A stretch of DNA of 64,000 bases from Candidatus Zixiibacteriota bacterium (GTDB lineage: Bacteria; Zixibacteria; MSB-5A5; WJJR01), in contig JBFMGX010000004.1 of NCBI GenBank assembly GCA_040752595.1, forward strand, positions 365,346 through 429,345. Reading direction: 5' to 3'. The notes under the pieces are model-generated. The model made no database searches. It saw only the letters and a program-made list of their open reading frames with translations, and had not been told where the DNA came from. A program made the position numbers and the translations under genes. Below, one piece after another: positions 1 through 64,000 of this stretch. Each line of letters begins with the position of its first letter. The first letter of the stretch is position 1.

Positions 1-408
1 CCGCCCTTGGACCTCAATCTCTATCAGACCATGAAAGGGTGGGAACTCTCCCAGGCGGGCGTGCGCGACGGCGGTGTTCTGATCGTGACCGCCCCGTGTC
101 CCGAGGGAATCGGCGCTTCGTTCTACACCCGACTGATCGAGGCTTATCCCGATCCGACCCGGTGGCTGGGGCTGGAGGATCGTCCGTACACCATCGGGCT
201 GCACAAGTTGGTGCGCACGGCCCGTGCCCGGGCGCGCTTTAGTCTGTGTGCCGTGACCGACATTGCACCCGACGAGGTGGCGCGCTACGGCTACGAGCCG
301 TTCTCCTCGGTCGACCAGGCCCTGCCATGGGCATTGGAGCGCGTGGGTCCGAGGCCGCGTGTTTTGGTGGTTGAGGATGCGGCACTGACCACCATCAAAC
401 GCGCCTGA
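1..408 (+). CDS. C-terminal fragment of a conserved hypothetical protein; 5' end lies outside the window
   Basis: Frame is open from nt 1 and the listed 'M' at 7 is a TTG. Stop TGA is at 406-408. No family confidently recognised from the 133 aa. Confidence 0.35.
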   Translation, partial: PPLDLNLYQTMKGWELSQAGVRDGGVLIVTAPCPEGIGASFYTRLIEAYPDPTRWLGLEDRPYTIGLHKLVRTARARARFSLCAVTDIAPDEVARYGYEPFSSVDQALPWALERVGPRPRVLVVEDAALTTIKRA

Positions 409-508
409 GACGGTTCAGTCGACGATGACTGTGATACACGGCGAATGGGTAGCTGGGCACGTATAGTCTCGAACGTCCGCCGATCGGCGGGGGATGAAAG
501 GGGATCCA

Positions 509-1435
509 ATGGAGAAGAAAGTCACGGTTGTAGGAGCGGGGAATGTCGGCGCGGCCTGCGCGCAGTATCTGGCCGAGGCGAATTTTTGTGACGTGGTCCT
601 GATCGACGTGGTCGAGGGAATGCCGCAGGGCAAGGCGCTCGACCTGACACAGGCCGGACCGGTGCGCGGGTACGACACGCGCGTCACGGGCTCCAATGAC
701 TTCGCCGCTGCGAAGGGCTCGAATCTGATCATCATCACCGCCGGTCTGGCGCGCAAGCCGGGGATGAGCCGCGAGGACCTGCTCAACTCAAACATCCAGA
801 TCATGGATTCGGTGATGGCGGGGATCAACGCTCACTGTCCCAACACCATGCTTTTGGTCGTCTCCAATCCGCTCGATGTCATGACCTACCGCGCCTGGCA
901 GAAATCCGGCATGAAGCCGAATATGGTATTCGGGCAGGCCGGCGTCCTCGACTCGGTGCGTTTCCGCACATTCGTGGCGATGGAAATCGGGTGCGCGGTC
1001 ACCGATCTGCAGGCGATGGTCCTCGGCGGCCACGGCGATTCGATGGTGCCGTTACCCCGCTACACCACGGTCGGCGGGATTCCGATCACCGAGATTCTCG
1101 GCAAGGATAAGATCGATGCCATCGCGCAGCGCACCCGTGACGGCGGCGCCGAGATTGTCAAGCTGCTCAAGACCGGGTCGGCCTACTATGCGCCGGCGGG
1201 GGCGACCGTGCAGATGGCCGATGCCGTGCTCAACGACCGCAAGCGCGTCGTCGCCTGCTCGGCATACCTCAGCGGTCAGTATGGCCTGACCGACGTGTTC
1301 ACCGGTGTCCCGGTCACGTTGGGCCGTGGCGGCGTGGAGAAGATCCACGAACTGAAACTGGAGAGCGACGAGCTGGGAGCACTGCAGAAGTCGGCGCTGG
1401 GCTACAAAGAGATCATCAACGGCCTGCCGAAGTGA
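509..1435 (+). CDS. mdh: Malate dehydrogenase, NAD-dependent, LDH-like family
   Basis: N-terminal Rossmann GAGNVGA. Substrate loop GLARKPGMSREDLL carries Arg, consistent with MDH rather than LDH. Catalytic His region present. RBS AAAGGGGA precedes ATG 509. Confidence 0.9.
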   Translation: MEKKVTVVGAGNVGAACAQYLAEANFCDVVLIDVVEGMPQGKALDLTQAGPVRGYDTRVTGSNDFAAAKGSNLIIITAGLARKPGMSREDLLNSNIQIMDSVMAGINAHCPNTMLLVVSNPLDVMTYRAWQKSGMKPNMVFGQAGVLDSVRFRTFVAMEIGCAVTDLQAMVLGGHGDSMVPLPRYTTVGGIPITEILGKDKIDAIAQRTRDGGAEIVKLLKTGSAYYAPAGATVQMADAVLNDRKRVVACSAYLSGQYGLTDVFTGVPVTLGRGGVEKIHELKLESDELGALQKSALGYKEIINGLPK

Positions 1436-1466
1436 GGCAGGTTCCATAGTGTGTTCCCGGGTGCGG

Positions 1467-1510
1467 TCGGGTGCCCACACCCGACCGCAGCGCCGGGTGT
1501 GGGCACCCGG
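1467..1510 (+). repeat. 17-bp perfect inverted repeat (CCGGGTGCCCACACCCG..CGGGTGTGGGCACCCGG) between mdh and icd; candidate terminator/attenuator hairpin
   Basis: Seen directly. Stem 17 bp, 9-nt spacer, no U-tract. Confidence 0.45.
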
Positions 1511-1531
1511 CGCCACGGAAAAGGAGAAACC

Positions 1532-2794
<1,263 letters not shown>

Positions 2795-2819
2795 AATCCA
2801 CGCATCACGCATGACTATT

Positions 2820-2960
2820 GTAGGGGCGCACGGCCGTGCGCCCCTTTGTCTTGCGGGCACGGCCCGCCGTGCCCCTACACGCAGGTCGTTTCCGTTCGTG
2901 TGTAGGGGCGCGGTCTCCGCGCCCTTCTTGGGACATGAGGGCGGGGAAACCCCGCCCCTT
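2820..2960. repeat. Cluster of four REP-like palindromic units (GTAGGGGC-hairpin / hairpin-GCCCCTAC)
   Basis: Perfect hairpins GGGGCGCACGG/CCGTGCGCCCC, GGGCACGGC/GCCGTGCCC, GGGCGCGG/CCGCGCCC, GGGCGGGG-AAAC-CCCGCCCC. The same unit recurs at 14 or more loci in the window. Confidence 0.6.
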
Positions 2961-4215
2961 GTATCTTCGGTTCATGTCATCGTTGTTCGCCCGATCGGGA
3001 GAGGCTGGCTCGCCCCTGAGGCTCTGCGCCTGTGTCGTAGATGGGTCGCCCGGTCGGTTGCACATCTGGGCCATCGAACGGTATCTGAGGCGATCCTTCC
3101 GGACCAGCCCTGATTGACAAGGTGGATGGGGATGTCGCGAACGACGACCGGCACAAACACCCAGGAGGTTGTCCCATGAGCGCAGAACGATTGTGTATCG
3201 GCGTGGATGTCGCCCAGGCAAGCTTGGCGGTGTGGGCGTGCACGCCGGACAAGAGGTCGCAAGGATCCCGGACGTTTGAGAACCGCCGGGCGGGGTTCGC
3301 ACAACTGGTGCGGTGGGCCCGGCAACTGGCGGTGCGTTTGGAGTGCACGCCCATCCACGTCGGGATGGAGTCCACCGGCGTCTATGGGCAGGCGTTGGCG
3401 GCGTATCTGTATCAGGCTGAGGGGATCACGGTCAGCGTGATCAATCCGGCGCAGATCAAGCACGCGGCGCGGGCGAATGGGGCGCGGACCAAGACGGACC
3501 GCACCGATGCCCAACAGATCGCGGTGTTTGTGGCGGAAAAGACGCCACCGACGTGGCAGCCGGAATCGCCGGCCGTGGTCCACCTGCGCGCCTTGGTGCA
3601 GCGCCTGGAGCAACTCAAAGAGATGCAGGTCCAGGAACGCAACCATCGGCACGCGGCCAGCCATGGCGCCCATACCGCCACGGATGTCCTGACCTCGATT
3701 GACGAGTCGTTGGTGGTGATCCACAAGCAGATCGCCGCCCTGCAGAAGCGCTTGCGCCGTCATCTGGATACCCATCCGGAACTGCGGCAGCAAACCGATC
3801 TGTTGCAGACCATCGACGGCATCGGCGAGTGGACCGCCGCCCGGATGATCGCCCGCGCCGGCCGCGCCCTGGTCGAACGCAGTGGCCGCGAACTGGTCGC
3901 CCATGCCGGTCTGGCCCCCGGGGAACGGCAATCGGGCACCTCGCTGCACACCCCACCGCGCCTCGTCAAGATCGGACGCGCCGACTTGCGCTGGGCCCTC
4001 TACATGCCCGCCGTCTGTGGCAGCAAACACAACCCGGTCCTGCGCGCCCTGTTTCAGCGCATTGTCGCCAAAGGACGGCCACCCATCGTCGCCATCATCG
4101 CCTGCATGCGCAAATTGCTCCACATCATCCATGGCGTACTCAAAACCCAGACACCCTTTAACCCCGCGCTCCACCTCACGAGCGCTTGACAAACAAGACG
4201 GTATCTACGAGAACG
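2961..4215 (+). mobile_element. IS110-family insertion sequence; ends approximate, no obvious TIR
   Basis: A single DEDD-transposase ORF fills the element. It is flanked on both sides by REP units (2820-2960 and 4227-4250). IS110/IS1111 members characteristically lack TIRs and target REPs. Confidence 0.5.
3176..4189 (+). CDS. IS110-family transposase (DEDD_Tnp_IS110 N-domain plus Transposase_20 C-domain)
   Basis: CIGVDVAQASLAV, GMESTGVYGQALAAYL, C-terminal IDGIGEWTAARMIARAG...PAVCGSKHNPVLRALFQRIVAKGRPP. RBS AGGAGG precedes the ATG. Confidence 0.9.
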   Translation: MSAERLCIGVDVAQASLAVWACTPDKRSQGSRTFENRRAGFAQLVRWARQLAVRLECTPIHVGMESTGVYGQALAAYLYQAEGITVSVINPAQIKHAARANGARTKTDRTDAQQIAVFVAEKTPPTWQPESPAVVHLRALVQRLEQLKEMQVQERNHRHAASHGAHTATDVLTSIDESLVVIHKQIAALQKRLRRHLDTHPELRQQTDLLQTIDGIGEWTAARMIARAGRALVERSGRELVAHAGLAPGERQSGTSLHTPPRLVKIGRADLRWALYMPAVCGSKHNPVLRALFQRIVAKGRPPIVAIIACMRKLLHIIHGVLKTQTPFNPALHLTSA

Positions 4216-4226
4216 TGCGTGGTTCC

Positions 4227-4250
4227 GTAGGGGCACGGCGCGCCGTGCCC
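4227..4250. repeat. REP unit GTAGGGGCACGGCGCGCCGTGCCC
   Basis: Identical unit also at 17156, 19152 and 57710. Confidence 0.55.
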
Positions 4251-4370
4251 GCGTGCCCAACGATTGCAATGACGTTTCTCTGGCACACGCCTCGACCCGT
4301 GCGTTATCTTATGGTTGGGCGGCGATGAATATGATGGCCGCCGTAAACAAACACGGGGAGACGAAACGTC

Positions 4371-4934
4371 ATGATATCGACCAGCGATTTTCGCATCGGC
4401 AAGAAGCTCAAAGTCGAAGGGGAACTTTGGGAGATTGTGGATTTCCAGAACGCCCGCACCGCGCAACGTCGCGCCAAGGTGACCACCAAGCTGCGCAACC
4501 TCAAGACCGGGCGCGTCCTGGAGCGTGTCTTTGCCTCTGGGGAGACGTTCGAGGAGCCGGAATTCGAACACCGTTCGATGCAGTACATGTACACCGACGG
4601 CACCAGTTGGAACTTCATGGACAATTCCAACTACGAGCAGGTGGCCCTGACCGAGGAGCATTTGGAGGGATACGCCGAATTCCTGATGGAGAACCACGAC
4701 TACAAAGTCTTGTATTTCGAAGGCAAGCCGATCTCGCTCGACCTGCCGACCGCGGTCGTCCTCGAGGTGACCGACTCCGAGCCGGGCGTGAAGGGCGACT
4801 CGGTCTCCAATCTCACCAAGAGCGCCACGCTCGAAACCGGCCTCGTCGTGAAGGTCCCGCTGTTCATCAAAATCGGCGACAAGGTCAAGGTCGACACCCG
4901 CACCAAGGAATACCTCGAACGCGCGACGGGGTAA
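4371..4934 (+). CDS. efp: Elongation factor P
   Basis: Full-length EF-P, 187 aa, KOW plus two OB domains. Conserved loop residue K32 in KVTTKLRNLKTG. Confidence 0.92.
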   Translation: MISTSDFRIGKKLKVEGELWEIVDFQNARTAQRRAKVTTKLRNLKTGRVLERVFASGETFEEPEFEHRSMQYMYTDGTSWNFMDNSNYEQVALTEEHLEGYAEFLMENHDYKVLYFEGKPISLDLPTAVVLEVTDSEPGVKGDSVSNLTKSATLETGLVVKVPLFIKIGDKVKVDTRTKEYLERATG

Positions 4935-4963
4935 AGCCCGTTCATTGCCGTTCCATCCACTGT

Positions 4964-5013
4964 GCCACGGGTCTTCAGACCCGTGTCCCCTGATGTAGGG
5001 CGGGCGCCCCCGC
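4964..5013. repeat. Hairpin CACGGGTCTTCAGACCCGTG followed by GTAGGGCGGGCGCCCCCGCC
   Basis: Second and third copies of the first hairpin are at 6413-6432 (same orientation) and 12499-12518 (inverted). Confidence 0.5.
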
Positions 5014-5028
5014 CATCTAACAGTGCAA

Positions 5029-6312
5029 TTAGGGGGCGGATGATCCTCGAATGTCGAGGATATGGACTGCCATCAACACGCCGGGAGGAGTAGACGCCTG
5101 CGCCTTGGTAATCCGCATGGGTGACGACCCTTGGCGAAGGAGAATGCACTCATCACGCGGATCTCGGAACACAGTACCAATCAGTGTGACACGGGACACG
5201 TGGTCGTACGTGAACACTTCGACTCTTGTGCTGTCGAGTCCGACCTTCGAAACGTGAAGTGTGTCTTGTGTGTCGTGCGCTACCCAGATTGACACGCTCG
5301 AGACGCTGGCATTTGCGTTCCCACGGATTGTGACCCGCTCAACCTGGTCCCAAACGGAGAGGACCAGTGTGTCGCTGTACGGTGGAGGGAAGGCTTCTCC
5401 TGGATCGTGGTTACCCGTGATGATGCTGACCATCGCTTCAAGGTCTGCCCGCGTCAGCAGCTCGCCATCGCCGTTGATGTCACTTGCGGCAATCTGGCGC
5501 CCACGGCGCGCGGGATCCGCATCCCAGACGCGATCTCCGTAGATGAAGTAATTCGTGAGGAGTATAGCATCTCCTATCTCTTGTGCAACACCATTGAGGT
5601 TGATGTCACCGACAAGGGTCGCCGGCGGTTGTTCAAAATGTACTGCGCCGGAAACAAACCGGAGGAGTGGTCTCAGAGTGTACCTCCGCGGACAATTCCC
5701 CGTGTCATAGGGTGCCCACAGGCCGTCGTGGCGCTCGAGTGTATCTGCCATGTAGATGATGTTGTCATCTTTGGCGTCCATGAACGTGTTGTCCAGACAA
5801 TCGCCGATCCAGAACCCGACCTCAGTCGTAGTCCCGAATCTTCCGCGATGAGCGGTGGCCACGAAGTTCAGCGTGCAAAGGGCACCGTCTGGCAGGAGTT
5901 GTGGCGGTCGTGGTGACTGTGCATTGCCCCGATCACGGAACGCCTGAATCTCAATGCAGGAGAGCGGCCGAGCGGTGCCGTTACGGATGAGGGACTTGCG
6001 GGTACGCCACGTGAAGTACTCCCATTCCGAGATTGCGGGTCCTTGGTCGGTGCCGACAAAGGACAACGCGCTGTCGTCATACGAGACGACGAAGTTGATG
6101 CTCGCGAGCGAGTCGATTCTGTCGGGAAGTGACTCGTCCCACGCTACGCGTACAGGCAGATGCACATTCATTCCCGGGAGAGTTGTGTCCGAGTCGATTG
6201 AGATGACCGCGGCATAGGGGCGTTCTTGCTCCCCCGGTCCCGTCGTACCGCTGCAACCGGCGAGCACGACGGCGACGCCCAGCAGCGCGAATCCAAAGAA
6301 GCGACCGGCCAT
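5029..6312 (-). CDS. Lipoprotein with internal dockerin-type Ca-binding repeats
   Basis: Lipobox LAGC|SG after the signal peptide. Two dockerin repeats: GDINLNGVAQEIGDAILLTNYFIY and AASDINGDGELLTRADLEAMVSII. Confidence 0.6.
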   Translation of the reverse strand: MAGRFFGFALLGVAVVLAGCSGTTGPGEQERPYAAVISIDSDTTLPGMNVHLPVRVAWDESLPDRIDSLASINFVVSYDDSALSFVGTDQGPAISEWEYFTWRTRKSLIRNGTARPLSCIEIQAFRDRGNAQSPRPPQLLPDGALCTLNFVATAHRGRFGTTTEVGFWIGDCLDNTFMDAKDDNIIYMADTLERHDGLWAPYDTGNCPRRYTLRPLLRFVSGAVHFEQPPATLVGDINLNGVAQEIGDAILLTNYFIYGDRVWDADPARRGRQIAASDINGDGELLTRADLEAMVSIITGNHDPGEAFPPPYSDTLVLSVWDQVERVTIRGNANASVSSVSIWVAHDTQDTLHVSKVGLDSTRVEVFTYDHVSRVTLIGTVFRDPRDECILLRQGSSPMRITKAQASTPPGVLMAVHILDIRGSSAP

Positions 6313-6522
6313 TGTATCTTGGGGTCTGGTTTGTGACCCCGCTCACACGCTCTGCCCAAAGACAATATAGCACTCAGGCGTGGCGCGTCAATTGGTGAAT
6401 GCGGCGCCGTGCCACGGGTCTTCAGACCCGTGGTTTCGCAATGCAGGGTGGGCTCTGCCCACCGTCTCAATAGATGTCAGGAGTGCAGTTCGGCTTCGCT
6501 CACCGCAAGCAGGGCTCCTGAC

Positions 6523-7506
6523 CTACGATTGTTGCAGCAGATCCGCCCCGACAAGCAACGCCGCCGTCAGCACGATCGGCGTCAATTCGCCATAGACGCG
6601 CATCTCGTTGAGATTGCCGATCAGGAGGATCATCAAGACGAACGGGGGGATCGCCCACAGCGATTGCCGCGTGAACGGATCGTGCAGTCGTTTCCAGCCG
6701 GCGAGGATGAGAATCCAGACAAACCCGAAGCTGCTCAGAAACAAGATCAGTCGTTGCGGTGTGGCGAGCATCTCGAGATTCGTGCGCCAGTGCGCGATGT
6801 CGGTGCCGACATGGGTGAACTCGAACGATGTGCCGGGATTGCCGGCGTAGATCGAGCCCATCACGAACTTGATCGCCAGCCAGATCGCAACCTGCGCGGC
6901 CAGATGAATGGCATACGACGCCCTGGACAGGCGGCGATGCTCCACGACCGCGAAGACGATAGCGAGGAACAACATCGTCTCCCGGTTGAAGGTCGCCAAT
7001 GCGAACACCGGGTAGTACCAGATCCACTTGCGTCGGTGCAAGAGCGCCAGACCGAGGGCGAAGAAGGCCACGGCTGCCAGGTCATAGGGGAGATAGACCG
7101 GCAGATCGCGGGCCAAGAGGTAGTTCCACGGTAGGACATAGAACAACGCGAAGGGGAAAAGCTCGACCGCGATGCCCTCAAAGTATGATTTCAGGTGTAG
7201 ACGAAAGGCATAGAACAACCCCATGAGCGCGGCAACGTCAACCACCTTGTACAGAGTTTTGATCTCGACAGGAAAGACACCGGACAGCGCGCCCACAATC
7301 CATGGGACCAGCATGCGAAACTGGAACGGCTTGTGCGCGGTCCCATCGATGAGCGCCTGCAGCGTCGCCAGCGGAAATTCCTGATTGAGCCGGTAGCGCA
7401 GGTGGACGAAGTACCAGGAGAACACCAGGGCGACAAGGAAGACCCCGACGCCGGTCCGCCAAGGCGTGGTTTGCGCTGGCGATGATCCACGTGCCACCTT
7501 GGTCAT
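6523..7506 (-). CDS. Polytopic inner-membrane protein of unknown function (about 8 predicted TM helices)
   Basis: Hydrophobic helices throughout. No family recognised. Confidence 0.5.
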   Translation of the reverse strand: MTKVARGSSPAQTTPWRTGVGVFLVALVFSWYFVHLRYRLNQEFPLATLQALIDGTAHKPFQFRMLVPWIVGALSGVFPVEIKTLYKVVDVAALMGLFYAFRLHLKSYFEGIAVELFPFALFYVLPWNYLLARDLPVYLPYDLAAVAFFALGLALLHRRKWIWYYPVFALATFNRETMLFLAIVFAVVEHRRLSRASYAIHLAAQVAIWLAIKFVMGSIYAGNPGTSFEFTHVGTDIAHWRTNLEMLATPQRLILFLSSFGFVWILILAGWKRLHDPFTRQSLWAIPPFVLMILLIGNLNEMRVYGELTPIVLTAALLVGADLLQQS

Positions 7507-7589
7507 GTATCAACGTAAGGGAATCCCAGAGCGGTTTTCAATCGACATATTGGCGGACGGAGTCATGGCTGCAATCAGGCATTATTCCC

Positions 7590-7690
7590 TCGCCCGCTCC
7601 CGCCTTTGGCGGGAGCGACCTCCCCCGGAGGGAGAGGTTATCATTCCCCCTCACCCTTCCAGGGAGAGGGTTGGGGTGAGGGTCATCTCG
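7590..7690. repeat. MITE-like element of the 'CCTCTCCCTCCGG' family
   Basis: Shares the core CCGGAGGGAGAGG and flanking GGGTGAGGG with copies at 12395-12470, 47105-47200 and 56303-56403. Confidence 0.5.
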
Positions 7691-7780
7691 CAGCCTACCC
7701 GTTGAGAATCACGAACAGACAGCGGGCGGTGCACTCGCACCGCCCGCCCCTTGACAGACCAACCTCAAGCTGCGCGGACT

Positions 7781-7876
7781 CTACCGCAGTTTCTTTTTGT
7801 GACGGTCCTTGCGCAGGCGTTTCTTCCTCTTGTGGGTTTTGATCTTCTGGCGTTTCCGTTTCTTCCCGGATGGCAT
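7781..7876 (-). CDS. 31-aa hyper-basic small protein MPSGKKRKRQKIKTHKRKKRLRKDRHKKKLR, resembling ribosomal protein bS22
   Basis: ATG sits 44 nt downstream of the HU stop, preceded by GGGAGCG. Composition and spacing resemble mycobacterial and Bacteroidetes bS22 (..KKRRKRM.KKKHRKLLRRTR..). It is far below ORF-caller length cut-offs. Confidence 0.4.
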   Translation of the reverse strand: MPSGKKRKRQKIKTHKRKKRLRKDRHKKKLR

Positions 7877-7920
7877 CGAGCGCTCCCGTGGATGGGCGCC
7901 GCAGGGGCGCCATCATCCCC

Positions 7921-8205
7921 CTATAAAGGTTGCTTCACAATCAAATTCTTGAATTCATTCGACGGCTTGAAGACCGGCACCTTGCGGTCCGGGACCGGAA
8001 CCTCGTCGCCGGTGCGCGGATTGCGCGCCTTGCGGGCCTTGCGCATCTTCACCTTGAAGGTCCCAAACCCGCGGATCTCAATGTTCTTCCCGGTCTCCAA
8101 ACTGGCCTTCACCGCGTCGAGAAAAGCGTCCACCGTCACGGCCACGTCGGTGCGCGTCAGGCCGGTCTTCTCGGCGCAGATCTCCACCAAATCGGCCTTG
8201 GTCAT
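7921..8205 (-). CDS. hup: HU/IHF-family nucleoid DNA-binding protein
   Basis: IEIRGFGTFKV arm, RNPRTGDEV, KPS.EFK over 94 aa. Confidence 0.9.
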   Translation of the reverse strand: MTKADLVEICAEKTGLTRTDVAVTVDAFLDAVKASLETGKNIEIRGFGTFKVKMRKARKARNPRTGDEVPVPDRKVPVFKPSNEFKNLIVKQPL

Positions 8206-8263
8206 CCTGACCTCCTCATTGCATCGTCTATTTGTCTATATCTCAATCCCACACATTCCGGAC

Positions 8264-9166
8264 TCAATTGTAGCGATACTGCAGATTCGGCTCCGTGTCG
8301 ATCTCATCGGTACTCCTGCCGAGAAGCTGCTGTATGGCGGCACTGCCCAAAAGATCCCAGATCGACCGCCGCCGCGTGATGGTCTCCCGCACCGTCTTGG
8401 GCGGCTTGCTCATGTGCGCCATGTCGGCGGCGACATCAAGCGCGTCCTCGTAGTCGCCGAGCACGTCGACCAGTTGAAGATCCTTGGCCTGTCGGCCGGT
8501 GAAGATCCGGCCATCGGCAAAGAGCCGGACGGAGTCCGGCGACAGGCGCCGTCCCTTCGCAACCACCTCGACGAACTGATCGTAGCTGTCGTCGATGACC
8601 GACTGCAGGTGGGCGCTGTCGGCCGGCGTCATGGTGCGCGCCAGATTGCCGATGTCCTTGTACGGTCCGCTCTTCACCGTTTCGTAGCGCACGCCGATCT
8701 TGTCGAGGAGTCTCTCCAGCGTTGGGAACTGGAAGATGACGCCGATCGACCCGGTCAGTGTTCCGGGATTGGCGACAATCGTGTCGGCGGCCATCGACAC
8801 ATACAGCCCGCCGGAGGCGGCGATCGACCCCATGGACACGACGATTCTCTTTCCCTTGTCGCGGGCGCGGAGCAACTCCGCGTAGATTTCCTGGCTGGCG
8901 GCCACACCGCCCCCCGGGGAATCGACCCGCAGGAGTATCACCGGCACGGAATGGTCCTCCGACCAACGGCGCACTTGACGCACGATCGACCGGGAGGATT
9001 GGATCTCGCCGATCAACTCGACGACCGCCACCCGCTTGCCGAAGCCGCCGAAACTGGTCGATTCGCTGTCGGACATCCCCCACATGGCGACGAACATCAC
9101 CAGCGCGAACACCAGAAACGTGCCGCCGATGATGATCCCTACCAGCCAATCCCGACGCGCGGCCAT
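8264..9166 (-). CDS. sppA: Signal peptide peptidase SppA (36K type, S49 family)
   Basis: N-terminal TM helix. S49 fold with DSPGGGV and catalytic GSIAASGGLY, then K-containing region. Confidence 0.85.
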   Translation of the reverse strand: MAARRDWLVGIIIGGTFLVFALVMFVAMWGMSDSESTSFGGFGKRVAVVELIGEIQSSRSIVRQVRRWSEDHSVPVILLRVDSPGGGVAASQEIYAELLRARDKGKRIVVSMGSIAASGGLYVSMAADTIVANPGTLTGSIGVIFQFPTLERLLDKIGVRYETVKSGPYKDIGNLARTMTPADSAHLQSVIDDSYDQFVEVVAKGRRLSPDSVRLFADGRIFTGRQAKDLQLVDVLGDYEDALDVAADMAHMSKPPKTVRETITRRRSIWDLLGSAAIQQLLGRSTDEIDTEPNLQYRYN

Positions 9167-9193
9167 ATCAGTGTGCCCCCGACGCCCCCATGC

Positions 9194-11116
9194 TTACAAG
9201 TCGGCGGGAATGTGGAGCTTCTGGCCCACGCTGATCTGATCCGGATCGCGGAGGGAATTGTGGGCCAGAAGTTGGGCGATTGTCACACCGAACCGCGTGG
9301 CTATGCGCAGAATCGTGTCGCCCCGCTTCACGGTGTACCAGAAGCCGCTGCCGCTGCTGCCGCTACCCCGTGTTCCATCGGGAAGCACCAGTTTCTGCCC
9401 GACCATCAGACGGTCGTGCGCTCCCATGCGGTTGGCGGCACGGATGGCGGACGTCGTCGTGCCGAACTTGCGCGCCAGATCCCAGAGCGTGTCCCCATGG
9501 CGCACGACATACGTGCTTCCGCTCTTGGCGGAGCGCGACTTCGGCGCGGGCGTCGGGTCCGGCGCGCGTTGACGCACTTCTCTCTGCGCCAGTCGCTCGG
9601 AGGTCGGGATCGTGAGGACCTGACCGACCTTGAGCCGCTTTTTGACGGACAACTTGTTCACCGCGAGAAGTTCGGACAGACTGACTCCATAGCGCCGGGC
9701 GATCTTCCCCAACGTCTCCCCGCGACGCACGGTGTGTTCGACCAATTGGGTCCGGGTCGATGCCGGCAGATCCCGATAGGCCGCGGCGAATTGCAGTGAC
9801 GTTCCCTTGGGCACTCGTACGCGGTACGGCACGACATCGGGTGGTGTAACGCCTCGCCGCAACTCCGGGTTCAGATCGACCAGCACCGCCTCCGATGCGC
9901 CCACGGCACCGGCGACGTCTCTCAATTCCAGCGTCTTGTTGGTGGCGACCCAATCGAACTCCAGGGGCGGATCAGGCTCGACGTAGAACCCGTAGCTCTC
10001 CGGATCCTTGGCGATCATCAGCGCCGCGATGAAGAGCGGCACATAGTTGCGGGTCTGGTCGCGCAGTTTCAGTTTCCAAAAGTCTTTGGTTTTCTGACGC
10101 TTGATTTGACGCGCCACGCGTCCCTCGCCGCCATTGTAGGCGGCCAGAGCCAGAGTCCAAGAGTTGAACATCCCGTACAGATCGGACAGATAACGGCAGG
10201 CGGCGTGCGTCGACTTTTCGAAGTCGCGCCGTTCGTCATACCAGACGTTACGCTCCAATCCGTAGCGGCGCCCTGTCGAGGCGATGAACTGCCACGGGCC
10301 CGCAGCGTGGGCATAGGAATAGGCATTGTTGTTGAAGCCCGATTCGATAAAAGGCAAATAGGCCAGATCGGTGGGGAGGCCATACGAAGCGAAGACATCC
10401 TTCATCATTGGCAGGTATCGACCCGCCCGCCCCAAGAACAGCTCGAACGGCTCACGCGCCACCGTCTGGTAGAACAGAATGCAGTTGCGGACCTTGTCGT
10501 TGAGTTCGACCGGGAAGTCGTACTCTACCTGTTGCTTCTCGGCTTCGCGGGTCACGAGTTCCGTACCGGCCAAGCTGGAGTCGACACTCTCGTAGCGGAG
10601 CATAACCGTCGAACTCGAAGCATCCTCGCCAAGGCTCCCGAGCGCTTCCAGCGTCTTCTCGTAGTCGGTGTTGATTTCTTCGAGGAGACGATCGATTCTC
10701 GCGGCGATTTCGGGGTCCTCAACCGCAGCCAAGTCGATTTCACCCAGAGCCTTGATGGCTCGCTCGAAGGCGACCTGAGCATCCTGCCACCGGGTGTCCT
10801 GGTTGGCGGCCACGCCGGACGCATAGAGCGCCTCGGCTTCTGCGAAGAGATGTGCGGGATCAACCGCTGCCTGCTCTTCGGACTCGGTGACAGGAGCAGC
10901 ACTATCTGTCGCAGTCTCAGGCGATTCCGAGTAATTGCCGGAGTCGAAATCGGCGGCACTCGGCGATGGTTCGCTGGGAACACCACGCCCAGTACGCCTC
11001 GATGTTGTCGCGCATCCTGCCAACGCCAAGGCAAGCAACGCGATCAAGATCGCATGTGGATTCAGTCGACTCGTCACAACCCCCCTTACAGATACCGCAA
11101 TCGTCTTCTGCCCCAC
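9194..11116 (-). CDS. mltD: Membrane-bound lytic murein transglycosylase D-like: SLT domain plus 3 LysM repeats, lipoprotein
   Basis: GTG start. Lipobox LALAGC. SLT motif ESGFNNNAYSYAHAAGPWQF. C-terminal LysM repeats (RRGETLGKIARRYGVS, RHGDTLWDLARKFG, KRGDTILRIATRFGV). Confidence 0.85.
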   Translation of the reverse strand: MGQKTIAVSVRGVVTSRLNPHAILIALLALALAGCATTSRRTGRGVPSEPSPSAADFDSGNYSESPETATDSAAPVTESEEQAAVDPAHLFAEAEALYASGVAANQDTRWQDAQVAFERAIKALGEIDLAAVEDPEIAARIDRLLEEINTDYEKTLEALGSLGEDASSSTVMLRYESVDSSLAGTELVTREAEKQQVEYDFPVELNDKVRNCILFYQTVAREPFELFLGRAGRYLPMMKDVFASYGLPTDLAYLPFIESGFNNNAYSYAHAAGPWQFIASTGRRYGLERNVWYDERRDFEKSTHAACRYLSDLYGMFNSWTLALAAYNGGEGRVARQIKRQKTKDFWKLKLRDQTRNYVPLFIAALMIAKDPESYGFYVEPDPPLEFDWVATNKTLELRDVAGAVGASEAVLVDLNPELRRGVTPPDVVPYRVRVPKGTSLQFAAAYRDLPASTRTQLVEHTVRRGETLGKIARRYGVSLSELLAVNKLSVKKRLKVGQVLTIPTSERLAQREVRQRAPDPTPAPKSRSAKSGSTYVVRHGDTLWDLARKFGTTTSAIRAANRMGAHDRLMVGQKLVLPDGTRGSGSSGSGFWYTVKRGDTILRIATRFGVTIAQLLAHNSLRDPDQISVGQKLHIPADL

Positions 11117-11375
11117 CTACTTAGGTAGTTCGGACGAATCGGGTCGACTCTGAAGAGAATCGACACCAATCCACACACCTTGATAACACCGACGTGACTG
11201 GGTCATCCCAATCCACGTAACCCGCTGGTATTTAAGATAATCACGAAGTGTGTCAAGGATTTTCCTGACCACCTTGGCTTCATGCAGCGGATTCGGATGA
11301 AAAAGATAATCAGTTGAAGACTATCGGGTTGGCCAGATGGGCACCCTACCGGGTCGTCGGCGACGCCTGTCGCGA

Positions 11376-12359
11376 TCAACCGCGGCCGCTTAGGGCGGGC
11401 TCCGAGCCTCGCCAAGCATCCATAACGTGTTGCGCAACAGCGCCTTGATACTTCACTGGGAGGGCATAGGGACGGTGCCGGAACCACGTGACTTGCCGCT
11501 TGGCGTACCGACCCGTGTTCCGGATGATAAGCTGAGTTGCCTCCTCGAGCGAAAGCTGACCTTGGAGGTGGGCGATCGTCTCCTGATACCCAACGGTAGC
11601 CATGCCGGGGGAATCGGGGCCGAACCCCTTCCGCAGGAGCGAAGCGACCTCGTCAACAAGCCCCTGTCTCATCATCGCGTGAACCCTCTGCTCGATTCGG
11701 CCAAGGAGTTCCGGCCGGGGTCGGTCGATCCAAACGACCACGATCGGCTCGTCGAGTCCGAGCCGGGCCGATTCCTCGAGGTGACGGCTCAGCGGTCGGC
11801 CGGTTTGGCGATAGAACTCGCATCCCCGCAGAATCCGCGTCTTGTCGGATGGGAGGATTCGGGAGGCGAATTCCGGATCGACTCGACGCAGTTCACCGTA
11901 CAGCGAGTCCCAGCCGGTCGTCGCGGCTTCGGCCAAGATGGCCGTGCGCACTGCGCGGTCAACCTCCGGAAGATCGGGCAGCCCGTGGATCAACGCATCC
12001 AGGTAGAAGCCGGTGCCACCGACCAGGATGATCGGGTGCCCGGTCTTGCGTCTTTCGGCGATGACCTTGTTGGTTTCCCGCGCATATCGGCCGGCAGAGT
12101 ACGCTTCATCAGGATCGACACGATCGATCATCGCGTATTCGAACCGTCGTTGCACCTCCGGGGACGGCTTGGCGGTGCCGATGTCCATTCCCCGGTAGAT
12201 CTTCCGCGAGTCGACCGAGATCAACGTGGCGTCGCTCTGTGTTGCGATCTCCTGCGCCAAGGCATTCTTGCCCGTCCCCGTCGCGCCGACGATGGCGAGA
12301 AAGGGGAGCGGGGGTACCCGATGATGTTTGGAACCGGATCGTTCCATATCGGCATTCAA
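11376..12359 (-). CDS. miaA: tRNA dimethylallyltransferase
   Basis: P-loop GATGTGKN, then DSRKIYRGMDIGTAKP. Full-length MiaA. Confidence 0.9.
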   Translation of the reverse strand: MNADMERSGSKHHRVPPLPFLAIVGATGTGKNALAQEIATQSDATLISVDSRKIYRGMDIGTAKPSPEVQRRFEYAMIDRVDPDEAYSAGRYARETNKVIAERRKTGHPIILVGGTGFYLDALIHGLPDLPEVDRAVRTAILAEAATTGWDSLYGELRRVDPEFASRILPSDKTRILRGCEFYRQTGRPLSRHLEESARLGLDEPIVVVWIDRPRPELLGRIEQRVHAMMRQGLVDEVASLLRKGFGPDSPGMATVGYQETIAHLQGQLSLEEATQLIIRNTGRYAKRQVTWFRHRPYALPVKYQGAVAQHVMDAWRGSEPALSGRG

Positions 12360-12394
12360 GCAATGATTGCCCCCAGAAGCAAGGCGATGGATGG

Positions 12395-12518
12395 CTAACC
12401 TCTCCCTCCGGCAGTGTCCCGAACGGAGTGAGGGAGAGAGGTCGATCCGCCGCAGGCGGATCGGGTGAGGGACAAGGCATCGTGTGCATCATTTGATCAC
12501 ACGGGTCTGAAGACCCGT
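12395..12518. repeat. MITE-like 'CCTCTCCCTCCGG' copy (inverted relative to the 56303 copy) plus the CACGGGTCTGAAGACCCGTG hairpin
   Basis: Direct sequence comparison with 56303-56403 and 4964-4983. Confidence 0.5.
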
Positions 12519-12622
12519 GGCACCCCACGACTCTGCTTGGGCAACTGATTGACCACAGCCATCGCGGCGGTGTTAATTGTCGCGGGCGCATTTCGAGGAC
12601 TGACCAGATCCCCGCGATTCTG

Positions 12623-15268
12623 ATGTCCACCGGCGAAACACCAGACACTCCACTGACTCCGATGCTGCGGCAGCATGCCGAGATCAAGGCGCGCTACCCC
12701 GGCCATCTGGTCTTCTTCCGGATGGGGGATTTCTATGAGATGTTCGGGGACGACGCGGTCGAGGGAGCCCGGATACTCGGGATCACGCTCACCAAACGCC
12801 CTCACGGCAAGAACGGCGCCATTCCCTTGGCTGGGGTGCCGCACCATCAGGCGGAGCGCTACCTCGCCCGGTTGGTCGCCGCCGGGCAACGGGTAGTCGT
12901 CTGTGAGCAAACGGAGGACCCGCGTCATGCCACCGGTCTGGTCAAACGCGACGTCACCGAGATCATCACCCCCGGCACCGTGATGACGCCCGGCGCCTTG
13001 GAAGAAACACAGACGCCCGCCATCGCCGCCGTCGCCGGTCCTGATGCGAATGGGCAGTTCGGGCTGGCGTGGGCCGAGCCGACGAGTGGTCGGTTTGCCG
13101 TGGAGCACTGCGCCCCGGAGGAGTTGGTCGAGTTGCTCTCATCGCACCCCGCCAGCGAGATTCTGATTGCTGCCGATGCCGATTCACGCATCGGCTCACT
13201 GACGGCGGACCGCTCCGGGGTGACCCGTTGGCCCGAGTGGCACTTCGAGCCCGATGAAGCGGCCCGCACGCTGAAATCGCACTTCGGCACCGATGATCCG
13301 AACGCGCTCGGGCTCGATCTCGCGGAATCTCCCCGTCATACTCGGTTGCCGGTCGGGGCTGTCGCGGCCGGGGCATTGCTGGGGTATTTGAAGGAGACTA
13401 AGCGCGCGCCTTTGTCCCACATAACGTCAATGCGCCCGTTGGTTGGACGGGCGGTCGTGGCGATTGACCCCCAGACCGCCGTCAATCTGGACATCATCGG
13501 CCGACCTCACAGCAACCGTCCCACGCTCTGCGATGTCCTGGATCGCTGCCGGACCGCCATGGGGCGACGTCTCTTGCGCGAGCGGCTGACTCACCCGCTC
13601 ACAGACCGCGAGGCGATCGAACGACGGCTGGACGAAGTCACCCATCTCGTCCATGACCGGGGCACGCTCGCCAAGCTCTCCGAGGCCACGAAGGGGATCT
13701 TCGATCTCGAACGGTTTGTCGGTCGTCTGGGGAGCGAACGGATCGGACCGAGAGATCTGCTCGGGCTCCGCGATGCGCTGTCGCGCTGGCCCACGATTGT
13801 GACTCTCATTGGACCCACCCCGCTGGCATATCGCGATGATCCTGCGGTGACGGAGACCGAGCGGTGGCATCAGGAACTGGCGCGCGGTCTGAAGGATGAT
13901 CCGCCGCTGGCGACCACTCAGGGGGGAATCTTCCGGCGCGGCTACTCCGACGAGCTTGACTCCCTGTACGCCGATGCCGCCGAGGCACGGGCCTGGATTG
14001 CCGACCTGCAATCGAAACTGCGAAGTGAAACCGGCATTCCCTCCCTGAAGGTCGGATACAACAAGGTCTTCGACTACTACATTGAAGTTCCGATGACTCA
14101 CGCGGAGAAGGTCCCTGCCGACTGGATCCGCAAGCAGACATTGGTCTCGGCCGAGCGGTTTGTCACCGCCGAGCTCAAAGAGAAGGAGGAGATTGTCCTC
14201 CGGACCGATGAGCGCGCCGCCGAGCTGGAAACACGGTTGTTCCTGGAGTTGCGGACGCGGCTGGTGGCGGAGATCGCGCTTCTATCGGCGTTGGCGCGGA
14301 CGCTGGCGCGGATTGATGTCACTGCCTCGCTGGCGCGGGCGGCACTTTCTCGTGGGTATTCGCGTCCGACGCTCACGAACGACCGGCAATTGACGATCCG
14401 CAAAGGGCGGCACCCGGTCTTGGAGACGATCAATCCTGCCGGCGGCTTCGTTCCCAACGACACGGTCTTCTCGACGGATGACGGCTTCCTGCACATTCTG
14501 ACCGGCCCCAACATGGCGGGCAAGTCGACCTACCTGCGCCAGGTCGGCCTGATCGTGCTGTTGGCGCAGATCGGCTCATTCGTTCCGGCCGAGGCGGCGA
14601 CGATCGGACTGGTCGATCGCATCTTCACGCGGGTCGGCGCCGATGACGATCTGTCGCACAACCGTTCGACCTTCATGGTTGAGATGGCGGAGACCGCGCG
14701 GATACTGGCCGGCGCAACGGCCGCTTCGTTGATCCTCTTCGATGAGGTGGGGCGGGGGACGTCGACATATGACGGGGTCGCCATCGCCTGGGCGATTGCC
14801 GAGCACCTGGCGGGTGACGCTGCGCATTGCCCGCGCACGCTGTTTGCGACCCACTACCATGAGTTGACCTCGCTGGCCGATCGCTTTGCGGCGATCTGCA
14901 ACTATCAATTGGCAACGAAGGAAAAGGACGGACGCGTCGTCTTCCTGTTTCGGGTCCGGCCGGGGGCCTGCGATGACTCGTTCGGCATTCACGTGGCCCG
15001 GATGGCGGGGGTGCCGCCCCCGGTCGTGGCACGCGCCCATGAGATACTCTCAGCCCTGGAGAGTGGAACGTTTGATCCGCTGCGGGGGCGCGGCGCACCG
15101 AGACCGAAGCCGGCGACCGCCTCGGCCGGGCAGGCCAATCTGTTCAGTGATGACCAGCGGGCCGCGGTCGACGCCCTGGCGCAACTGCATCCGGAGGCGA
15201 TGACGCCGATGGAGGCGTTGAACAAACTGGATGAACTCACGCGCCGGTTACGCGGGACAGCGGTGTAG
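12623..15268 (+). CDS. mutS: DNA mismatch repair protein MutS
   Basis: N-terminal mismatch domain (TPMLRQHAEIKARYP, FFRMGDFYEMF). Walker A GPNMAGKST. Stop TAG lies inside the REP motif GTAGGGG at 15265. Confidence 0.95.
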   Translation: MSTGETPDTPLTPMLRQHAEIKARYPGHLVFFRMGDFYEMFGDDAVEGARILGITLTKRPHGKNGAIPLAGVPHHQAERYLARLVAAGQRVVVCEQTEDPRHATGLVKRDVTEIITPGTVMTPGALEETQTPAIAAVAGPDANGQFGLAWAEPTSGRFAVEHCAPEELVELLSSHPASEILIAADADSRIGSLTADRSGVTRWPEWHFEPDEAARTLKSHFGTDDPNALGLDLAESPRHTRLPVGAVAAGALLGYLKETKRAPLSHITSMRPLVGRAVVAIDPQTAVNLDIIGRPHSNRPTLCDVLDRCRTAMGRRLLRERLTHPLTDREAIERRLDEVTHLVHDRGTLAKLSEATKGIFDLERFVGRLGSERIGPRDLLGLRDALSRWPTIVTLIGPTPLAYRDDPAVTETERWHQELARGLKDDPPLATTQGGIFRRGYSDELDSLYADAAEARAWIADLQSKLRSETGIPSLKVGYNKVFDYYIEVPMTHAEKVPADWIRKQTLVSAERFVTAELKEKEEIVLRTDERAAELETRLFLELRTRLVAEIALLSALARTLARIDVTASLARAALSRGYSRPTLTNDRQLTIRKGRHPVLETINPAGGFVPNDTVFSTDDGFLHILTGPNMAGKSTYLRQVGLIVLLAQIGSFVPAEAATIGLVDRIFTRVGADDDLSHNRSTFMVEMAETARILAGATAASLILFDEVGRGTSTYDGVAIAWAIAEHLAGDAAHCPRTLFATHYHELTSLADRFAAICNYQLATKEKDGRVVFLFRVRPGACDDSFGIHVARMAGVPPPVVARAHEILSALESGTFDPLRGRGAPRPKPATASAGQANLFSDDQRAAVDALAQLHPEAMTPMEALNKLDELTRRLRGTAV

Positions 15269-15328
15269 GGGCGACCCGTTGGGTCGCCCGAGGGCGAGGC
15301 AACGCCTCGCCCCTACGACAAAACCACG

Positions 15329-17128
15329 ATGACGATGACCGACACATTGGATCGCACCATCGCCGTCCTCCCCGACCATCTGGTCGACCAGATCGCCGCG
15401 GGGGAGGTGATCGAGCGCCCCGCCTCGGTGGTCAAAGAACTGATCGAGAATGCGCTCGATGCTGGCGCGACCGCGATCGATATCGAAATCGCCGGAGCGG
15501 GGGAGAAGCAGATGCGCGTGGTCGACAACGGCGTCGGCATGAGCGCCGTTGATTTGGCGCAAGCGGTCCTCCGACACGCCACCTCCAAGATCCAGACCGT
15601 CGAGGATTTGGAGGGAATCGTCACGTTCGGCTTTCGCGGCGAGGCGTTGGCAGCGGTCGCGTCGGTTTCACACCTGGAGATCGTCTCCCGTCCGCGCGAT
15701 CATGACGAGGCGGCGATGATGTTCTGGGAAGGGGGAACCCGGAGCGACTCCGGTTCTGTCGGCGCGCCGCCGGGGACCGCAGTGACAGTCCGGCATCTGT
15801 TCTACAACACGCCGGCCCGACATCAGTACATGCGCGCGCCGTCCACTGAAACCAGGCGCATCGTGGAGACAGTGACCGATTTCGCCGCCTATCACCATCG
15901 TGTCGCCTTCTCGCTTCTCATCGACGAGCGGCAGGTCTTGCATCTGGCGGCGGCGCCCGACCGACGCATACGTCTGATTGATCTCTATGGTCACGGTGTC
16001 GGCGATGCGCTCCTGACATTCCAGGGCGGCGACGCGGAACTGGGTGTCGAGGGACATGCGGGGAAACCGGAGTTGGCGCGCGCCACGCGCGACCGGATTC
16101 TCACCTATGTCAACGGGCGACGGGTCTGGTCGCAATCGCTGCAGCACGCCGTCACCGCCGCCTATGGCGAGACGATTCCGCGTGGGCGCTATCCGATCGC
16201 CGTGGTCTGTTTGAACGTCAATCCCCGCCGGGTCGACGTCAACGTGCATCCCACCAAACGTGAGGTGCGCTTCGCCCATGAGCGCATGGTGTACGATCTG
16301 ACCTACTATTCGATCAACAAGGTGATCTTTGCCTCACCGCGTGTCGCACCCGTTCTGCCTCTGAAGGAATCGTATGCCCCGCAGAGCGAGCGATTGCCGC
16401 TGCCCGCGTCCTCGCCGGAGAACGTAGGGGCGTATGGCCATACGCCCCTACCAAGCAACCAATCATCGGATGTAGGGGCGGTTCGTGAACCGCCCGATTG
16501 GCCCGGCTGGCCGACGGATCGGCCCGCACCAATGGCGGCAACATGTGTCCCCCAAGCGACGGACGGCGTCACGAACTTCTGGCAGTTCAACGATGTCTAC
16601 ATCGCCACCGTGGTCGGCGAAGAGCTGTGGATCATCGACCAGCACACGGCGCACGAACGCGTTCTCTATGAGGAAATGCTGCGCCGCGGTCGCGGTCGTG
16701 CCGAATCGCAACGCCTGCTCTTTCCCGAGTCCATCGATCTGGAAACGCGCGAGCTGGAGGTTTTTGGCGCCTCGCTGGATGCCTTCACGGCGTTGGGATT
16801 CGAGGTGCGCCCGTTTGGGACGCGCACCGTCTTGCTGGAGGGAATACCGACCGGGTTGAAGGTGGGCAATCCGGTGATTCTCTTTCGTCGGGTGCTCGAA
16901 GATTTGGAAATAGCCCGTCGCGGGGGAGAAGACTTGATGAAAGCGGCTGCCGCCTCTACCGCTTGCCGTGCTGCGGTCATGGCGGGGGACCGTCTGCGAC
17001 CCGAGGAAATGCACGGTCTATTCGCCCGTTTGATGCAGACGGAGAATCCCTTTTCATGTCCTCACGGCCGCCCGACGATGGTGAAGATCCCCATCACCGA
17101 TTTCGACAAGAAGTTCTGCCGGGCGTAG
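15329..17128 (+). CDS. mutL: DNA mismatch repair protein MutL
   Basis: GHKL ATPase N-domain (AAGEVIERPASVVKELIENALDAGA). C-terminal dimerisation domain with FARLMQTENPFSCPHGRP. Confidence 0.95.
   Translation: MTMTDTLDRTIAVLPDHLVDQIAAGEVIERPASVVKELIENALDAGATAIDIEIAGAGEKQMRVVDNGVGMSAVDLAQAVLRHATSKIQTVEDLEGIVTFGFRGEALAAVASVSHLEIVSRPRDHDEAAMMFWEGGTRSDSGSVGAPPGTAVTVRHLFYNTPARHQYMRAPSTETRRIVETVTDFAAYHHRVAFSLLIDERQVLHLAAAPDRRIRLIDLYGHGVGDALLTFQGGDAELGVEGHAGKPELARATRDRILTYVNGRRVWSQSLQHAVTAAYGETIPRGRYPIAVVCLNVNPRRVDVNVHPTKREVRFAHERMVYDLTYYSINKVIFASPRVAPVLPLKESYAPQSERLPLPASSPENVGAYGHTPLPSNQSSDVGAVREPPDWPGWPTDRPAPMAATCVPQATDGVTNFWQFNDVYIATVVGEELWIIDQHTAHERVLYEEMLRRGRGRAESQRLLFPESIDLETRELEVFGASLDAFTALGFEVRPFGTRTVLLEGIPTGLKVGNPVILFRRVLEDLEIARRGGEDLMKAAAASTACRAAVMAGDRLRPEEMHGLFARLMQTENPFSCPHGRPTMVKIPITDFDKKFCRA
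16424..16497 (+). repeat. Two REP units embedded in-frame in the mutL linker
   Basis: GTAGGGGCGTATGGCCATACGCCCCTAC is a perfect 28-bp palindrome. It is followed by GTAGGGGCGGTTCGTGAACCGCCC. They translate as ...VGAYGHTPLPSNQSSDVGAVREPP... with no frame interruption. Confidence 0.55.
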
Positions 17129-17155
17129 TCAAGATTGTCATCCCGCCATTGTGGG

Positions 17156-17236
17156 GTAGGGGCACGGCGCGCCGTGCCCTTTTGAATGTAGGGCGGGCTC
17201 TGCCCGCCGCAGGGGGCTGGAAGCCCCCTGTCCTCA
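17156..17236. repeat. REP cluster (GTAGGGGCACGGCGCGCCGTGCCC; GTAGGGCGGGCTCTGCCCGCC; CAGGGGGCTGGAAGCCCCCTG)
   Basis: Units identical or near-identical to copies at 4227, 19152 and 58790. Confidence 0.55.
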
Positions 17237-17310
17237 CGTGCAGTTGTCTGGCCGATGAGAAGGAACGGGAGGGCGATCCGCCACGGCGGACTGCCGAGCC
17301 GACCTGGAGT

Positions 17311-17913
17311 TCATCGTGGCTGATACAGCGATTCCGGGATGCCGTGCTGCCTGAGCACGCTGATTACCATCGACTGGATCTGAGTCGCCGTCGAATCAGC
17401 GCGTGCATGGAGCTCGGACAGGCGTACAAGCTCCCCACGCAGGACGTGTGCGGCGGATGAGGAATCGTCAGCTTGTCCGATCTCAAGCATGGCATCCTCG
17501 AGGGCACGCGAAACGCTGAGGTATCTGCTTCTGATAGAATCGATGGTCGCGTCAGCCACACGACCAATGGCCAGAGCGAGCTGTGAACTTCTGCCCAGAC
17601 CGTGGCCGCTGTATCGGCTGCGCGTCAGGTCAATGCTATCAGCCGCGCTCTGGCGGGCGAAGGCGAGATATCGGTCAAAGTCGTCAAGGTGTCTGCGTGC
17701 TCGGGTCCGGATCTCGACCTTGCCGATGCGTTCCAATTGAACTGCCACGTTGCCGACTTTGAAGACGGCGATGCACGCCGCAAATGCCGCGACCGCCGCA
17801 ATGGCATTCTGAATAATGAAGCGGGCGTCCCGGTACCATGCTCCCGCGCTTGTTTCCTTTGTGCGCGCCATGAGAATGTATGGCTCGGCGTGAGCCTCGC
17901 CCTCCCGAACCAT
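17311..17913 (-). CDS. Hypothetical membrane-anchored protein, likely co-transcribed downstream of lapB
   Basis: Start lies 4 nt after the lapB stop. One N-terminal TM helix (AIAAVAAFAACIAVF) then a helical/coiled region. No family recognised, and a GC-rich antisense artefact cannot be excluded. Confidence 0.35.
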   Translation of the reverse strand: MVREGEAHAEPYILMARTKETSAGAWYRDARFIIQNAIAAVAAFAACIAVFKVGNVAVQLERIGKVEIRTRARRHLDDFDRYLAFARQSAADSIDLTRSRYSGHGLGRSSQLALAIGRVADATIDSIRSRYLSVSRALEDAMLEIGQADDSSSAAHVLRGELVRLSELHARADSTATQIQSMVISVLRQHGIPESLYQPR

Positions 17914-17917
17914 CGAC

Positions 17918-19099
17918 CTACGCCTTTGTCGTCACCGATTGTGAAGTCGCCGCGATCCCGTACGACTCCACCGCCTTACATTGGGGGCAGTACCAGGCCG
18001 GCTCCGGCTCGCGGTGGCCGCAACGAGAGCAGGTGTACCCTTCATCCTCCAAGGTCCCCGTTCCCAGGAGCGAATCGACCTCTTGGGCGATCTGCTGCCA
18101 GCGAGACTGCTGGGCGAGGGCGCGGATGATCCCGGCGCGGGCCGGAAGGCAAACGGGGTCGATCTCCAGCACCTGTCGGTAGCGGCGCAGGGCGTGGTCG
18201 AACTCCCCCTTCTTCAGGGACAGATTGGCCAGTCCGAGGAGGGCCATCGCGTCATTCGGGTTCTTGTCGAGAATGCGCTCATAGAACTTGTTGATCTCGC
18301 CGTACTGGCCCAGCTCGAAATAGGCGCGTTCGAGACGATCGAAGACCATCTGTGCTGCTTCCGGTCGGGCCGCCGCCAGACGCGTCCACCATTCGACCGC
18401 ATCCTCCGGCTCGCCGTCATCCCAGTAGGCGTCGCCGAGATACAGAAGCGCGGGGATACAGTGCTCGTCAAAGCTGAGCGCTTCCTTATAGGCGACACGG
18501 GCGTCGTGTTTCTTCCCCGCTGCCGACAGTGAGGCGCCCGCCAGTGTCTTGTATATCGCCAGCGTGTGCCCGTCGGCCTTGCCCGAACGCTTGACGGCGG
18601 CGCGGCGGTAGTCGAACGCCGCGTCGAAGCGGCCGGAGTGCGCATAGAGCGCGACCAGTTGATCGGCGGCCCAGGCGTTCTCCTTGTCGACTTCAATGAT
18701 CTTCAACAGCGAACGCTCGGCGGCGGTGTGATCTCCCGACGCCACGTAGTCCAGGGCGAGGCTCTTCTGCACCGCGATGATGTCATTCTTGGAGAAGCCC
18801 CGACGGAGGTTGAGCTCCTGGTGAACCTTGATCGCCCGGTCAATTCGACCCCGCCGGCGCAGAAGGTCGCCGAGTTTCAGATAGGCGTCGAGGTTGTTGG
18901 AATCCTCCTGGGCGGTCATCTTCAAGCGGTCAAAGGCGGTCCGATCATCGCCGTCAACCAGCGCGCGCAGGGCCTCCATGTAGAGGCGCGGCGCCTGGCT
19001 GGTGCGTCGCTTATGTGTGCGGGTCCAGAGATAGGCGAAAACCGCCGCCGCGATCGCGAACACCCAGAAGATGGTCCATCCGAAGCCGGTGAAGTCCAT
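17918..19099 (-). CDS. lapB: Lipopolysaccharide assembly protein LapB/YciM (TPR plus C-terminal rubredoxin-like Zn ribbon)
   Basis: N-terminal TM helix and multiple TPRs. C-terminus YTCSRCGH...WYCPQCK matches the LapB Cx2C..Cx2C metal site. Confidence 0.7.
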   Translation of the reverse strand: MDFTGFGWTIFWVFAIAAAVFAYLWTRTHKRRTSQAPRLYMEALRALVDGDDRTAFDRLKMTAQEDSNNLDAYLKLGDLLRRRGRIDRAIKVHQELNLRRGFSKNDIIAVQKSLALDYVASGDHTAAERSLLKIIEVDKENAWAADQLVALYAHSGRFDAAFDYRRAAVKRSGKADGHTLAIYKTLAGASLSAAGKKHDARVAYKEALSFDEHCIPALLYLGDAYWDDGEPEDAVEWWTRLAAARPEAAQMVFDRLERAYFELGQYGEINKFYERILDKNPNDAMALLGLANLSLKKGEFDHALRRYRQVLEIDPVCLPARAGIIRALAQQSRWQQIAQEVDSLLGTGTLEDEGYTCSRCGHREPEPAWYCPQCKAVESYGIAATSQSVTTKA

Positions 19100-19151
19100 G
19101 GTCGGCCCTCGTTATCGTTGATGACCCATGTCGGTAGCCTTGCGGCCGCCG

Positions 19152-19220
19152 GTAGGGGCACGGCGTGCCGTGCCCGCCTCTGACGTGCCGTGCCGGCGGG
19201 CACAGCGCGCGGTGCCCCTA
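19152..19220. repeat. REP cluster bracketed GTAGGGGC...GCCCCTAC; overlaps the lapA stop codon
   Basis: GTAGGGGCACGGCGTGCCGTGCCC ... GGTGCCCCTAC. The terminal CTA at 19218-19220 is the lapA TAG. Confidence 0.5.
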
Positions 19221-19523
19221 CAATTCGTCCAATTCCTCCAATGAACGGTTGCGCAGCGAGGCAACCTCCATCTCCAATCGTTTGCGCCCGCGGCGCTCGC
19301 CGCGCATATCGCTGTGGATCTTCAAGACATACGTCAGCGCCAGCAACGCCGCCACCGCCATCCCGACGAGGAAGGCCCAGTACACGACGATCACCATTGA
19401 GACGTCGCTGTAGGACACCCAGATGACGTCGATCTGAGCGATCCGCTGGGGCGCATTGTAGATGGAGAATCCAAGCGCGATCGCGAACACGATCAAGAGG
19501 ATGATGATGCGTATGATCCACAT
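19218..19523 (-). CDS. lapA: Lipopolysaccharide assembly protein LapA/YciS (DUF1049)
   Basis: 101 aa, two TM helices, basic/coiled C-tail. Sits immediately upstream of lapB as in E. coli. Confidence 0.65.
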   Translation of the reverse strand: MWIIRIIILLIVFAIALGFSIYNAPQRIAQIDVIWVSYSDVSMVIVVYWAFLVGMAVAALLALTYVLKIHSDMRGERRGRKRLEMEVASLRNRSLEELDEL

Positions 19524-19732
19524 CGCGGACCTCCCCGGTTTGACGCCGCAGCATATGGTCCTTCTGTCCCGCCGTCAACCACAAACCGCACGATCGGCAA
19601 GGCGCCGCCGTTGTCGGGCGGCAAAAAAACCGGTTGAAGCGCTTGTGGATAAGACCGTATTTGGCATCCGGTGTCTCGTCATCCGAAGGGGTGTTCCGAG
19701 CCGTCCTTCGGCGGGCGCCGCAAGTAGAAACC

Positions 19733-19807
19733 GCCCCCGTGGTGTAAAGGATAACGCACCGGCCTCCGGAGCCGGTAATACAGGTTCGATTCCTGTCGGG
19801 GGTACCA
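19733..19807 (+). tRNA. tRNA-Arg (anticodon CCG), CCA encoded
   Basis: Hand-folded cloverleaf. 7-bp acceptor stem (G1-U72 wobble). D-stem GUGU/ACGC with GG in loop. Anticodon stem CCGGC/GCCGG with loop CUCCGGA. T-arm ACAGG-UUCGAUU-CCUGU. Discriminator A plus CCA. Confidence 0.85.
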
Positions 19808-19834
19808 CCGCTGGCAGCATGTCTTCTTGTCGGA

Positions 19835-21055
19835 TCACAGCCGCTGCTGATCCACCAGGGGTTTGATCGCGCCGATGAAACGCCGATTGAGCGCCCGGCG
19901 ATCGTAGTGCTCGGCGATAGCCAGTCTCCCCCTGCGACCCATCTGCTGCCGCTCTTCAGTATTCCGGACCAGTCTGGCGATTGCCTGCGCGATGGCTGAA
20001 ACATCGCCGGGTGGGGTCACAAGGCCACAACCGGAGCTCTCAACAATCTCGGCCGCTTCGCCGTCAACGGCGAGGATCACCGGCGTCCCCGACGCCATCG
20101 CCTCAAAGAGCTTTGAAGGAACTGCACCGCGGAAGAGCGGCAGGTTTTTCAGGCATACAAGCGTGCAGTCGAAAGCGCTCCAGACTGCGGGCATGTTTTC
20201 ATGCGGCTGCGTGGGGACACAGATCACGTTGTGGAGTCTGCGGCGCGCGATCTCGCTCAGAATCACCGTCCGAGCCGGGCCGTCGCCCACCAAGACATAG
20301 ACAACATCCGGCGTCAGTGCCGCCACCTGCGGAATGATCTCCAAGCCCTGCGAGAGTCCGAAGAGCCCGGCGTACCCCGCCAAGAATCGGTGCGACGCGA
20401 TTCCCCACCGACGCCGCCACGATTCGCTGTCCGGCTTCTTTTCAGGCACGGGTTCTGCCCCGTTTCCCCAATGAATGACCGGCACAGCAGGGACGCGACC
20501 GGCGATGTCGGCGACGATCGCCTGCGTTTGTCCCGATATCAGCGCCGACCGTCGATAGAGGAACTGCTCCATCGTCTTGAGGCAACGCATGATCGTGCCA
20601 TCGCGGAGTCCGCCCAGTGCGAGAATGCTGGCCGGCCACAGATCAGAGACATTCGTCACGAGCCGCGCCCCCTTGATCTTTGCCAACAGCCACGCGGTAG
20701 GGCCCAGAAACAAAGGTGGCGTCTCCCATATCACGACGTCGACGCGGGGTGCGCGGATCATACCAACCAGCAAAGCGGTGACTGCAAAGGAGAGAAACGA
20801 CATCATCCGCCACCATTTTCCCCGACCGTGGGTGAAAAGCCAAGCTCGGATCACCTGCACCCCCTCGTCGAGCTCGGTCTTCATGATGCGACCCTGATAT
20901 TCCGGGAGGATGCGACCTGCCGGATAGTGAGGCATGGCGGTCACGACGATGACGTCGATTCCCTCCTCCCGGCATGTGCGCACCAGCGCCCCCAACCGGT
21001 TCTGAGTGGCCCCGGTCTCGGGCGGGAAGAACTGTGTGACAAGCAAGAGTCGCAT
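19835..21055 (-). CDS. Glycosyltransferase family 4 (WcaI-like, GT-B fold)
   Basis: N-domain MRLLLVTQFFPPETGATQNR. C-domain EX7E region ...GLVTPPGDVSAIAQAI.... The longer listed ORF (to 21337) has no support upstream of M95. Confidence 0.8.
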   Translation of the reverse strand: MRLLLVTQFFPPETGATQNRLGALVRTCREEGIDVIVVTAMPHYPAGRILPEYQGRIMKTELDEGVQVIRAWLFTHGRGKWWRMMSFLSFAVTALLVGMIRAPRVDVVIWETPPLFLGPTAWLLAKIKGARLVTNVSDLWPASILALGGLRDGTIMRCLKTMEQFLYRRSALISGQTQAIVADIAGRVPAVPVIHWGNGAEPVPEKKPDSESWRRRWGIASHRFLAGYAGLFGLSQGLEIIPQVAALTPDVVYVLVGDGPARTVILSEIARRRLHNVICVPTQPHENMPAVWSAFDCTLVCLKNLPLFRGAVPSKLFEAMASGTPVILAVDGEAAEIVESSGCGLVTPPGDVSAIAQAIARLVRNTEERQQMGRRGRLAIAEHYDRRALNRRFIGAIKPLVDQQRL

Positions 21056-21208
21056 CTGTGCCCTTCTCGCTGGACGGGGTGAATATAGGCGACCGACACC
21101 GGCAGCGCAGGGATTCTCGTAAAGGGACTTGGCAAGTTTGAGGCGATCGATTTGCTTACAACCGATGGCGGCGCCTCGTTGCCCGCAGCACTTGAATGGG
21201 AGGTCCCA

Positions 21209-22723
21209 ATGACGAGAATCCAGCTTTCCAGTCAGATTGCCGGCGAGCCACCGAGCTTTCGCCTGCTCGCCGTCATGGTCCCTGAAAAAGCGGACGCCGC
21301 TCCGGCGTGGACACAGAAATTGCCTGCGGATCTGCAAGCCGCACTGCGCGCCGCGCTATCCGCCCCCGGTTTCAGCGCGAAGCTGGGTGAGACTTCCTTG
21401 GTCCATTCTGCAGGTGGCGCGTCCATTTTGGTGGGAATGGGAACCGGAACACCGACTGGTGAGACCGTCCGGCGCGCCTTTGCGGTCCTGATGCAGGCGG
21501 CAGGGAAGGCCAAGCAACTCCATGTGACCGCGCCCCTGCCGTCGGGGCGCGATGCCCGGAGCGTCGCCGAGAATGCCGTGGTCGGCGCGCTGCTGGGGAA
21601 CTACCGGTTCTCCACCTATCACTCCGATTCGACAAAGTCCAAGCATTCGCCGCCGGTGGAGACGTTGATTCTGTGGGAGCCCAATGGGGCCCGTCGCCGC
21701 GAGGCGGCTCGGGGACTCGCCTCTGGAGATGTGCTGGCTGAGGCGACGAATCGGGTGCGCGACCTGGCCAATACACCGGCCAACGATCTTCCTCCGGCGG
21801 CATTGGCGAAAGTCGCGTCGGGCTGGTGCCAGGAGGCCGGCGTGAAGTTGCAGGTTCTCGGGCCCAGCGAGATCGAGCGCGCGGGAATGAGGGCGGTGCT
21901 GGCGGTGGGCGGTGGATCGGTGCATGAGCCCCGATTCCTCATCGCTTCGTACCACGGTCGGAAACGGCGGGTGGCGGGAGCTCGAAAGCGCACGCCGCAG
22001 GCCGTCGACGTCGCTTTGGTCGGGAAAGGCGTGACGTTCGACTCCGGCGGCATCACACTCAAACCCGGCGCCGACATGTGGGAGATGCGCGGCGACATGA
22101 CCGGTTCGGCGGTGATGCTGGCGGCCATCTGCGCTGCGGCCAAGCTCAGACTTCCGCTGGATCTGGTGGCGCTGACTCCGCTTGTGGAGAATATGCCCTC
22201 CGGCGCCGCCTATCGTCCCGGTGATGTCATCCGGATGCTCTCCGGTCTCACGGTGGAGATCATCTCCACGGATGCCGAAGGGCGCCTGATCCTCGCCGAT
22301 GCCCTGACATATGCCCAACGGTACAATCCGCGGGTGATTGTCGATTGCGCCACCCTGACCGGTGCCATCCGTGTCGCCTTGGGAGAGGTACGCTGCGGCG
22401 TCTTCACGGAACACGATGTCCTGTGGCGGGCGATGGATCAGTGTGCCAGGGCGACAGGGGAAAAGGCCTGGCGGATGCCCTTGGATGAGGAGTATGACGA
22501 GGTGATCCGCTCCGAGATCGCCGACATGCGCAATTCCGGGAAGCAGTATGGCGGCGCCAGCGTGGCGGCGCGCCTGTTGCGCAAGTTCACCGGCGACTAT
22601 CCCTGGCTGCACATCGACATCGCCGGCGTCGACGTCGAGGATAAAGGGCAGGCTCTCTGCCCGAAAGGCGCCACCGGGTTCGGCGCGCGGCTGGTGATCG
22701 AATGGCTGCGGTCACGACGGTAA
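21209..22723 (+). CDS. pepA: Leucyl aminopeptidase (M17, PepA)
   Basis: NTPANDL, VGKGVTFDSGG, metal-site motifs NTDAEGRL, DCATLTGA. RBS GGGAGGT precedes ATG 21209. Confidence 0.85.
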   Translation: MTRIQLSSQIAGEPPSFRLLAVMVPEKADAAPAWTQKLPADLQAALRAALSAPGFSAKLGETSLVHSAGGASILVGMGTGTPTGETVRRAFAVLMQAAGKAKQLHVTAPLPSGRDARSVAENAVVGALLGNYRFSTYHSDSTKSKHSPPVETLILWEPNGARRREAARGLASGDVLAEATNRVRDLANTPANDLPPAALAKVASGWCQEAGVKLQVLGPSEIERAGMRAVLAVGGGSVHEPRFLIASYHGRKRRVAGARKRTPQAVDVALVGKGVTFDSGGITLKPGADMWEMRGDMTGSAVMLAAICAAAKLRLPLDLVALTPLVENMPSGAAYRPGDVIRMLSGLTVEIISTDAEGRLILADALTYAQRYNPRVIVDCATLTGAIRVALGEVRCGVFTEHDVLWRAMDQCARATGEKAWRMPLDEEYDEVIRSEIADMRNSGKQYGGASVAARLLRKFTGDYPWLHIDIAGVDVEDKGQALCPKGATGFGARLVIEWLRSRR

Positions 22724-22871
22724 TGGGGGGCAGAAGAGCAGGGATCTTTCGTGTGCCCGCGATCTCTGATCGCGGCTTTGTGATATGTTTCGATTGTCGC
22801 GCTTCGCGCAACCGCGATCGGAGATCGCGGCCACGCAACGTGGTCATGCTCCACGTATGACGAGGTGCACC

Positions 22872-23405
22872 ATGAAGACCGTACATCCTGGACGCTGGCG
22901 GGCGAAACTGGAGAAGGATCAGCCGGCGAAGATCGTCCCCGTCCCGCCGAAGTGGCAACGGCAGTATGGGCGGGGGACGATGTTGATCTCCCGCCCCATC
23001 GATGTCGATTGGCTCATCCGCAAGGTGCGCAAGGGACGGCTGACGACGCCGACCCTGATCCGGGAACGTCTGGCGCGCGACTATGGCGCCGAAAACGCCT
23101 GCCCGCTCTGCACCGGCATCTTCATCCGCATCGTCGCCGAGGCCGCCGAAGAGGATCGTCGCGCCAGGAAGGGACGCATCACACCCTACTGGCGCGTGGT
23201 GCAGTCCGATGGAAGTCTCTATACGAAGTTCCCGGGAAGCGCGGCGGCGCAAGCCAGGCATCTGCGCACCGAGGGATTCGTCATCGCCGCGGCGAAGGGC
23301 CGGAAACCGCGCTTCGACTGCGCTTGCCGTCGCAGACCGATCGTCGTCAGGATCCCGCGATCGGTCCCCCCGTGTTGGCCCAGCCGCGTTTCACCACGGC
23401 GTTGA
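22872..23405 (+). CDS. MGMT-fold DNA-binding protein of the alkyltransferase-like (Cys-less) type with N-terminal extension
   Basis: Helix-turn-helix region then ITPYWRVVQSDGSL, which aligns to the Ogt PCHRV active-site loop with Cys replaced by Tyr-Trp. Canonical Ogt (PCHRV) is encoded separately at 60906-61424. Confidence 0.5.
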   Translation: MKTVHPGRWRAKLEKDQPAKIVPVPPKWQRQYGRGTMLISRPIDVDWLIRKVRKGRLTTPTLIRERLARDYGAENACPLCTGIFIRIVAEAAEEDRRARKGRITPYWRVVQSDGSLYTKFPGSAAAQARHLRTEGFVIAAAKGRKPRFDCACRRRPIVVRIPRSVPPCWPSRVSPRR

Positions 23406-24996
23406 CCATCGGCGTTCCCGGAGGAAGCTTGGTGGGATCCAGAAGATCGGTGTCGAACTGCCAAACGCGATTCGGGGGATTGTAGTAGCCGCCGGTGCCG
23501 CCCCACTTGGCGGTTGCCTGCTCCGAATACCACATCTGCACCATCGAGCCGCTCCAAGTGAAGTTATCGCCGCTCCAGTTCTCGAGGAACCGCGGGAAGT
23601 TCTCGACCCCGCCCGAGTAGTTCCCGCCCACGCTGGCGACATTGCCGGTGATGAACGACACGTTCACCGTCGTCGGGTTCGCATTGCGATAGGTCAACGT
23701 CTTGGTGCTGTTGCTGTCCTGCCAGTTGGTCGACAGGACCGTGTAAGCGTCGGAGAAAATGGCGGCCGGCTTCTTGCTTGTGGAGTTGTAGTTCCCTTTC
23801 GTGTAGACCGGGTTCTCCGACACCACCGTAAGCCCCGACTTGAGCGACGAACCGTTGATCAGCCGGGTGGCCTTGAGGTTGCCGCCCGAGTAGGTGTCCT
23901 TCGTATAGACGATTCCGTTGCTCGGCCAATAGGCGCTGGTGTTCAGCTTGGAGATGTCGATGTCGCGGGCGTTGACCGTCTTGGCGTTGCGCCCGTCGTA
24001 GAATGACGACGTCGAAAGCACGCCGCTGGAGGTTAGATCGGCGGTCACATTGACCCACGAACCGCCGCTCTTGAAGTAGGCCTGTCCGTCAAGGATCTTC
24101 AACGTGGCCTTGTTCTCATAGGAATCCGTGTTCCCGGCCGAGGCGTCTTCGATGATGGCATGGGGGTCGTTGCTGGCCTCCAGGGGCAGGTTGAGGGACG
24201 TCATGCCGTGGTCGACATCCTGCACTTGACCGCCCCAGCGGTCCAGCGCCTTCTGCATCCACTGGCTCTCATTGTGATCCAGCCAGGTGCCGTCGGGGTT
24301 CCGCATGTCACGGTCCACCCCGTCCTTGTCCTTGATGCGCACATACCCGGTGCCGGTCGCCATTCCCGAGGCGGGATCACGACCGTGGTAGATGGACCCG
24401 GCGGCGGTCAGAAACGAGTTGATGGTCAGACCGTTGTTGGAGCCGAGATAGGTGTCGCCGTTCGAATGGACGCGCCCGGACAGGGTCATCACCGGCCCCG
24501 GGTGCCACTCCAGCACCTTGTCATAGAAGATCGCGAACTGGAAGATCGGGATCAGCGCCCGCTCCATCCGGATGCGCACCGAGTTCTGCACGCCGGAGGC
24601 GTCGGAGCGCGCGTACCCCCAGAGGTCGTAGTCTTGCACGAGGCCATACAGCCCCCGAAACGCCCCGGTCGTGAGATTCCGGGTCGTGGGCGTGCCGACG
24701 GCCAGGGTGGCGTACTGGACATGATAGCGGTCGAGAACGAACGAATCGACCGGCAGCGGGTTGGGCGGCGCGTCGGTGGAGTCGATGGCGGCGTTGAACA
24801 GGGCGTAGGCATAGTCCGCCGCCGCCTCGGCGGCGTAGAGGGCATTGACGTCCCGCAATTGGTACCCGGCCACGTCCATGTCATCGGACGACTTGTTGAC
24901 CATCGAGACGCCGAGGATGCCGAACATCAGAAGCAGCGCCATGCAGGTCAGCATCACAAACCCGCGTTGGTTGCGGAGAACAAACAGATGTTTCAT
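23347..24996 (-). CDS. pilX: Type IV pilus minor pilin/tip-associated protein with PilX_N domain (549 aa)
   Basis: N-terminus NQRGFVMLTCMALLLMFGILGVSMVNKSS matches the PilX_N signature. Long Gly/Asn/Thr-rich C-region. Last gene of the pilV-pilW-pilX operon. Confidence 0.6.
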   Translation of the reverse strand: MKHLFVLRNQRGFVMLTCMALLLMFGILGVSMVNKSSDDMDVAGYQLRDVNALYAAEAAADYAYALFNAAIDSTDAPPNPLPVDSFVLDRYHVQYATLAVGTPTTRNLTTGAFRGLYGLVQDYDLWGYARSDASGVQNSVRIRMERALIPIFQFAIFYDKVLEWHPGPVMTLSGRVHSNGDTYLGSNNGLTINSFLTAAGSIYHGRDPASGMATGTGYVRIKDKDGVDRDMRNPDGTWLDHNESQWMQKALDRWGGQVQDVDHGMTSLNLPLEASNDPHAIIEDASAGNTDSYENKATLKILDGQAYFKSGGSWVNVTADLTSSGVLSTSSFYDGRNAKTVNARDIDISKLNTSAYWPSNGIVYTKDTYSGGNLKATRLINGSSLKSGLTVVSENPVYTKGNYNSTSKKPAAIFSDAYTVLSTNWQDSNSTKTLTYRNANPTTVNVSFITGNVASVGGNYSGGVENFPRFLENWSGDNFTWSGSMVQMWYSEQATAKWGGTGGYYNPPNRVWQFDTDLLDPTKLPPGTPMVNAVVKRGWANTGGPIAGS

Positions 24997-25043
24997 CGTT
25001 CCCTCACTATCGACATGCATCCGGTACGGACATGCGATGAACC

Positions 25044-25970
25044 TTACTCCTGATTGCGAACGCTGACGACAAAGCCGTATTGCCGCCGACGGTACGCCTG
25101 ATCCATGATCTGGTCGACCCGGTTCGTACGGGCCATGATGCGCACCAGGACATTGCGAACCAGTGTCGGGGTGACCGGCGTGGCGAGCGTGTCGCCATCC
25201 TGCATGATATAGTCGAACTGCAAGTCCTCGATGTTCTCGGCGTACGGCTCGGGCGCGCCGCCGACCGGATGGCGGACCAGCATCGGATGGAGCGTGTCGG
25301 CACGGTCCAGGTAGTACGACATCTGGAGGATACGCGAGACCCGTGACCCGCTCGGATAGGTGCGCGACAGGGCGGCGGTGTGGGTCAATGCGGGGGGGGC
25401 GCTCTCGATGGTGGACACGGTGAAAAACTCACCCACGCCATTGACGGCGTCGAACACGTAGACACGCATGCCGGGAGAAAAGCAACTCAGGTCCGCGCCG
25501 CTGCAGACCAGATTGTCCGACACGGATGCCATCGATGCCGAGGTGCTCGCTTCGCATCCGGTCGCATCGAGGTTCGTGACCGTGATCGTATCCGGGTTGG
25601 AGTCCACTCCCGCCAGCGGATCGAGAGTCGCCGGCAGACCGAACCCCGCCATCCGCAGATGCTCCGAAAGCACGCGCATCGCCGCCCGCCCCGACTGCTG
25701 CATCTCGTTGATCTCATCCTGCATGACCGACTGGGTATGCAAGGTCAGGTAGGCGTCCATCGCTGCGGCCACGGTGAACAGTCCGATCAGGACCGCCGCC
25801 AGCAGCTCCAGTATGGTCATGCCCGCCTGCGCCCCGGCCCAGCTCCGGCACCGGGAGTGAACCGATCTTGTCCAACGCTTCAGTATTGACATGCTGCCGC
25901 TCCCCGTCAGTTCCGGTAGAGGTAGGTGATTGCGCGCTGACGACGCAGCACGCCCGTTTCGCTGTTCCAA
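25044..25970 (-). CDS. pilW: Type IV pilus minor pilin PilW-like
   Basis: Prepilin leader ...AQAG|MTILELLAAVLIGLFTV (class III signal, Glu5). The start may be the internal Met at 25892. Confidence 0.6.
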   Translation of the reverse strand: MEQRNGRAASSARNHLPLPELTGSGSMSILKRWTRSVHSRCRSWAGAQAGMTILELLAAVLIGLFTVAAAMDAYLTLHTQSVMQDEINEMQQSGRAAMRVLSEHLRMAGFGLPATLDPLAGVDSNPDTITVTNLDATGCEASTSASMASVSDNLVCSGADLSCFSPGMRVYVFDAVNGVGEFFTVSTIESAPPALTHTAALSRTYPSGSRVSRILQMSYYLDRADTLHPMLVRHPVGGAPEPYAENIEDLQFDYIMQDGDTLATPVTPTLVRNVLVRIMARTNRVDQIMDQAYRRRQYGFVVSVRNQE

Positions 25971-26302
25971 GTCACTTCAACGTAGACGCGCTGTAGCCCG
26001 TTCGGATCGGTCTCAACCCACCACTGGGTGTACATTCCCGTTTCCTCGTCATAACGGGAGCCGGGTGTGATCAGCGTGTCCGTCCGCAAGTGCTCGATTT
26101 CGTTCTGCAAGGCAATCGTCGCGTCTCCGGAATTCTGAGCCAGTTCATTGGCTTGGATGGAGATCGTGGCGAGGGGCAGAAGGGTGAGAATCCCCATCGA
26201 CAACATCAGCATGCCGGCCATCGCCTCGATCAGCGTAATCCCCGATTCCCCTGACCTCAGCAATCGTCGATAGATTCTCGGTCGATTCCTCGTCTTCAGC
26301 AT
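25907..26302 (-). CDS. pilV: Type IV pilus minor pilin PilV-like
   Basis: Prepilin signal ...SGESG|ITLIEAMAGMLMLSMGIL. Start taken at Met71 of the listed ORF (ATG 26302-26300). The upstream part of the ORF overlaps pilW in another frame. Confidence 0.6.
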   Translation of the reverse strand: MLKTRNRPRIYRRLLRSGESGITLIEAMAGMLMLSMGILTLLPLATISIQANELAQNSGDATIALQNEIEHLRTDTLITPGSRYDEETGMYTQWWVETDPNGLQRVYVEVTWNSETGVLRRQRAITYLYRN

Positions 26303-26897
26303 AGAGTCCTCACTGTCTCGCGCATCAAGGGGGAGTAAAATCGGTGCCGAAGACGGCCGGATGCCGCGGAAGGGCGATATTCCATTGTCAGGCCGTGCCT
26401 TAGACCGATCGCACGCCCCTGACCCATGCGGTGGTGTGGGACTTTGGCCGGTTGTTCCTGTGGTCGCGCCAGACCTCAGTGTGGGAGTGATCCCACAGAT
26501 GCGGATGGTCAACTCAGCGTGTGGGGGGTAGCCCTAAGGTGTTGTCGAACAATAAGAGCGACCGGTCGACTCATGCTGCACTCGAAGCACCGGCGACCGC
26601 CGATAGGCATCCTGAGTGGTTCTGAACTCCCCCGCAGGCCGAGCCGCGGGCAAGCAAACAGGGGAATGACCTCATCAGCCGTCCCAGCCAGAGCCGATGC
26701 CGAATTCATCCCTTGTCGGTGGTCTGTCGCCGGGACATGATGACAAAAGCGGAGCATTTTGTTGTTGTCTCAGCTTGTGAAAACCGTATCATTTTCGTGC
26801 AAGCGGCAACCCGCGCGCACGGTCTCCCGATGCGCGTTGTGTGCGTTGACGGAAAGGATGAGACAGACTTCATAGCCGGCAGTGAAAGGGGCGGTCC

Positions 26898-27305
26898 ATG
26901 CAATTCACCAAGGCGGAAGAATACGGACTGTTTGGGGCGGTGTACCTGGCCAAGCAACCACGCGGGGCGGTGATTTCGCTGTCCGAGATCTCCGACTCAC
27001 AGCAGGTTCCCGACAAGTTCCTCGCCAAGATATTCCAGAACCTGACGAAGGCGGGGATTCTGCGCTCGCATCGCGGCGTTCGCGGCGGGTTCTCTCTGAA
27101 CAAGCTGCCGCGCCGCATCTCGATCGGTGAAATCCTGCAGGCGATTCAGGGCGACACCGACCCCGTCAAGTGCGTCAATGACGGTCAGCCCTGCGTGAAG
27201 AAGGGGGACTGTGCCATTCGCGACCTCATCCTCGAGGGGCGCCGGCACATGTTCTCCTACTACAACAAGCAGACTCTGCAGGAGTTGTCGGACAGGTATC
27301 GTTAG
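26898..27305 (+). CDS. Rrf2-family transcriptional regulator (IscR/NsrR-like, three Cys cluster ligands)
   Basis: wHTH ISLSEISDSQQVPDKFLAKIFQNLTKAGILRSHRGVRGGFSL. C-x6-C-x5-C near the C-terminus (VKCVNDGQPCVKKGDC). Confidence 0.8.
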   Translation: MQFTKAEEYGLFGAVYLAKQPRGAVISLSEISDSQQVPDKFLAKIFQNLTKAGILRSHRGVRGGFSLNKLPRRISIGEILQAIQGDTDPVKCVNDGQPCVKKGDCAIRDLILEGRRHMFSYYNKQTLQELSDRYR

Positions 27306-27309
27306 GCGA

Positions 27310-27622
27310 GACGGGCGGCCACGTAGGGCCGCCCCTACGTGCGTTCTCGGATTCTCAAGGGGCGGGGTTTCCCCGCCCCGATTCTTTCTGATTCGCGTGC
27401 GGGGTTCGTGTAGGGTGCGGCGACCGCGCCCCTGCGATTCTTGATTCCAGACGGTGTCGCGCAAGGGTAGGCCTGTGTGCCTGCCCCATTGCTCCCCACA
27501 GCTGACGCCGTGGGCTACGGTCTTTCCCCCCGTCGGGGCTGGTCAAGACGGGCGGCCACATAGGGCCGCCCCTATGTGCGTTCTCGGATTCGCTGGGGCA
27601 GGCCTGCGTGCCTGCCCGACTG
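27310..27622. repeat. REP cluster including a duplicated ~45-bp unit (GGCGGCCACRTAGGGCCGCCCCTAYGTGCGTTCTCGGATTC) at 27310-27355 and 27548-27593
   Basis: Perfect 20-bp palindrome ACGTAGGGCCGCCCCTACGT. Hairpins GGGCGGGGTTTCCCCGCCCC and GGGCAGGCCTGCGTGCCTGCCC. Only two direct copies, so this is not a CRISPR array. Confidence 0.55.
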
Positions 27623-27625
27623 ACC

Positions 27626-29059
27626 TCAGCCCAATGCCAGTTTGCCCGAGCGGCGGTTGATGCGGGTGGGGTACCGACCGGAGAAGCAGGCGGTGCAGAA
27701 CGAGTTGGCGGGGTGGGTCGAGAGCGACAGCATGCCCTTCAGCGACAGGTAGCCGAGCGAGTCGACGCCCAGGTGTCGGCGGATGGCATCGACCGAGCGT
27801 TGCGATGCGATCAACTCTCCCTTGGTGGGCATGTCGATGCCATAAAAGCAGGGGGAGATGATCGGCGGCGAGGCGATGCGAAAGTGGACTTCGCGTGCCC
27901 CGGCGGCACGGATCATGCGCACCAACTTGCGCGCGGTGGTGCCGCGCACGATGGAATCGTCGACGATCACGACACGTTTGCCGCGCAGCACGCCGCGGAC
28001 CGGGTTGAACTTGATCTTCACGTCGAGGTCGCGCAGTTTCTGGTCCGGCAGGATGAAGGTCCGCCCGACGTAGTGGTTCCGGATCAGTCCCACTTCCAGC
28101 TTCAGTCCGGACTCTTCGGCGTAGCCGAGCGCCGCCGTGTTCGAGGAATCGGGGACGGAGATCACGATGTCGGCCTCGGCGGGGTGCTCGCGCGCCAGTT
28201 GCCGTCCGAGGCGGCGACGCACCTTGTCGACGTTTTCCGTGAAGATCATCGAGTCGGGACGGGCGAAATAGATGTGCTCGAAGATGCAGAAGGCCCGTTT
28301 GTCGGTCCTTGGTAGAAACGACGAGCGCAGCCCGTGACGCGAGATCGCCAACACTTCGCCGGGAGCGATGTCGCGCACGTAACGGGCGCCGATGATGTCG
28401 AACGCGCAGGTCTCCGAGGCCACGACCCAGGCGCCGTTGTACTTACCGAGGGAGAGGGGCCTGAATCCGAGAGGGTCACGGGCGGCGATCAGCTCTTCCT
28501 CGGTGAGAATGACAAAACAATAGGCACCGACAAAGCGCGAGAGCGCCTCCGCGAGCTTGGCCGCGGTGCCGCGCTTCCGGGAACGAGCGTACAGATGAAG
28601 CACCAGCTCCGAGTCGGACGACGATTGGAAGATCGCCCCGCCCTGTTCCAGGTAGGTCTTCAGCTCGCCGGCATTGGTGATGTTGCCGTTGTGCGCCGCC
28701 GCCATCTGGCGGTAGCGAAACTTCATCAACAGCGGCTGCGCGTTTCCCAGAGAGGACGATCCGGTGGTGGAGTAGCGATTGTGGCCGATGGCGGCATGTC
28801 CCGCCAGAGTCTGCATCACGTCGCGATCGGGAAAGACCTCGGCGATCTCTCCCATGCCCTTGTGCGCGACGATCCGCTCACCGTTGGAGACCGCGATCCC
28901 CGCCGATTCCTGGCCGCGGTGCTGCAAAGCGTACAGGCCGAAATAGGTCAATTCGGCGGCATTGCGCGTTCCGTAGATGCCGAACACGCCGCATTCGCAG
29001 GCCGGCTTGTCGTCTCGAGGGACGTCGGGGCGGGTGGGACCTTCAGTTTCTGCGATCAT
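27626..29059 (-). CDS. purF: Amidophosphoribosyltransferase (PurF) with short propeptide
   Basis: Catalytic N-terminal Cys in ...ACEC|GVFGIYG. Gn-AT II domain plus PRTase motif VVIVDDSIVRGTT. Start moved to Met15 (ATG 29059, RBS GGTGAG) because a promoter abuts the upstream ATG. Confidence 0.88.
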   Translation of the reverse strand: MIAETEGPTRPDVPRDDKPACECGVFGIYGTRNAAELTYFGLYALQHRGQESAGIAVSNGERIVAHKGMGEIAEVFPDRDVMQTLAGHAAIGHNRYSTTGSSSLGNAQPLLMKFRYRQMAAAHNGNITNAGELKTYLEQGGAIFQSSSDSELVLHLYARSRKRGTAAKLAEALSRFVGAYCFVILTEEELIAARDPLGFRPLSLGKYNGAWVVASETCAFDIIGARYVRDIAPGEVLAISRHGLRSSFLPRTDKRAFCIFEHIYFARPDSMIFTENVDKVRRRLGRQLAREHPAEADIVISVPDSSNTAALGYAEESGLKLEVGLIRNHYVGRTFILPDQKLRDLDVKIKFNPVRGVLRGKRVVIVDDSIVRGTTARKLVRMIRAAGAREVHFRIASPPIISPCFYGIDMPTKGELIASQRSVDAIRRHLGVDSLGYLSLKGMLSLSTHPANSFCTACFSGRYPTRINRRSGKLALG

Positions 29060-29099
29060 GAATCTCACCGGGCCTCGGAGAGGTCCCGGAGAAGCCGCC

Positions 29100-29128
29100 A
29101 TTTAAGCTGCAATCGCTGCCGCTGTCAA
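29100..29128 (-). promoter_or_regulatory. Sigma70-like promoter TTGACA-17-TTAAAT for purF
   Basis: Read on the minus strand. -35 TTGACA (plus 29123-29128), 17-nt spacer, -10 TTAAAT (plus 29100-29105). This would put the TSS about 34 nt upstream of ATG 29059. Confidence 0.35.
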
Positions 29129-29170
29129 GGGGCGGACGGTCACTTCCTTTTATCTTGACGGAGCGAACTG

Positions 29171-29623
29171 TCATTGCGAACCGGAATCCATCACACCCAT
29201 GCGATTCGCAAAGGCCATTTCGCCGCCGAGGTATGCACCGTAGGCGACGCAGAGTACGGCCGCAGTGATCAACACGAGATAGGCCCAACGTCCCTTTCGG
29301 GGGAAGCCACCACGTAGAGCCATCCGCCACAACGCCAGAATGGAAACCAGGCCGGCCGTACCAAATGCCGCCAACTCGTGAGCCTCGATCAACTCCATGA
29401 CACGCGGCGCGGCGTGTACTGAGCTCTCGACCGCCAGGCCACTGGCAATGGCCGCCATCGCCGCCACCATTGCCGCGATCAAGATCGGTGTCGTCCCATC
29501 CCAAAATCCGCAACCAAGCAGCCGGTCACGATCGAAGAACCAACGCCCCCCATCCAATGCGGCGACGAGCAGTACCAGTGCGATCGGGAAGTGTACGAGC
29601 ATTGGGTGGAGAGGCGCGGACAT
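29171..29623 (-). CDS. DUF2231-family membrane protein
   Basis: HPMLVHFPIALVLL signature near the N-terminus. 4 TM helices. Confidence 0.55.
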   Translation of the reverse strand: MSAPLHPMLVHFPIALVLLVAALDGGRWFFDRDRLLGCGFWDGTTPILIAAMVAAMAAIASGLAVESSVHAAPRVMELIEAHELAAFGTAGLVSILALWRMALRGGFPRKGRWAYLVLITAAVLCVAYGAYLGGEMAFANRMGVMDSGSQ

Positions 29624-29963
29624 GTGATTGACTCCCGAAAGGTATCTTGGTACGCCTCCCGGTGCCTATGCCATTGCTCGAAATGTGAAGATCGATTCAC
29701 ACCTACGCGGTTCGTCTGGCCCGTGGCCGGAGGCGTCCCGACACCGCCTGATGCAGGACTTCCACTTGCGACGACAATTGTTTGGTGGACAATCTGTTAT
29801 GGCTGGTGTATCGCGCCCCGATCTGACGCCTTCAATCACGGTCAAAGGGACTGGGTCACCAGCAGCGACCGGCCGGAGACCTGCTTGGCGGCATTGGGTT
29901 TGCGCTTCGTTGACCGGTGAGGAAGTTGCGGTCTCCCAGTGATCAGATTCGTGAGCCCTTGGC

Positions 29964-30755
29964 GTGAACCCGGAGAAGCAGACGGCAGAGCAGCGGTTTC
30001 AGGCGCTGGGGCGACTGGCGGTCGCCGCCGCACGCGGTGATGATCCGCGGCAGTTGCTGGAAATGGCCGTCGCCGAGGCAGTCGAAGCGGTGGGGCTGCT
30101 TGCGGGGGCGGTGCGGATATTCGCTGCCAAGCCGGATCAGGTCGATGTGGCGGAAGCCGGCGCCGGTGACGCTGATGCGCGGCGGCGGGTCGCGGAACTG
30201 GAGCGGACTCTGCTGTCGCCGTTGCGGAGCAACTGGGGTGTCAAGTCGCTCTTCATGACCTTGGATCTCGATGGTCCGGCCGGTCTGTTTTCATACCCAC
30301 TGCGCTCGCGGGATGCCGTGATCGGCGCCATCACCGGCCTGGCGCGCGGCGAGCGCAACCTCGCCCGCGAGGAAGAGTTTGTCGGCAGTCTGGCCGCGAT
30401 GATCGTTTTGATCGGACGGACCGGCCCGACATGGGGAGAGGTGCCGGCGGATCGATCAGCCCGCGAGGAACAGGCGCGGGTACAAACCGTGCGCGAGGTC
30501 GGCACGGCGCTCAACCACGAGATCAACAACCCGCTCATGGCCGTTCTGGGGAATATCGAATTGCTGCTGCGCAAGGCCCCGCCACTGGAGGCCGATGTCG
30601 TTGCCAAGCTGGGAAAGGTCCATGAGGCCGCCGAACGAATCCGTGACGTCACGCAGGGACTGGTGCGGATCACCGAAGTGAAGACCGTTCCCTATCCCGG
30701 CGGGACACGCATGCTCGACATCGACGGCTCCCCCAAGGGCGATGAGCCATCCTGA
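29964..30755 (+). CDS. GAF domain plus HisKA (DHp) protein lacking an HATPase_c domain
   Basis: H-box VREVGTALNHEINNPLMAVLGNIELL. No N/G1/G2 ATP-lid motifs before the stop. Confidence 0.6.
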   Translation: MNPEKQTAEQRFQALGRLAVAAARGDDPRQLLEMAVAEAVEAVGLLAGAVRIFAAKPDQVDVAEAGAGDADARRRVAELERTLLSPLRSNWGVKSLFMTLDLDGPAGLFSYPLRSRDAVIGAITGLARGERNLAREEEFVGSLAAMIVLIGRTGPTWGEVPADRSAREEQARVQTVREVGTALNHEINNPLMAVLGNIELLLRKAPPLEADVVAKLGKVHEAAERIRDVTQGLVRITEVKTVPYPGGTRMLDIDGSPKGDEPS

Positions 30756-30759
30756 GCCA

Positions 30760-31311
30760 TTACCACTTCTCAATCTTGATCGAGCGAAAGGCCCCGCCGC
30801 CGGACGGCAGATACTCCATGATCCCCTCGCGATAGAGCTTGATCCGGTCGCCGCCGCAGGTGGACAAAAGGATGTAATCCGGCGTCACTTCGTCGACCGC
30901 GTCATAGATGATCCCCTTCTCGATGATGCATGTCCCCGGTTTGAACTTCGACTCATCGAATGCCAGGGGTCGCTCCATCCCCAGCGTGTCGAAGTCCTCC
31001 GGCGTCGTGCTGATGTACCAGCTTTGGTTCGGTGACTTGCGAACGCGGACCAGTTGTTTGCGGGCGATGCCCTTGTCGGTGAATGCCACCTGCGAGGCGC
31101 CGCAGTAGACATTGGCGCTGTCGCCGTCGCGTTGTCCCTGAACGACGAAGTAATGCGTGTCGGTCCAGACTGTGTATGTCCCGCCCGGATTCAGCCACAC
31201 ACCCTTCTGCCAGGTGCGGAGCTTCTCCTCGACGTCGGTCGGTCCGGTGGCGTGTGACATTGAACCTGCACTCAAGAGCAGAAGCGCTGTCAGGACTCCG
31301 AGTCTGCGCAT
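30760..31311 (-). CDS. Secreted hypothetical protein
   Basis: Signal peptide MRRLGVLTALLLLSAGSMSHA|TG. No recognised domain. Confidence 0.5.
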   Translation of the reverse strand: MRRLGVLTALLLLSAGSMSHATGPTDVEEKLRTWQKGVWLNPGGTYTVWTDTHYFVVQGQRDGDSANVYCGASQVAFTDKGIARKQLVRVRKSPNQSWYISTTPEDFDTLGMERPLAFDESKFKPGTCIIEKGIIYDAVDEVTPDYILLSTCGGDRIKLYREGIMEYLPSGGGAFRSIKIEKW

Positions 31312-31476
31312 TGGGTGTCCTCCTTCGTAAGCCCGCCGATGCAGGGGTGGTTCTGTTTCTCAATAATACGCGCGTGCGACCCGCAGGTTACAAGCCAGGG
31401 CACCGGTCTTCTGTAGGTATGATGGTGGGCGGAGCCCACCCTACGGAGCAGGGCCGGGCTGCGCCCACCAGCTTGT

Positions 31477-32346
31477 CTACAGCATCTGCTTCAGAAGGCG
31501 CAGCACCATCCGGTTGAACCCCTCGGGTCCGGGGGCGCCGGCGAGACGGATCCCTCGGTGGGCGCGCAGGCCGGGATGGTACTTGCCGTCGGGGCGTTTG
31601 ACGGCGATGCCGATGTCGCAGGCCGCCATCATCGCCCAATCGTTGGGGGAATCGCCGAAGGCCAGTGTACGCGGCTTGATCTTCAGAGAGGTCGCATACC
31701 AGCGGATCAACTCGGCGACGGCATGTCCCTTGTCGGTCTTGCCGGTGAGGTGGTAGAAGCGGCCACCGGTGATCACGGTGAGCCCGTCGGCGGCCAGTTC
31801 TCTGAGATGATTCTGGGTTGTGCTCTCGGACAGGGCCGGGCGGAACAGGAACGGCTCTTCGTACTCGCGTTTCTTCGCCAGCGGCGCCAGGTGGATCGGT
31901 ATCTCGGCGTATTGGGCGATTACCTCCGGAGTCCAGTCGCCGAACCCCTCGCATTTCACCCCACTCTGCTCACGGTAGGCGATCAACCGCTTGCGCACGG
32001 ACGCATACGGTACGCCGAACTCACGCACCCACAACCCGTCACGCTCCCTGGCGCCTCTCGGCTTGATCGGTGCCGCCGCCTTGGGCCAGAAGATGGCGGC
32101 GCCGTTCTCCGCAATGAACGGTGTCTCCAGACTCAATGCCTTGTGCAAGGGGAGAATCTCCGCCCGCGTCTTCGATGAGACGATGACGAGAGGGACATTC
32201 AGACGTTTGAGTTCCCGCAAAGCGGCGGTCGCGACCGCATGCGAGTAGGTGTGAAAATCCAACAGCGTGCCGTCCAGGTCGGTGAAGACCACCAAACCCG
32301 GCTTGGTCGGCTTGGCCGCGCGCTTCTTTGTAGCTGCCGTGGGCAT
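31477..32346 (-). CDS. HAD-IIB hydrolase, mannosyl/glucosyl-3-phosphoglycerate phosphatase-like
   Basis: Motif I FTDLDGTLL. Motif III/IV ...GDSPNDWAMM.... Start at Met25 (ATG 32346); an alternative start is at 32418. Confidence 0.7.
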   Translation of the reverse strand: MPTAATKKRAAKPTKPGLVVFTDLDGTLLDFHTYSHAVATAALRELKRLNVPLVIVSSKTRAEILPLHKALSLETPFIAENGAAIFWPKAAAPIKPRGARERDGLWVREFGVPYASVRKRLIAYREQSGVKCEGFGDWTPEVIAQYAEIPIHLAPLAKKREYEEPFLFRPALSESTTQNHLRELAADGLTVITGGRFYHLTGKTDKGHAVAELIRWYATSLKIKPRTLAFGDSPNDWAMMAACDIGIAVKRPDGKYHPGLRAHRGIRLAGAPGPEGFNRMVLRLLKQML

Positions 32347-32529
32347 GGAATAGGGCTTTGACGTTTCTCCGCCAGAGTTCGAAACATGCAAAATACCGTC
32401 CGCCTCGGCATCCGGCAACGGAAAAACGTTCCTGGCGCGGCACCTTTGGCGCCCGGAGCGATACGGTCGTATGCAATCGGACTTGACAGATCAAGGCGGC
32501 ATCCCTATATGTGATTCGGCGTCCGGTGA

Positions 32530-32700
32530 TCTGCGGATCGACCGGGAAGGCGGTGAGAATCCGCCACAGCCCCGCTGCTGTAAGCGGCTACGACGGTGAC
32601 GCCGCGTGCGAAAGTCGCGGCTAACCACTGGGACGGTAGTCCCGGGAAGGTGTCACCCGAGGCCCGAAGCCGCAAAGTCAGAAGACCGGCACGGACGTCT
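32530..32700 (+). promoter_or_regulatory. Cobalamin (AdoCbl) riboswitch
   Basis: GGGAAGGCGGTGAGAATCCGCC...CCCGCTGCTGTAAGCGG ... CCACTGGGACGG...CCCGGGAAGGTG ... B12-box AAGTCAGAAGACCGGCA. These match the Rfam RF00174 core elements GGUG.GAAUCC / CCACUG / GGGAAGG / AGUCAGGAGACCUGCC. Confidence 0.7.
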
Positions 32701-32905
32701 GCCACAGATCTCGATTCGGCTGAAGCCGAATGAGTCCGTGGCCAGAGTTTCGATGCCTTCGCGGGAAGGATCGGGGCGGGACGTCGCATCGCGGCTGAGT
32801 CCCTGACTGTCGCCCGACCACCGCGTGGCCGGGCGATCTGCTTTGTCCGGTCCCGTTCCTTCCCCGCAGACATCGGTTCAGCACCGCTCCGAGGGAGAGC
32901 CGGCC

Positions 32906-35182
32906 ATGTCCAGTGTCTGCGAATACCTGCCGCGTTGGGGAGCGCGATCCGCCGCGGCGGACCGCCGAGCCGTCCCCGATCACTCGCCACAATCCCGGCT
33001 CAGCAGGAGCTTCGCCCTCCCTTTCAGTGACGGGATCGGGGGAAGGGTCGGTCGTCGCGCGTTCTTCCTGTTCGTCGCTTTCGTCGTTACTGCCCCTGCG
33101 ACAGCACGGGCCGAGTCGGAACGCGCCATCAGCGGCACTGTCTACGATCGTGCCTCCGGTTCTCCGCTTGAAGGTGCCGTCCTGACGGTGGATGGCACTG
33201 CCTGGGCGAGCATCACCGACGCCGGGGGTCGTTTCTCGATGCGTTCCATCCCCCCGGGAGAGTGGTCGGTCATGGTCACGCGCGTCGGGTTCCAGCCACG
33301 GCACCTGGCGTCGGTTGCAGTACGCGAAGGATTCGAGCAGACGCTGCACATCAGTTTGATTCCCGCACCGGTGGTGCTGCCGGGGCAGCAGGCGACCGGT
33401 CAGGCGCCCGATCGCTTCGCGGTGCGGCGCATCGAATTGTCATCGACACCACAGTCACCATCTCAGACGATTGAGCAGGCGCTGGCACGCGTACCGGGGG
33501 TTCGTGTCTATGGTTCGTCGGAGACACCCGGCGGGGTTCGTGTCTCTGTCGGAGGCGAGCCCGCCGAACGAGTGGCAGTGCTGTTGGATGGTGTGCCGTT
33601 GTCCGGTGGGGGAGATGGCTCAGTGGATCTGGCGGCGATCCCCCCTGCGGCGATCCGCGCCATTGAAGTCCATCCCGGGTCTCAGTCGGCGATTGCGGGC
33701 AATGCGGCGGTTGGCGGTGTCGTCAACCTGATCACGTCCACAGATGACCCTGCGGCGGCGCCTCCGACCGAGCTGCATGCCTTTGGTGGTGCATTCGATC
33801 ATTACGAAGCCGGAACGTCCCAACGGTTGCTCTTGGGAGGCGGCGAGGCGCGCTTCACCCTCGATGGGTTCCGGCATGGCCCCCGTTTCTCGTATCCCTC
33901 CGGCGACACCAACGCGATCCGTACCGGCGTCGCCAGTCACGGCCTGCGTGTGTTCACGCGCTTCGACAATCTGCCGCGCCACATCGAGGCGCTGGCATTC
34001 GTCTATCGGTCGACCAACGGCGTTCCCGGTCCTCTGGAGCAGAGGACGCCGGATGCCACCAATGACAATGACCGGTTTCGTTGCCAGGTGCGCTGGCAGG
34101 CGGAAATGCCGGAGGCAATGCAGGCGGCCGCCGCGATTTGGTACGAAAACGGCCGCGAACACTATCGTTCGCCGCAGCTCTACAAGGCCGATGCCGAGTC
34201 GAACGAGGAAACATGGGGCGGGAAGGCCGATCTCGTCCTTCATGGCCGGTCGCTGTCCGGCGGGCTCACGGTGGAAATGCGCAGCCGGCGTCTGGAAGGG
34301 ATCGATCATCTGCGTCCGGCGCAGTCGTTCGGAGTCCGACAGCGCATGGAGCATGCGGTCCGGGGACAGGTGGCGCACTCGGGAAGTCTACCTATAGGAT
34401 CAGGGACTGCTCGTGTCACTTGGGCGTGGGACATCGAGACCGGCGGGCAGAGCATCCTCTCGCCGCGCGCCGATCTGTCTTGGTCGGGCCCCGGCGCGAT
34501 CGTGTGGCACGGTGGTTGGGGACGATCATTCCGCCGCCCCGAGTTGACGTCGTTGTTCTGGAAGGCCGATGCCTACGCCGTCGGCAACCCCGACCTGCGT
34601 CCCGAGCGCGCTTCGGAATGGGACATCGCCGTTGGCTGGTTTCCGCGGCGCGTCGTGGCCGAGACACGGTACTTCGAACGCGACGTGACCGACATCATCG
34701 TCTGGGATCGCGACTTCGCCGGGCGCTACACACCCCGGAATCTGCGCGCGGCGTCTGTGGTCGGCCGGGAGGATCACATCGCGGTTGTGCCCTGCGAGCG
34801 CCTGGTCTCTCTGACGCTCGACTATACCCACGTGTTCACCGGCGCCAATGACGCCAGCGGCGAACCGAACACCGACGGGCGCACGCTGGTGTTCACGCCG
34901 CGACACATACATCAGTTTCGCCTCTCCGGGGAATGGCGACGATTCGGCGCCACCGTGCTCGGGCGGTGGGTGTCGCTGCGCTACACACGACGCGCCAACA
35001 CGAAGACGATCGCACCCTACCGTGCATTCGATGCGTCCGTGACCGTCGTCTGCCGTCGCCGGGCGCCGCGGTTGACAGTCTCGCTCAGCGGCGAGAACCT
35101 GACCAACGAGCATATCGAACTGATCGAACGCTATCCCTCGCCGGGACGGGCGCTGTCGGGAGCGATCACAGTCGGCCTATGA
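32906..35182 (+). CDS. TonB-dependent outer-membrane receptor with N-terminal carboxypeptidase-regulatory-like domain; BtuB-like by context
   Basis: Signal peptide RRAFFLFVAFVVTAPATARA. CarbopepD_reg-like ISGTVYDRASGSPLEGAVLTVDG. Plug and 22-strand barrel region. RBS GGGAGAG precedes ATG 32906. Sits immediately downstream of the B12 riboswitch. Confidence 0.8.
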   Translation: MSSVCEYLPRWGARSAAADRRAVPDHSPQSRLSRSFALPFSDGIGGRVGRRAFFLFVAFVVTAPATARAESERAISGTVYDRASGSPLEGAVLTVDGTAWASITDAGGRFSMRSIPPGEWSVMVTRVGFQPRHLASVAVREGFEQTLHISLIPAPVVLPGQQATGQAPDRFAVRRIELSSTPQSPSQTIEQALARVPGVRVYGSSETPGGVRVSVGGEPAERVAVLLDGVPLSGGGDGSVDLAAIPPAAIRAIEVHPGSQSAIAGNAAVGGVVNLITSTDDPAAAPPTELHAFGGAFDHYEAGTSQRLLLGGGEARFTLDGFRHGPRFSYPSGDTNAIRTGVASHGLRVFTRFDNLPRHIEALAFVYRSTNGVPGPLEQRTPDATNDNDRFRCQVRWQAEMPEAMQAAAAIWYENGREHYRSPQLYKADAESNEETWGGKADLVLHGRSLSGGLTVEMRSRRLEGIDHLRPAQSFGVRQRMEHAVRGQVAHSGSLPIGSGTARVTWAWDIETGGQSILSPRADLSWSGPGAIVWHGGWGRSFRRPELTSLFWKADAYAVGNPDLRPERASEWDIAVGWFPRRVVAETRYFERDVTDIIVWDRDFAGRYTPRNLRAASVVGREDHIAVVPCERLVSLTLDYTHVFTGANDASGEPNTDGRTLVFTPRHIHQFRLSGEWRRFGATVLGRWVSLRYTRRANTKTIAPYRAFDASVTVVCRRRAPRLTVSLSGENLTNEHIELIERYPSPGRALSGAITVGL

Positions 35183-35315
35183 CGCAACAACTAAACAAGG
35201 ATCGGGAGGGCGACGCTCCTGCGGAGCCGAGTCACTTCGCATGAAAAGACGGCTCGGCGGTCCGCCGCGGCGGATCGCCCTCCCGGAACGAATGTGTGAT
35301 AGGAAGGGGAAGGGG

Positions 35316-36551
35316 ATGCAGATGACTCGGTTCCAACTCGTATGCCACGCAACGTCCATTCTGCTGCTGGCGATGGTGATTCCCGTGGGCGCAGCCGCTG
35401 CCGCAGTCGTCGACACCGACCGGCTCATCGTGATCAACGGTCTGGCGGAAACACTGACTCTGGTCGACCGTGCCGCCGGGACCGTCGTCAACGATGTGAA
35501 GCCGCTCGGATTGGCACCCAACCGTATCCGTTATGGCGGCGGCCGGCTCCTGCTGGTGAATTCGACCTCCGATGATCTGTGGGTCATCGATCCAGAGACG
35601 CTCGCCACGCTGCGCGACGTAAACTTCATCGACGGCGAGAATCCCTGGGATGTCGCCTATGTCGATGACACACTGTGCGCCGTCTCGCTGTTGATCGCCG
35701 ATAAGATCGCCTTCGTCAACCAAAGCACGGGGCAGATTCTCCGCCGTCGCGACGTCGGCAAGAGCCCGCAGGGGCTGTTGGCCGTCGGGCCACAGCTCTG
35801 GGTGGCCAACACGGGGTTCGATTTCGGCACGTATCTGTATGATCCCGGGACCGTGTCGGTGCTGAACATCGCCGATGGTGCAACCATGGCGACGATTCCG
35901 GTCGGGACCAATCCCCAGGCGCTGGCGGCGTCGCCCGATGGTACGATCCATGTCTTGTGCACGGGGAACTACTTCGACCGTTTCGGCATCGTGTACTTCC
36001 TCGACCCGGCATCAATGTCGGTCGTCGATTCACTCCTGCTGGGGGGATCGCCGGGCGATCTGGCGATTGGCTCCGACGCCATTGCCTATGTCGCCGCCGG
36101 TGGCTGGGTCGATTCCGGCGAAGTGTATCGCTATCAGGCCATCTCACACCTACTGTTGAATGGCTCCGCCAATCCGTGGCACACGGCGCGCGGTGCCATG
36201 ACAGTCTTGCCGCGCCTGGAAGGGGGAGTGCATGCCATCTGTTTCTCCGGCGACTCACTGGTGGAGCACGATCTGCATGGCGGCATCGCGCGTCGCTGGC
36301 AGGTCGGCGACGGCCCTGTTCATGCCGCCTATGTCACCAACCGCCTGCCCGGGGATTTCAATGAGGATGGCGTGCTGTCTGTGCAAGACGTCGTCGGCCT
36401 GATCGACTTTGTCTTCCGCAGCAGCTCATTTCCGCAGCGATTGGGCGCCGCGGATGTCAATGCCGACTGCCAGTACTCGATACAGGATGTCGTGCTGTTG
36501 ATCAATGTCGTCTTCCGCGGCGGCTCCGGTCTCTATTGGGGGTGTGACTGA
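35316..36551 (+). CDS. Secreted YVTN-type beta-propeller protein with C-terminal dockerin-like domain
   Basis: Signal peptide, then repeated ~40-aa YncE/YVTN blades. C-terminus DFNEDGVLSVQDVVGLIDFVF...ADVNADCQYSIQDVVLLINVVFRGGSG is a type-I dockerin duplication. Confidence 0.65.
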   Translation: MQMTRFQLVCHATSILLLAMVIPVGAAAAAVVDTDRLIVINGLAETLTLVDRAAGTVVNDVKPLGLAPNRIRYGGGRLLLVNSTSDDLWVIDPETLATLRDVNFIDGENPWDVAYVDDTLCAVSLLIADKIAFVNQSTGQILRRRDVGKSPQGLLAVGPQLWVANTGFDFGTYLYDPGTVSVLNIADGATMATIPVGTNPQALAASPDGTIHVLCTGNYFDRFGIVYFLDPASMSVVDSLLLGGSPGDLAIGSDAIAYVAAGGWVDSGEVYRYQAISHLLLNGSANPWHTARGAMTVLPRLEGGVHAICFSGDSLVEHDLHGGIARRWQVGDGPVHAAYVTNRLPGDFNEDGVLSVQDVVGLIDFVFRSSSFPQRLGAADVNADCQYSIQDVVLLINVVFRGGSGLYWGCD

Positions 36552-36970
36552 TGACGTTGGGCAACTTTCATCAGCGTCGGGCACTGGTGTGTTGGGTCGC
36601 CGTGGGCGCGGTGCTCCTGTCGGCCGGGTGCGGTCAGAATGGCAGCCGACCGCGTCCAGGGCATGGCGCGCAGGATTCTCGGGCATTGATCATCGCCTAC
36701 AGCCCGGACTCAGCCGATACGTTCGCCTGTCCCGGCCGCGATTCCATCGCGGTTCTCGATCTCCTGATGCAGATGGCCCGCTCCGACAGCACGATTGTGC
36801 GCACCAAGACATACCCATTCGGTGTCTTGGTTGACCAGATCGGGTACCGTCGCAACGGCGACGGTGGTTTCTGGCTATACAGCGTCAACGGTGCCATGAT
36901 CCCGGAGTCGGCGGACAAACATCGGATCGGTGCGGGCGACACCGTGCGGTTCTTATTCGATGAGCGATGA
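36551..36970 (+). CDS. DUF4430-family lipoprotein (transcobalamin-like B12-binding fold family)
   Basis: Lipobox LLSAGC. Motif GGFWLYSVNGAMIPESADKHRIGAGDTVRFLF fits the DUF4430 signature (W.Y.VNG...GA..Y.L..GD.I.W.Y). Start overlaps the upstream stop (ATGA). Confidence 0.65.
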   Translation: MTLGNFHQRRALVCWVAVGAVLLSAGCGQNGSRPRPGHGAQDSRALIIAYSPDSADTFACPGRDSIAVLDLLMQMARSDSTIVRTKTYPFGVLVDQIGYRRNGDGGFWLYSVNGAMIPESADKHRIGAGDTVRFLFDER

Positions 36971-37022
36971 CACAACGCGGCTGTCTTCTTGACGCGGCCA
37001 GCGGTCACCGGGATATTCCGGC

Positions 37023-37550
37023 ATGTCTTCGGCCGGCACCACGTCACTTTGGACCGTCCCCAATCTGCTCTCACTGTCCCGGGTGATCCTGCTGCCGGTG
37101 TGGTGGTGGGTCATGGACTCCCCCGACCCATCACGACGCTGGTGGGGCGCGGCGCTCATCGCCTACGGTATTCTCTCCGATGTTCTCGATGGCTATCTGG
37201 CGCGCCGATGGGGGCAGGTGTCGCTCTGGGGGAAGGTGATCGATCCGGTCGGCGACAAACTCGCGGGATTGGTGATCGGTTTGTTCTGTGTGATGCATCG
37301 TGGTTTCCCACTCGCCGCGTTTCTTCTGGGAACCGGCCGCGACTTGGTTCTGGTCGTCGGCGGGTGGGTGCGCTATCGCCGCACAGGAGTCATGCCGATC
37401 TCGGCAAATCTCGGCCGCTACGCCGCCTTTCTGTGGGGAGTTCTGCTGTTGCTCTATGCCTTCGATACGTCGGCCATAGCTCATGTCATTGTCTGGCCCA
37501 CGGTGGCGCTGTATCTCATCGCTGGGATCGACTATCTCCGTCGTCGATGA
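37023..37550 (+). CDS. CDP-alcohol phosphatidyltransferase family protein (PgsA-like)
   Basis: DVLDGYLARRWGQVSLWGKVIDPVGDKL matches the D-G-x2-A-R...G-x3-D-x3-D signature. 4-5 TM helices. Confidence 0.7.
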   Translation: MSSAGTTSLWTVPNLLSLSRVILLPVWWWVMDSPDPSRRWWGAALIAYGILSDVLDGYLARRWGQVSLWGKVIDPVGDKLAGLVIGLFCVMHRGFPLAAFLLGTGRDLVLVVGGWVRYRRTGVMPISANLGRYAAFLWGVLLLLYAFDTSAIAHVIVWPTVALYLIAGIDYLRRR

Positions 37551-37558
37551 GAAATGCT

Positions 37559-37755
37559 GTAGGGGTTGATCTCAAATCGACCCGTTTGTAGGGGCGAGGC
37601 ACTGCCTCGCCCTCTTGCCCTCGCAGGGGGTGGGCGACCCAACGGGTCGCCCCTACAAGGTAACATCGATGGCAAATCGTAGGGTGGGTGCTCCGCACCC
37701 ACCGTGTCCCGAGACCCCTGCGGTGGGTACAAAGCACCCACCCTACATCACATTC
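37559..37755. repeat. REP cluster of five hairpin units (e.g. GTAGGGGCGAGGCACTGCCTCGCCC; GGGCGACCCAACGGGTCGCCCCTAC; GTAGGGTGGGTGCTCCGCACCCACC)
   Basis: Same GTAGGGG...CCCCTAC bracket as the other clusters. Hairpins verified by hand. Confidence 0.55.
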
Positions 37756-38731
37756 TCCTTGTCCGTCCGCCGGGGTGAATCCCCGTGTCGGAGATGATCG
37801 CCGTGATCAGCGCATTCGGCGTGACATCGAAGGCGGGGGAGAAGACCTTGGCACCTGGGGGTGCGATACGTGTGTCGCCGATGTCGGTGACCTCATCGGC
37901 GGAGCGTTCTTCGATTGGAATGTCGCGCCCCGTGGCGATGTCGTCGTCAAAGGTCGTGCGCGGCGCGGCAACATGGAAGGGGACGCCATGATGCGCCGCC
38001 AGCACCGCAACGTTGTATGTGCCGATCTTGTTGGCGACATCGCCATTGCGCGCGATGCGGTCGGCGCCGACGATAACCGCATCGATCCGTGAAGCGGAAA
38101 AGAGCGACGCGGCGGTGTTGTCGGTGATCAACGTCGCGTCGATCCCCTCTTGCATCAACTCCCACATTGTCAGACGCGCCCCTTGCAGAATCGGACGCGT
38201 CTCATCGGCATAGACCCGCAGCCGCTTCCCCTGATCGCGCGCCGTGTAGATCACGCCGAGCGCGGTCCCGATGCCCGTTGTCGCCAACGCCCCGGCGTTG
38301 CAGTGTGTCAAGACGGTCATGCCATCGGCCAACAGCGTGGCGCCGTTCTCGCCGATGCGTTTGCACATCGCGATGTCTTCCTCGTGGATGGCGATTGCTT
38401 CCGTTTCCAGAACCTCACGCAATCGCGTCGGATTCGCGCCGCAGTTTTGTTCCACGACAGACCTCATGCGCGCAACCGCCCAGCCGAGGTTCACTGCGGT
38501 CGGACGCGCTGATGTCAACAGTCGTGCGGCGGAGTCACGGTCCGTGGCGAGGACCATTCCATAGGCGGCGGCGACACCGATGGCCGGTGCGCCGCGCACG
38601 GTCAGATTGCGGATCGCCCCGGCAACATCCTCCGCTGTGCGGCAGACGACCGTGTCAACGCGCCCCGGCAGCCGCCGCTGGTCGAGGAGGTGCAGGGCGC
38701 CATCTGCCCAAGCCAATGTCCGAAAACGCAT
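37748..38731 (-). CDS. mtnA: S-methyl-5-thioribose-1-phosphate isomerase (eIF-2B alpha/beta/delta-like)
   Basis: Full-length match to MtnA/e2B2 family: GAPAIGVAAAYG, catalytic Cys/Asp region ...LTHCNAGALAT..., C-terminal FSPAFDVTP. Confidence 0.8.
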   Translation of the reverse strand: MRFRTLAWADGALHLLDQRRLPGRVDTVVCRTAEDVAGAIRNLTVRGAPAIGVAAAYGMVLATDRDSAARLLTSARPTAVNLGWAVARMRSVVEQNCGANPTRLREVLETEAIAIHEEDIAMCKRIGENGATLLADGMTVLTHCNAGALATTGIGTALGVIYTARDQGKRLRVYADETRPILQGARLTMWELMQEGIDATLITDNTAASLFSASRIDAVIVGADRIARNGDVANKIGTYNVAVLAAHHGVPFHVAAPRTTFDDDIATGRDIPIEERSADEVTDIGDTRIAPPGAKVFSPAFDVTPNALITAIISDTGIHPGGRTRRM

Positions 38732-38743
38732 AGGGTGCGGGGT

Positions 38744-39949
38744 CTAATGCCGAGTCTTGGGACTGGGGTAATGTCCCGAGAGAAGTCGGAAGTATAACTT
38801 GTGCAGAGTATGGATGAACTCGTACTCGCCGGACTTGTCGGTTTTCCTGATGACACCAAGCTCTTCCAACTTGCGCAACAGGTTGTCCACCCGCGTCCTG
38901 TCTTCATCAGACGCGGCTCTGAGGAGGTTCTGCCGCCGGAAAGGTCCTCCTGGGAATTCCGCGATCTTCCGAATGATCTCGCGATAGGACTTGCTACGGA
39001 TTCGCTTGACCACCTGCGGCTCGACATACTTCAGACCGACCACCTCAGCGGCCTTCCAGACCCCGGCGAAAGCGTCGTCTTCGTCGACCACCGTGTCGCG
39101 ATTGATCCAGAAGGTTGCGTCGCCAATCTCATGCATTACAGAGGGGACACCTCCGGAGAAATAGCGCAATACAGCGGATGCCTCCGGAGTCACGGTCACG
39201 TTGACCGATGCGAAGGCGCGCTCGAAAAACGAGTCAACGACAGAATCGGCGACACGCCCCAAGATGATCGGCCGGAAGATACGACCGACCGATGGCTGAT
39301 TGGTGGACAATTCCTGCATCTTCTCCTGTGTTCCGACCAGGACGATCATCAGGGGCATGGCGGGGAGGCCGCTGGTGACCATGCCATCCACCCAACCTTT
39401 TAGAAAGTTGGCGAATCCAAAGTCACGAGCAACACCATTGAGGTCGTCGAGCACGACCATTAGACCTCGAACCTCGGGTTGTAGTCTCGCGTAGGACTCG
39501 CGAATCAATTCCGGGAACGAGAGTTTCAGATCGTTGCGCAGAGTTGCGTCCGCACGAAACCTAACCTGCACACCCGTGCCCGGGAGACCCAGCGAAACCG
39601 ATTCTATGTATCTTTCGAAGACGCCTCTTGCACGCTCTGCCAGGGACTTCGGCATCTGCGCCAGGAGCTTCTGGGCAATGAGCGTGCATGCCTCGTCGGC
39701 GGACGATGCCGCCGTCAACTGGCAGTAGGCAGCGGAGAACCCAAGTTCATTCTGTGCATATCCGGTGCACAAGAGAGCGAGCGAAGATTTCCCGAACCCC
39801 CGTTCCCCACCGATGAACACGTTCTCATTGCGGCCCTGCGCAGACTGGCGCAAAAACCGGCCAATCTCGGCGATCTCCACCTCGCGACCGACGAAAAGGT
39901 CCGAGGCCACAGGCTTGCCCGGAGAAAAGGGTGACTCGACACCGGTCAT
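38744..39949 (-). CDS. AAA+ ATP-binding protein of the Arch_ATPase (PF01637) type with C-terminal DUF234-like wHTH
   Basis: FVGREVEIAEIGRFL, Walker A GGERGFGKSSLAL, Walker B LMVVLDDLN. C-terminal ...LRKLEELGVIRK... winged helix. Confidence 0.7.
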   Translation of the reverse strand: MTGVESPFSPGKPVASDLFVGREVEIAEIGRFLRQSAQGRNENVFIGGERGFGKSSLALLCTGYAQNELGFSAAYCQLTAASSADEACTLIAQKLLAQMPKSLAERARGVFERYIESVSLGLPGTGVQVRFRADATLRNDLKLSFPELIRESYARLQPEVRGLMVVLDDLNGVARDFGFANFLKGWVDGMVTSGLPAMPLMIVLVGTQEKMQELSTNQPSVGRIFRPIILGRVADSVVDSFFERAFASVNVTVTPEASAVLRYFSGGVPSVMHEIGDATFWINRDTVVDEDDAFAGVWKAAEVVGLKYVEPQVVKRIRSKSYREIIRKIAEFPGGPFRRQNLLRAASDEDRTRVDNLLRKLEELGVIRKTDKSGEYEFIHTLHKLYFRLLSGHYPSPKTRH

Positions 39950-40065
39950 CGGCGGTCAATCAAGTGATAGCTGCCGCCCGTGTAAAGCAAAAACCTCGGC
40001 TACTGCTGGATTGGAGGGGCGCTATTCGATTAAGTGGCTGCAGCTTGGAGTCGTGGGAACGCTTC

Positions 40066-40839
40066 TCATCCCGCGCCGACCGCGCGCTTGGCCGGCGGCG
40101 GGCGGAATGCGGCCCGGCGCAATTCGCGATTCAACTCGGCGATGACGCGGACGCTGATATTCTTCGGACAGACCGCCTCGCACTCGTAGGTATTGGTACA
40201 GTTGCCGAATCCCTCGCGGTCCATCGCGGCGACCATGTTGCGGACACGCGCCTCCCGTTCCGGATGCCCCTGCGGCAGGTGCAGGAACTGCGAGACCTTG
40301 GCGCCGACAAAGAGCATCGCCGAAGCGTTCTTGCAGGCGGCGACACAGGCGCCGCAACCGATGCAGGCGGCGGCATCCATCGCCAGCTCCGCCTCTTCTT
40401 TGGGGATCGGGATCGCATTGGCATCCGGCGCGCCGCCGGCATTGACCGAGGTGAACCCGCCCGCCTGGATGATGCGATCGAAGGCACTGCGGTCGATGAT
40501 CAGGTCCTTCAACACCGGAAACGGCCGGGCACGCCAGGGCTCGATCGTGATCGTCTGCCCGTCGTGGAAGTGGCGCATGTGCAACTGGCAGACCGTCGTG
40601 CCGCTCTGATGGCCATGCGGCACACCATTGATCACCAGCGAACACATGCCGCAGATCCCCTCGCGGCAATCGTGATCGAAGGCGATCGGATCTTCGCCCT
40701 TGAGGATTAGACCCTCGTTGACGACGTCGAGCATCTCCAGAAACGACATGTCGGGGATGATGTCCCGCGCCTGATAGGTGACCAACCGCCCCGCCTCGCG
40801 GGGGCTTTTTTGCCGCCACACACGGAGTGTCAGGTTCAT
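40066..40839 (-). CDS. sdhB: Succinate dehydrogenase/fumarate reductase iron-sulfur subunit
   Basis: 2Fe-2S ligands CREGICGMC...C. 4Fe-4S and 3Fe-4S motifs [11 protein letters not shown] and [12 protein letters not shown]. Confidence 0.9.
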
Positions 40840-42752
40840 TACTTGTAGCTCCTCACGGCCGGCTGGACCGTCTCGAAGACCAACGGTTCCGGATGCAGAT
40901 TGGGCCTTTGGCCTACGCCGGTAAACTCCCAGCGGCTCACGTGGCTGAAGTGCTCATCATCACGTTGCGCCTCGCCCTCGGGCGTCTGGCTTTCCTCACG
41001 GAAATGCGAGCCGCACGACTCGGTGCGCGTCAACGCGTCATGGCAGAGAAGCTCGGCGAATTCGAGATAATCGGCGACGCGCCCGGCTTTCTCCAACGCC
41101 GTGTTGAGATCCTCATTGACGCCGGGGACGATGGCGTTCCTCCAGAACTCCTCTCGCAGTGGGGGTATCTTCTCCAGCGCCTGCTTCAGACCGGCGTCGT
41201 TGCGCCCCATCCCGCAGTACTCCCACATGATGTGACCGAGTTCGCGATGGAACGACGTGACCGTTCGTTTGCCCCGGAGAGAGAGCAGACGTTTCAAGCG
41301 CTCTCTCACCTCCGCTTCGGCCGCCTTGAACTCCGGCCGGTCGGTCGTGACCTTGGCGGGCTTGGCGCCGGCAAGGTAGTGGCCGATCGTGTAGGGAATG
41401 ATGAAGTAGCCGTCGGCCAGTCCTTGCATGAGGGCACTGGCGCCGAGACGGTTGGCGCCATGGTCGGAGAAGTTGGCCTCACCGATCACGTGCAACCCGG
41501 GGATGTTGCTCATCAGGTTGTAGTCGACCCAAAGGCCGCCCATCGTGTAATGCACCGCCGGATAGATGCGCATGGGCACCTTGTAGGGGTCCTCGCCGGT
41601 GATCTTTTCGTACATTTCAAAGAGATTGCCGTACCGCTCGGCGATCGTGGCGGCACCGAGACGGCCGATGGACTCGGCAAAGTCGAGGTAGACGCCGCGC
41701 CCAAACTCGCCGACGCCGCGCCCCTCATCGCAGACCTCCTTGGCGGCACGCGAGGAGATGTCGCGCGGGGCGAGATTCCCGTACGTGGGGTACTTGCGTT
41801 CGAGGTAGTAATCGCGCTCATCCTCGGGGATTTGGGCGGACGCGCGCTTGTCACCGGCCTTCTTGGGGACCCAGATGCGCCCGTCGTTGCGCAACGACTC
41901 CGACATCAAGGTCAACTTGGATTGGTGCTCGCCGGAGACGGGGATGCAGGTCGGGTGAATCTGCACGAAGCAGGGATTGGCGAAGAGGGCGCCGCGCTTG
42001 TACGCCCGGTAGACGGCGCTGACATTCGCTCCGGCGGCCATGGTCGAGAGGAAGTAGAGGTTGCCGTATCCGCCGGTGGCCAGCACGACGGCATCGCCCG
42101 CGAAGGAGACGATCTCGCCGGTGACCAGATTGCGGGTCACGATGCCGCGCGCGACGCCATCGACCAGCACCAGGTCCAGCATCTCGGTGCGCGTGAACAT
42201 GCGCACCTTGCCGAGAGCGATCTGCCGCGACAGCGACGAGTAGGCGCCGAGCAGCAGTTGCTGCCCGGTCTGTCCGCGCGCATAGAACGTGCGCGACACC
42301 AACGCGCCGCCGAAGGAGCGGTTGGCCAGTTGGCCGCCATATTCGCGCGCAAAGGGCACGCCCTGCGCCACGCACTGATCGATGATATTGTTGCTGACCT
42401 GGGCGAGACGGTAGACATTCGCCTCGCGCGCGCGGAAGTCGCCGCCCTTGAGCGTGTCCATAAACAGGCGAAAGACGCTGTCGCCGTCGTTCTGGTAGTT
42501 CTTGGCGGCGTTGATCCCGCCTTGGGCGGCGATCGAATGCGCCCGACGCGGGCTATCTTGATAGCAAAGGCAGTCGACGTTGTACCCGAGTTCCGCCAAC
42601 GAGGCGGCGGCCGATGCGCCCGCCAACCCCGACCCCACGACGATGATGCGAAATTTCCGTTTGTTGGCCGGGTTCACCAACTTGAGCTCGGCGATGTGCT
42701 TGTCCCATTTCTGGGTCAGCGGTCCGGACGGTACCTGGCTTGCGAGTTCCAT
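40839..42752 (-). CDS. sdhA: Succinate dehydrogenase/fumarate reductase flavoprotein subunit
   Basis: FAD fold [12 protein letters not shown]. Covalent-FAD His in [10 protein letters not shown]. Catalytic HPTMGG... region ([12 protein letters not shown]). Confidence 0.92.
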
Positions 42753-42755
42753 GGT

Positions 42756-43433
42756 CTACATCCCTCCGGTCGGCAGATGGACCACCCCGAGCAGGATGGA
42801 CAGGGGGATCGAGATGTTCCCCACAACGATGATGGCCGCCAGGATCAGCGCGACCCGCTCCAGGGTCGGACGCGTGCGCGGTGTGCTCCAGCCGACGGTC
42901 TGGAAGAAGCTGGAAAAGGCATGGGTGAAGTGGAAGCCGAGCACGATCATGGCCGCGATGTAGATCACCGAGGCGACCGGATTCTGGAATCCCAGCACGA
43001 CCATCGCATAGACATCCGGCCGGTCGTGCGCGTCGCGGAGGGACGCGTACTGGGGATTGGTCAGCTTCCAAGTGAGGTGCAAGAGGTGATACACGACAAA
43101 GCCGAGGAGCGCCAATCCGCTGTACACCATCGTGCGCGATGACACAGAGGCCTCCACGGCCTCCTTGCGCACATAACGGATGGGGCGGGCGGCACGATTC
43201 TGAAAGGCCAGCGTGATCGTCAGGGTGATGTGGACGACGGCGATGACGAGCAACCCAATCCGCACCGTCCAGAGCAGCGGCGGGAGGGCGCGTAGTTTCT
43301 CCGCGTAGGTGTTGAGCGCATTGGGGCCGAGATAGACTTGCAGATTACCGATCATGTGGCCGATCACGAACAGGTACAACAGCACACCCGTGACCGCCAC
43401 GATTAGTTTCAGTCCGATCGACGTCTTCCACAT
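42756..43433 (-). CDS. sdhC: Succinate dehydrogenase/fumarate reductase cytochrome b subunit (Bacteroides/Wolinella-type, 5 TM)
   Basis: 225 aa with conserved His pairs in TM helices (HMIGNL, HITLT, HLLHL, HFTHA). First gene of the sdhCAB operon. Confidence 0.8.
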   Translation of the reverse strand: MWKTSIGLKLIVAVTGVLLYLFVIGHMIGNLQVYLGPNALNTYAEKLRALPPLLWTVRIGLLVIAVVHITLTITLAFQNRAARPIRYVRKEAVEASVSSRTMVYSGLALLGFVVYHLLHLTWKLTNPQYASLRDAHDRPDVYAMVVLGFQNPVASVIYIAAMIVLGFHFTHAFSSFFQTVGWSTPRTRPTLERVALILAAIIVVGNISIPLSILLGVVHLPTGGM

Positions 43434-43835
43434 ACGCGATACTCCACGCGGCTACGTTTCCGGCGACCCGGCGGCCACGCCGGAGGAGGGGGCACAAATC
43501 TCCCGGCTCCCGGTTGCCGTTGCCAATGTGGGGCCGGCGAGATCCACAAGCCGGTACGGCTTCACGCACGCACCAGCGGCGAGACCGACCGGCGCTCGTA
43601 CATTTGGCACGTGCCTTGTACGCACCATCCGCGGCGATGCCGACAGCGGGCGCACTCGAATGCCAGTAAATGCCGTGGCCGGGATGGTTCAAGGTCTTTT
43701 TCCGGAACTTGTCAAATCTTGCGCGATGCTTCATGCCTTGTGGTGATCCGAAGACGGTGCAGCCCGGCACAAACGAGGAGCCGACGGGGGAAACGTCCAC
43801 CCGTCGGCTCAAGCCCGGACCCTTGAATGTCTCGG

Positions 43836-44213
43836 TCAGCGGCCCTTGCCCAACAGACCGGTCACGAGCTGGTTTCTCAGGCGGGAGCGTTTGACGCCTT
43901 TGGCCAGTCCTTTCGGCAAACGCGCTCCGACTGTGTCCAGGAATGACTCGACTTCCTTCTCGATGGCGTGCTTGGCGAGGTCGGGGTGGCTGCGAAAGAT
44001 CACGGTGTGCAGGGCGTGCCGGATCACGCTGGCCACGGAGGTGTTCTCCCGGCGGGCCATCTTGCGCAGGATGTTCAGTTCCTCAGGATTGAGGATGAGG
44101 GAAAAGGGCTGCTTCGGTCCCGGGGTGCCGCGACCGCGCCGGACGACGCGCCTTGGTGCGCGCCGGACCGGCGACGGGCGTGCGGCGGCGGTTCTCCTTG
44201 CTCTTGGTGACAT
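43836..44213 (-). CDS. Putative ribbon-helix-helix (CopG-like) DNA-binding protein with basic N-tail
   Basis: C-terminal FSLILNPEELNILRKMARRENTSVASVIRHAL has an RHH-like beta-alpha-alpha pattern. Start chosen at the internal ATG 44213 with RBS AAGGA. A hairpin CCGACGGG..CCCGTCGG lies 3' of the stop. Confidence 0.4.
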   Translation of the reverse strand: MSPRARRTAAARPSPVRRAPRRVVRRGRGTPGPKQPFSLILNPEELNILRKMARRENTSVASVIRHALHTVIFRSHPDLAKHAIEKEVESFLDTVGARLPKGLAKGVKRSRLRNQLVTGLLGKGR

Positions 44214-44709
44214 CACACGTCCTTGGTTGGGTGTTGGGGACATAGTGGACCTGTTTCCACGCATGGGCGCTATTACGGGTGCGCCGGATCGGATGTCAAT
44301 AGCAAATTGAATGGCGTCGTCAGCATGACCGGGGCCCGGTCTGTGGTCATTGAACCGATCTCCCGGCCGGTCGCGCGGGGGCACCAGTCCGGGCCACCCG
44401 CTCACACCTCGCTATACGCCGCCGGGGCGTCGTTGGTTCCCCGCGCGGTTCATTAGCAGGATGCTGAAGAAGGACCATCCATGTCATTCTGAGCCCCGCC
44501 GCTCTTGGGCGGGGCTTGCCCGCCAAAGGCGGGCGAGAGTCTGCGGTTGGTTTCATGGGGCAAAACAGCAGGATGACAATGATGGGACCGGTCCACGTTT
44601 TCTGTGTTTTTCAGCAACCTGTTGGATAGTGAACTGCGATACTCAAGATTCGAGGTTGGTGGCGCCCATCGTCCCGACCGTTCCGCCAGAGTGCCGGGCT
44701 GGACCACCC

Positions 44710-47094
44710 TCAGGGTCCGGCCATCAGCTTTTCGCGGCAGAGGATGGCCTGTCCATCGTTGAACAGGACCTCCTTGGCATTGTGATGCAAGGGAGGTGAA
44801 GTGAAGATCGTCGTCGACCGGGAAATCTCCTGACGGATGGTGACCCGCCCGGAGTCGGTGACGAAGGTGATCGGCATGATGCAGCGAAACGACGAATCGC
44901 AGTCGAACTTGTCGATGCGCCCCCGAACAATGTAGCGCCCGTCCGGCAGCCGTTCGCGGTCCCACCGGTACTCGAATCGGGGGATCTGCACCCCGTACAC
45001 CCACTGGTCAAAGAACCACTGCATCGGCTGACCGACGTGGGCTTCCACGACCCGCTGGAAGTCGGCCGTGGCGGCATTCGCATGCGACATCGTTCGCACA
45101 TAGTCATGCATCATGTCGATGAAGCGTTCATCAGACCCGGTGCGTTCGTCGTGGAGCATCGCCCGCAGCATGTGCAGCACATAAGCGCCCTTGGCATACA
45201 CGAGATGGCTGTACGACGCCGGGGAGGATTCTGATGCGCAGCGGTATCCCAGCCAGATCGGGGCCACTTGCGGACCGGCGTGCCAATCTCGATGTCCCCC
45301 GGTTTGCAGGACCCGCTGACGCCACCGGGACAACATGGTGGAGAATTCCTTTCCTCCCGGATGGCGGGCCTGCACGAACATGGCGGAGGCGTACTCGGCG
45401 AATCCCTCGGAGAGCCATTGATCATGATAGGTCTGCCAGCCGACGAGGTGTCCGAACCACTGGTGGGCGACTTCATGGGCGATGAAGGCGTCGGTGATCC
45501 CTTTGCGGCTGGTTTCGAAGGAGTACCAGGCCAGATGCAGGAGCTGCGGGAATCCCTGGCCGTGCCCGCCCGGAATCTCCGTGGCCGCCAGGTGGTCCCA
45601 CGGGTAGCGTCCGAAGAGTTGCGAAAACAGCGTCACGGCGCCGACGATCTCATCGGCAACGCGTTGGCTCATGTCGCTGTTGAACAGCCCCCGACGATGG
45701 TTGCGGCTGCGGTAGATGTCGAGACGGATCCCGGAGTCGACCTGAACGGTCCGGCGCTCGAAGCTGCCATAGTTGAAGGAGATGAAGCTGACCGGCTCAT
45801 AGGTGCGCCAGCGCGTCACGTGCCAGTCGCCGGCCAGGCTGTCGCTCACCAGGGCGCCGACGGACACCAGATCGAAGCCCCGGGGAACTCGAAAGGTCAC
45901 ATCATGCATGGCCGGGTGGGACCACAAACCGGACGGCAGCCAGCGCGTCGTATGCCGGATGTAGAAGTCGTCGCTCCACGGCAACCTGCGCAAAAGCCCC
46001 GTGCTCCGATACGTGAACCGCGCCACGGCTGAGTCCTGCAAGCGCTGACCGGCGGGGACGCCGACGATGATCCAGGCGCCGGCATCGTCATAGATGAACG
46101 GGGCCGGCGACCCGTTCACCCAGACGCTGTCGATGATCAGATCAGGGGCCATGGCCAGCCCGAGCGTGGCGACATCGGGATGCCGCAGCGACAGAGTGAG
46201 ACTCGCATCCACGGTGACGGCAGCGGGACGGGAAATCGTGACCTCCGCGCGACAATGTGTGGCGACGAAACCGCCATGGAGGGTGGCCACGCGAAAGGGC
46301 GTCTCGCCGGCATCGCGCGCGCGATCGTAGGAGCACACCAGATCGGCGGACCCGCGCGGCGTCGCGCCCGGCGGTCGGCGCCAGAGTCTGATGCTCTCAT
46401 CGGCGGCCTCGTCCCAGATGAAGTGCAGGCGGCGCTGGTTCGGCGCCTTGGGCGCCGCATACAGGAACGACGTCGACCAATCGCCGTCGCGACGCGACTG
46501 CCATCCCCGCGTCGCCAGATCGATGGCCAGGTCGTCCCTGGCATCGTGGTCGAAGGATCGAAGATCCGCGTCGCGCGGAGCTTTGCCCCGGCCGGGAGCA
46601 CCGCAGCAGCGGTACAGGCCGGCGGCCACGGCACGATCGAAGAACCGGAAGTATACTTCGGTAACGGACATCGTGAGGATCGAATCGCCGGTATAGCGTT
46701 CGAGTTGATCGCGCTCCATCGCTGAGGGCGGTGAGATCTGAAGCGTCCCCACGCCTCGGAACAGGCAGCCGCTGGGACGGCCGCCGACCGGCGTGAAAAA
46801 CGACAGCGTGCCGGACTCAAACCGGTAGGTGCCGAGCACGGTCTCCCATTCGACACCGGGCACGACCGTGAAGAACGCGGCCGGATCGGCGTGCGGGCGG
46901 GACAGGGAATCGTAGATCGCCCGATCAGGTCCTGCCAGCCGCGTGAACGTGCGACCAACTGCGGGCGCATGCATCACTGTGACGACGGCAACTGCCGCGA
47001 GCGAGATCACGCCTGAACTGACGTGCCTTCCAACGCTATTCGTTTTGCACCTCGATCGTTCAACAAGACGGCTTGAGAATGACAACATCCTCAC
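44710..47094 (-). CDS. M1-family zinc aminopeptidase (aminopeptidase N-like), exported
   Basis: Gluzincin motif HEVAHQWFG...x18...E (WLSEGFAEY). N-terminal signal/TM. 794 aa. Confidence 0.8.
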   Translation of the reverse strand: MRMLSFSSRLVERSRCKTNSVGRHVSSGVISLAAVAVVTVMHAPAVGRTFTRLAGPDRAIYDSLSRPHADPAAFFTVVPGVEWETVLGTYRFESGTLSFFTPVGGRPSGCLFRGVGTLQISPPSAMERDQLERYTGDSILTMSVTEVYFRFFDRAVAAGLYRCCGAPGRGKAPRDADLRSFDHDARDDLAIDLATRGWQSRRDGDWSTSFLYAAPKAPNQRRLHFIWDEAADESIRLWRRPPGATPRGSADLVCSYDRARDAGETPFRVATLHGGFVATHCRAEVTISRPAAVTVDASLTLSLRHPDVATLGLAMAPDLIIDSVWVNGSPAPFIYDDAGAWIIVGVPAGQRLQDSAVARFTYRSTGLLRRLPWSDDFYIRHTTRWLPSGLWSHPAMHDVTFRVPRGFDLVSVGALVSDSLAGDWHVTRWRTYEPVSFISFNYGSFERRTVQVDSGIRLDIYRSRNHRRGLFNSDMSQRVADEIVGAVTLFSQLFGRYPWDHLAATEIPGGHGQGFPQLLHLAWYSFETSRKGITDAFIAHEVAHQWFGHLVGWQTYHDQWLSEGFAEYASAMFVQARHPGGKEFSTMLSRWRQRVLQTGGHRDWHAGPQVAPIWLGYRCASESSPASYSHLVYAKGAYVLHMLRAMLHDERTGSDERFIDMMHDYVRTMSHANAATADFQRVVEAHVGQPMQWFFDQWVYGVQIPRFEYRWDRERLPDGRYIVRGRIDKFDCDSSFRCIMPITFVTDSGRVTIRQEISRSTTIFTSPPLHHNAKEVLFNDGQAILCREKLMAGP

Positions 47095-47454
47095 ACTCTT
47101 CCTGAAAGGGAGCGGGGGATGATAACCTCTCCCTCCGGCTTGCCCTGAGCGAAGTCGAAGGGGAGAGATCGCTTGGACCGGAGGTCCCAGCGGGTGAGGG
47201 ACTTTTCCGTCGGTTCATACGGCGAGAAGTCCTCGGACCTTCCCAGAAGTTGAGGGTTTGCCGGAAAAAAGCAGACCCCTCGCTCCGCTCGGGGTGACAG
47301 GGTGTGTGGGATTTCTGAAGGGAGACTGTCGTTCCGAGCGAAGCGAGGAACCTGCTGTTTCATGTATAATGACCTTCCGTTTCACTCTGTTAGCTGGTCA
47401 TTGGCATGACCTGGCCATGCCGGGCCGTCACCCCCCCGGCCAATAGTACGCAAA

Positions 47455-47484
47455 CGAAACGCGCCCTGAGGCGCGTTTCGTGCG
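47455..47484 (-). terminator. Hairpin GAAACGCGCC-CTGA-GGCGCGTTTC about 30 nt downstream of the M14 peptidase stop
   Basis: Perfect 10-bp stem followed on the minus strand by GTTTGCGT. Weak U-tract. Confidence 0.4.
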
Positions 47485-47512
47485 TCTTTCTTTGGCCGGG
47501 GCCTGCGTCGGG

Positions 47513-49810
47513 TCAGGGTGCGCAGGGGTCGCAGAACTCTGTCGCCGCCGCGCTGCCGCGGAAAGCCACGTTGACCACCTTCACGACGTCCGCGATTGTC
47601 GTCACTCCGTCGCAGCTCACGTCTGTCTGCTCCCGCGGGCAATCGGGATCGACGACGGCGCTTTCGCCGCGAAAAGCGACGTTCACGGTCAGCACGACGT
47701 CCTGCAGCGTCGGTATCCCGTCACACATCGGGTCACCGTGGCATGGGCAGTCGCAGGTGACGTAGCTCACGACGACCTGGTGGAGCGGCGCCGCCATCGT
47801 CTGGCCGTCGACGTCGGTGGCACTCAGCGCATACCAGTAATCGCCCGGCGTCTTGCCCGTGACCGCTAATGTCGTTTCCGGCGTCGCGGTCGACAACGTG
47901 ATCAGGGAGTCGTAGTCCGTTTGCGGATAGAACTCATCGACATAGATGCCGTCGCCGAGCGTGTAGTCGTCGGTCTCATAGGCAATCCGGAACAGGACAT
48001 CCTGCCCGCCATAGGTGGTCAGCGGGAACTTGGCGAGTACAAAGGACCCACCGGAACTGCCGGTGATGCCGTTGCCGCGCTGCCGTTGCGGGTAGTAGGT
48101 CATCGTTGTCACGTTGCCCGGCAGCGGTGTCCAGGTCTGACCGTGGTCCGTGGAGATCTCCACGTAGGCGTAGTCAAAATCCTGTTCGATGTCGTACCAC
48201 AGCTTCATCTGGAGCGTGTCGTTGCTGATGACATGAAGATAGTCGTTGCCGGTCATGTACGAGTTGCGGCTGCTGCCGGTGCCGCCCCAGTAGCTGTATG
48301 ACCCGGATGAGGCCCATGTTGTCGAGCGCGAGAACCCGGTCAGACGCCAGTCGTTTCCTTCGGTCTCGGCGCCGTCGGTGACGCGGTGGGTGCCGAATGC
48401 CTCCTTCAGGGTGAAGCTGGCCGCCGGGTTGGCCCCTCCCGGGTCCTTCCACACCAAGGTGTAATCGGGCGCGCCCACGAGTCCGGGTGCAATCCACGAC
48501 GGCACCGCCGGCGGGAAGATGCGCTCCGGGCTGGCCGCCAGGTCGATGATAACCAGATTCGAGGTCATGTGTTCCTCGATCTGGACGGGAATGCGCGACG
48601 GATCGGGCCAGAAACCATCCTCCCCCGAGCCGATCTCGGGTGTGTAGGCGAGGATCTTGCCGTGCCCACTGGTGTCGTTGTACATCCAGTCGTCGGAGTC
48701 GCCGTTGACGATGTACAGCAGCGAACTGATCTGCGGTGTGTAGCCGTTGTAGCGCGCGACCGAGTCGCCGATGGCCGCAAACAGCGCGTGGTCCGGCGTG
48801 TAGTGTTGCAACGCGTAGCCCCAGGGCCACAGATAGAGATTCGAATAGGAATGGAAGTTGACGGCGATCACGAACTGGCGGCTGTTGACCAGCGAGGCGA
48901 TGTTCTGAGTCTCATATTCGGAAAAGGCGGAGGGGCCGCGGTACGTCTCGCTGCTCGGATTGGGCGAGGAACCGTCGTTGTCCAGCCCCCACATGTAGCC
49001 GTAGTTGCGGTTCAGATCGACACCGCCGCTGCCTCCGTATTCCAGGTTGCGGTTCTTCCGCCACATGCCGCCGCCGCCCGGGGCAATAATGCGGTTGTAC
49101 TCATACCCGTCCGGATTCATGCAGGGAACGAAGTAGATCTCGCGCTCGTTGGCCAGACGTGTTCGCAGGGTATCGGTGCCGTACCCGAGGACAAAGCGGC
49201 GCATTGTCTCCAGGCAGACCTCCATCCCGATCGGCTCGCGGGCGTGGTGCATCCCGGTGAAGAGGAGCTCCGGCTCGGCCTCGTCGACATGGGGATTGTC
49301 CGAGACCTTCATCGCCCACGTTTGCCGACCCTCGTACGAGAAGCCAATCGAGAACTTGGCCGTTGTGATCATCGCGGGATAATGGAGGACCGAATCGAGT
49401 CGGTGAATGGAGTCCATCACCGCGATCCCCTCCGCCAGCGTGCGGAATCCGCCCATCGTCACCGCCGTCTTGGCCGCGTAGGTCTGGTACCAATCCGCCA
49501 CCTCGACCTCGATCTTGTATCCGGCGCCCTCCAGCTCGGCCAACTGCTCGGGCGTGACCAGGATGCGGAAGAAGCCGTTGGCGGCATTGGGATGGTCTTC
49601 CAGGATGTCGATGTTGCGGCGGTAGGCCTCGGCGATCTGACCTTTGCCGGTGATCACCCAACGGGCAACGATCTTCTTGTTCAGAAAGGCCTCATCGGCC
49701 GCAGTCAAGCTCCATGCGCGATTGACCGTCAACAGAACGGACAGCACCAAAACAACCATGCCAAGACCCCGGATGAACTCCCGACGGCGCATCACTCCTC
49801 CTTCAAGCAA
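47513..49810 (-). CDS. M14 zinc carboxypeptidase with C-terminal Cys-rich dockerin-like module; Tat-type signal
   Basis: RREFIRGLG twin-arginine motif. M14 Zn site HAREPIG..., NPDGYEY. C-terminus ...CDGIPTLQDVVLTVNVAFRG...CDGVTTIADVVKVVNVAFRG... parallels the dockerin tail of the 35316-36551 product. Confidence 0.8.
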   Translation of the reverse strand: MLEGGVMRRREFIRGLGMVVLVLSVLLTVNRAWSLTAADEAFLNKKIVARWVITGKGQIAEAYRRNIDILEDHPNAANGFFRILVTPEQLAELEGAGYKIEVEVADWYQTYAAKTAVTMGGFRTLAEGIAVMDSIHRLDSVLHYPAMITTAKFSIGFSYEGRQTWAMKVSDNPHVDEAEPELLFTGMHHAREPIGMEVCLETMRRFVLGYGTDTLRTRLANEREIYFVPCMNPDGYEYNRIIAPGGGGMWRKNRNLEYGGSGGVDLNRNYGYMWGLDNDGSSPNPSSETYRGPSAFSEYETQNIASLVNSRQFVIAVNFHSYSNLYLWPWGYALQHYTPDHALFAAIGDSVARYNGYTPQISSLLYIVNGDSDDWMYNDTSGHGKILAYTPEIGSGEDGFWPDPSRIPVQIEEHMTSNLVIIDLAASPERIFPPAVPSWIAPGLVGAPDYTLVWKDPGGANPAASFTLKEAFGTHRVTDGAETEGNDWRLTGFSRSTTWASSGSYSYWGGTGSSRNSYMTGNDYLHVISNDTLQMKLWYDIEQDFDYAYVEISTDHGQTWTPLPGNVTTMTYYPQRQRGNGITGSSGGSFVLAKFPLTTYGGQDVLFRIAYETDDYTLGDGIYVDEFYPQTDYDSLITLSTATPETTLAVTGKTPGDYWYALSATDVDGQTMAAPLHQVVVSYVTCDCPCHGDPMCDGIPTLQDVVLTVNVAFRGESAVVDPDCPREQTDVSCDGVTTIADVVKVVNVAFRGSAAATEFCDPCAP

Positions 49811-50017
49811 CTTCTCTTAAGGTGTATCGTCACTTCACTGCCAGTGCCACGGTGCCGGGACCAAGGTGTAAGCAGGACATCTTGGTGTACATCCGCAGGC
49901 GGGACCGCCGCATTCCCAGGCGCGGAACATGCGGCCGCCAAACAAAATAAGACAATTGCGCCCTTTGACAAGCGCCGATTTGATTCACTGCGACATTCTG
50001 TCAACCGGGGTCGACAA

Positions 50018-50563
50018 TTACCGGGGGGACGGTCTGCTACTGTCGCGTCTCCCGGGATCGAATTGCGGCGTGATGGCGCGCACATCGGGCGTGACCACCT
50101 GGAGCGTGTTGTGCGGGGCGATGAAGGTCGTGTCCAGGACGAGCGGGCGCGAGGTCGGCGTGCGTGACGTGAAGAACAGCCGGGCAATCGGACCGCTACC
50201 GGGCTCCAACGGCGGTAGGCCGCTTCCGAGGTCGGAGATCAGCCCGATCAGGATATTCCGCTCCGCCGAGTCGGGATAGAACGTCTTCAGCGCGAAGTAC
50301 TCGGTCCGCAACCCGTAGTAGTTGGCGGAATCGATCCCGAACGGTGAGTTGCGGCCCCAGCGGAACGGGAGAGTCATGGCCGCCAGATGCTGGGTGTTGT
50401 CCAACGAGACAAGCACTTCCCAGTGCAGCGAATCGACCCGTTCGGATTGCAGCGTGATCCGCGTGACAGTGGGTGTCGCCGCCGGCGTCGCGGCCACCGC
50501 GGCCCCGAGTGGCGCGGTGGCCAAGAGCATGGCCGTTAGCGTCGCCCGAAGCTGCGTGTTCAT
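50018..50563 (-). CDS. Secreted hypothetical protein
   Basis: Signal peptide MNTQLRATLTAMLLATAPLGAAVAA. Start taken at Met29 to avoid overlap with the upstream gene. Confidence 0.45.
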   Translation of the reverse strand: MNTQLRATLTAMLLATAPLGAAVAATPAATPTVTRITLQSERVDSLHWEVLVSLDNTQHLAAMTLPFRWGRNSPFGIDSANYYGLRTEYFALKTFYPDSAERNILIGLISDLGSGLPPLEPGSGPIARLFFTSRTPTSRPLVLDTTFIAPHNTLQVVTPDVRAITPQFDPGRRDSSRPSPR

Positions 50564-50621
50564 GATCGTCTCACCGTTCATTGCCAACCGTGATACACGG
50601 ATCGGTTCCCGGCGACTCAGT

Positions 50622-52673
50622 TTATTGCGGCGAAGCGGTTGAGTCAAGGCGCGGCGTCGCCGACAGTGGAATCGTCAGGGAATCTGCCATCCCCAAGGCC
50701 CGACCGGCGGCGCGCTTGCGCGCCTGCGAATCGCCGCGGAAGACCGACAAGGCGCGCTGGAACAACTCACGCGCGCGGTCATAGAGCCCTCGCGTCTCGT
50801 AGTACATGCCGGCACGGTAGAGCGTGGCGACATAGACCCGCTGCGCGTCGTAGTCGTAGAGGATCCGCCGCGGTGAACCATAGAATCGCGATTGCCGCTC
50901 GAATTCTTCCTGCGCCCGAATCTGGCGCGGCTCCAGATAGGGGACAGGTTCAGGAGACAGGGCAAACAGGTGCCCGGCCGGGGTCAGATTCGGCAGCACT
51001 TCCATGCTTGTCTCGGTGAATTCCCAATAGACCGGAAAGCCGGCGCGGGCCAGGTTGGCCGCCCACAGCCCGAGGTTCAAACGGACCGAATCATGCGGAA
51101 TCGGGAAATCCGCCAACTCCGGGTAACTGTCGAAGACCCACTGTCGGTACCATGCCGCCGGGAGCAGATCCCGGTTCAGAATGCGCAGGTCCTGCCGCCA
51201 GCCGTCGCAGTATTGCAGTCCCCGCAAAACGAAGTCGAGATCGGTCGCTGCTACGAACACGACCGCCCCGGGGCGCAGATCGGCGGTTGCTTCGGTGCCG
51301 AAATCGTAGGCGAGCCGATGCGACACGAGATTGCAGTACGGGGCATTAATCACCAGGGGGGCAATGGCCAGAAGGCCAATGGTGCCGACGATTGAGACAG
51401 TCAGAATGCGCCGGAGCGATGGAGTCGGGATGCGATGCCGCAGCCCCGTCAGGGCGCCGGCGAGACCGATGAGTCCACCGACGGCGAAGAATGCCACGCA
51501 CGAAAGCGCGGGGAGCAGGTAACCGTGAACGTCGGCGTTCGTGTCACTCGGATCATTGACCAAGAGGGCCGTGACGACGAGATTGCCGGCGAATACCCCG
51601 AGTGCCAGCAGTGTCCATGACCGGGAACGCCGCCACCAGCAGACAATCCCCCATGCCGCCAGGATCACCAATCCCCAATGGAGTTGATCAAAGAGAATCA
51701 TCCCGGCTTGGGAGGCGCGCTTGACCAATGTCCCGACCCCGGTCGTGAGCACGCCGCCGATGGCGTCCTTGGCTACCACCGTGCCCCAGCCGGGGGAGAG
51801 GGCCGTCGTGGTCCAACCCCAGTTCAAGGGCGGATTCTGGCCGGCGCGGACCGGGAGGTACAGGTAGACGGTGACGCCGACGAGGAGCAGAAGCCCGGGG
51901 GCCAACCAAGTCCTGAGTCCGACAGCGTAGCGGCGGCTCAAGATCACAAAGAACAACAGGAAGGCCGGCCAGACCGAGAGGAAGGTTGCATTGTGCAGGC
52001 CGAATCCCAATCCAGCCAGGAATCCGGCCAGACAGAGCCAGCGGCCGGTCTCGCCGTGGCCGCTGCGCGCAGCGGTCTGCGCCCCGAGTGCCGTTCCCCA
52101 CAGCAGGGCCACCGCCAGGAGCGTGGGCGCATACACCTCGGCCCGCACCGCTTGAATCCACAGGGTGTATGTGCCGGCGATCGCCGCCACCGGCAGTACG
52201 ACCGCGATTAGCGCTTCCCAATTGCGACGGGGACGAAGGATCTGCACGACCAACTCAAGCCACACATAGGTGAAGATCGCCAACGCCGTCGATGCGGTGA
52301 TGGCCGAGACGAAATTGACGCGGTAGAACAGATCGCCGAACGGCGCCAGGGCAAAGAGCCGTCCGAGCAGGATGAAGAGCGGAAAACCGGGGCGGTGGGC
52401 AATTCCCAAGACCTTGGCGTTGGCGGCCAATTCGCCGGAATCCCACCAGAAGACCGTCCGGCACATCGTGGCCACATACAGGATCAATGTCAGAATGAAG
52501 ACGATGGTGGCCAACAGCCACCCAGTCGTGAGGCGCTCCTCGGTGGTCTTTCTCGCCTCGGACAGCGTGAGACCCGGTGCGGTGAAGGACGGCGTGGCCG
52601 TTTGGGCAAACCAGGATCGCGGATGCAGATCGACTCCTCGCTGGCGCTCGAACCCGGCGCCCGGTACGTGCAT
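50622..52673 (-). CDS. DUF2723 (TMEM260-like, putative protein O-mannosyltransferase) polytopic membrane protein with C-terminal TPR
   Basis: Signature RTVFWWDSGELAANAKVLGIAHRPGFPLF in the first loop. About 10 TM helices. C-terminal TPR-like YRAGMYYETRGLYDRARELFQRAL. Confidence 0.7.
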   Translation of the reverse strand: MHVPGAGFERQRGVDLHPRSWFAQTATPSFTAPGLTLSEARKTTEERLTTGWLLATIVFILTLILYVATMCRTVFWWDSGELAANAKVLGIAHRPGFPLFILLGRLFALAPFGDLFYRVNFVSAITASTALAIFTYVWLELVVQILRPRRNWEALIAVVLPVAAIAGTYTLWIQAVRAEVYAPTLLAVALLWGTALGAQTAARSGHGETGRWLCLAGFLAGLGFGLHNATFLSVWPAFLLFFVILSRRYAVGLRTWLAPGLLLLVGVTVYLYLPVRAGQNPPLNWGWTTTALSPGWGTVVAKDAIGGVLTTGVGTLVKRASQAGMILFDQLHWGLVILAAWGIVCWWRRSRSWTLLALGVFAGNLVVTALLVNDPSDTNADVHGYLLPALSCVAFFAVGGLIGLAGALTGLRHRIPTPSLRRILTVSIVGTIGLLAIAPLVINAPYCNLVSHRLAYDFGTEATADLRPGAVVFVAATDLDFVLRGLQYCDGWRQDLRILNRDLLPAAWYRQWVFDSYPELADFPIPHDSVRLNLGLWAANLARAGFPVYWEFTETSMEVLPNLTPAGHLFALSPEPVPYLEPRQIRAQEEFERQSRFYGSPRRILYDYDAQRVYVATLYRAGMYYETRGLYDRARELFQRALSVFRGDSQARKRAAGRALGMADSLTIPLSATPRLDSTASPQ

Positions 52674-52753
52674 TGTCTAATATATCGGTCAAATGCGTGT
52701 CTGATTGCAGTGGATGGGTATCGGGCGCGGCAATCTCCCGTGGGCAATTCGGA

Positions 52754-52782
52754 TTGACGCCTCGTGTACCGTGGCATAGTAT
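52754..52782 (+). promoter_or_regulatory. Sigma70-like promoter TTGACG-17-TAGTAT upstream of the sensor kinase gene
   Basis: Near-consensus hexamers with 17-nt spacing, 55 nt upstream of ATG 52837. Confidence 0.4.
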
Positions 52783-52836
52783 GAATTGAGGAAACAGCGG
52801 CGACGGTCCGGACCTCCGCACGCACGCCTCTGACCG

Positions 52837-54882
52837 ATGACGGCCGAAACACGCCTGGGCAAGACGATAGAGCGACGCCCCCGATTCCGCTGGGGTCCGT
52901 TGGTCGCCACGGTTCTTCTCAGCTCGCTGGTGCTGGGAGTCGTGTTTTCGCTGTGGACGCTGTGGGGTATTCGCGCCGTGCGGCAGGCGTTGGTGTCCGA
53001 GACACGTCGAGATGCCGTCGCCCTGCTACAATCCCTGTTGCTGGCGTCGCAATACGCCGTTGCGACCGGATCTCTGGTCGACCAACTCGAGCGGGAATCG
53101 CAGGCCGCCGATGCGCGCCGGATCGCCGATCTGATCGATCCCGCCCGTGTCGACACGGCGATTCTCGCCGAGCTCTCCGGACGTTGGGAATCGGGAGGGA
53201 TCACTGTCTGGCGTGGCCGCAGGGCGATGGTGACGTTTCCGTCGTCACTCGCCGGGGTGCTGGCCGCTGACAGCGACGTCGCCGGTCACGATTGGACGGA
53301 GAGTGGGTCGGCGCCGACCGTGTTGACTTGCCAGGACACGTCGAATGGCGTGCGCTGGGTGGCAACGGGGATTGCGACAGATTGGGGAGCGCTGGCCTTG
53401 TGGGAGCGCGTCACGGATGAGACACCCCGCGCGCCGTTGGGTGGCATCGGCGAGCTGGTTCAGCAGATCGGGCAACGTTCCGGGATCAACTACATCATGC
53501 TGCAATCCCCTGATGGCATTGTATTTGCATCCCGTCCCTTGAAGCCCGTCTTGAAGTTGGCGGCCGACTCATTCCTCGTCGCCGCCGTCGAGGCGGAGAC
53601 CACGGCGACACGCGAGGTGGTCTTTGAAGGGCTTCCTGTGCTGGAAGCCGTCGCGCCGTTCTTGTCTTCGGAGCTTCCGTCGGGGATGTTCCGTGTCGGG
53701 ATCAGTTTGTCGGGAGTGAAGGCCGCCGAACGGCGCCTGACGCTGCAATTGGCGCTCTCGGCATTGCTGTTCCTGCTCCTTGCCACGGCCGTGATTGCCA
53801 TCCTGCTGGCGCGACGTTCGCTGGCCGATTTGGGGCGGTCGTATCGGCGCGTGGAGACATTGACCGGCCGGATTCTGGACGCCATCGATCAGGCGGTCGT
53901 GGCGGTCGACGGTGCCGGGCGCGTCTCCGTGTTCAATCCATCGGCAGAGCGTCTGACAGGGCGTTCCGCGGCGGAGTCGCTGGGCGTGCCGGTGCGCGAG
54001 GTTCCGGGTACGGACGGTTTCCACCTTGAGGAGGTGCGAGCCGGGGAGGAACCGGTTCGGAATCAGGAACTCAGTGTTGCGCGGCCCGGCGGTTCGCGGG
54101 AGTTGGTCTACACAACGACGCCGATCACAACCGCCGAGGGCGTCGTGGATGGCGCCGTGGCCATCATCCGTGATGAAACCGAGGCACGGGCGCTGGCGCT
54201 ACAGGTTCGACGCTCGGAACGCCTCTCGGAAATGGGACACCTCGCTGCCGGGGTCGCGCATGAGATTCGCAATCCGCTCAATGCCATCGCCCTGGCCGCG
54301 CAACGGCTCCGTCTGGAGGTGGGCGATCCCGAAGCGGCGCGTTTGGCGACGACCATCTGCGACGAATCGACACGTCTGAATGCCATCGTCGAGGATTTCC
54401 TCTCGCTGGCACGCTCGTCGACTCAACCTCCGGCACCGGTCGATCTCTCCGCCTTGGTCGAGAGCGTCGCGGCGATGGCGGCCTTGCAGGCCCAGGCGGC
54501 ACACGTATTATTGGAAACGCAGATCGCCGCCGATCAAGTCGTCGTCGGCGTCGCCGATGAATTGCGCAAGGCGGTGTGGAATGTCATGACCAATGCCTTG
54601 GCGGCGTGCTCTGGCAACGGGCGCATCCGCCTGGCACTGAGTCCGGAGCGTTCTTGTGTGGCGCTGACCGTGGAGGACAACGGCAGCGGCATCGCGCCTG
54701 AGGATCTGTCTCGTGTGTTTGAGCCGTGGTTCACAACGCGCAGCGGCGGAACAGGCCTGGGATTGGCGATCACGCACCGTATCGTAACGGACCACCGCGG
54801 GACAATCGACATCGTTTCACCGGCGCCCGGGGTGGCGAATGGAACACGAGTTACTGTCCGGTTGCCGCTGATCGCCGTATGA
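52837..54882 (+). CDS. Sensor histidine kinase (2 TM periplasmic sensor, PAS, HisKA, HATPase_c)
   Basis: PAS DAIDQAVVAVDGAGRVSVFNPSAERLTG. H-box HLAAGVAHEIRNPLNAI. N/G boxes ...VEDNGSGIAPEDL...GGTGLGLAI. Confidence 0.85.
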   Translation: MTAETRLGKTIERRPRFRWGPLVATVLLSSLVLGVVFSLWTLWGIRAVRQALVSETRRDAVALLQSLLLASQYAVATGSLVDQLERESQAADARRIADLIDPARVDTAILAELSGRWESGGITVWRGRRAMVTFPSSLAGVLAADSDVAGHDWTESGSAPTVLTCQDTSNGVRWVATGIATDWGALALWERVTDETPRAPLGGIGELVQQIGQRSGINYIMLQSPDGIVFASRPLKPVLKLAADSFLVAAVEAETTATREVVFEGLPVLEAVAPFLSSELPSGMFRVGISLSGVKAAERRLTLQLALSALLFLLLATAVIAILLARRSLADLGRSYRRVETLTGRILDAIDQAVVAVDGAGRVSVFNPSAERLTGRSAAESLGVPVREVPGTDGFHLEEVRAGEEPVRNQELSVARPGGSRELVYTTTPITTAEGVVDGAVAIIRDETEARALALQVRRSERLSEMGHLAAGVAHEIRNPLNAIALAAQRLRLEVGDPEAARLATTICDESTRLNAIVEDFLSLARSSTQPPAPVDLSALVESVAAMAALQAQAAHVLLETQIAADQVVVGVADELRKAVWNVMTNALAACSGNGRIRLALSPERSCVALTVEDNGSGIAPEDLSRVFEPWFTTRSGGTGLGLAITHRIVTDHRGTIDIVSPAPGVANGTRVTVRLPLIAV

Positions 54883-55048
54883 GATATGACGTGTAAGGGC
54901 ACGGCGTGCTTGTCCGCCTCTGGCGGGCCGTGCCCGGAGATGTGGGAAATCGTGAAGAGGTATTGGTGGGGCAGACACGCTGGTATGCCCATGATCGTGC
55001 GCAGGCAGGAGTGCCTGCGCCACCAGACAAGAGAACGAGCGACTCATA

Positions 55049-56272
55049 TTGATGGATCATCTCATCTATCGCAGCGCCGGTGAATCCCATGGCCCGCAAT
55101 TGACCGGCATCCTCGAGGGTCTGCCGGCGGGGATGCAGATCGACTTCCCACGTCTCGACGCCGAGTTGGCGGAACGGCAGAAGGGTTTCGGTCGGGGCGG
55201 ACGGATGAAAGTGGAGTCCGACCGCTGTGAAATCACCGCCGGTGTGCGCCATGGCGTCACGCTGGGGTCGCCGATCGCCTTCACAATCTTCAACAAGGAT
55301 TGGGAGAACTGGCAATCGGTGATGTCGGTCACATCCGAGAGGGCGGAGCCCGCCAGCGAGCGTGAAGCGGCAATGACTCTGCCGCGCACGGTGCCCCGGC
55401 CCGGGCATGCCGATCTTGCCGGGGCGCAGAAACGCGGTTTTGCCGACCTCCGGAATGTTTTGGAGCGTTCCTCGGCGCGGGAGACCGCCGTGCGCGTCGC
55501 CGCCGCAGCGCTCGCGAAGATGTTCCTTCACGAGCTGGGCATCGAGACGGCGGCGCATGTGGTGCGCATCGGCGCGGCGGCACTGTCTGCGCCTGTGCCG
55601 ACGGTTGATGAGATACGCCTCCGTGTGCGCGACTCGGATGTGCGCTGCATCGATCCGGAGACATCGGAAGCCATGCGGTCGGAGATTCGTGCGGCGGCCG
55701 CATCGGGCGACACGGTGGGAGGCATCGTCGAAATCGTCGCCACGGGAGTCCCGCCGGGTCTGGGAGACTACATACAGTGGGACAAGCGTCTGGATGCCCG
55801 GTTGGCCGGCGCCGTCATGTCGGTGCCGTCGGTGAAAGGCGTGGAGATCGGCGAGGGGTTCGCGCAGGCGGCGCATCGCGGCTCCGACGTTCACGATGAA
55901 ATCTTCCGAGACCGTGATTCCGGTCACCCACGCACAGGGGGATACTATCGTACCACGAATCGTGCCGGTGGGATCGAAGGCGGTGTGACCAATGGCGCCG
56001 ACGTCGTCGTCCGTGCCGCCGCCAAGCCGATCCCCACCTTGAACCATCCCCTGCGGTCCGTCGACATTCACACGGGGGAGGAATCGCGGGCGTTCGTGGA
56101 GCGTTCCGATATCTGCAGTGTGCCGGCGGTCGCCGTTGTCTGCGAGGCGATGGTTGCGTTGACATTGGCCGATGCCTGCCTCGAGATGTTTGGCGGTGGA
56201 ACGCTCGGCGACATTCGGGAAAGGTTCCGGCTGTACATCGGGAGGTTGAAGCGGTTTGAGACTGGTCTATAG
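55049..56272 (+). CDS. aroC: Chorismate synthase
   Basis: N-terminal GESHGP, RPGHADL and the FMN-binding region. Full length (407 aa). Confidence 0.9.
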   Translation: MMDHLIYRSAGESHGPQLTGILEGLPAGMQIDFPRLDAELAERQKGFGRGGRMKVESDRCEITAGVRHGVTLGSPIAFTIFNKDWENWQSVMSVTSERAEPASEREAAMTLPRTVPRPGHADLAGAQKRGFADLRNVLERSSARETAVRVAAAALAKMFLHELGIETAAHVVRIGAAALSAPVPTVDEIRLRVRDSDVRCIDPETSEAMRSEIRAAAASGDTVGGIVEIVATGVPPGLGDYIQWDKRLDARLAGAVMSVPSVKGVEIGEGFAQAAHRGSDVHDEIFRDRDSGHPRTGGYYRTTNRAGGIEGGVTNGADVVVRAAAKPIPTLNHPLRSVDIHTGEESRAFVERSDICSVPAVAVVCEAMVALTLADACLEMFGGGTLGDIRERFRLYIGRLKRFETGL

Positions 56273-56302
56273 GATTTCCAGCGAAGTGAACGAAAGAAAA
56301 AC

Positions 56303-56403
56303 CCCCTCACCCGATCCGCCTGCGGCGGATCGACCTCTCCCGGAGGGAGAGGTTGCTTTCTCCCCTCTCCCCGGTGGGGAGAGGGTAGGGTGAGGGGTTT
56401 TTG
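56303..56403. repeat. MITE-like element with 16-bp terminal inverted repeats (AAAAACCCCCTCACCC...GGGTGAGGGGTTTTTG), 'CCTCTCCCTCCGG' family
   Basis: TIRs seen directly. Internal palindromes CCGCCTGCGGCGG and CTCTCCCGGAGGGAGAG. Related copies at 7590, 12395 and 47105. Confidence 0.5.
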
Positions 56404-56475
56404 GACCCTGCTGAAGCAGTGGATCGCCCTCCCACGGGACCATCCGTTCGCTTATTAGGATGATGAAGGGGACAC

Positions 56476-57480
56476 ATGTTCCAGACGACGCTGGTCGGCA
56501 ACCAACCGAAGGTATTCGAAGACCCGGCGTGCGGCGCACCGGGCGTGAATCTCCGGTTGGCACGCAACCGGTTTGACCAGGGGCGCATCACCGCGGCCGA
56601 GTTGGAGGATGTGGTCCGCGCGACCATCCGGGCAACGCTGGACGATCAAGCCCGCGCCGGACTGGACTGGTTGACCGACGGCCGGATTCGCTGGGATGAT
56701 CCGGTGACTCCTTTCGCCGCGGCGCACGAGGGGTTCACGATCGGCGGCCTGATTCGGTACTTCGACAACAACGTCTACTATCGCCGTCCCACGATCGCCG
56801 GGCCGATCCGTTTTGTGCGCTCGGCGGTTGCCGATGACTACCGCTTCGCAAGCAGTGCCGGTCGCGGCCGTGTCATTCCCTCCGTCTGCGGACCGTTCTC
56901 GTTGGCGAAGTTCTGCGTGGACGAGTACTACCATAAGGAAGAAGCGCTGTATGCCGATTGTGCCGCACTGGTGCGCGGCGAATTGGAGGCCTTGGCGGAC
57001 GCCGGTGCCGATTGGGTACAGTTGGACGAGCCGTACTTGGGACGCTGCCCGGACGAAATCGACGCCGCGGTCACCGCGATCAGCGCCGCCACTATCGGTG
57101 TGGACGTGCGGGTGTTCGTCCACACCTACTTCTGCCCGATTGAAGGGATCGGCGACCATCTCTGGCGGTTACCGGTTCATGCGATCGGCGCCGACTGTGC
57201 CACGGTCCCCGGCAACTTCGAAGCGTTGATCCACGGTCCCAAGACGATGGGTCGGGGCTTCGGTTTGGTCGATGCCCGCACCACTCGTCTGGAGACGGCC
57301 GATCAGATCGTCAGGCAACTGGAACGATTGGCAGCGGCCGGTGCGGCCGATTGGCCCGCCTGCTTCATCACGCCGTCGGCGGCGCTGGAGTTCCTGCCGT
57401 ATCCGAGCGCGATCGCCAAGATGCGCCGTCTGGTCGCCGCCGTTTGCCAGTTCCTCGGCGTGGCCTGCGGGGCGTCATGA
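56476..57480 (+). CDS. MetE-fold (UroD/MetE-like TIM barrel) protein lacking the Zn-binding ligands; resembles the MetE N-terminal domain
   Basis: Overall similarity to short cobalamin-independent methionine synthases, but no HxC or D-CGL Zn motifs (has HTYFCP and lacks the C-terminal Cys). Confidence 0.6.
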   Translation: MFQTTLVGNQPKVFEDPACGAPGVNLRLARNRFDQGRITAAELEDVVRATIRATLDDQARAGLDWLTDGRIRWDDPVTPFAAAHEGFTIGGLIRYFDNNVYYRRPTIAGPIRFVRSAVADDYRFASSAGRGRVIPSVCGPFSLAKFCVDEYYHKEEALYADCAALVRGELEALADAGADWVQLDEPYLGRCPDEIDAAVTAISAATIGVDVRVFVHTYFCPIEGIGDHLWRLPVHAIGADCATVPGNFEALIHGPKTMGRGFGLVDARTTRLETADQIVRQLERLAAAGAADWPACFITPSAALEFLPYPSAIAKMRRLVAAVCQFLGVACGAS

Positions 57481-57759
57481 AGGATTACACGGTGGGCGGA
57501 GGGAGCGTGCCACGGGCCTTGGTCCGCGATCTGCGGCGGCTTAGGCGCGCACTGACCAAGGTCAGTGGCACACACGTCTAACGCCGGGGACAGAGACGTC
57601 ACTGTTCCCAATCCTGTCATGCTGGGCGAAGCGAAGCATCTCTATAGGCAGGCGACTCACCATGGAATCTCATAGAGACCTTTCGCTTCGCCGGTGACAG
57701 AGATGAGGTGTAGGGGCACGGCGCGCCGTGCCCGAATCCGGACCCCGGAGATCAGAAAC

Positions 57760-58722
57760 ATGTTGGAAACCACCAGCGTCGGATCATTCCCCAAGCCGGA
57801 CTACCTGGTCAAGGCGCGCCGGGACCGGCAACAAGGCAAGGTGTCGCCGGACGAGTTAACCACCGTGGAACGGCGGGCCACCGAGGAATGGATTCGCATC
57901 CAGGAACGAATCGGGATCGACATCCTCGTGCATGGCGAGATGGAACGCGGCGACATGACGACGTTCTTTGCGGAGCTCCTGGATGGGTATGGGATTTCCG
58001 GCCTCGTGCGCTCCTATGGGAATCGCTACTATCGCAAGCCGATCATCCAGTCGACCTTGTCGCGTCCCCGGCCAATGACCACAGACTGGCACTGTTGGGT
58101 GCAGTCCCTGACCACCATGCCGGTCAAGGGAATGCTGACCGGACCGTACACGATGTGTGACTGGTCCTTCGATGAACATTATCCGTCACGGCGCGATGCC
58201 GTGCTGGCGCTGGCCGAGATCGTGCGCGATGAAGCCCATGATCTCGAAGCCGCGGGCGCCCGCTACATCCAGATCGATGAGCCGGCGATCTCGACCCGCC
58301 CCGATGAAATCGAGTTGGCCATCGAGGCCATGGAGGTCGTCACGGCGGGACTGAAGGCGACGACGATCAGCCACATCTGCTACGGCGATTTCGCGATGAT
58401 GTATCCGCGCATCCTGGACCTTCCCGTCGACATGCTCGACCTGGAGTTTGCCAACTCGCAATTCGCCAACCTCGACATCTTCCGCAAGCCGAAGTTCACC
58501 AAGCGGATCTCGGTCGGTGTTATCGATGTCCATTCGCACGTCATCGAGACCAAGGGGCAGGTCAAGGACGGCATCCGACGTGCCCTCGACGTCTTCGACC
58601 CGGCGCTGGTGTGGATCGACCCGGACTGCGGCCTGAAAACGCGCACGCCGCAGGAGGCGATCGACAAGTTGACGGTGATGGTCGAAGCGGTCAAAGAGAT
58701 CAAACAGGAGATGGGATTGTAG
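57760..58722 (+). CDS. metE: Cobalamin-independent methionine synthase, short (C-domain/archaeal-type) form
   Basis: Zn ligands HICYGDF, E in ...LEFAN.., DPDCGLKTR. Start at ATG 57760; the upstream portion of the listed ORF overlaps a REP unit. Confidence 0.8.
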   Translation: MLETTSVGSFPKPDYLVKARRDRQQGKVSPDELTTVERRATEEWIRIQERIGIDILVHGEMERGDMTTFFAELLDGYGISGLVRSYGNRYYRKPIIQSTLSRPRPMTTDWHCWVQSLTTMPVKGMLTGPYTMCDWSFDEHYPSRRDAVLALAEIVRDEAHDLEAAGARYIQIDEPAISTRPDEIELAIEAMEVVTAGLKATTISHICYGDFAMMYPRILDLPVDMLDLEFANSQFANLDIFRKPKFTKRISVGVIDVHSHVIETKGQVKDGIRRALDVFDPALVWIDPDCGLKTRTPQEAIDKLTVMVEAVKEIKQEMGL

Positions 58723-58949
58723 GGTGCGTGCTTTGCTTGTGGCGAGCGACTTGTCCTGGGCGGAGTCGAAGGAAGCCGACCCGCACGCACCGCAGGGGGC
58801 TGAAAGCCCCCTGTCCTCGATTCCAAAAGCGTGGGTTGTAGCGGCACGGCGTGCCGTGCCCGGAGGGACGATCGGCGTGTAGGGGCCGGTCTGAGACCGG
58901 CCCGGCCCCGTGCCAAGAAACAAGAGGGCGGGTCTGAGACCCGCCCAGA

Positions 58950-60875
58950 ATGTTGATCATGCCCGATCAGACACGATCCCGTGCTCACCCGCTGTTCGAC
59001 CGTCTCACGGCCGGACCGATCCTCGCCGATGGCGGGATGGGGACGATGCTCTATCGACGCGGCGTATCGTTCGAGCGCTGTTTCGATGAACTGAATCTCT
59101 CCGCGCGGGCGCTGGTCCTCGGCATTCATCAGGACTATCTGCGGGCCGGAGCACGCCTGATCGAAACCAATACCTTCGGCGGCAACGGCGTGCGTCTGGC
59201 CGCGCATGGCCTCGAACACAAGGTCCGGGACATCAACTATCACGGTGCCCGTCTGGCACGCGAGGCGCGGGAGATCGAAGGTGTCGATGCCTTCGTAGCC
59301 GGCGCGATCGGCCCTTTGGGGAAGAATCTCGCGCCGTGGGGACCGGTTCCGGCTCTCATGGCGCGTTCGCATTTTGCCGAGCAGGCCGCGGCGCTGCTCG
59401 AAGGCGGCGTCGATCTGTTCATCATCGAGACGATGTCGGACACCGCCGAGATGGCCGAAGCGGTGGCCGCGGTACGGTCCCTCTCCGATCTCCCGATCAT
59501 CGCGGAAATGACCTTCACCGAGGAGGGGTTGACGACCACCGGTCGAACTCCCGGGGAGATCGCCGGATTCCTGAACGCGCTTCCCATCGACGTGATCGGC
59601 GCCAACTGCTCGGTCGGGCCGCAGGGGATGTTGGAAGTCATCCACCACCTGGCGTCGATGGCGACAAAGCCGCTGGTCGCGATGCCGAATGCGGGGATGC
59701 CGCGGTTGGTCGATGGGCGGTTCGTTTACGCGGCCACGCCGGAGTATTTCGCCAGTCTGGTCGGTTCGTTTCTGGCCCATGGCGTGCGCATTCTCGGTGG
59801 GTGCTGTGGCACGTCTCCCGATCATATCGCGGCGATGGGGGAGGTGTTGGGCCGCGCCCGGACGGCTTCATCCGAACCGGTTGTCACCTTCGTCTCCACG
59901 CCAGAACCGGAAACGCTGGCCAGCGAGCCCGCCGCTGCAGCACGGTCCAGTTTCGCGCAGAAACTGGGGAAGCGATTTCAAGTGTCGGTTGAACTCGATC
60001 CGCCGAAGGGTACGAATCCGATCAAGTTACTGGAGGGCGCGCGCCTCTGCCTGGGTGCCGGAGTCGATGCTGTGAACATTGGCGATTCGCCGATGGCCCG
60101 TGTGCGCATGAGCGCTTTGGCTGTCGCGGCGCTGATCGAGCGCGAAGTCGGACTGGAGACGATCCTGCATTTCACCTGTCGCGACCGGAATCTGATGGGG
60201 ATACAATCCGACCTGATCGGCGCTCATGCTCTCGGCATACGCAATGTGCTGGCGATCACCGGCGACCCGCCCTCGCTGGGTGACTATCCGCATGTGACCG
60301 GTGTCTATGATGTCGATTCGATCGGACTAACCCGGATTCTCACCGCGCTCAACATGGGAAAGGACCTCGCCGGCGTTTCCATCGGACGTCCGACGACATT
60401 TGCCGTCGGCGTCGCGCTCAACCCGGCGGCCGACGACTGGCCGACCGAGCTTGATCGTTTCCGGCGTAAGGTGGAGGCCGGGGCACATTTCGCCTTCACG
60501 CAGCCGCTCTATTCCCTCGCGCCGCTGGAAAGGGCGATCAAGGCAATCGATGAATTCCGCATTCCGGTCTTCCTGGGTTTGTTGCCGTTGATGTCGTTCC
60601 GGCACGCTTGGTTCCTGCACAATGAAGTGCCGGGGATCACGGTCCCCGAGGACCTCTTGGGACGCATCAAGGACGCCGGAGAGGGCGGAGCAGAAATCGG
60701 AGTACAAGTCTGCCGTGACGTTCTGAGGCAGGCCCGGGAAATGATCGCCGGCGCCTATCTGATGCCCTCATTCGGCCGCTATGAGACCTGTCTGCGCGTC
60801 GTTGAAGGAATGATCGAGAAGAAGCCGGATACGATCCTGCCGGACAGCATCTTGGCACAGCGCCTCCAACCGTAG
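58950..60875 (+). CDS. yitJ: Bifunctional homocysteine S-methyltransferase / 5,10-methylenetetrahydrofolate reductase (YitJ-like)
   Basis: N-terminal Hcy-binding domain (ADGGMGTML, Zn Cys in ANCSVGP and GGCCGT). C-terminal MetF barrel (SVELDPPKG, HFTCRDRN, ITGDPP). Confidence 0.85.
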   Translation: MLIMPDQTRSRAHPLFDRLTAGPILADGGMGTMLYRRGVSFERCFDELNLSARALVLGIHQDYLRAGARLIETNTFGGNGVRLAAHGLEHKVRDINYHGARLAREAREIEGVDAFVAGAIGPLGKNLAPWGPVPALMARSHFAEQAAALLEGGVDLFIIETMSDTAEMAEAVAAVRSLSDLPIIAEMTFTEEGLTTTGRTPGEIAGFLNALPIDVIGANCSVGPQGMLEVIHHLASMATKPLVAMPNAGMPRLVDGRFVYAATPEYFASLVGSFLAHGVRILGGCCGTSPDHIAAMGEVLGRARTASSEPVVTFVSTPEPETLASEPAAAARSSFAQKLGKRFQVSVELDPPKGTNPIKLLEGARLCLGAGVDAVNIGDSPMARVRMSALAVAALIEREVGLETILHFTCRDRNLMGIQSDLIGAHALGIRNVLAITGDPPSLGDYPHVTGVYDVDSIGLTRILTALNMGKDLAGVSIGRPTTFAVGVALNPAADDWPTELDRFRRKVEAGAHFAFTQPLYSLAPLERAIKAIDEFRIPVFLGLLPLMSFRHAWFLHNEVPGITVPEDLLGRIKDAGEGGAEIGVQVCRDVLRQAREMIAGAYLMPSFGRYETCLRVVEGMIEKKPDTILPDSILAQRLQP

Positions 60876-60905
60876 GTCAGGAGCCCTGTGCTCCTGACAC
60901 CGCGA

Positions 60906-61424
60906 TCAAATCGCCTCCCGGGCACCTTCCAACTCCAACAAGGCAATCTTGTGATGCACCTGACCGGAGAATCCCCCGATCGAACCGTCGGATCTGACCA
61001 CGCGGTGGCAGGGGACGACGATGGGAAACGGGTTTCGTGACATCGCCTGACCGGCCGCACGCGCACCACCGGGCGACCCGGCGCGTTCGGCCAGTTCCCC
61101 ATATGACACGGTCTTCCCGTAAGGGATGCGGGCACATGCTTGCAGCGCCTTGCGCGAGAAACCATCGACACGCGACCAATCAATCGGCAGATCGAACCTC
61201 TGACGCCTCCCAGCAAAGTACTCCTTGAAGGCCCGTCCGATCTTCGCGGTCTGTCGGTCATCGGCAATCGCATCCACGCCGTCGGCCGTAAGGTCCTTGA
61301 GGAATCGCTCCCGTGTCCGCCCAAAATCGACCCGCCACAGTCCCCGTTTGCTCACCGCATACCACACATCGCCGAATGCCGCGGCCCGAAAGTGGCCATA
61401 GTACACCGGAGTCATGGTCTTCAT
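60906..61424 (-). CDS. ogt: Methylated-DNA-protein-cysteine methyltransferase
   Basis: Active site IVVPCHRVVRSDGSIGGF. HTH GKTVSYGELAERAG. Confidence 0.85.
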   Translation of the reverse strand: MKTMTPVYYGHFRAAAFGDVWYAVSKRGLWRVDFGRTRERFLKDLTADGVDAIADDRQTAKIGRAFKEYFAGRRQRFDLPIDWSRVDGFSRKALQACARIPYGKTVSYGELAERAGSPGGARAAGQAMSRNPFPIVVPCHRVVRSDGSIGGFSGQVHHKIALLELEGAREAI

Positions 61425-61528
61425 CGGTCGCCTCCCCTTGCCCCGAGGGACCTATGCACGACGGAATATGCAGATGCCATCACTTTTTGCGGCATCCCAT
61501 GGGGCAAGGCGTACCGTGCCCGTTCTCC

Positions 61529-61582
61529 GTAGGGGCGCCATTCATGGCGCCCTCCCTTCGGGCGTGATGAATCACGCCCCTA
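61529..61582. repeat. Two REP units in the ogt / AI-2E divergent promoter region
   Basis: GTAGGGGCGCCATTCATGGCGCCC and GGGCGTGATGAATCACGCCCCTAC. Confidence 0.5.
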
Positions 61583-61655
61583 CGCATCAATGCTATTGGT
61601 CTGGATGCCGTGTTGCGATACCTTGGCCCCAGCGTTCCGACAGGGAAGAGGTCCT

Positions 61656-62747
61656 GTGGCAAAGGGTGAGCTGATCAAACGCGAGACGGTGTTCGGAGTG
61701 GCGCTTTTGGCCTTTGTGGTCGGAATCGTCTACTTGTTCTACCGGATCATTGCGCCGTTTCTGGTGCCGATTGCCTGGGGTTCGGTCCTGGTCATCAGCG
61801 TCTATCCGTTGCATGCCTGGCTGGCGGGCAAGATTCGGCGTCGCGGTCTGGCGGCGGCGATCAGCACCACGGCCTCGGCGCTCCTGATCCTGTTGCCGTC
61901 GGCGTATCTGGTGGCCACATTGGTTGATGAGGCCGTCGGTCTGTATCAGCATCTGCAGCAGGGGTGGGGTGCAGCCGCTGTGGCGGAGCTCTCGGCACGC
62001 ATCGATCCTTTGATTCGCGGCTGGTCAGCGCGTTTGGAAGGGGTCGTTGATCTGTCCCGTTGGAATCTCCAGGACACCATCCTGGGAATCTTGGGGGCCG
62101 TGAGCACATTCGCCGTCAATCACACGACCGCGGCGATCGCCAATGTGGGACGGGCGATCTTCCAGTTTCTGCTGATGCTTTTGACCATGTACTACTTGTT
62201 CAAGGATGGACCGGCGCTGGTGGAGCGAGTCCGGACTTCGATCCCGCTCGGGGAGATACGCGCCGCCGGGATTCTCGAACACGTCACGGAGGTCGTGCGT
62301 GCCACGATCTACGGCGGGCTTCTGGTCTCGGGAATCCAAGGCGCACTGGGCGGGTGCCTCTTTTGGATTCTGGGACTGCCGTCGCCGATCTTCTGGGGCG
62401 CGGTCATGGGGTTCTTCACATTGATACCGCTCCTCGGCGCATTCGTCATCTACGCGCCGGCGGCGGTCATTCTGTTCCTCGCCGGGGCGCACATCAAGGC
62501 GATCATCCTTCTGGTGGTGGGCACGTTAGTCGTGTCCCAGATCGACAACTTCCTGAAGCCGATGATCATCTCGGGGCGGACCGCGATGCATCCGCTGCTT
62601 CTATTCTTCGCCATTGCCGGCGGCGTGGCGGCCTTCGGTCTTCTCGGCGTCGTCCTCGGCCCGGTGATTGCGGCGGTGTTCGTGGCGCTACTGAATCTGT
62701 ATCGCATAACCCTGAGAGAGCCCGTCGCAACCTCCGACCCGTCTTGA
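61656..62747 (+). CDS. AI-2E family transporter (UPF0118/PerM-like)
   Basis: 8 TM helices. Conserved ...GLLVSGIQGALGG... and C-terminal LLGVVLGP. GTG start with RBS GGAAGAGG. Confidence 0.75.
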   Translation: MAKGELIKRETVFGVALLAFVVGIVYLFYRIIAPFLVPIAWGSVLVISVYPLHAWLAGKIRRRGLAAAISTTASALLILLPSAYLVATLVDEAVGLYQHLQQGWGAAAVAELSARIDPLIRGWSARLEGVVDLSRWNLQDTILGILGAVSTFAVNHTTAAIANVGRAIFQFLLMLLTMYYLFKDGPALVERVRTSIPLGEIRAAGILEHVTEVVRATIYGGLLVSGIQGALGGCLFWILGLPSPIFWGAVMGFFTLIPLLGAFVIYAPAAVILFLAGAHIKAIILLVVGTLVVSQIDNFLKPMIISGRTAMHPLLLFFAIAGGVAAFGLLGVVLGPVIAAVFVALLNLYRITLREPVATSDPS

Positions 62748-62934
62748 AGATGACACTCCTTCAGTTCGACTCCAACTGACCGATAACAGTACAGTGGCAG
62801 TATGGCGGGCCGGGGTGATACCCCGAAATCCGCCATCCCCGGTTGGCATTCGTGTCTGGCGGAACGCGTGTGCCGCACGACGGCCGGGGAAGCTGCGCAT
62901 CCGGTTGGAAGCGACGCTTCGTGGGGAGGTCGAG

Positions 62935-63321
62935 ATGGAGTTGCGCGTCGAATCACACCAGCACGTGGATGTTCTGCGCGTCGTCGGACGCCTTGATCTG
63001 GTCAGCTCCAGCACACTGAAGGACGCGATTCGTCAACGGCTGTCCGATCATCGTTCCGCGCTGGTGTTGAACCTTGAGAAGGTGGATTTCATCAACAGCT
63101 CGGGTCTGGGAGCACTCCTTTCGGCATTGAAGGATGTCCGCCTCTCCGGCGGGCGTCTGGTGTTGTGTCACTTGACACCGTACGCGGATGAGATCTTCGC
63201 CCTCACGGGACTGAAGCAGATACTCGACACGTACGAGACACAGGACGAAGCGGTCGCATCGTTCGCCTCGACGGCGACTCCGACCGGCGGTTTGCCTCGG
63301 GCCCGGACGGCCCGCGGGTAG
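62935..63321 (+). CDS. STAS-domain anti-sigma-factor antagonist (SpoIIAA-like)
   Basis: ...LDLVSSSTLKDAI...VDFINSSGLGALL... includes the phosphorylatable Ser in the DFINSSG motif. RBS GGAGGT precedes the ATG. Confidence 0.75.
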   Translation: MELRVESHQHVDVLRVVGRLDLVSSSTLKDAIRQRLSDHRSALVLNLEKVDFINSSGLGALLSALKDVRLSGGRLVLCHLTPYADEIFALTGLKQILDTYETQDEAVASFASTATPTGGLPRARTARG

Positions 63322-63330
63322 CGGTGAATC

Positions 63331-63759
63331 ATGATCGGGAACGTACCGTCTCATCGTCCGCGACTCCTGATCGTCGATGACGAACTTCTGATTCGCGATC
63401 TGCTCTATGATTTCTTCAAGGGCCAGGACTACGAAATCGCCGTCGCCGAGAGCGGCCAGCGGGCCCTGTCGCAGTGGGAGACGGGGCACTTCGACACCGT
63501 GATCCTCGATTTGAAGATGCCCGACATGGACGGCCTTGAACTGGCGGCACGTCTGCGGGAACGCGACCGCGAGGTACCGATCATTATCATGACGGGATAC
63601 CCCTCGTTTGATTCCGCCGTCGAAGCACTCCGGCAGAGGGCCGACGACTATTTCGTGAAGCCGTTCAATCTGAAGCAGATGAGCCGGGCCGTGGAGGCCG
63701 CCGTATCCCGCCACACCGCCCACCACCCTGAGCCATCCCCGGGAGATGCCACGACATGA
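63331..63759 (+). CDS. Single-domain response regulator (REC only)
   Basis: LLIVDDE, phospho-acceptor D in ILDLKMPDMDG, T/K pair (IIMTGY, KPF). Confidence 0.8.
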   Translation: MIGNVPSHRPRLLIVDDELLIRDLLYDFFKGQDYEIAVAESGQRALSQWETGHFDTVILDLKMPDMDGLELAARLRERDREVPIIIMTGYPSFDSAVEALRQRADDYFVKPFNLKQMSRAVEAAVSRHTAHHPEPSPGDATT

Positions 63760-64000
63760 CTCCGGCGACCGCCACACGCGTGCTCGTTGTCGACGACGAG
63801 CAGTTCGTTCGCGACTTATTGCAGGACTATTTCACGAAGATGGAGTTCTCCGTTGTCACGGTCGTCGATGGCCAGGCCGGGATCGACGCCTGTCGTCGCC
63901 AGCGCTTCGATGTCGCCCTGGTCGATCTCAAGATGCCCGGCAAGGGAGGGATTGAAGTGCTGACCGAAGTACGGCAGATCGATCCCTCGCTCCCCGTGGT
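63756..64000 (+). CDS. Response regulator, N-terminal REC domain; 3' end outside window
   Basis: Start overlaps the previous stop (ATGA). VLVVDDEQ, VDLKMPGKGG. Confidence 0.7.
   Translation, partial: MTPATATRVLVVDDEQFVRDLLQDYFTKMEFSVVTVVDGQAGIDACRRQRFDVALVDLKMPGKGGIEVLTEVRQIDPSLPV

Follow-up and report, generated by a model that had tools for sequence, protein, structure and literature searches.

The closest described counterparts of the locus reported here are the BtuB1-BtuG1 (PDB 8BLW), BtuB2G2 and BtuB3G3 systems of Bacteroides thetaiotaomicron, which likewise combine a cobalamin riboswitch, a BtuB-type receptor and an acidic seven-bladed propeller. In 2018, a BlastP survey covering 313 genomes of human gut bacteria reported BtuG as exclusive to the Bacteroidetes (PMC6143338). 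The 'pedal-bin' mechanism of BtuB and BtuG has been discussed in terms of adaptation to life in the crowded gut. Escherichia coli BtuB is also a TonB-dependent vitamin B12 receptor with plug and barrel domains, and is also under the control of a cobalamin riboswitch.

Here we describe a locus in a 64-kb stretch of DNA (the window, that is, the whole stretch analysed) from a member of the Zixibacteria, in which a cobalamin riboswitch is followed on the same strand by three genes encoding a TonB-dependent receptor, a dockerin-tailed propeller and a DUF4430 lipoprotein. The locus is probably an operon for corrinoid (vitamin B12) scavenging of the BtuB-BtuG kind, with its two core proteins homologous to those of Bacteroides. 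Its features, 5' to 3', are:

32483 to 32511, forward strand: candidate sigma-70-like promoter read from the sequence (TTGACA, 17-nt spacer, TATATG).
32507 to 32709, forward strand: cobalamin riboswitch aptamer (RF00174; 90.8 bits, E 3.5e-21).
32710 to 32905, forward strand: leader and putative expression platform, with a hairpin at 32712-32731 and a Shine-Dalgarno-like element.
32906 to 35182, forward strand: BtuB-type TonB-dependent receptor, as judged from its profile (Pfam CarboxypepD_reg at the N-terminus, Plug and barrel).
35316 to 36347, forward strand: BtuG-like seven-bladed YVTN beta-propeller (TIGR02276, AlphaFold2 model).
36348 to 36548, forward strand: C-terminal dockerin-like module with two F-hand repeats (Dockerin_1, PF00404).
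36551 to 36970, forward strand: DUF4430 lipoprotein, transcobalamin beta-domain-like (PF14478, 30.1 bits against a cut-off of 23.8).

A preliminary description of this DNA had proposed that the leader is an adenosylcobalamin riboswitch, that it precedes a TonB-dependent receptor, a secreted YVTN propeller of the seven-blade type ending in a dockerin duplication and a lipoprotein with the transcobalamin-like DUF4430 fold, and that the operon is without btuFCD. All of these assignments were borne out by the searches reported below. The covariance model match to RF00174, far above the gathering score of 31.5 bits, spans model positions 1-189 and hence the full aptamer including the B12 box; the two motifs noted initially lie at 32675-32691 (AAGTCAGAAGACCGGCA) and 32552-32562 (GGTGAGAATCC). 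The promoter candidate lies immediately 5' of the riboswitch and was missed by a consensus scan because the final T is absent from its second hexamer. We infer only that it may be a promoter, the consensus being sigma-70-like and possibly not that of the host. Downstream of the aptamer, a GGGAGAG Shine-Dalgarno-like element is found about 8 nt 5' of ATG 32906, and the region 32690-32925 is predicted to fold with -122.5 kcal/mol (z -5.1 against shuffled sequences). A sequence scan found no terminator-like site between the aptamer and the receptor start codon, and the final helix of the predicted leader fold encloses both the Shine-Dalgarno element and the AUG; the riboswitch may therefore act by translational control.

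The receptor is taken to start at ATG 32906, the sole in-frame ATG before the signal peptide, with GTG 32825 as an alternative. Its Pfam domains CarboxypepD_reg, Plug and TonB_dep_Rec_b-barrel each exceed their own gathering scores. The NCBIfam models TonB-B12 and BtuB are its top partial matches, at scores far below the BtuB equivalog cut-offs (78.7 bits against 599.7 for TIGR01779, and 73 against 836 for NF007926), so that by equivalog score it would be a distant BtuB member at best. When the single sequence was compared with the PDB, E. coli BtuB was the best match (E 1e-17). The family profile matched B. thetaiotaomicron BtuB1 (3.2e-66), E. coli BtuB (1.1e-65, full length), BtuB2 (5.4e-65) and BtuB3 (2.8e-59), as well as the colicin I receptor Cir, which at 2.8e-62 is nearly equal to BtuB; beyond BtuB and its relative Cir, the next full-length receptor followed at 1e-37 or weaker. 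Judged by its profile, the receptor family is BtuB-type.

The propeller is encoded within an open reading frame spanning 35241-36551; the public record, where it has the locus tag AB1792_01915 on a contig of 513,807 bp, probably places its start at ATG 35316, which gives a protein of 409 residues (P0001). It matches the YVTN repeat model TIGR02276 at 40.8 bits (cut-off 27.85), and its AlphaFold2 model (mean pLDDT 93.9) consists of 28 strands arranged as seven blades of four. The signal peptide is of the cleavable type I kind, with neither a lipobox nor a conserved Cys in the window protein or its clade. Residues 31-410, dockerin tail included, carry a net charge of about -20, compared with -18 for BtuG2 (PMC10404256).

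In a Foldseek search with the propeller model, ranks 2-17 were occupied by BtuG1, BtuG2, BtuG3 or the BtuG homologue 3dsm (E 3e-18 to 6e-16), the next unrelated propeller appearing after these BtuG-type chains at E 2e-14. The propeller family profile matched BtuG1 (E 1.3e-17), BtuG3 (5e-10) and BtuG2 (2e-8), and the alignment to BtuG1 forms one stretch of 160-225 residues. One lipoprotein-type relative, L041, matches BtuG1 even as a single sequence (E 8e-11, residues 84-324), and the two are alike at the N-terminus, where each has a lipobox and an acidic motif (CDD... in BtuG1). In every propeller search, the S-layer YVTN protein 1l0q, of archaeal origin, equals or exceeds BtuG in score, and BtuG-specific homology therefore rests on context and ranking. 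This protein, from Methanosarcina mazei, is a surface-layer protein with PKD domains and no tie to B12 or to a TonB-dependent receptor, and its profile match, unlike the single stretch of BtuG1, breaks into three separate repeat-wise stretches. Taken together, the profile, the fold ranking and the context suggest that the propeller is a distant BtuG homologue, though 1l0q scores as high. In BtuG2 the corrinoid is contacted by Glu55, Gln93, Asn107, Ser131, Arg135, Trp149, Trp194, Gln219 and Trp272. Four contact positions of BtuG1 could be mapped by HMMER alignment, each falling on a residue that the propeller family conserves: polar residues are kept at N108 (residue 139) and Q151 (E180), while W110 and T215 correspond to R141 and R244. 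By analogy, the propeller may bind corrinoids in its central cavity and act as a lid on the receptor.

The ATG of the DUF4430 gene overlaps the propeller stop codon (TGATG), an arrangement by which, on sequence, the gene is translationally coupled to the propeller. The protein has a lipobox, LLSAG-C27, with the Cys27 codon at 36629-36631. Pfam DUF4430 is the C-terminal domain of transcobalamin-family proteins (PMC4350170). The core of the AlphaFold2 model (residues 44-139) has pLDDT values mostly above 90, and below an E of 1e-3 Foldseek gave 19 matches, every one of them transcobalamin, intrinsic factor, haptocorrin or the Ruminococcus gnavus DUF4430 structure 3u7z; against the isolated domains, target-normalised TM-scores were 0.66-0.74 at 10-15% identity. 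The DUF4430 profile retrieved nothing meaningful from the PDB by sequence, and the link to transcobalamin comes from the fold search alone. As modelled, the protein has the transcobalamin beta-domain fold, which suggests that it may bind a corrinoid. BtuJ is a DUF4465 protein (PMC13616437), and the Pfam scan found no DUF4465 (PF14717) match in any of the three proteins encoded here. Nor was any likeness to BtuH seen: the DUF4430 profile matches no solved structure, and below 1e-3 its model matches only the cobalamin carriers and 3u7z. The DUF4430 protein is the sole part that is non-homologous to the Bacteroides accessory binders.

At the C-terminus of the propeller, two F-hand repeats (DFNEDGVLSVQD and DVNADCQYSIQD) are followed by a terminal YWGC. 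Both loops match D-x-N-x-D-x6-D. The Dockerin_1 model gives 22.3 bits for the full-length protein, slightly short of its gathering score of 22.9, and 26.2 bits, above that score, for the 71-residue tail by itself; the family profile matches solved type I dockerins (E 4e-6 and weaker). Repeat positions 10-11 co-vary between the repeats when orthologues are compared, and C384, W407, G408 and C409 are invariant within the clade, where the Cys pair is conserved. Across the propeller family we observed three nearly exclusive modes of attachment, namely a lipobox without a tail, a type IX secretion tail and a dockerin tail. In an independent sample, a lipobox with acidic residues was present in 31 of 39 tail-less relatives and in a single one of 44 with a type IX or dockerin tail, which argues that the tails stand in for the lipid anchor in surface display. 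The dockerin-type propeller would be displayed at the cell surface, attached through its dockerin to a partner there; it has no lipid anchor, and for this type no means of crossing the outer membrane was evident. The preliminary description had taken the dockerin to imply docking onto a cohesin-bearing surface scaffold, which would be one candidate partner; no cohesin was found among the Pfam-scanned open reading frames in about 12.6-56.3 kb of the 64-kb window. An extra domain of 190 residues in relatives of the Calditrichota/KSB1 type had no match in Pfam or the PDB.

To place the locus in its genomic context, open reading frames of the window were chosen by GC3 and scanned with Pfam over about 12.6-56.3 kb; no btuFCD genes were among them. 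A pgsA-like gene downstream keeps its place in 12 of 12 loci. It was left out of the operon, as a weak promoter-like site precedes it and the models it resembles most are those of pgsA and cardiolipin synthase, at scores under their cut-offs. Related loci were sought with an alignment of the 17 closest propeller sequences; the relatives considered here number 71, and at E of 1e-30 or below the family comprises 1,125 cluster representatives. A receptor homologue adjoins the propeller in 55 of the 62 loci in which this could be assessed, the pair being found in Zixibacteria, Calditrichota, KSB1, Marinimicrobia, Cloacimonadota, WOR-3 and others. Of the 55 loci holding enough upstream sequence, 39 have a cobalamin riboswitch upstream in the same orientation, under at least eight phylum-level labels, and the other 16 have none. 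With this frequency, the riboswitch-receptor-propeller arrangement is far beyond chance. Each of the 12 clade loci has the DUF4430 gene immediately behind the propeller gene. In other clades btuFCD was not found downstream of the propeller either; the genes there are unrelated and encode L31, DUF1385, RF-1 and TldD.

The preliminary description had also proposed a check of related genomes for conservation of the gene order. The order is conserved for riboswitch, receptor and propeller, which are widespread together; the trio including DUF4430 is confined to the one clade of 12 loci. It had further likened the locus to the Bacteroides BtuB/BtuG system with its accessory binders, and the B12-regulated trio of receptor, propeller and DUF4430 protein does mirror that system in function. 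Its view that this is done with apparently non-homologous parts was not supported, given the profile match of the propeller to BtuG1 and the BtuB-type receptor family. That such a trio had yet to be characterised outside the Bacteroidota agrees with our literature search, which found no paper on a receptor/propeller/DUF4430 system there.

We propose that, when intracellular adenosylcobalamin is low, the riboswitch would leave the leader open and the three genes would be expressed. The BtuB-type receptor would then be placed in the outer membrane, while the strongly acidic propeller, once exported, would be fixed to the cell surface through the dockerin-like module at its C-terminus and not by a lipid anchor. 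There it could take corrinoids into its central cavity and hand them on, probably while covering the receptor barrel like a lid. The DUF4430 lipoprotein would be synthesised in concert with the propeller, given the overlap between its start and the stop codon of the propeller gene, and may serve as a second corrinoid-binding or hand-over component at the surface or at the periplasmic face. Transport across the inner membrane would depend on genes elsewhere in the genome.

Other readings of the locus have to be weighed against this one. An unrelated YVTN surface protein might have been recruited independently beside a B12 receptor, so that the likeness to BtuG would be functional only. This seems unlikely, since the match of the family profile to BtuG1 is a single long stretch and not a repeat-by-repeat one, L041 and BtuG1 are similar as single sequences and have both the lipobox and the acidic motif at their N-termini, the receptor encoded beside it is closest to B. 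thetaiotaomicron BtuB1, itself the partner of BtuG1, and the gene order is identical. The propeller might also be periplasmic, a soluble corrinoid acceptor in the role of BtuF with the DUF4430 lipoprotein as its membrane-tethered partner. Such a location would fit a protein in which, as here, neither a lipobox nor a type IX tail nor any recognisable signal for outer-membrane export is seen, and it would fit the absence of btuF from the operon and from the scanned part of the window (about 12.6-56.3 kb). Dockerin modules, however, are typical of extracellular proteins. In addition, the homologues point to surface display, having either a type IX secretion tail or a lipobox followed by acidic residues that resemble an export signal, and BtuG has been shown by experiment to be surface-exposed (PMC6143338). 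We thus regard a periplasmic propeller as improbable.

The cargo could also be something other than a complete corrinoid, such as a cobalt complex or another tetrapyrrole, with the riboswitch merely coupling the operon to B12 status. Indeed, cobalamin riboswitches also govern cobalt transport and B12-independent enzymes, the receptor falls under the BtuB equivalog cut-offs, and Cir is nearly level with BtuB against its profile. Against this, four different BtuB proteins are the top full-length matches of the receptor, and cobalamin binders are the best structural relatives of both accessory proteins, making a non-corrinoid cargo very improbable. Corrinoid capture by a BtuB-type receptor with a surface-held BtuG-like propeller is the reading we prefer.

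Within this corrinoid capture reading, we have also considered a 'split lipoprotein', in which the dockerin tail would bind a membrane-anchored partner in a calcium-dependent manner and the transcobalamin beta-like domain would cover the face of the corrinoid left free by BtuG, that of the lower ligand. Candidates for the partner are the coupled DUF4430 lipoprotein, the receptor and a cohesin-like protein encoded elsewhere. A role for DUF4430 as the obligatory dockerin receptor is weakened by the dockerin-type loci L012-L019, which have no DUF4430 gene within 7 kb. We hold this arrangement to be unlikely. If true, it would recreate the two-domain sandwich of transcobalamin from two separate proteins, and would be the first case of dockerin-type docking for micronutrient capture at a diderm outer membrane.

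The locus is probably a variant BtuB-BtuG corrinoid capture system outside the Bacteroidetes, the phylum to which the 2018 gut survey had restricted BtuG. The lineages of the locus and its 71 relatives, mostly uncultured, also include Eisenbacteria and Armatimonadota, which suggests that the receptor-plus-propeller design is widespread across little-known phyla. If the pairing works as we infer, the design would be older and more general than an adaptation to the gut. The family also amounts to a natural experiment on surface attachment, one kind of propeller being found lipid-anchored, with a type IX secretion tail or with a dockerin tail, and in the locus a stand-alone bacterial domain of the transcobalamin-beta-like kind (DUF4430) is for the first time tied by genomic context to B12 uptake in a diderm. 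High-affinity corrinoid binders are already in use as reagents, for instance in BtuG pull-downs in soil (PMC11287211), and these propellers supply candidates for new high-affinity corrinoid binders.

Compared with known systems, the window dockerin resembles the type I dockerins of cellulosomes in that each of its two calcium-binding F-hand loops spans 12 residues and leads into a helix. Cellulosomal dockerins sit on glycoside hydrolases, whereas the one described here sits on a nutrient-capture propeller in a diderm, and its clade has its own conserved Cys pair and YWGC C-terminus. The DUF4430 protein has a fold in common with the beta-domain of transcobalamin, intrinsic factor and haptocorrin and with R. 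gnavus RUMGNA_00854 (PDB 3U7Z), but unlike transcobalamin it is a stand-alone domain of about 95 residues with a lipid anchor and no alpha-domain. Two things set the receptor apart from E. coli BtuB, namely the added CarboxypepD_reg domain at its N-terminus and a propeller partner of its own. The operon differs from the Bacteroides system in containing no homologues of BtuH, BtuJ or BtuK and no btuFCD, and its host belongs to the Zixibacteria and not, as for BtuG, to the Bacteroidetes. Among solved structures, the Bacteroides BtuB and BtuG proteins are nonetheless the closest relatives, alone or jointly with others, of the window receptor and propeller, at 14-17% identity, and tail-less relatives in other phyla have the lipobox and acidic motif in common with BtuG. 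BtuG is lipid-anchored, whereas the window propeller carries a dockerin-like tail instead and some of its relatives a type IX secretion tail.

We confirmed that the trio is headed by a cobalamin riboswitch, as the preliminary description had proposed from motifs that are indeed present in the sequence, and that the TonB-dependent receptor, the YVTN propeller with its dockerin-like end and the DUF4430 lipoprotein follow as described:

31477-32418, minus strand: mannosyl-3-phosphoglycerate phosphatase family gene (209.5 bits)
32507-32709, plus strand: cobalamin riboswitch (Rfam RF00174, whole model; 90.8 bits against a gathering score of 31.5; E 3.5e-21)
ending at 35182, plus strand: 2.3-kb receptor ORF (Pfam CarboxypepD_reg, Plug and TonB-dependent barrel)
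35241/35316-36551, plus strand: YVTN propeller, 409-436 aa (YVTN repeat match above cut-off; C-terminal dockerin)
36551-36970, plus strand: DUF4430 lipoprotein, 139 aa (lipobox LLSAG-C; DUF4430 above gathering score)
37023-37550, plus strand: CDP-alcohol phosphatidyltransferase, 52 nt 3' of the DUF4430 gene
37748-38731, minus strand: mtnA (methionine salvage, S-methyl-5-thioribose-1-phosphate isomerase; 434 bits)

The propeller stop and DUF4430 start overlap (TGATG), and both proteins are identical to NCBI protein records. Control by the riboswitch leader is likely translational, because the RNA that separates the aptamer from the start codon is predicted to fold strongly, with the ribosome-binding site inside the structure, and no terminator-like site was found in that interval.

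The trio had also been described as mirroring the Bacteroides BtuB/BtuG system with apparently non-homologous parts; for the receptor and the propeller, our searches argue against the lack of homology. Searched as a single sequence against solved structures, the window receptor gave Escherichia coli BtuB (E 1e-17) and, for its barrel, Bacteroides thetaiotaomicron BtuB2 as its best relatives. A profile built from twelve receptors adjoining homologous propellers matched, over full length, B. thetaiotaomicron BtuB1 (E 3.2e-66), E. coli BtuB (E 1.1e-65), B. thetaiotaomicron BtuB2 (E 5.4e-65), the colicin I receptor Cir (E 2.8e-62) and B. thetaiotaomicron BtuB3 (E 2.8e-59), the next full-length receptor following at E 1e-37. 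The window receptor falls below the NCBI BtuB equivalog cut-offs and, judged by sequence, is a distant member of the BtuB type. The AlphaFold2 model of the propeller (38-sequence alignment; pLDDT 93.9) has 28 strands in the seven blades previously suggested, followed by a two-helix tail. Against the PDB, Foldseek ranked the archaeal YVTN S-layer protein 1l0q first. Ranks 2-17 went without exception to B. thetaiotaomicron BtuG1/2/3 or to 3dsm, a BtuG homologue, at E-values of 3e-18 to 6e-16. Their target-normalised TM-scores were 0.72-0.80, apart from chain 8blw_B (BtuG1, 626 residues) with 0.45. The next unrelated propeller came at E 2e-14. The propeller family profile matched BtuG1 in one long stretch (E 1.3e-17), BtuG3 at E 5e-10 and BtuG2 at E 2e-8. 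A lipoprotein-type relative from Ignavibacteriales matched BtuG1 even as a single sequence (E 8e-11, residues 84-324) and shares with it a lipobox followed by acidic residues. At four mapped BtuG1 contact positions the family residues are conserved, two being chemically similar to those of BtuG1 and two different. The window propeller is probably a distant BtuG homologue.

This family is large: of 1.84 billion cluster representatives scanned in full with HMMER, 1,125 matched at E <=1e-30. Scanning one genome per species yielded 71 loci labelled in the records as Zixibacteria, Ignavibacteria, Calditrichota, KSB1, WOR-3, Cloacimonadota, Neomarinimicrobiota, Armatimonadota, Eisenbacteria or unclassified MAGs. 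The propeller adjoins a homologue of the window receptor in 55 of the 62 loci whose sequence extends far enough for a verdict. Of the 55 loci assessable for a cobalamin riboswitch, 39 have one upstream in the same orientation (Rfam on twelve loci, a covariance model from those matches on all loci, then Rfam on the negatives); riboswitch, receptor and propeller are the broadly conserved unit. The 16 loci without a riboswitch belong for the most part to Cloacimonadota, to WOR-3 or to more divergent propellers; no Rfam cobalamin riboswitch was found within 7 kb of the pairs in WOR-3 (L016, L056) or Cloacimonadota (L058, L060, L062, L064, L069), where regulation, or substrate, may differ. In WOR-3, an Rrf2-family regulator gene lies 3' of the propeller. 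Two loci have the order riboswitch, propeller, receptor, second propeller (L048:6698-12990 and L057:6627-12949), so that two BtuG-like proteins, differently anchored, may serve a single receptor. Their first propellers are tailed, in L057 by a type IX/FlgD_ig domain and in L048 by an untyped 109 aa; the second propeller of L057 has a clear lipobox (LALTGC), and that of L048 a candidate Cys motif (ALALRC). In the Cloacimonadota locus L068 (1-2334), receptor-like and propeller-like matches share one open frame with a masked run (X) in it; the apparent fusion probably arose in assembly or masking.

Propellers of this family show three modes of attachment, used interchangeably: a type I signal with a dockerin-like tail of ~70 aa (19 loci, Zixibacteria by label in about half), a type I signal with a type IX secretion C-terminal domain (Por_Secre_tail/FlgD_ig), or a tail-less form that has a lipobox at the N-terminus with acidic residues behind it (CDESS, CESDSEE, CDDNPAD and others). 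Among cluster representatives sampled independently, a lipobox occurred in 31 of 39 tail-less proteins but in only 1 of the 44 that end in a dockerin or type IX domain. That lipobox and tail almost exclude each other is our main argument that the dockerin-like tail would serve surface retention. The Dockerin match scored 22.3 bits in the whole propeller and 26.2 bits for the tail alone (gathering score 22.9). Repeats 1 and 2 keep their symmetry at positions 10-11 even as they change from one orthologue to the next (VQ/IQ, AL/AL, VF/VF, PS/PS), as would be expected of a module selected to bind a partner; no cohesin was found among the Pfam-scanned window ORFs (~12.6-56.3 kb). Within the window's clade, two features of the tail (36351-36548 in the window) never vary: a Cys in calcium-binding loop 2 (DVNADC) and a W-G-C at the C-terminus. 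Together they suggest a disulfide stapling the C-terminus to the second repeat. In a more distant clade, the last residues of the dockerin tails are PCR or PCEI.

Some type IX-tailed relatives (Calditrichota, KSB1 and MAGs labelled 'Cytophagia') carry a ~190-aa domain between propeller and tail (L026:7900-8560, in the tail of propeller ORF 6917-8821; also L021, L027, L031, L033, L036, L037, L039, L040, L042-L045, L049, L050, L059 and L063). It is highly conserved (73% mean column identity; motifs DPWAD, GPPDPDP, DFTVFEN, GFAGVTPT, SGGDSFDLAD and NGDFDLDAVVAVNS), and Pfam and PDB sequence searches gave no match. By analogy with the BtuH part of the BtuG-BtuH fusion in B. thetaiotaomicron BtuG1, it may represent a second module for ligand binding.

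DUF4430 is the C-terminal domain of transcobalamin-family proteins (PMC4350170), and the transcobalamin-like fold anticipated for the third protein was borne out: in its AlphaFold2 model (core residues 44-139, pLDDT mostly >90), all 19 Foldseek matches at E <1e-3 were beta-domains of transcobalamin, intrinsic factor or haptocorrin, or the Ruminococcus gnavus DUF4430 structure, generic beta-grasp folds appearing from E 0.06 on. Almost all of the 27 orthologues found have a lipobox. The gene lies 3' of the propeller in 12/12 loci of the window's clade and, even at E <10, in no locus outside it; the protein is a clade-specific addition. The CDP-alcohol phosphatidyltransferase gene (best NCBIfam match pgsA, 71.7 bits, below the cut-off of 109.1), with a weak promoter-like site ahead of it, holds the same place in all 12, and both flanking genes recur in 6-7 clade loci. 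Elsewhere in the window lie a tRNA gene and seven ORFs with coding-like GC3 and no Pfam match at E <=1e-4, among them two neighbouring minus-strand proteins of 557 and 308 aa:

19733-19804, plus strand: tRNA gene (RF00005, 62.1 bits)
20201-21082 and 22785-23405, plus strand: Pfam-less ORFs
17311-17913, 23347-25020, 25044-25970, 43836-44405 and 50018-50647, minus strand: Pfam-less ORFs

BtuG has been called exclusive to Bacteroidetes after BlastP on 313 gut genomes (PMC6143338), and outside Bacteroidota a review of 2026 names BtuH and BtuJ but does not name BtuG (PMC13616437). In line with the earlier impression of novelty, we found no paper tying BtuG to the phyla of the present loci or dockerins to Zixibacteria, an absence of evidence only, given incomplete literature coverage.

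In summary, homology to BtuB and the conserved context are solid, kinship with BtuG is probable, and the most likely mechanism is that B12 represses a BtuB-BtuG-like pair for capture and import, which the transcobalamin-beta-like protein would help. The locus appears to be a variant of the BtuB-BtuG system, with putative corrinoid binding, localisation and dockerin partner. The window propeller resembles BtuG2 in its acidic charge (-20 over residues 31-410, dockerin tail included, vs -18; PMC10404256); it would differ from BtuG in being held by a dockerin-like tail in place of a lipid anchor, and its DUF4430 companion shares no homology with BtuJ (DUF4465) or BtuH of the Bacteroides system.
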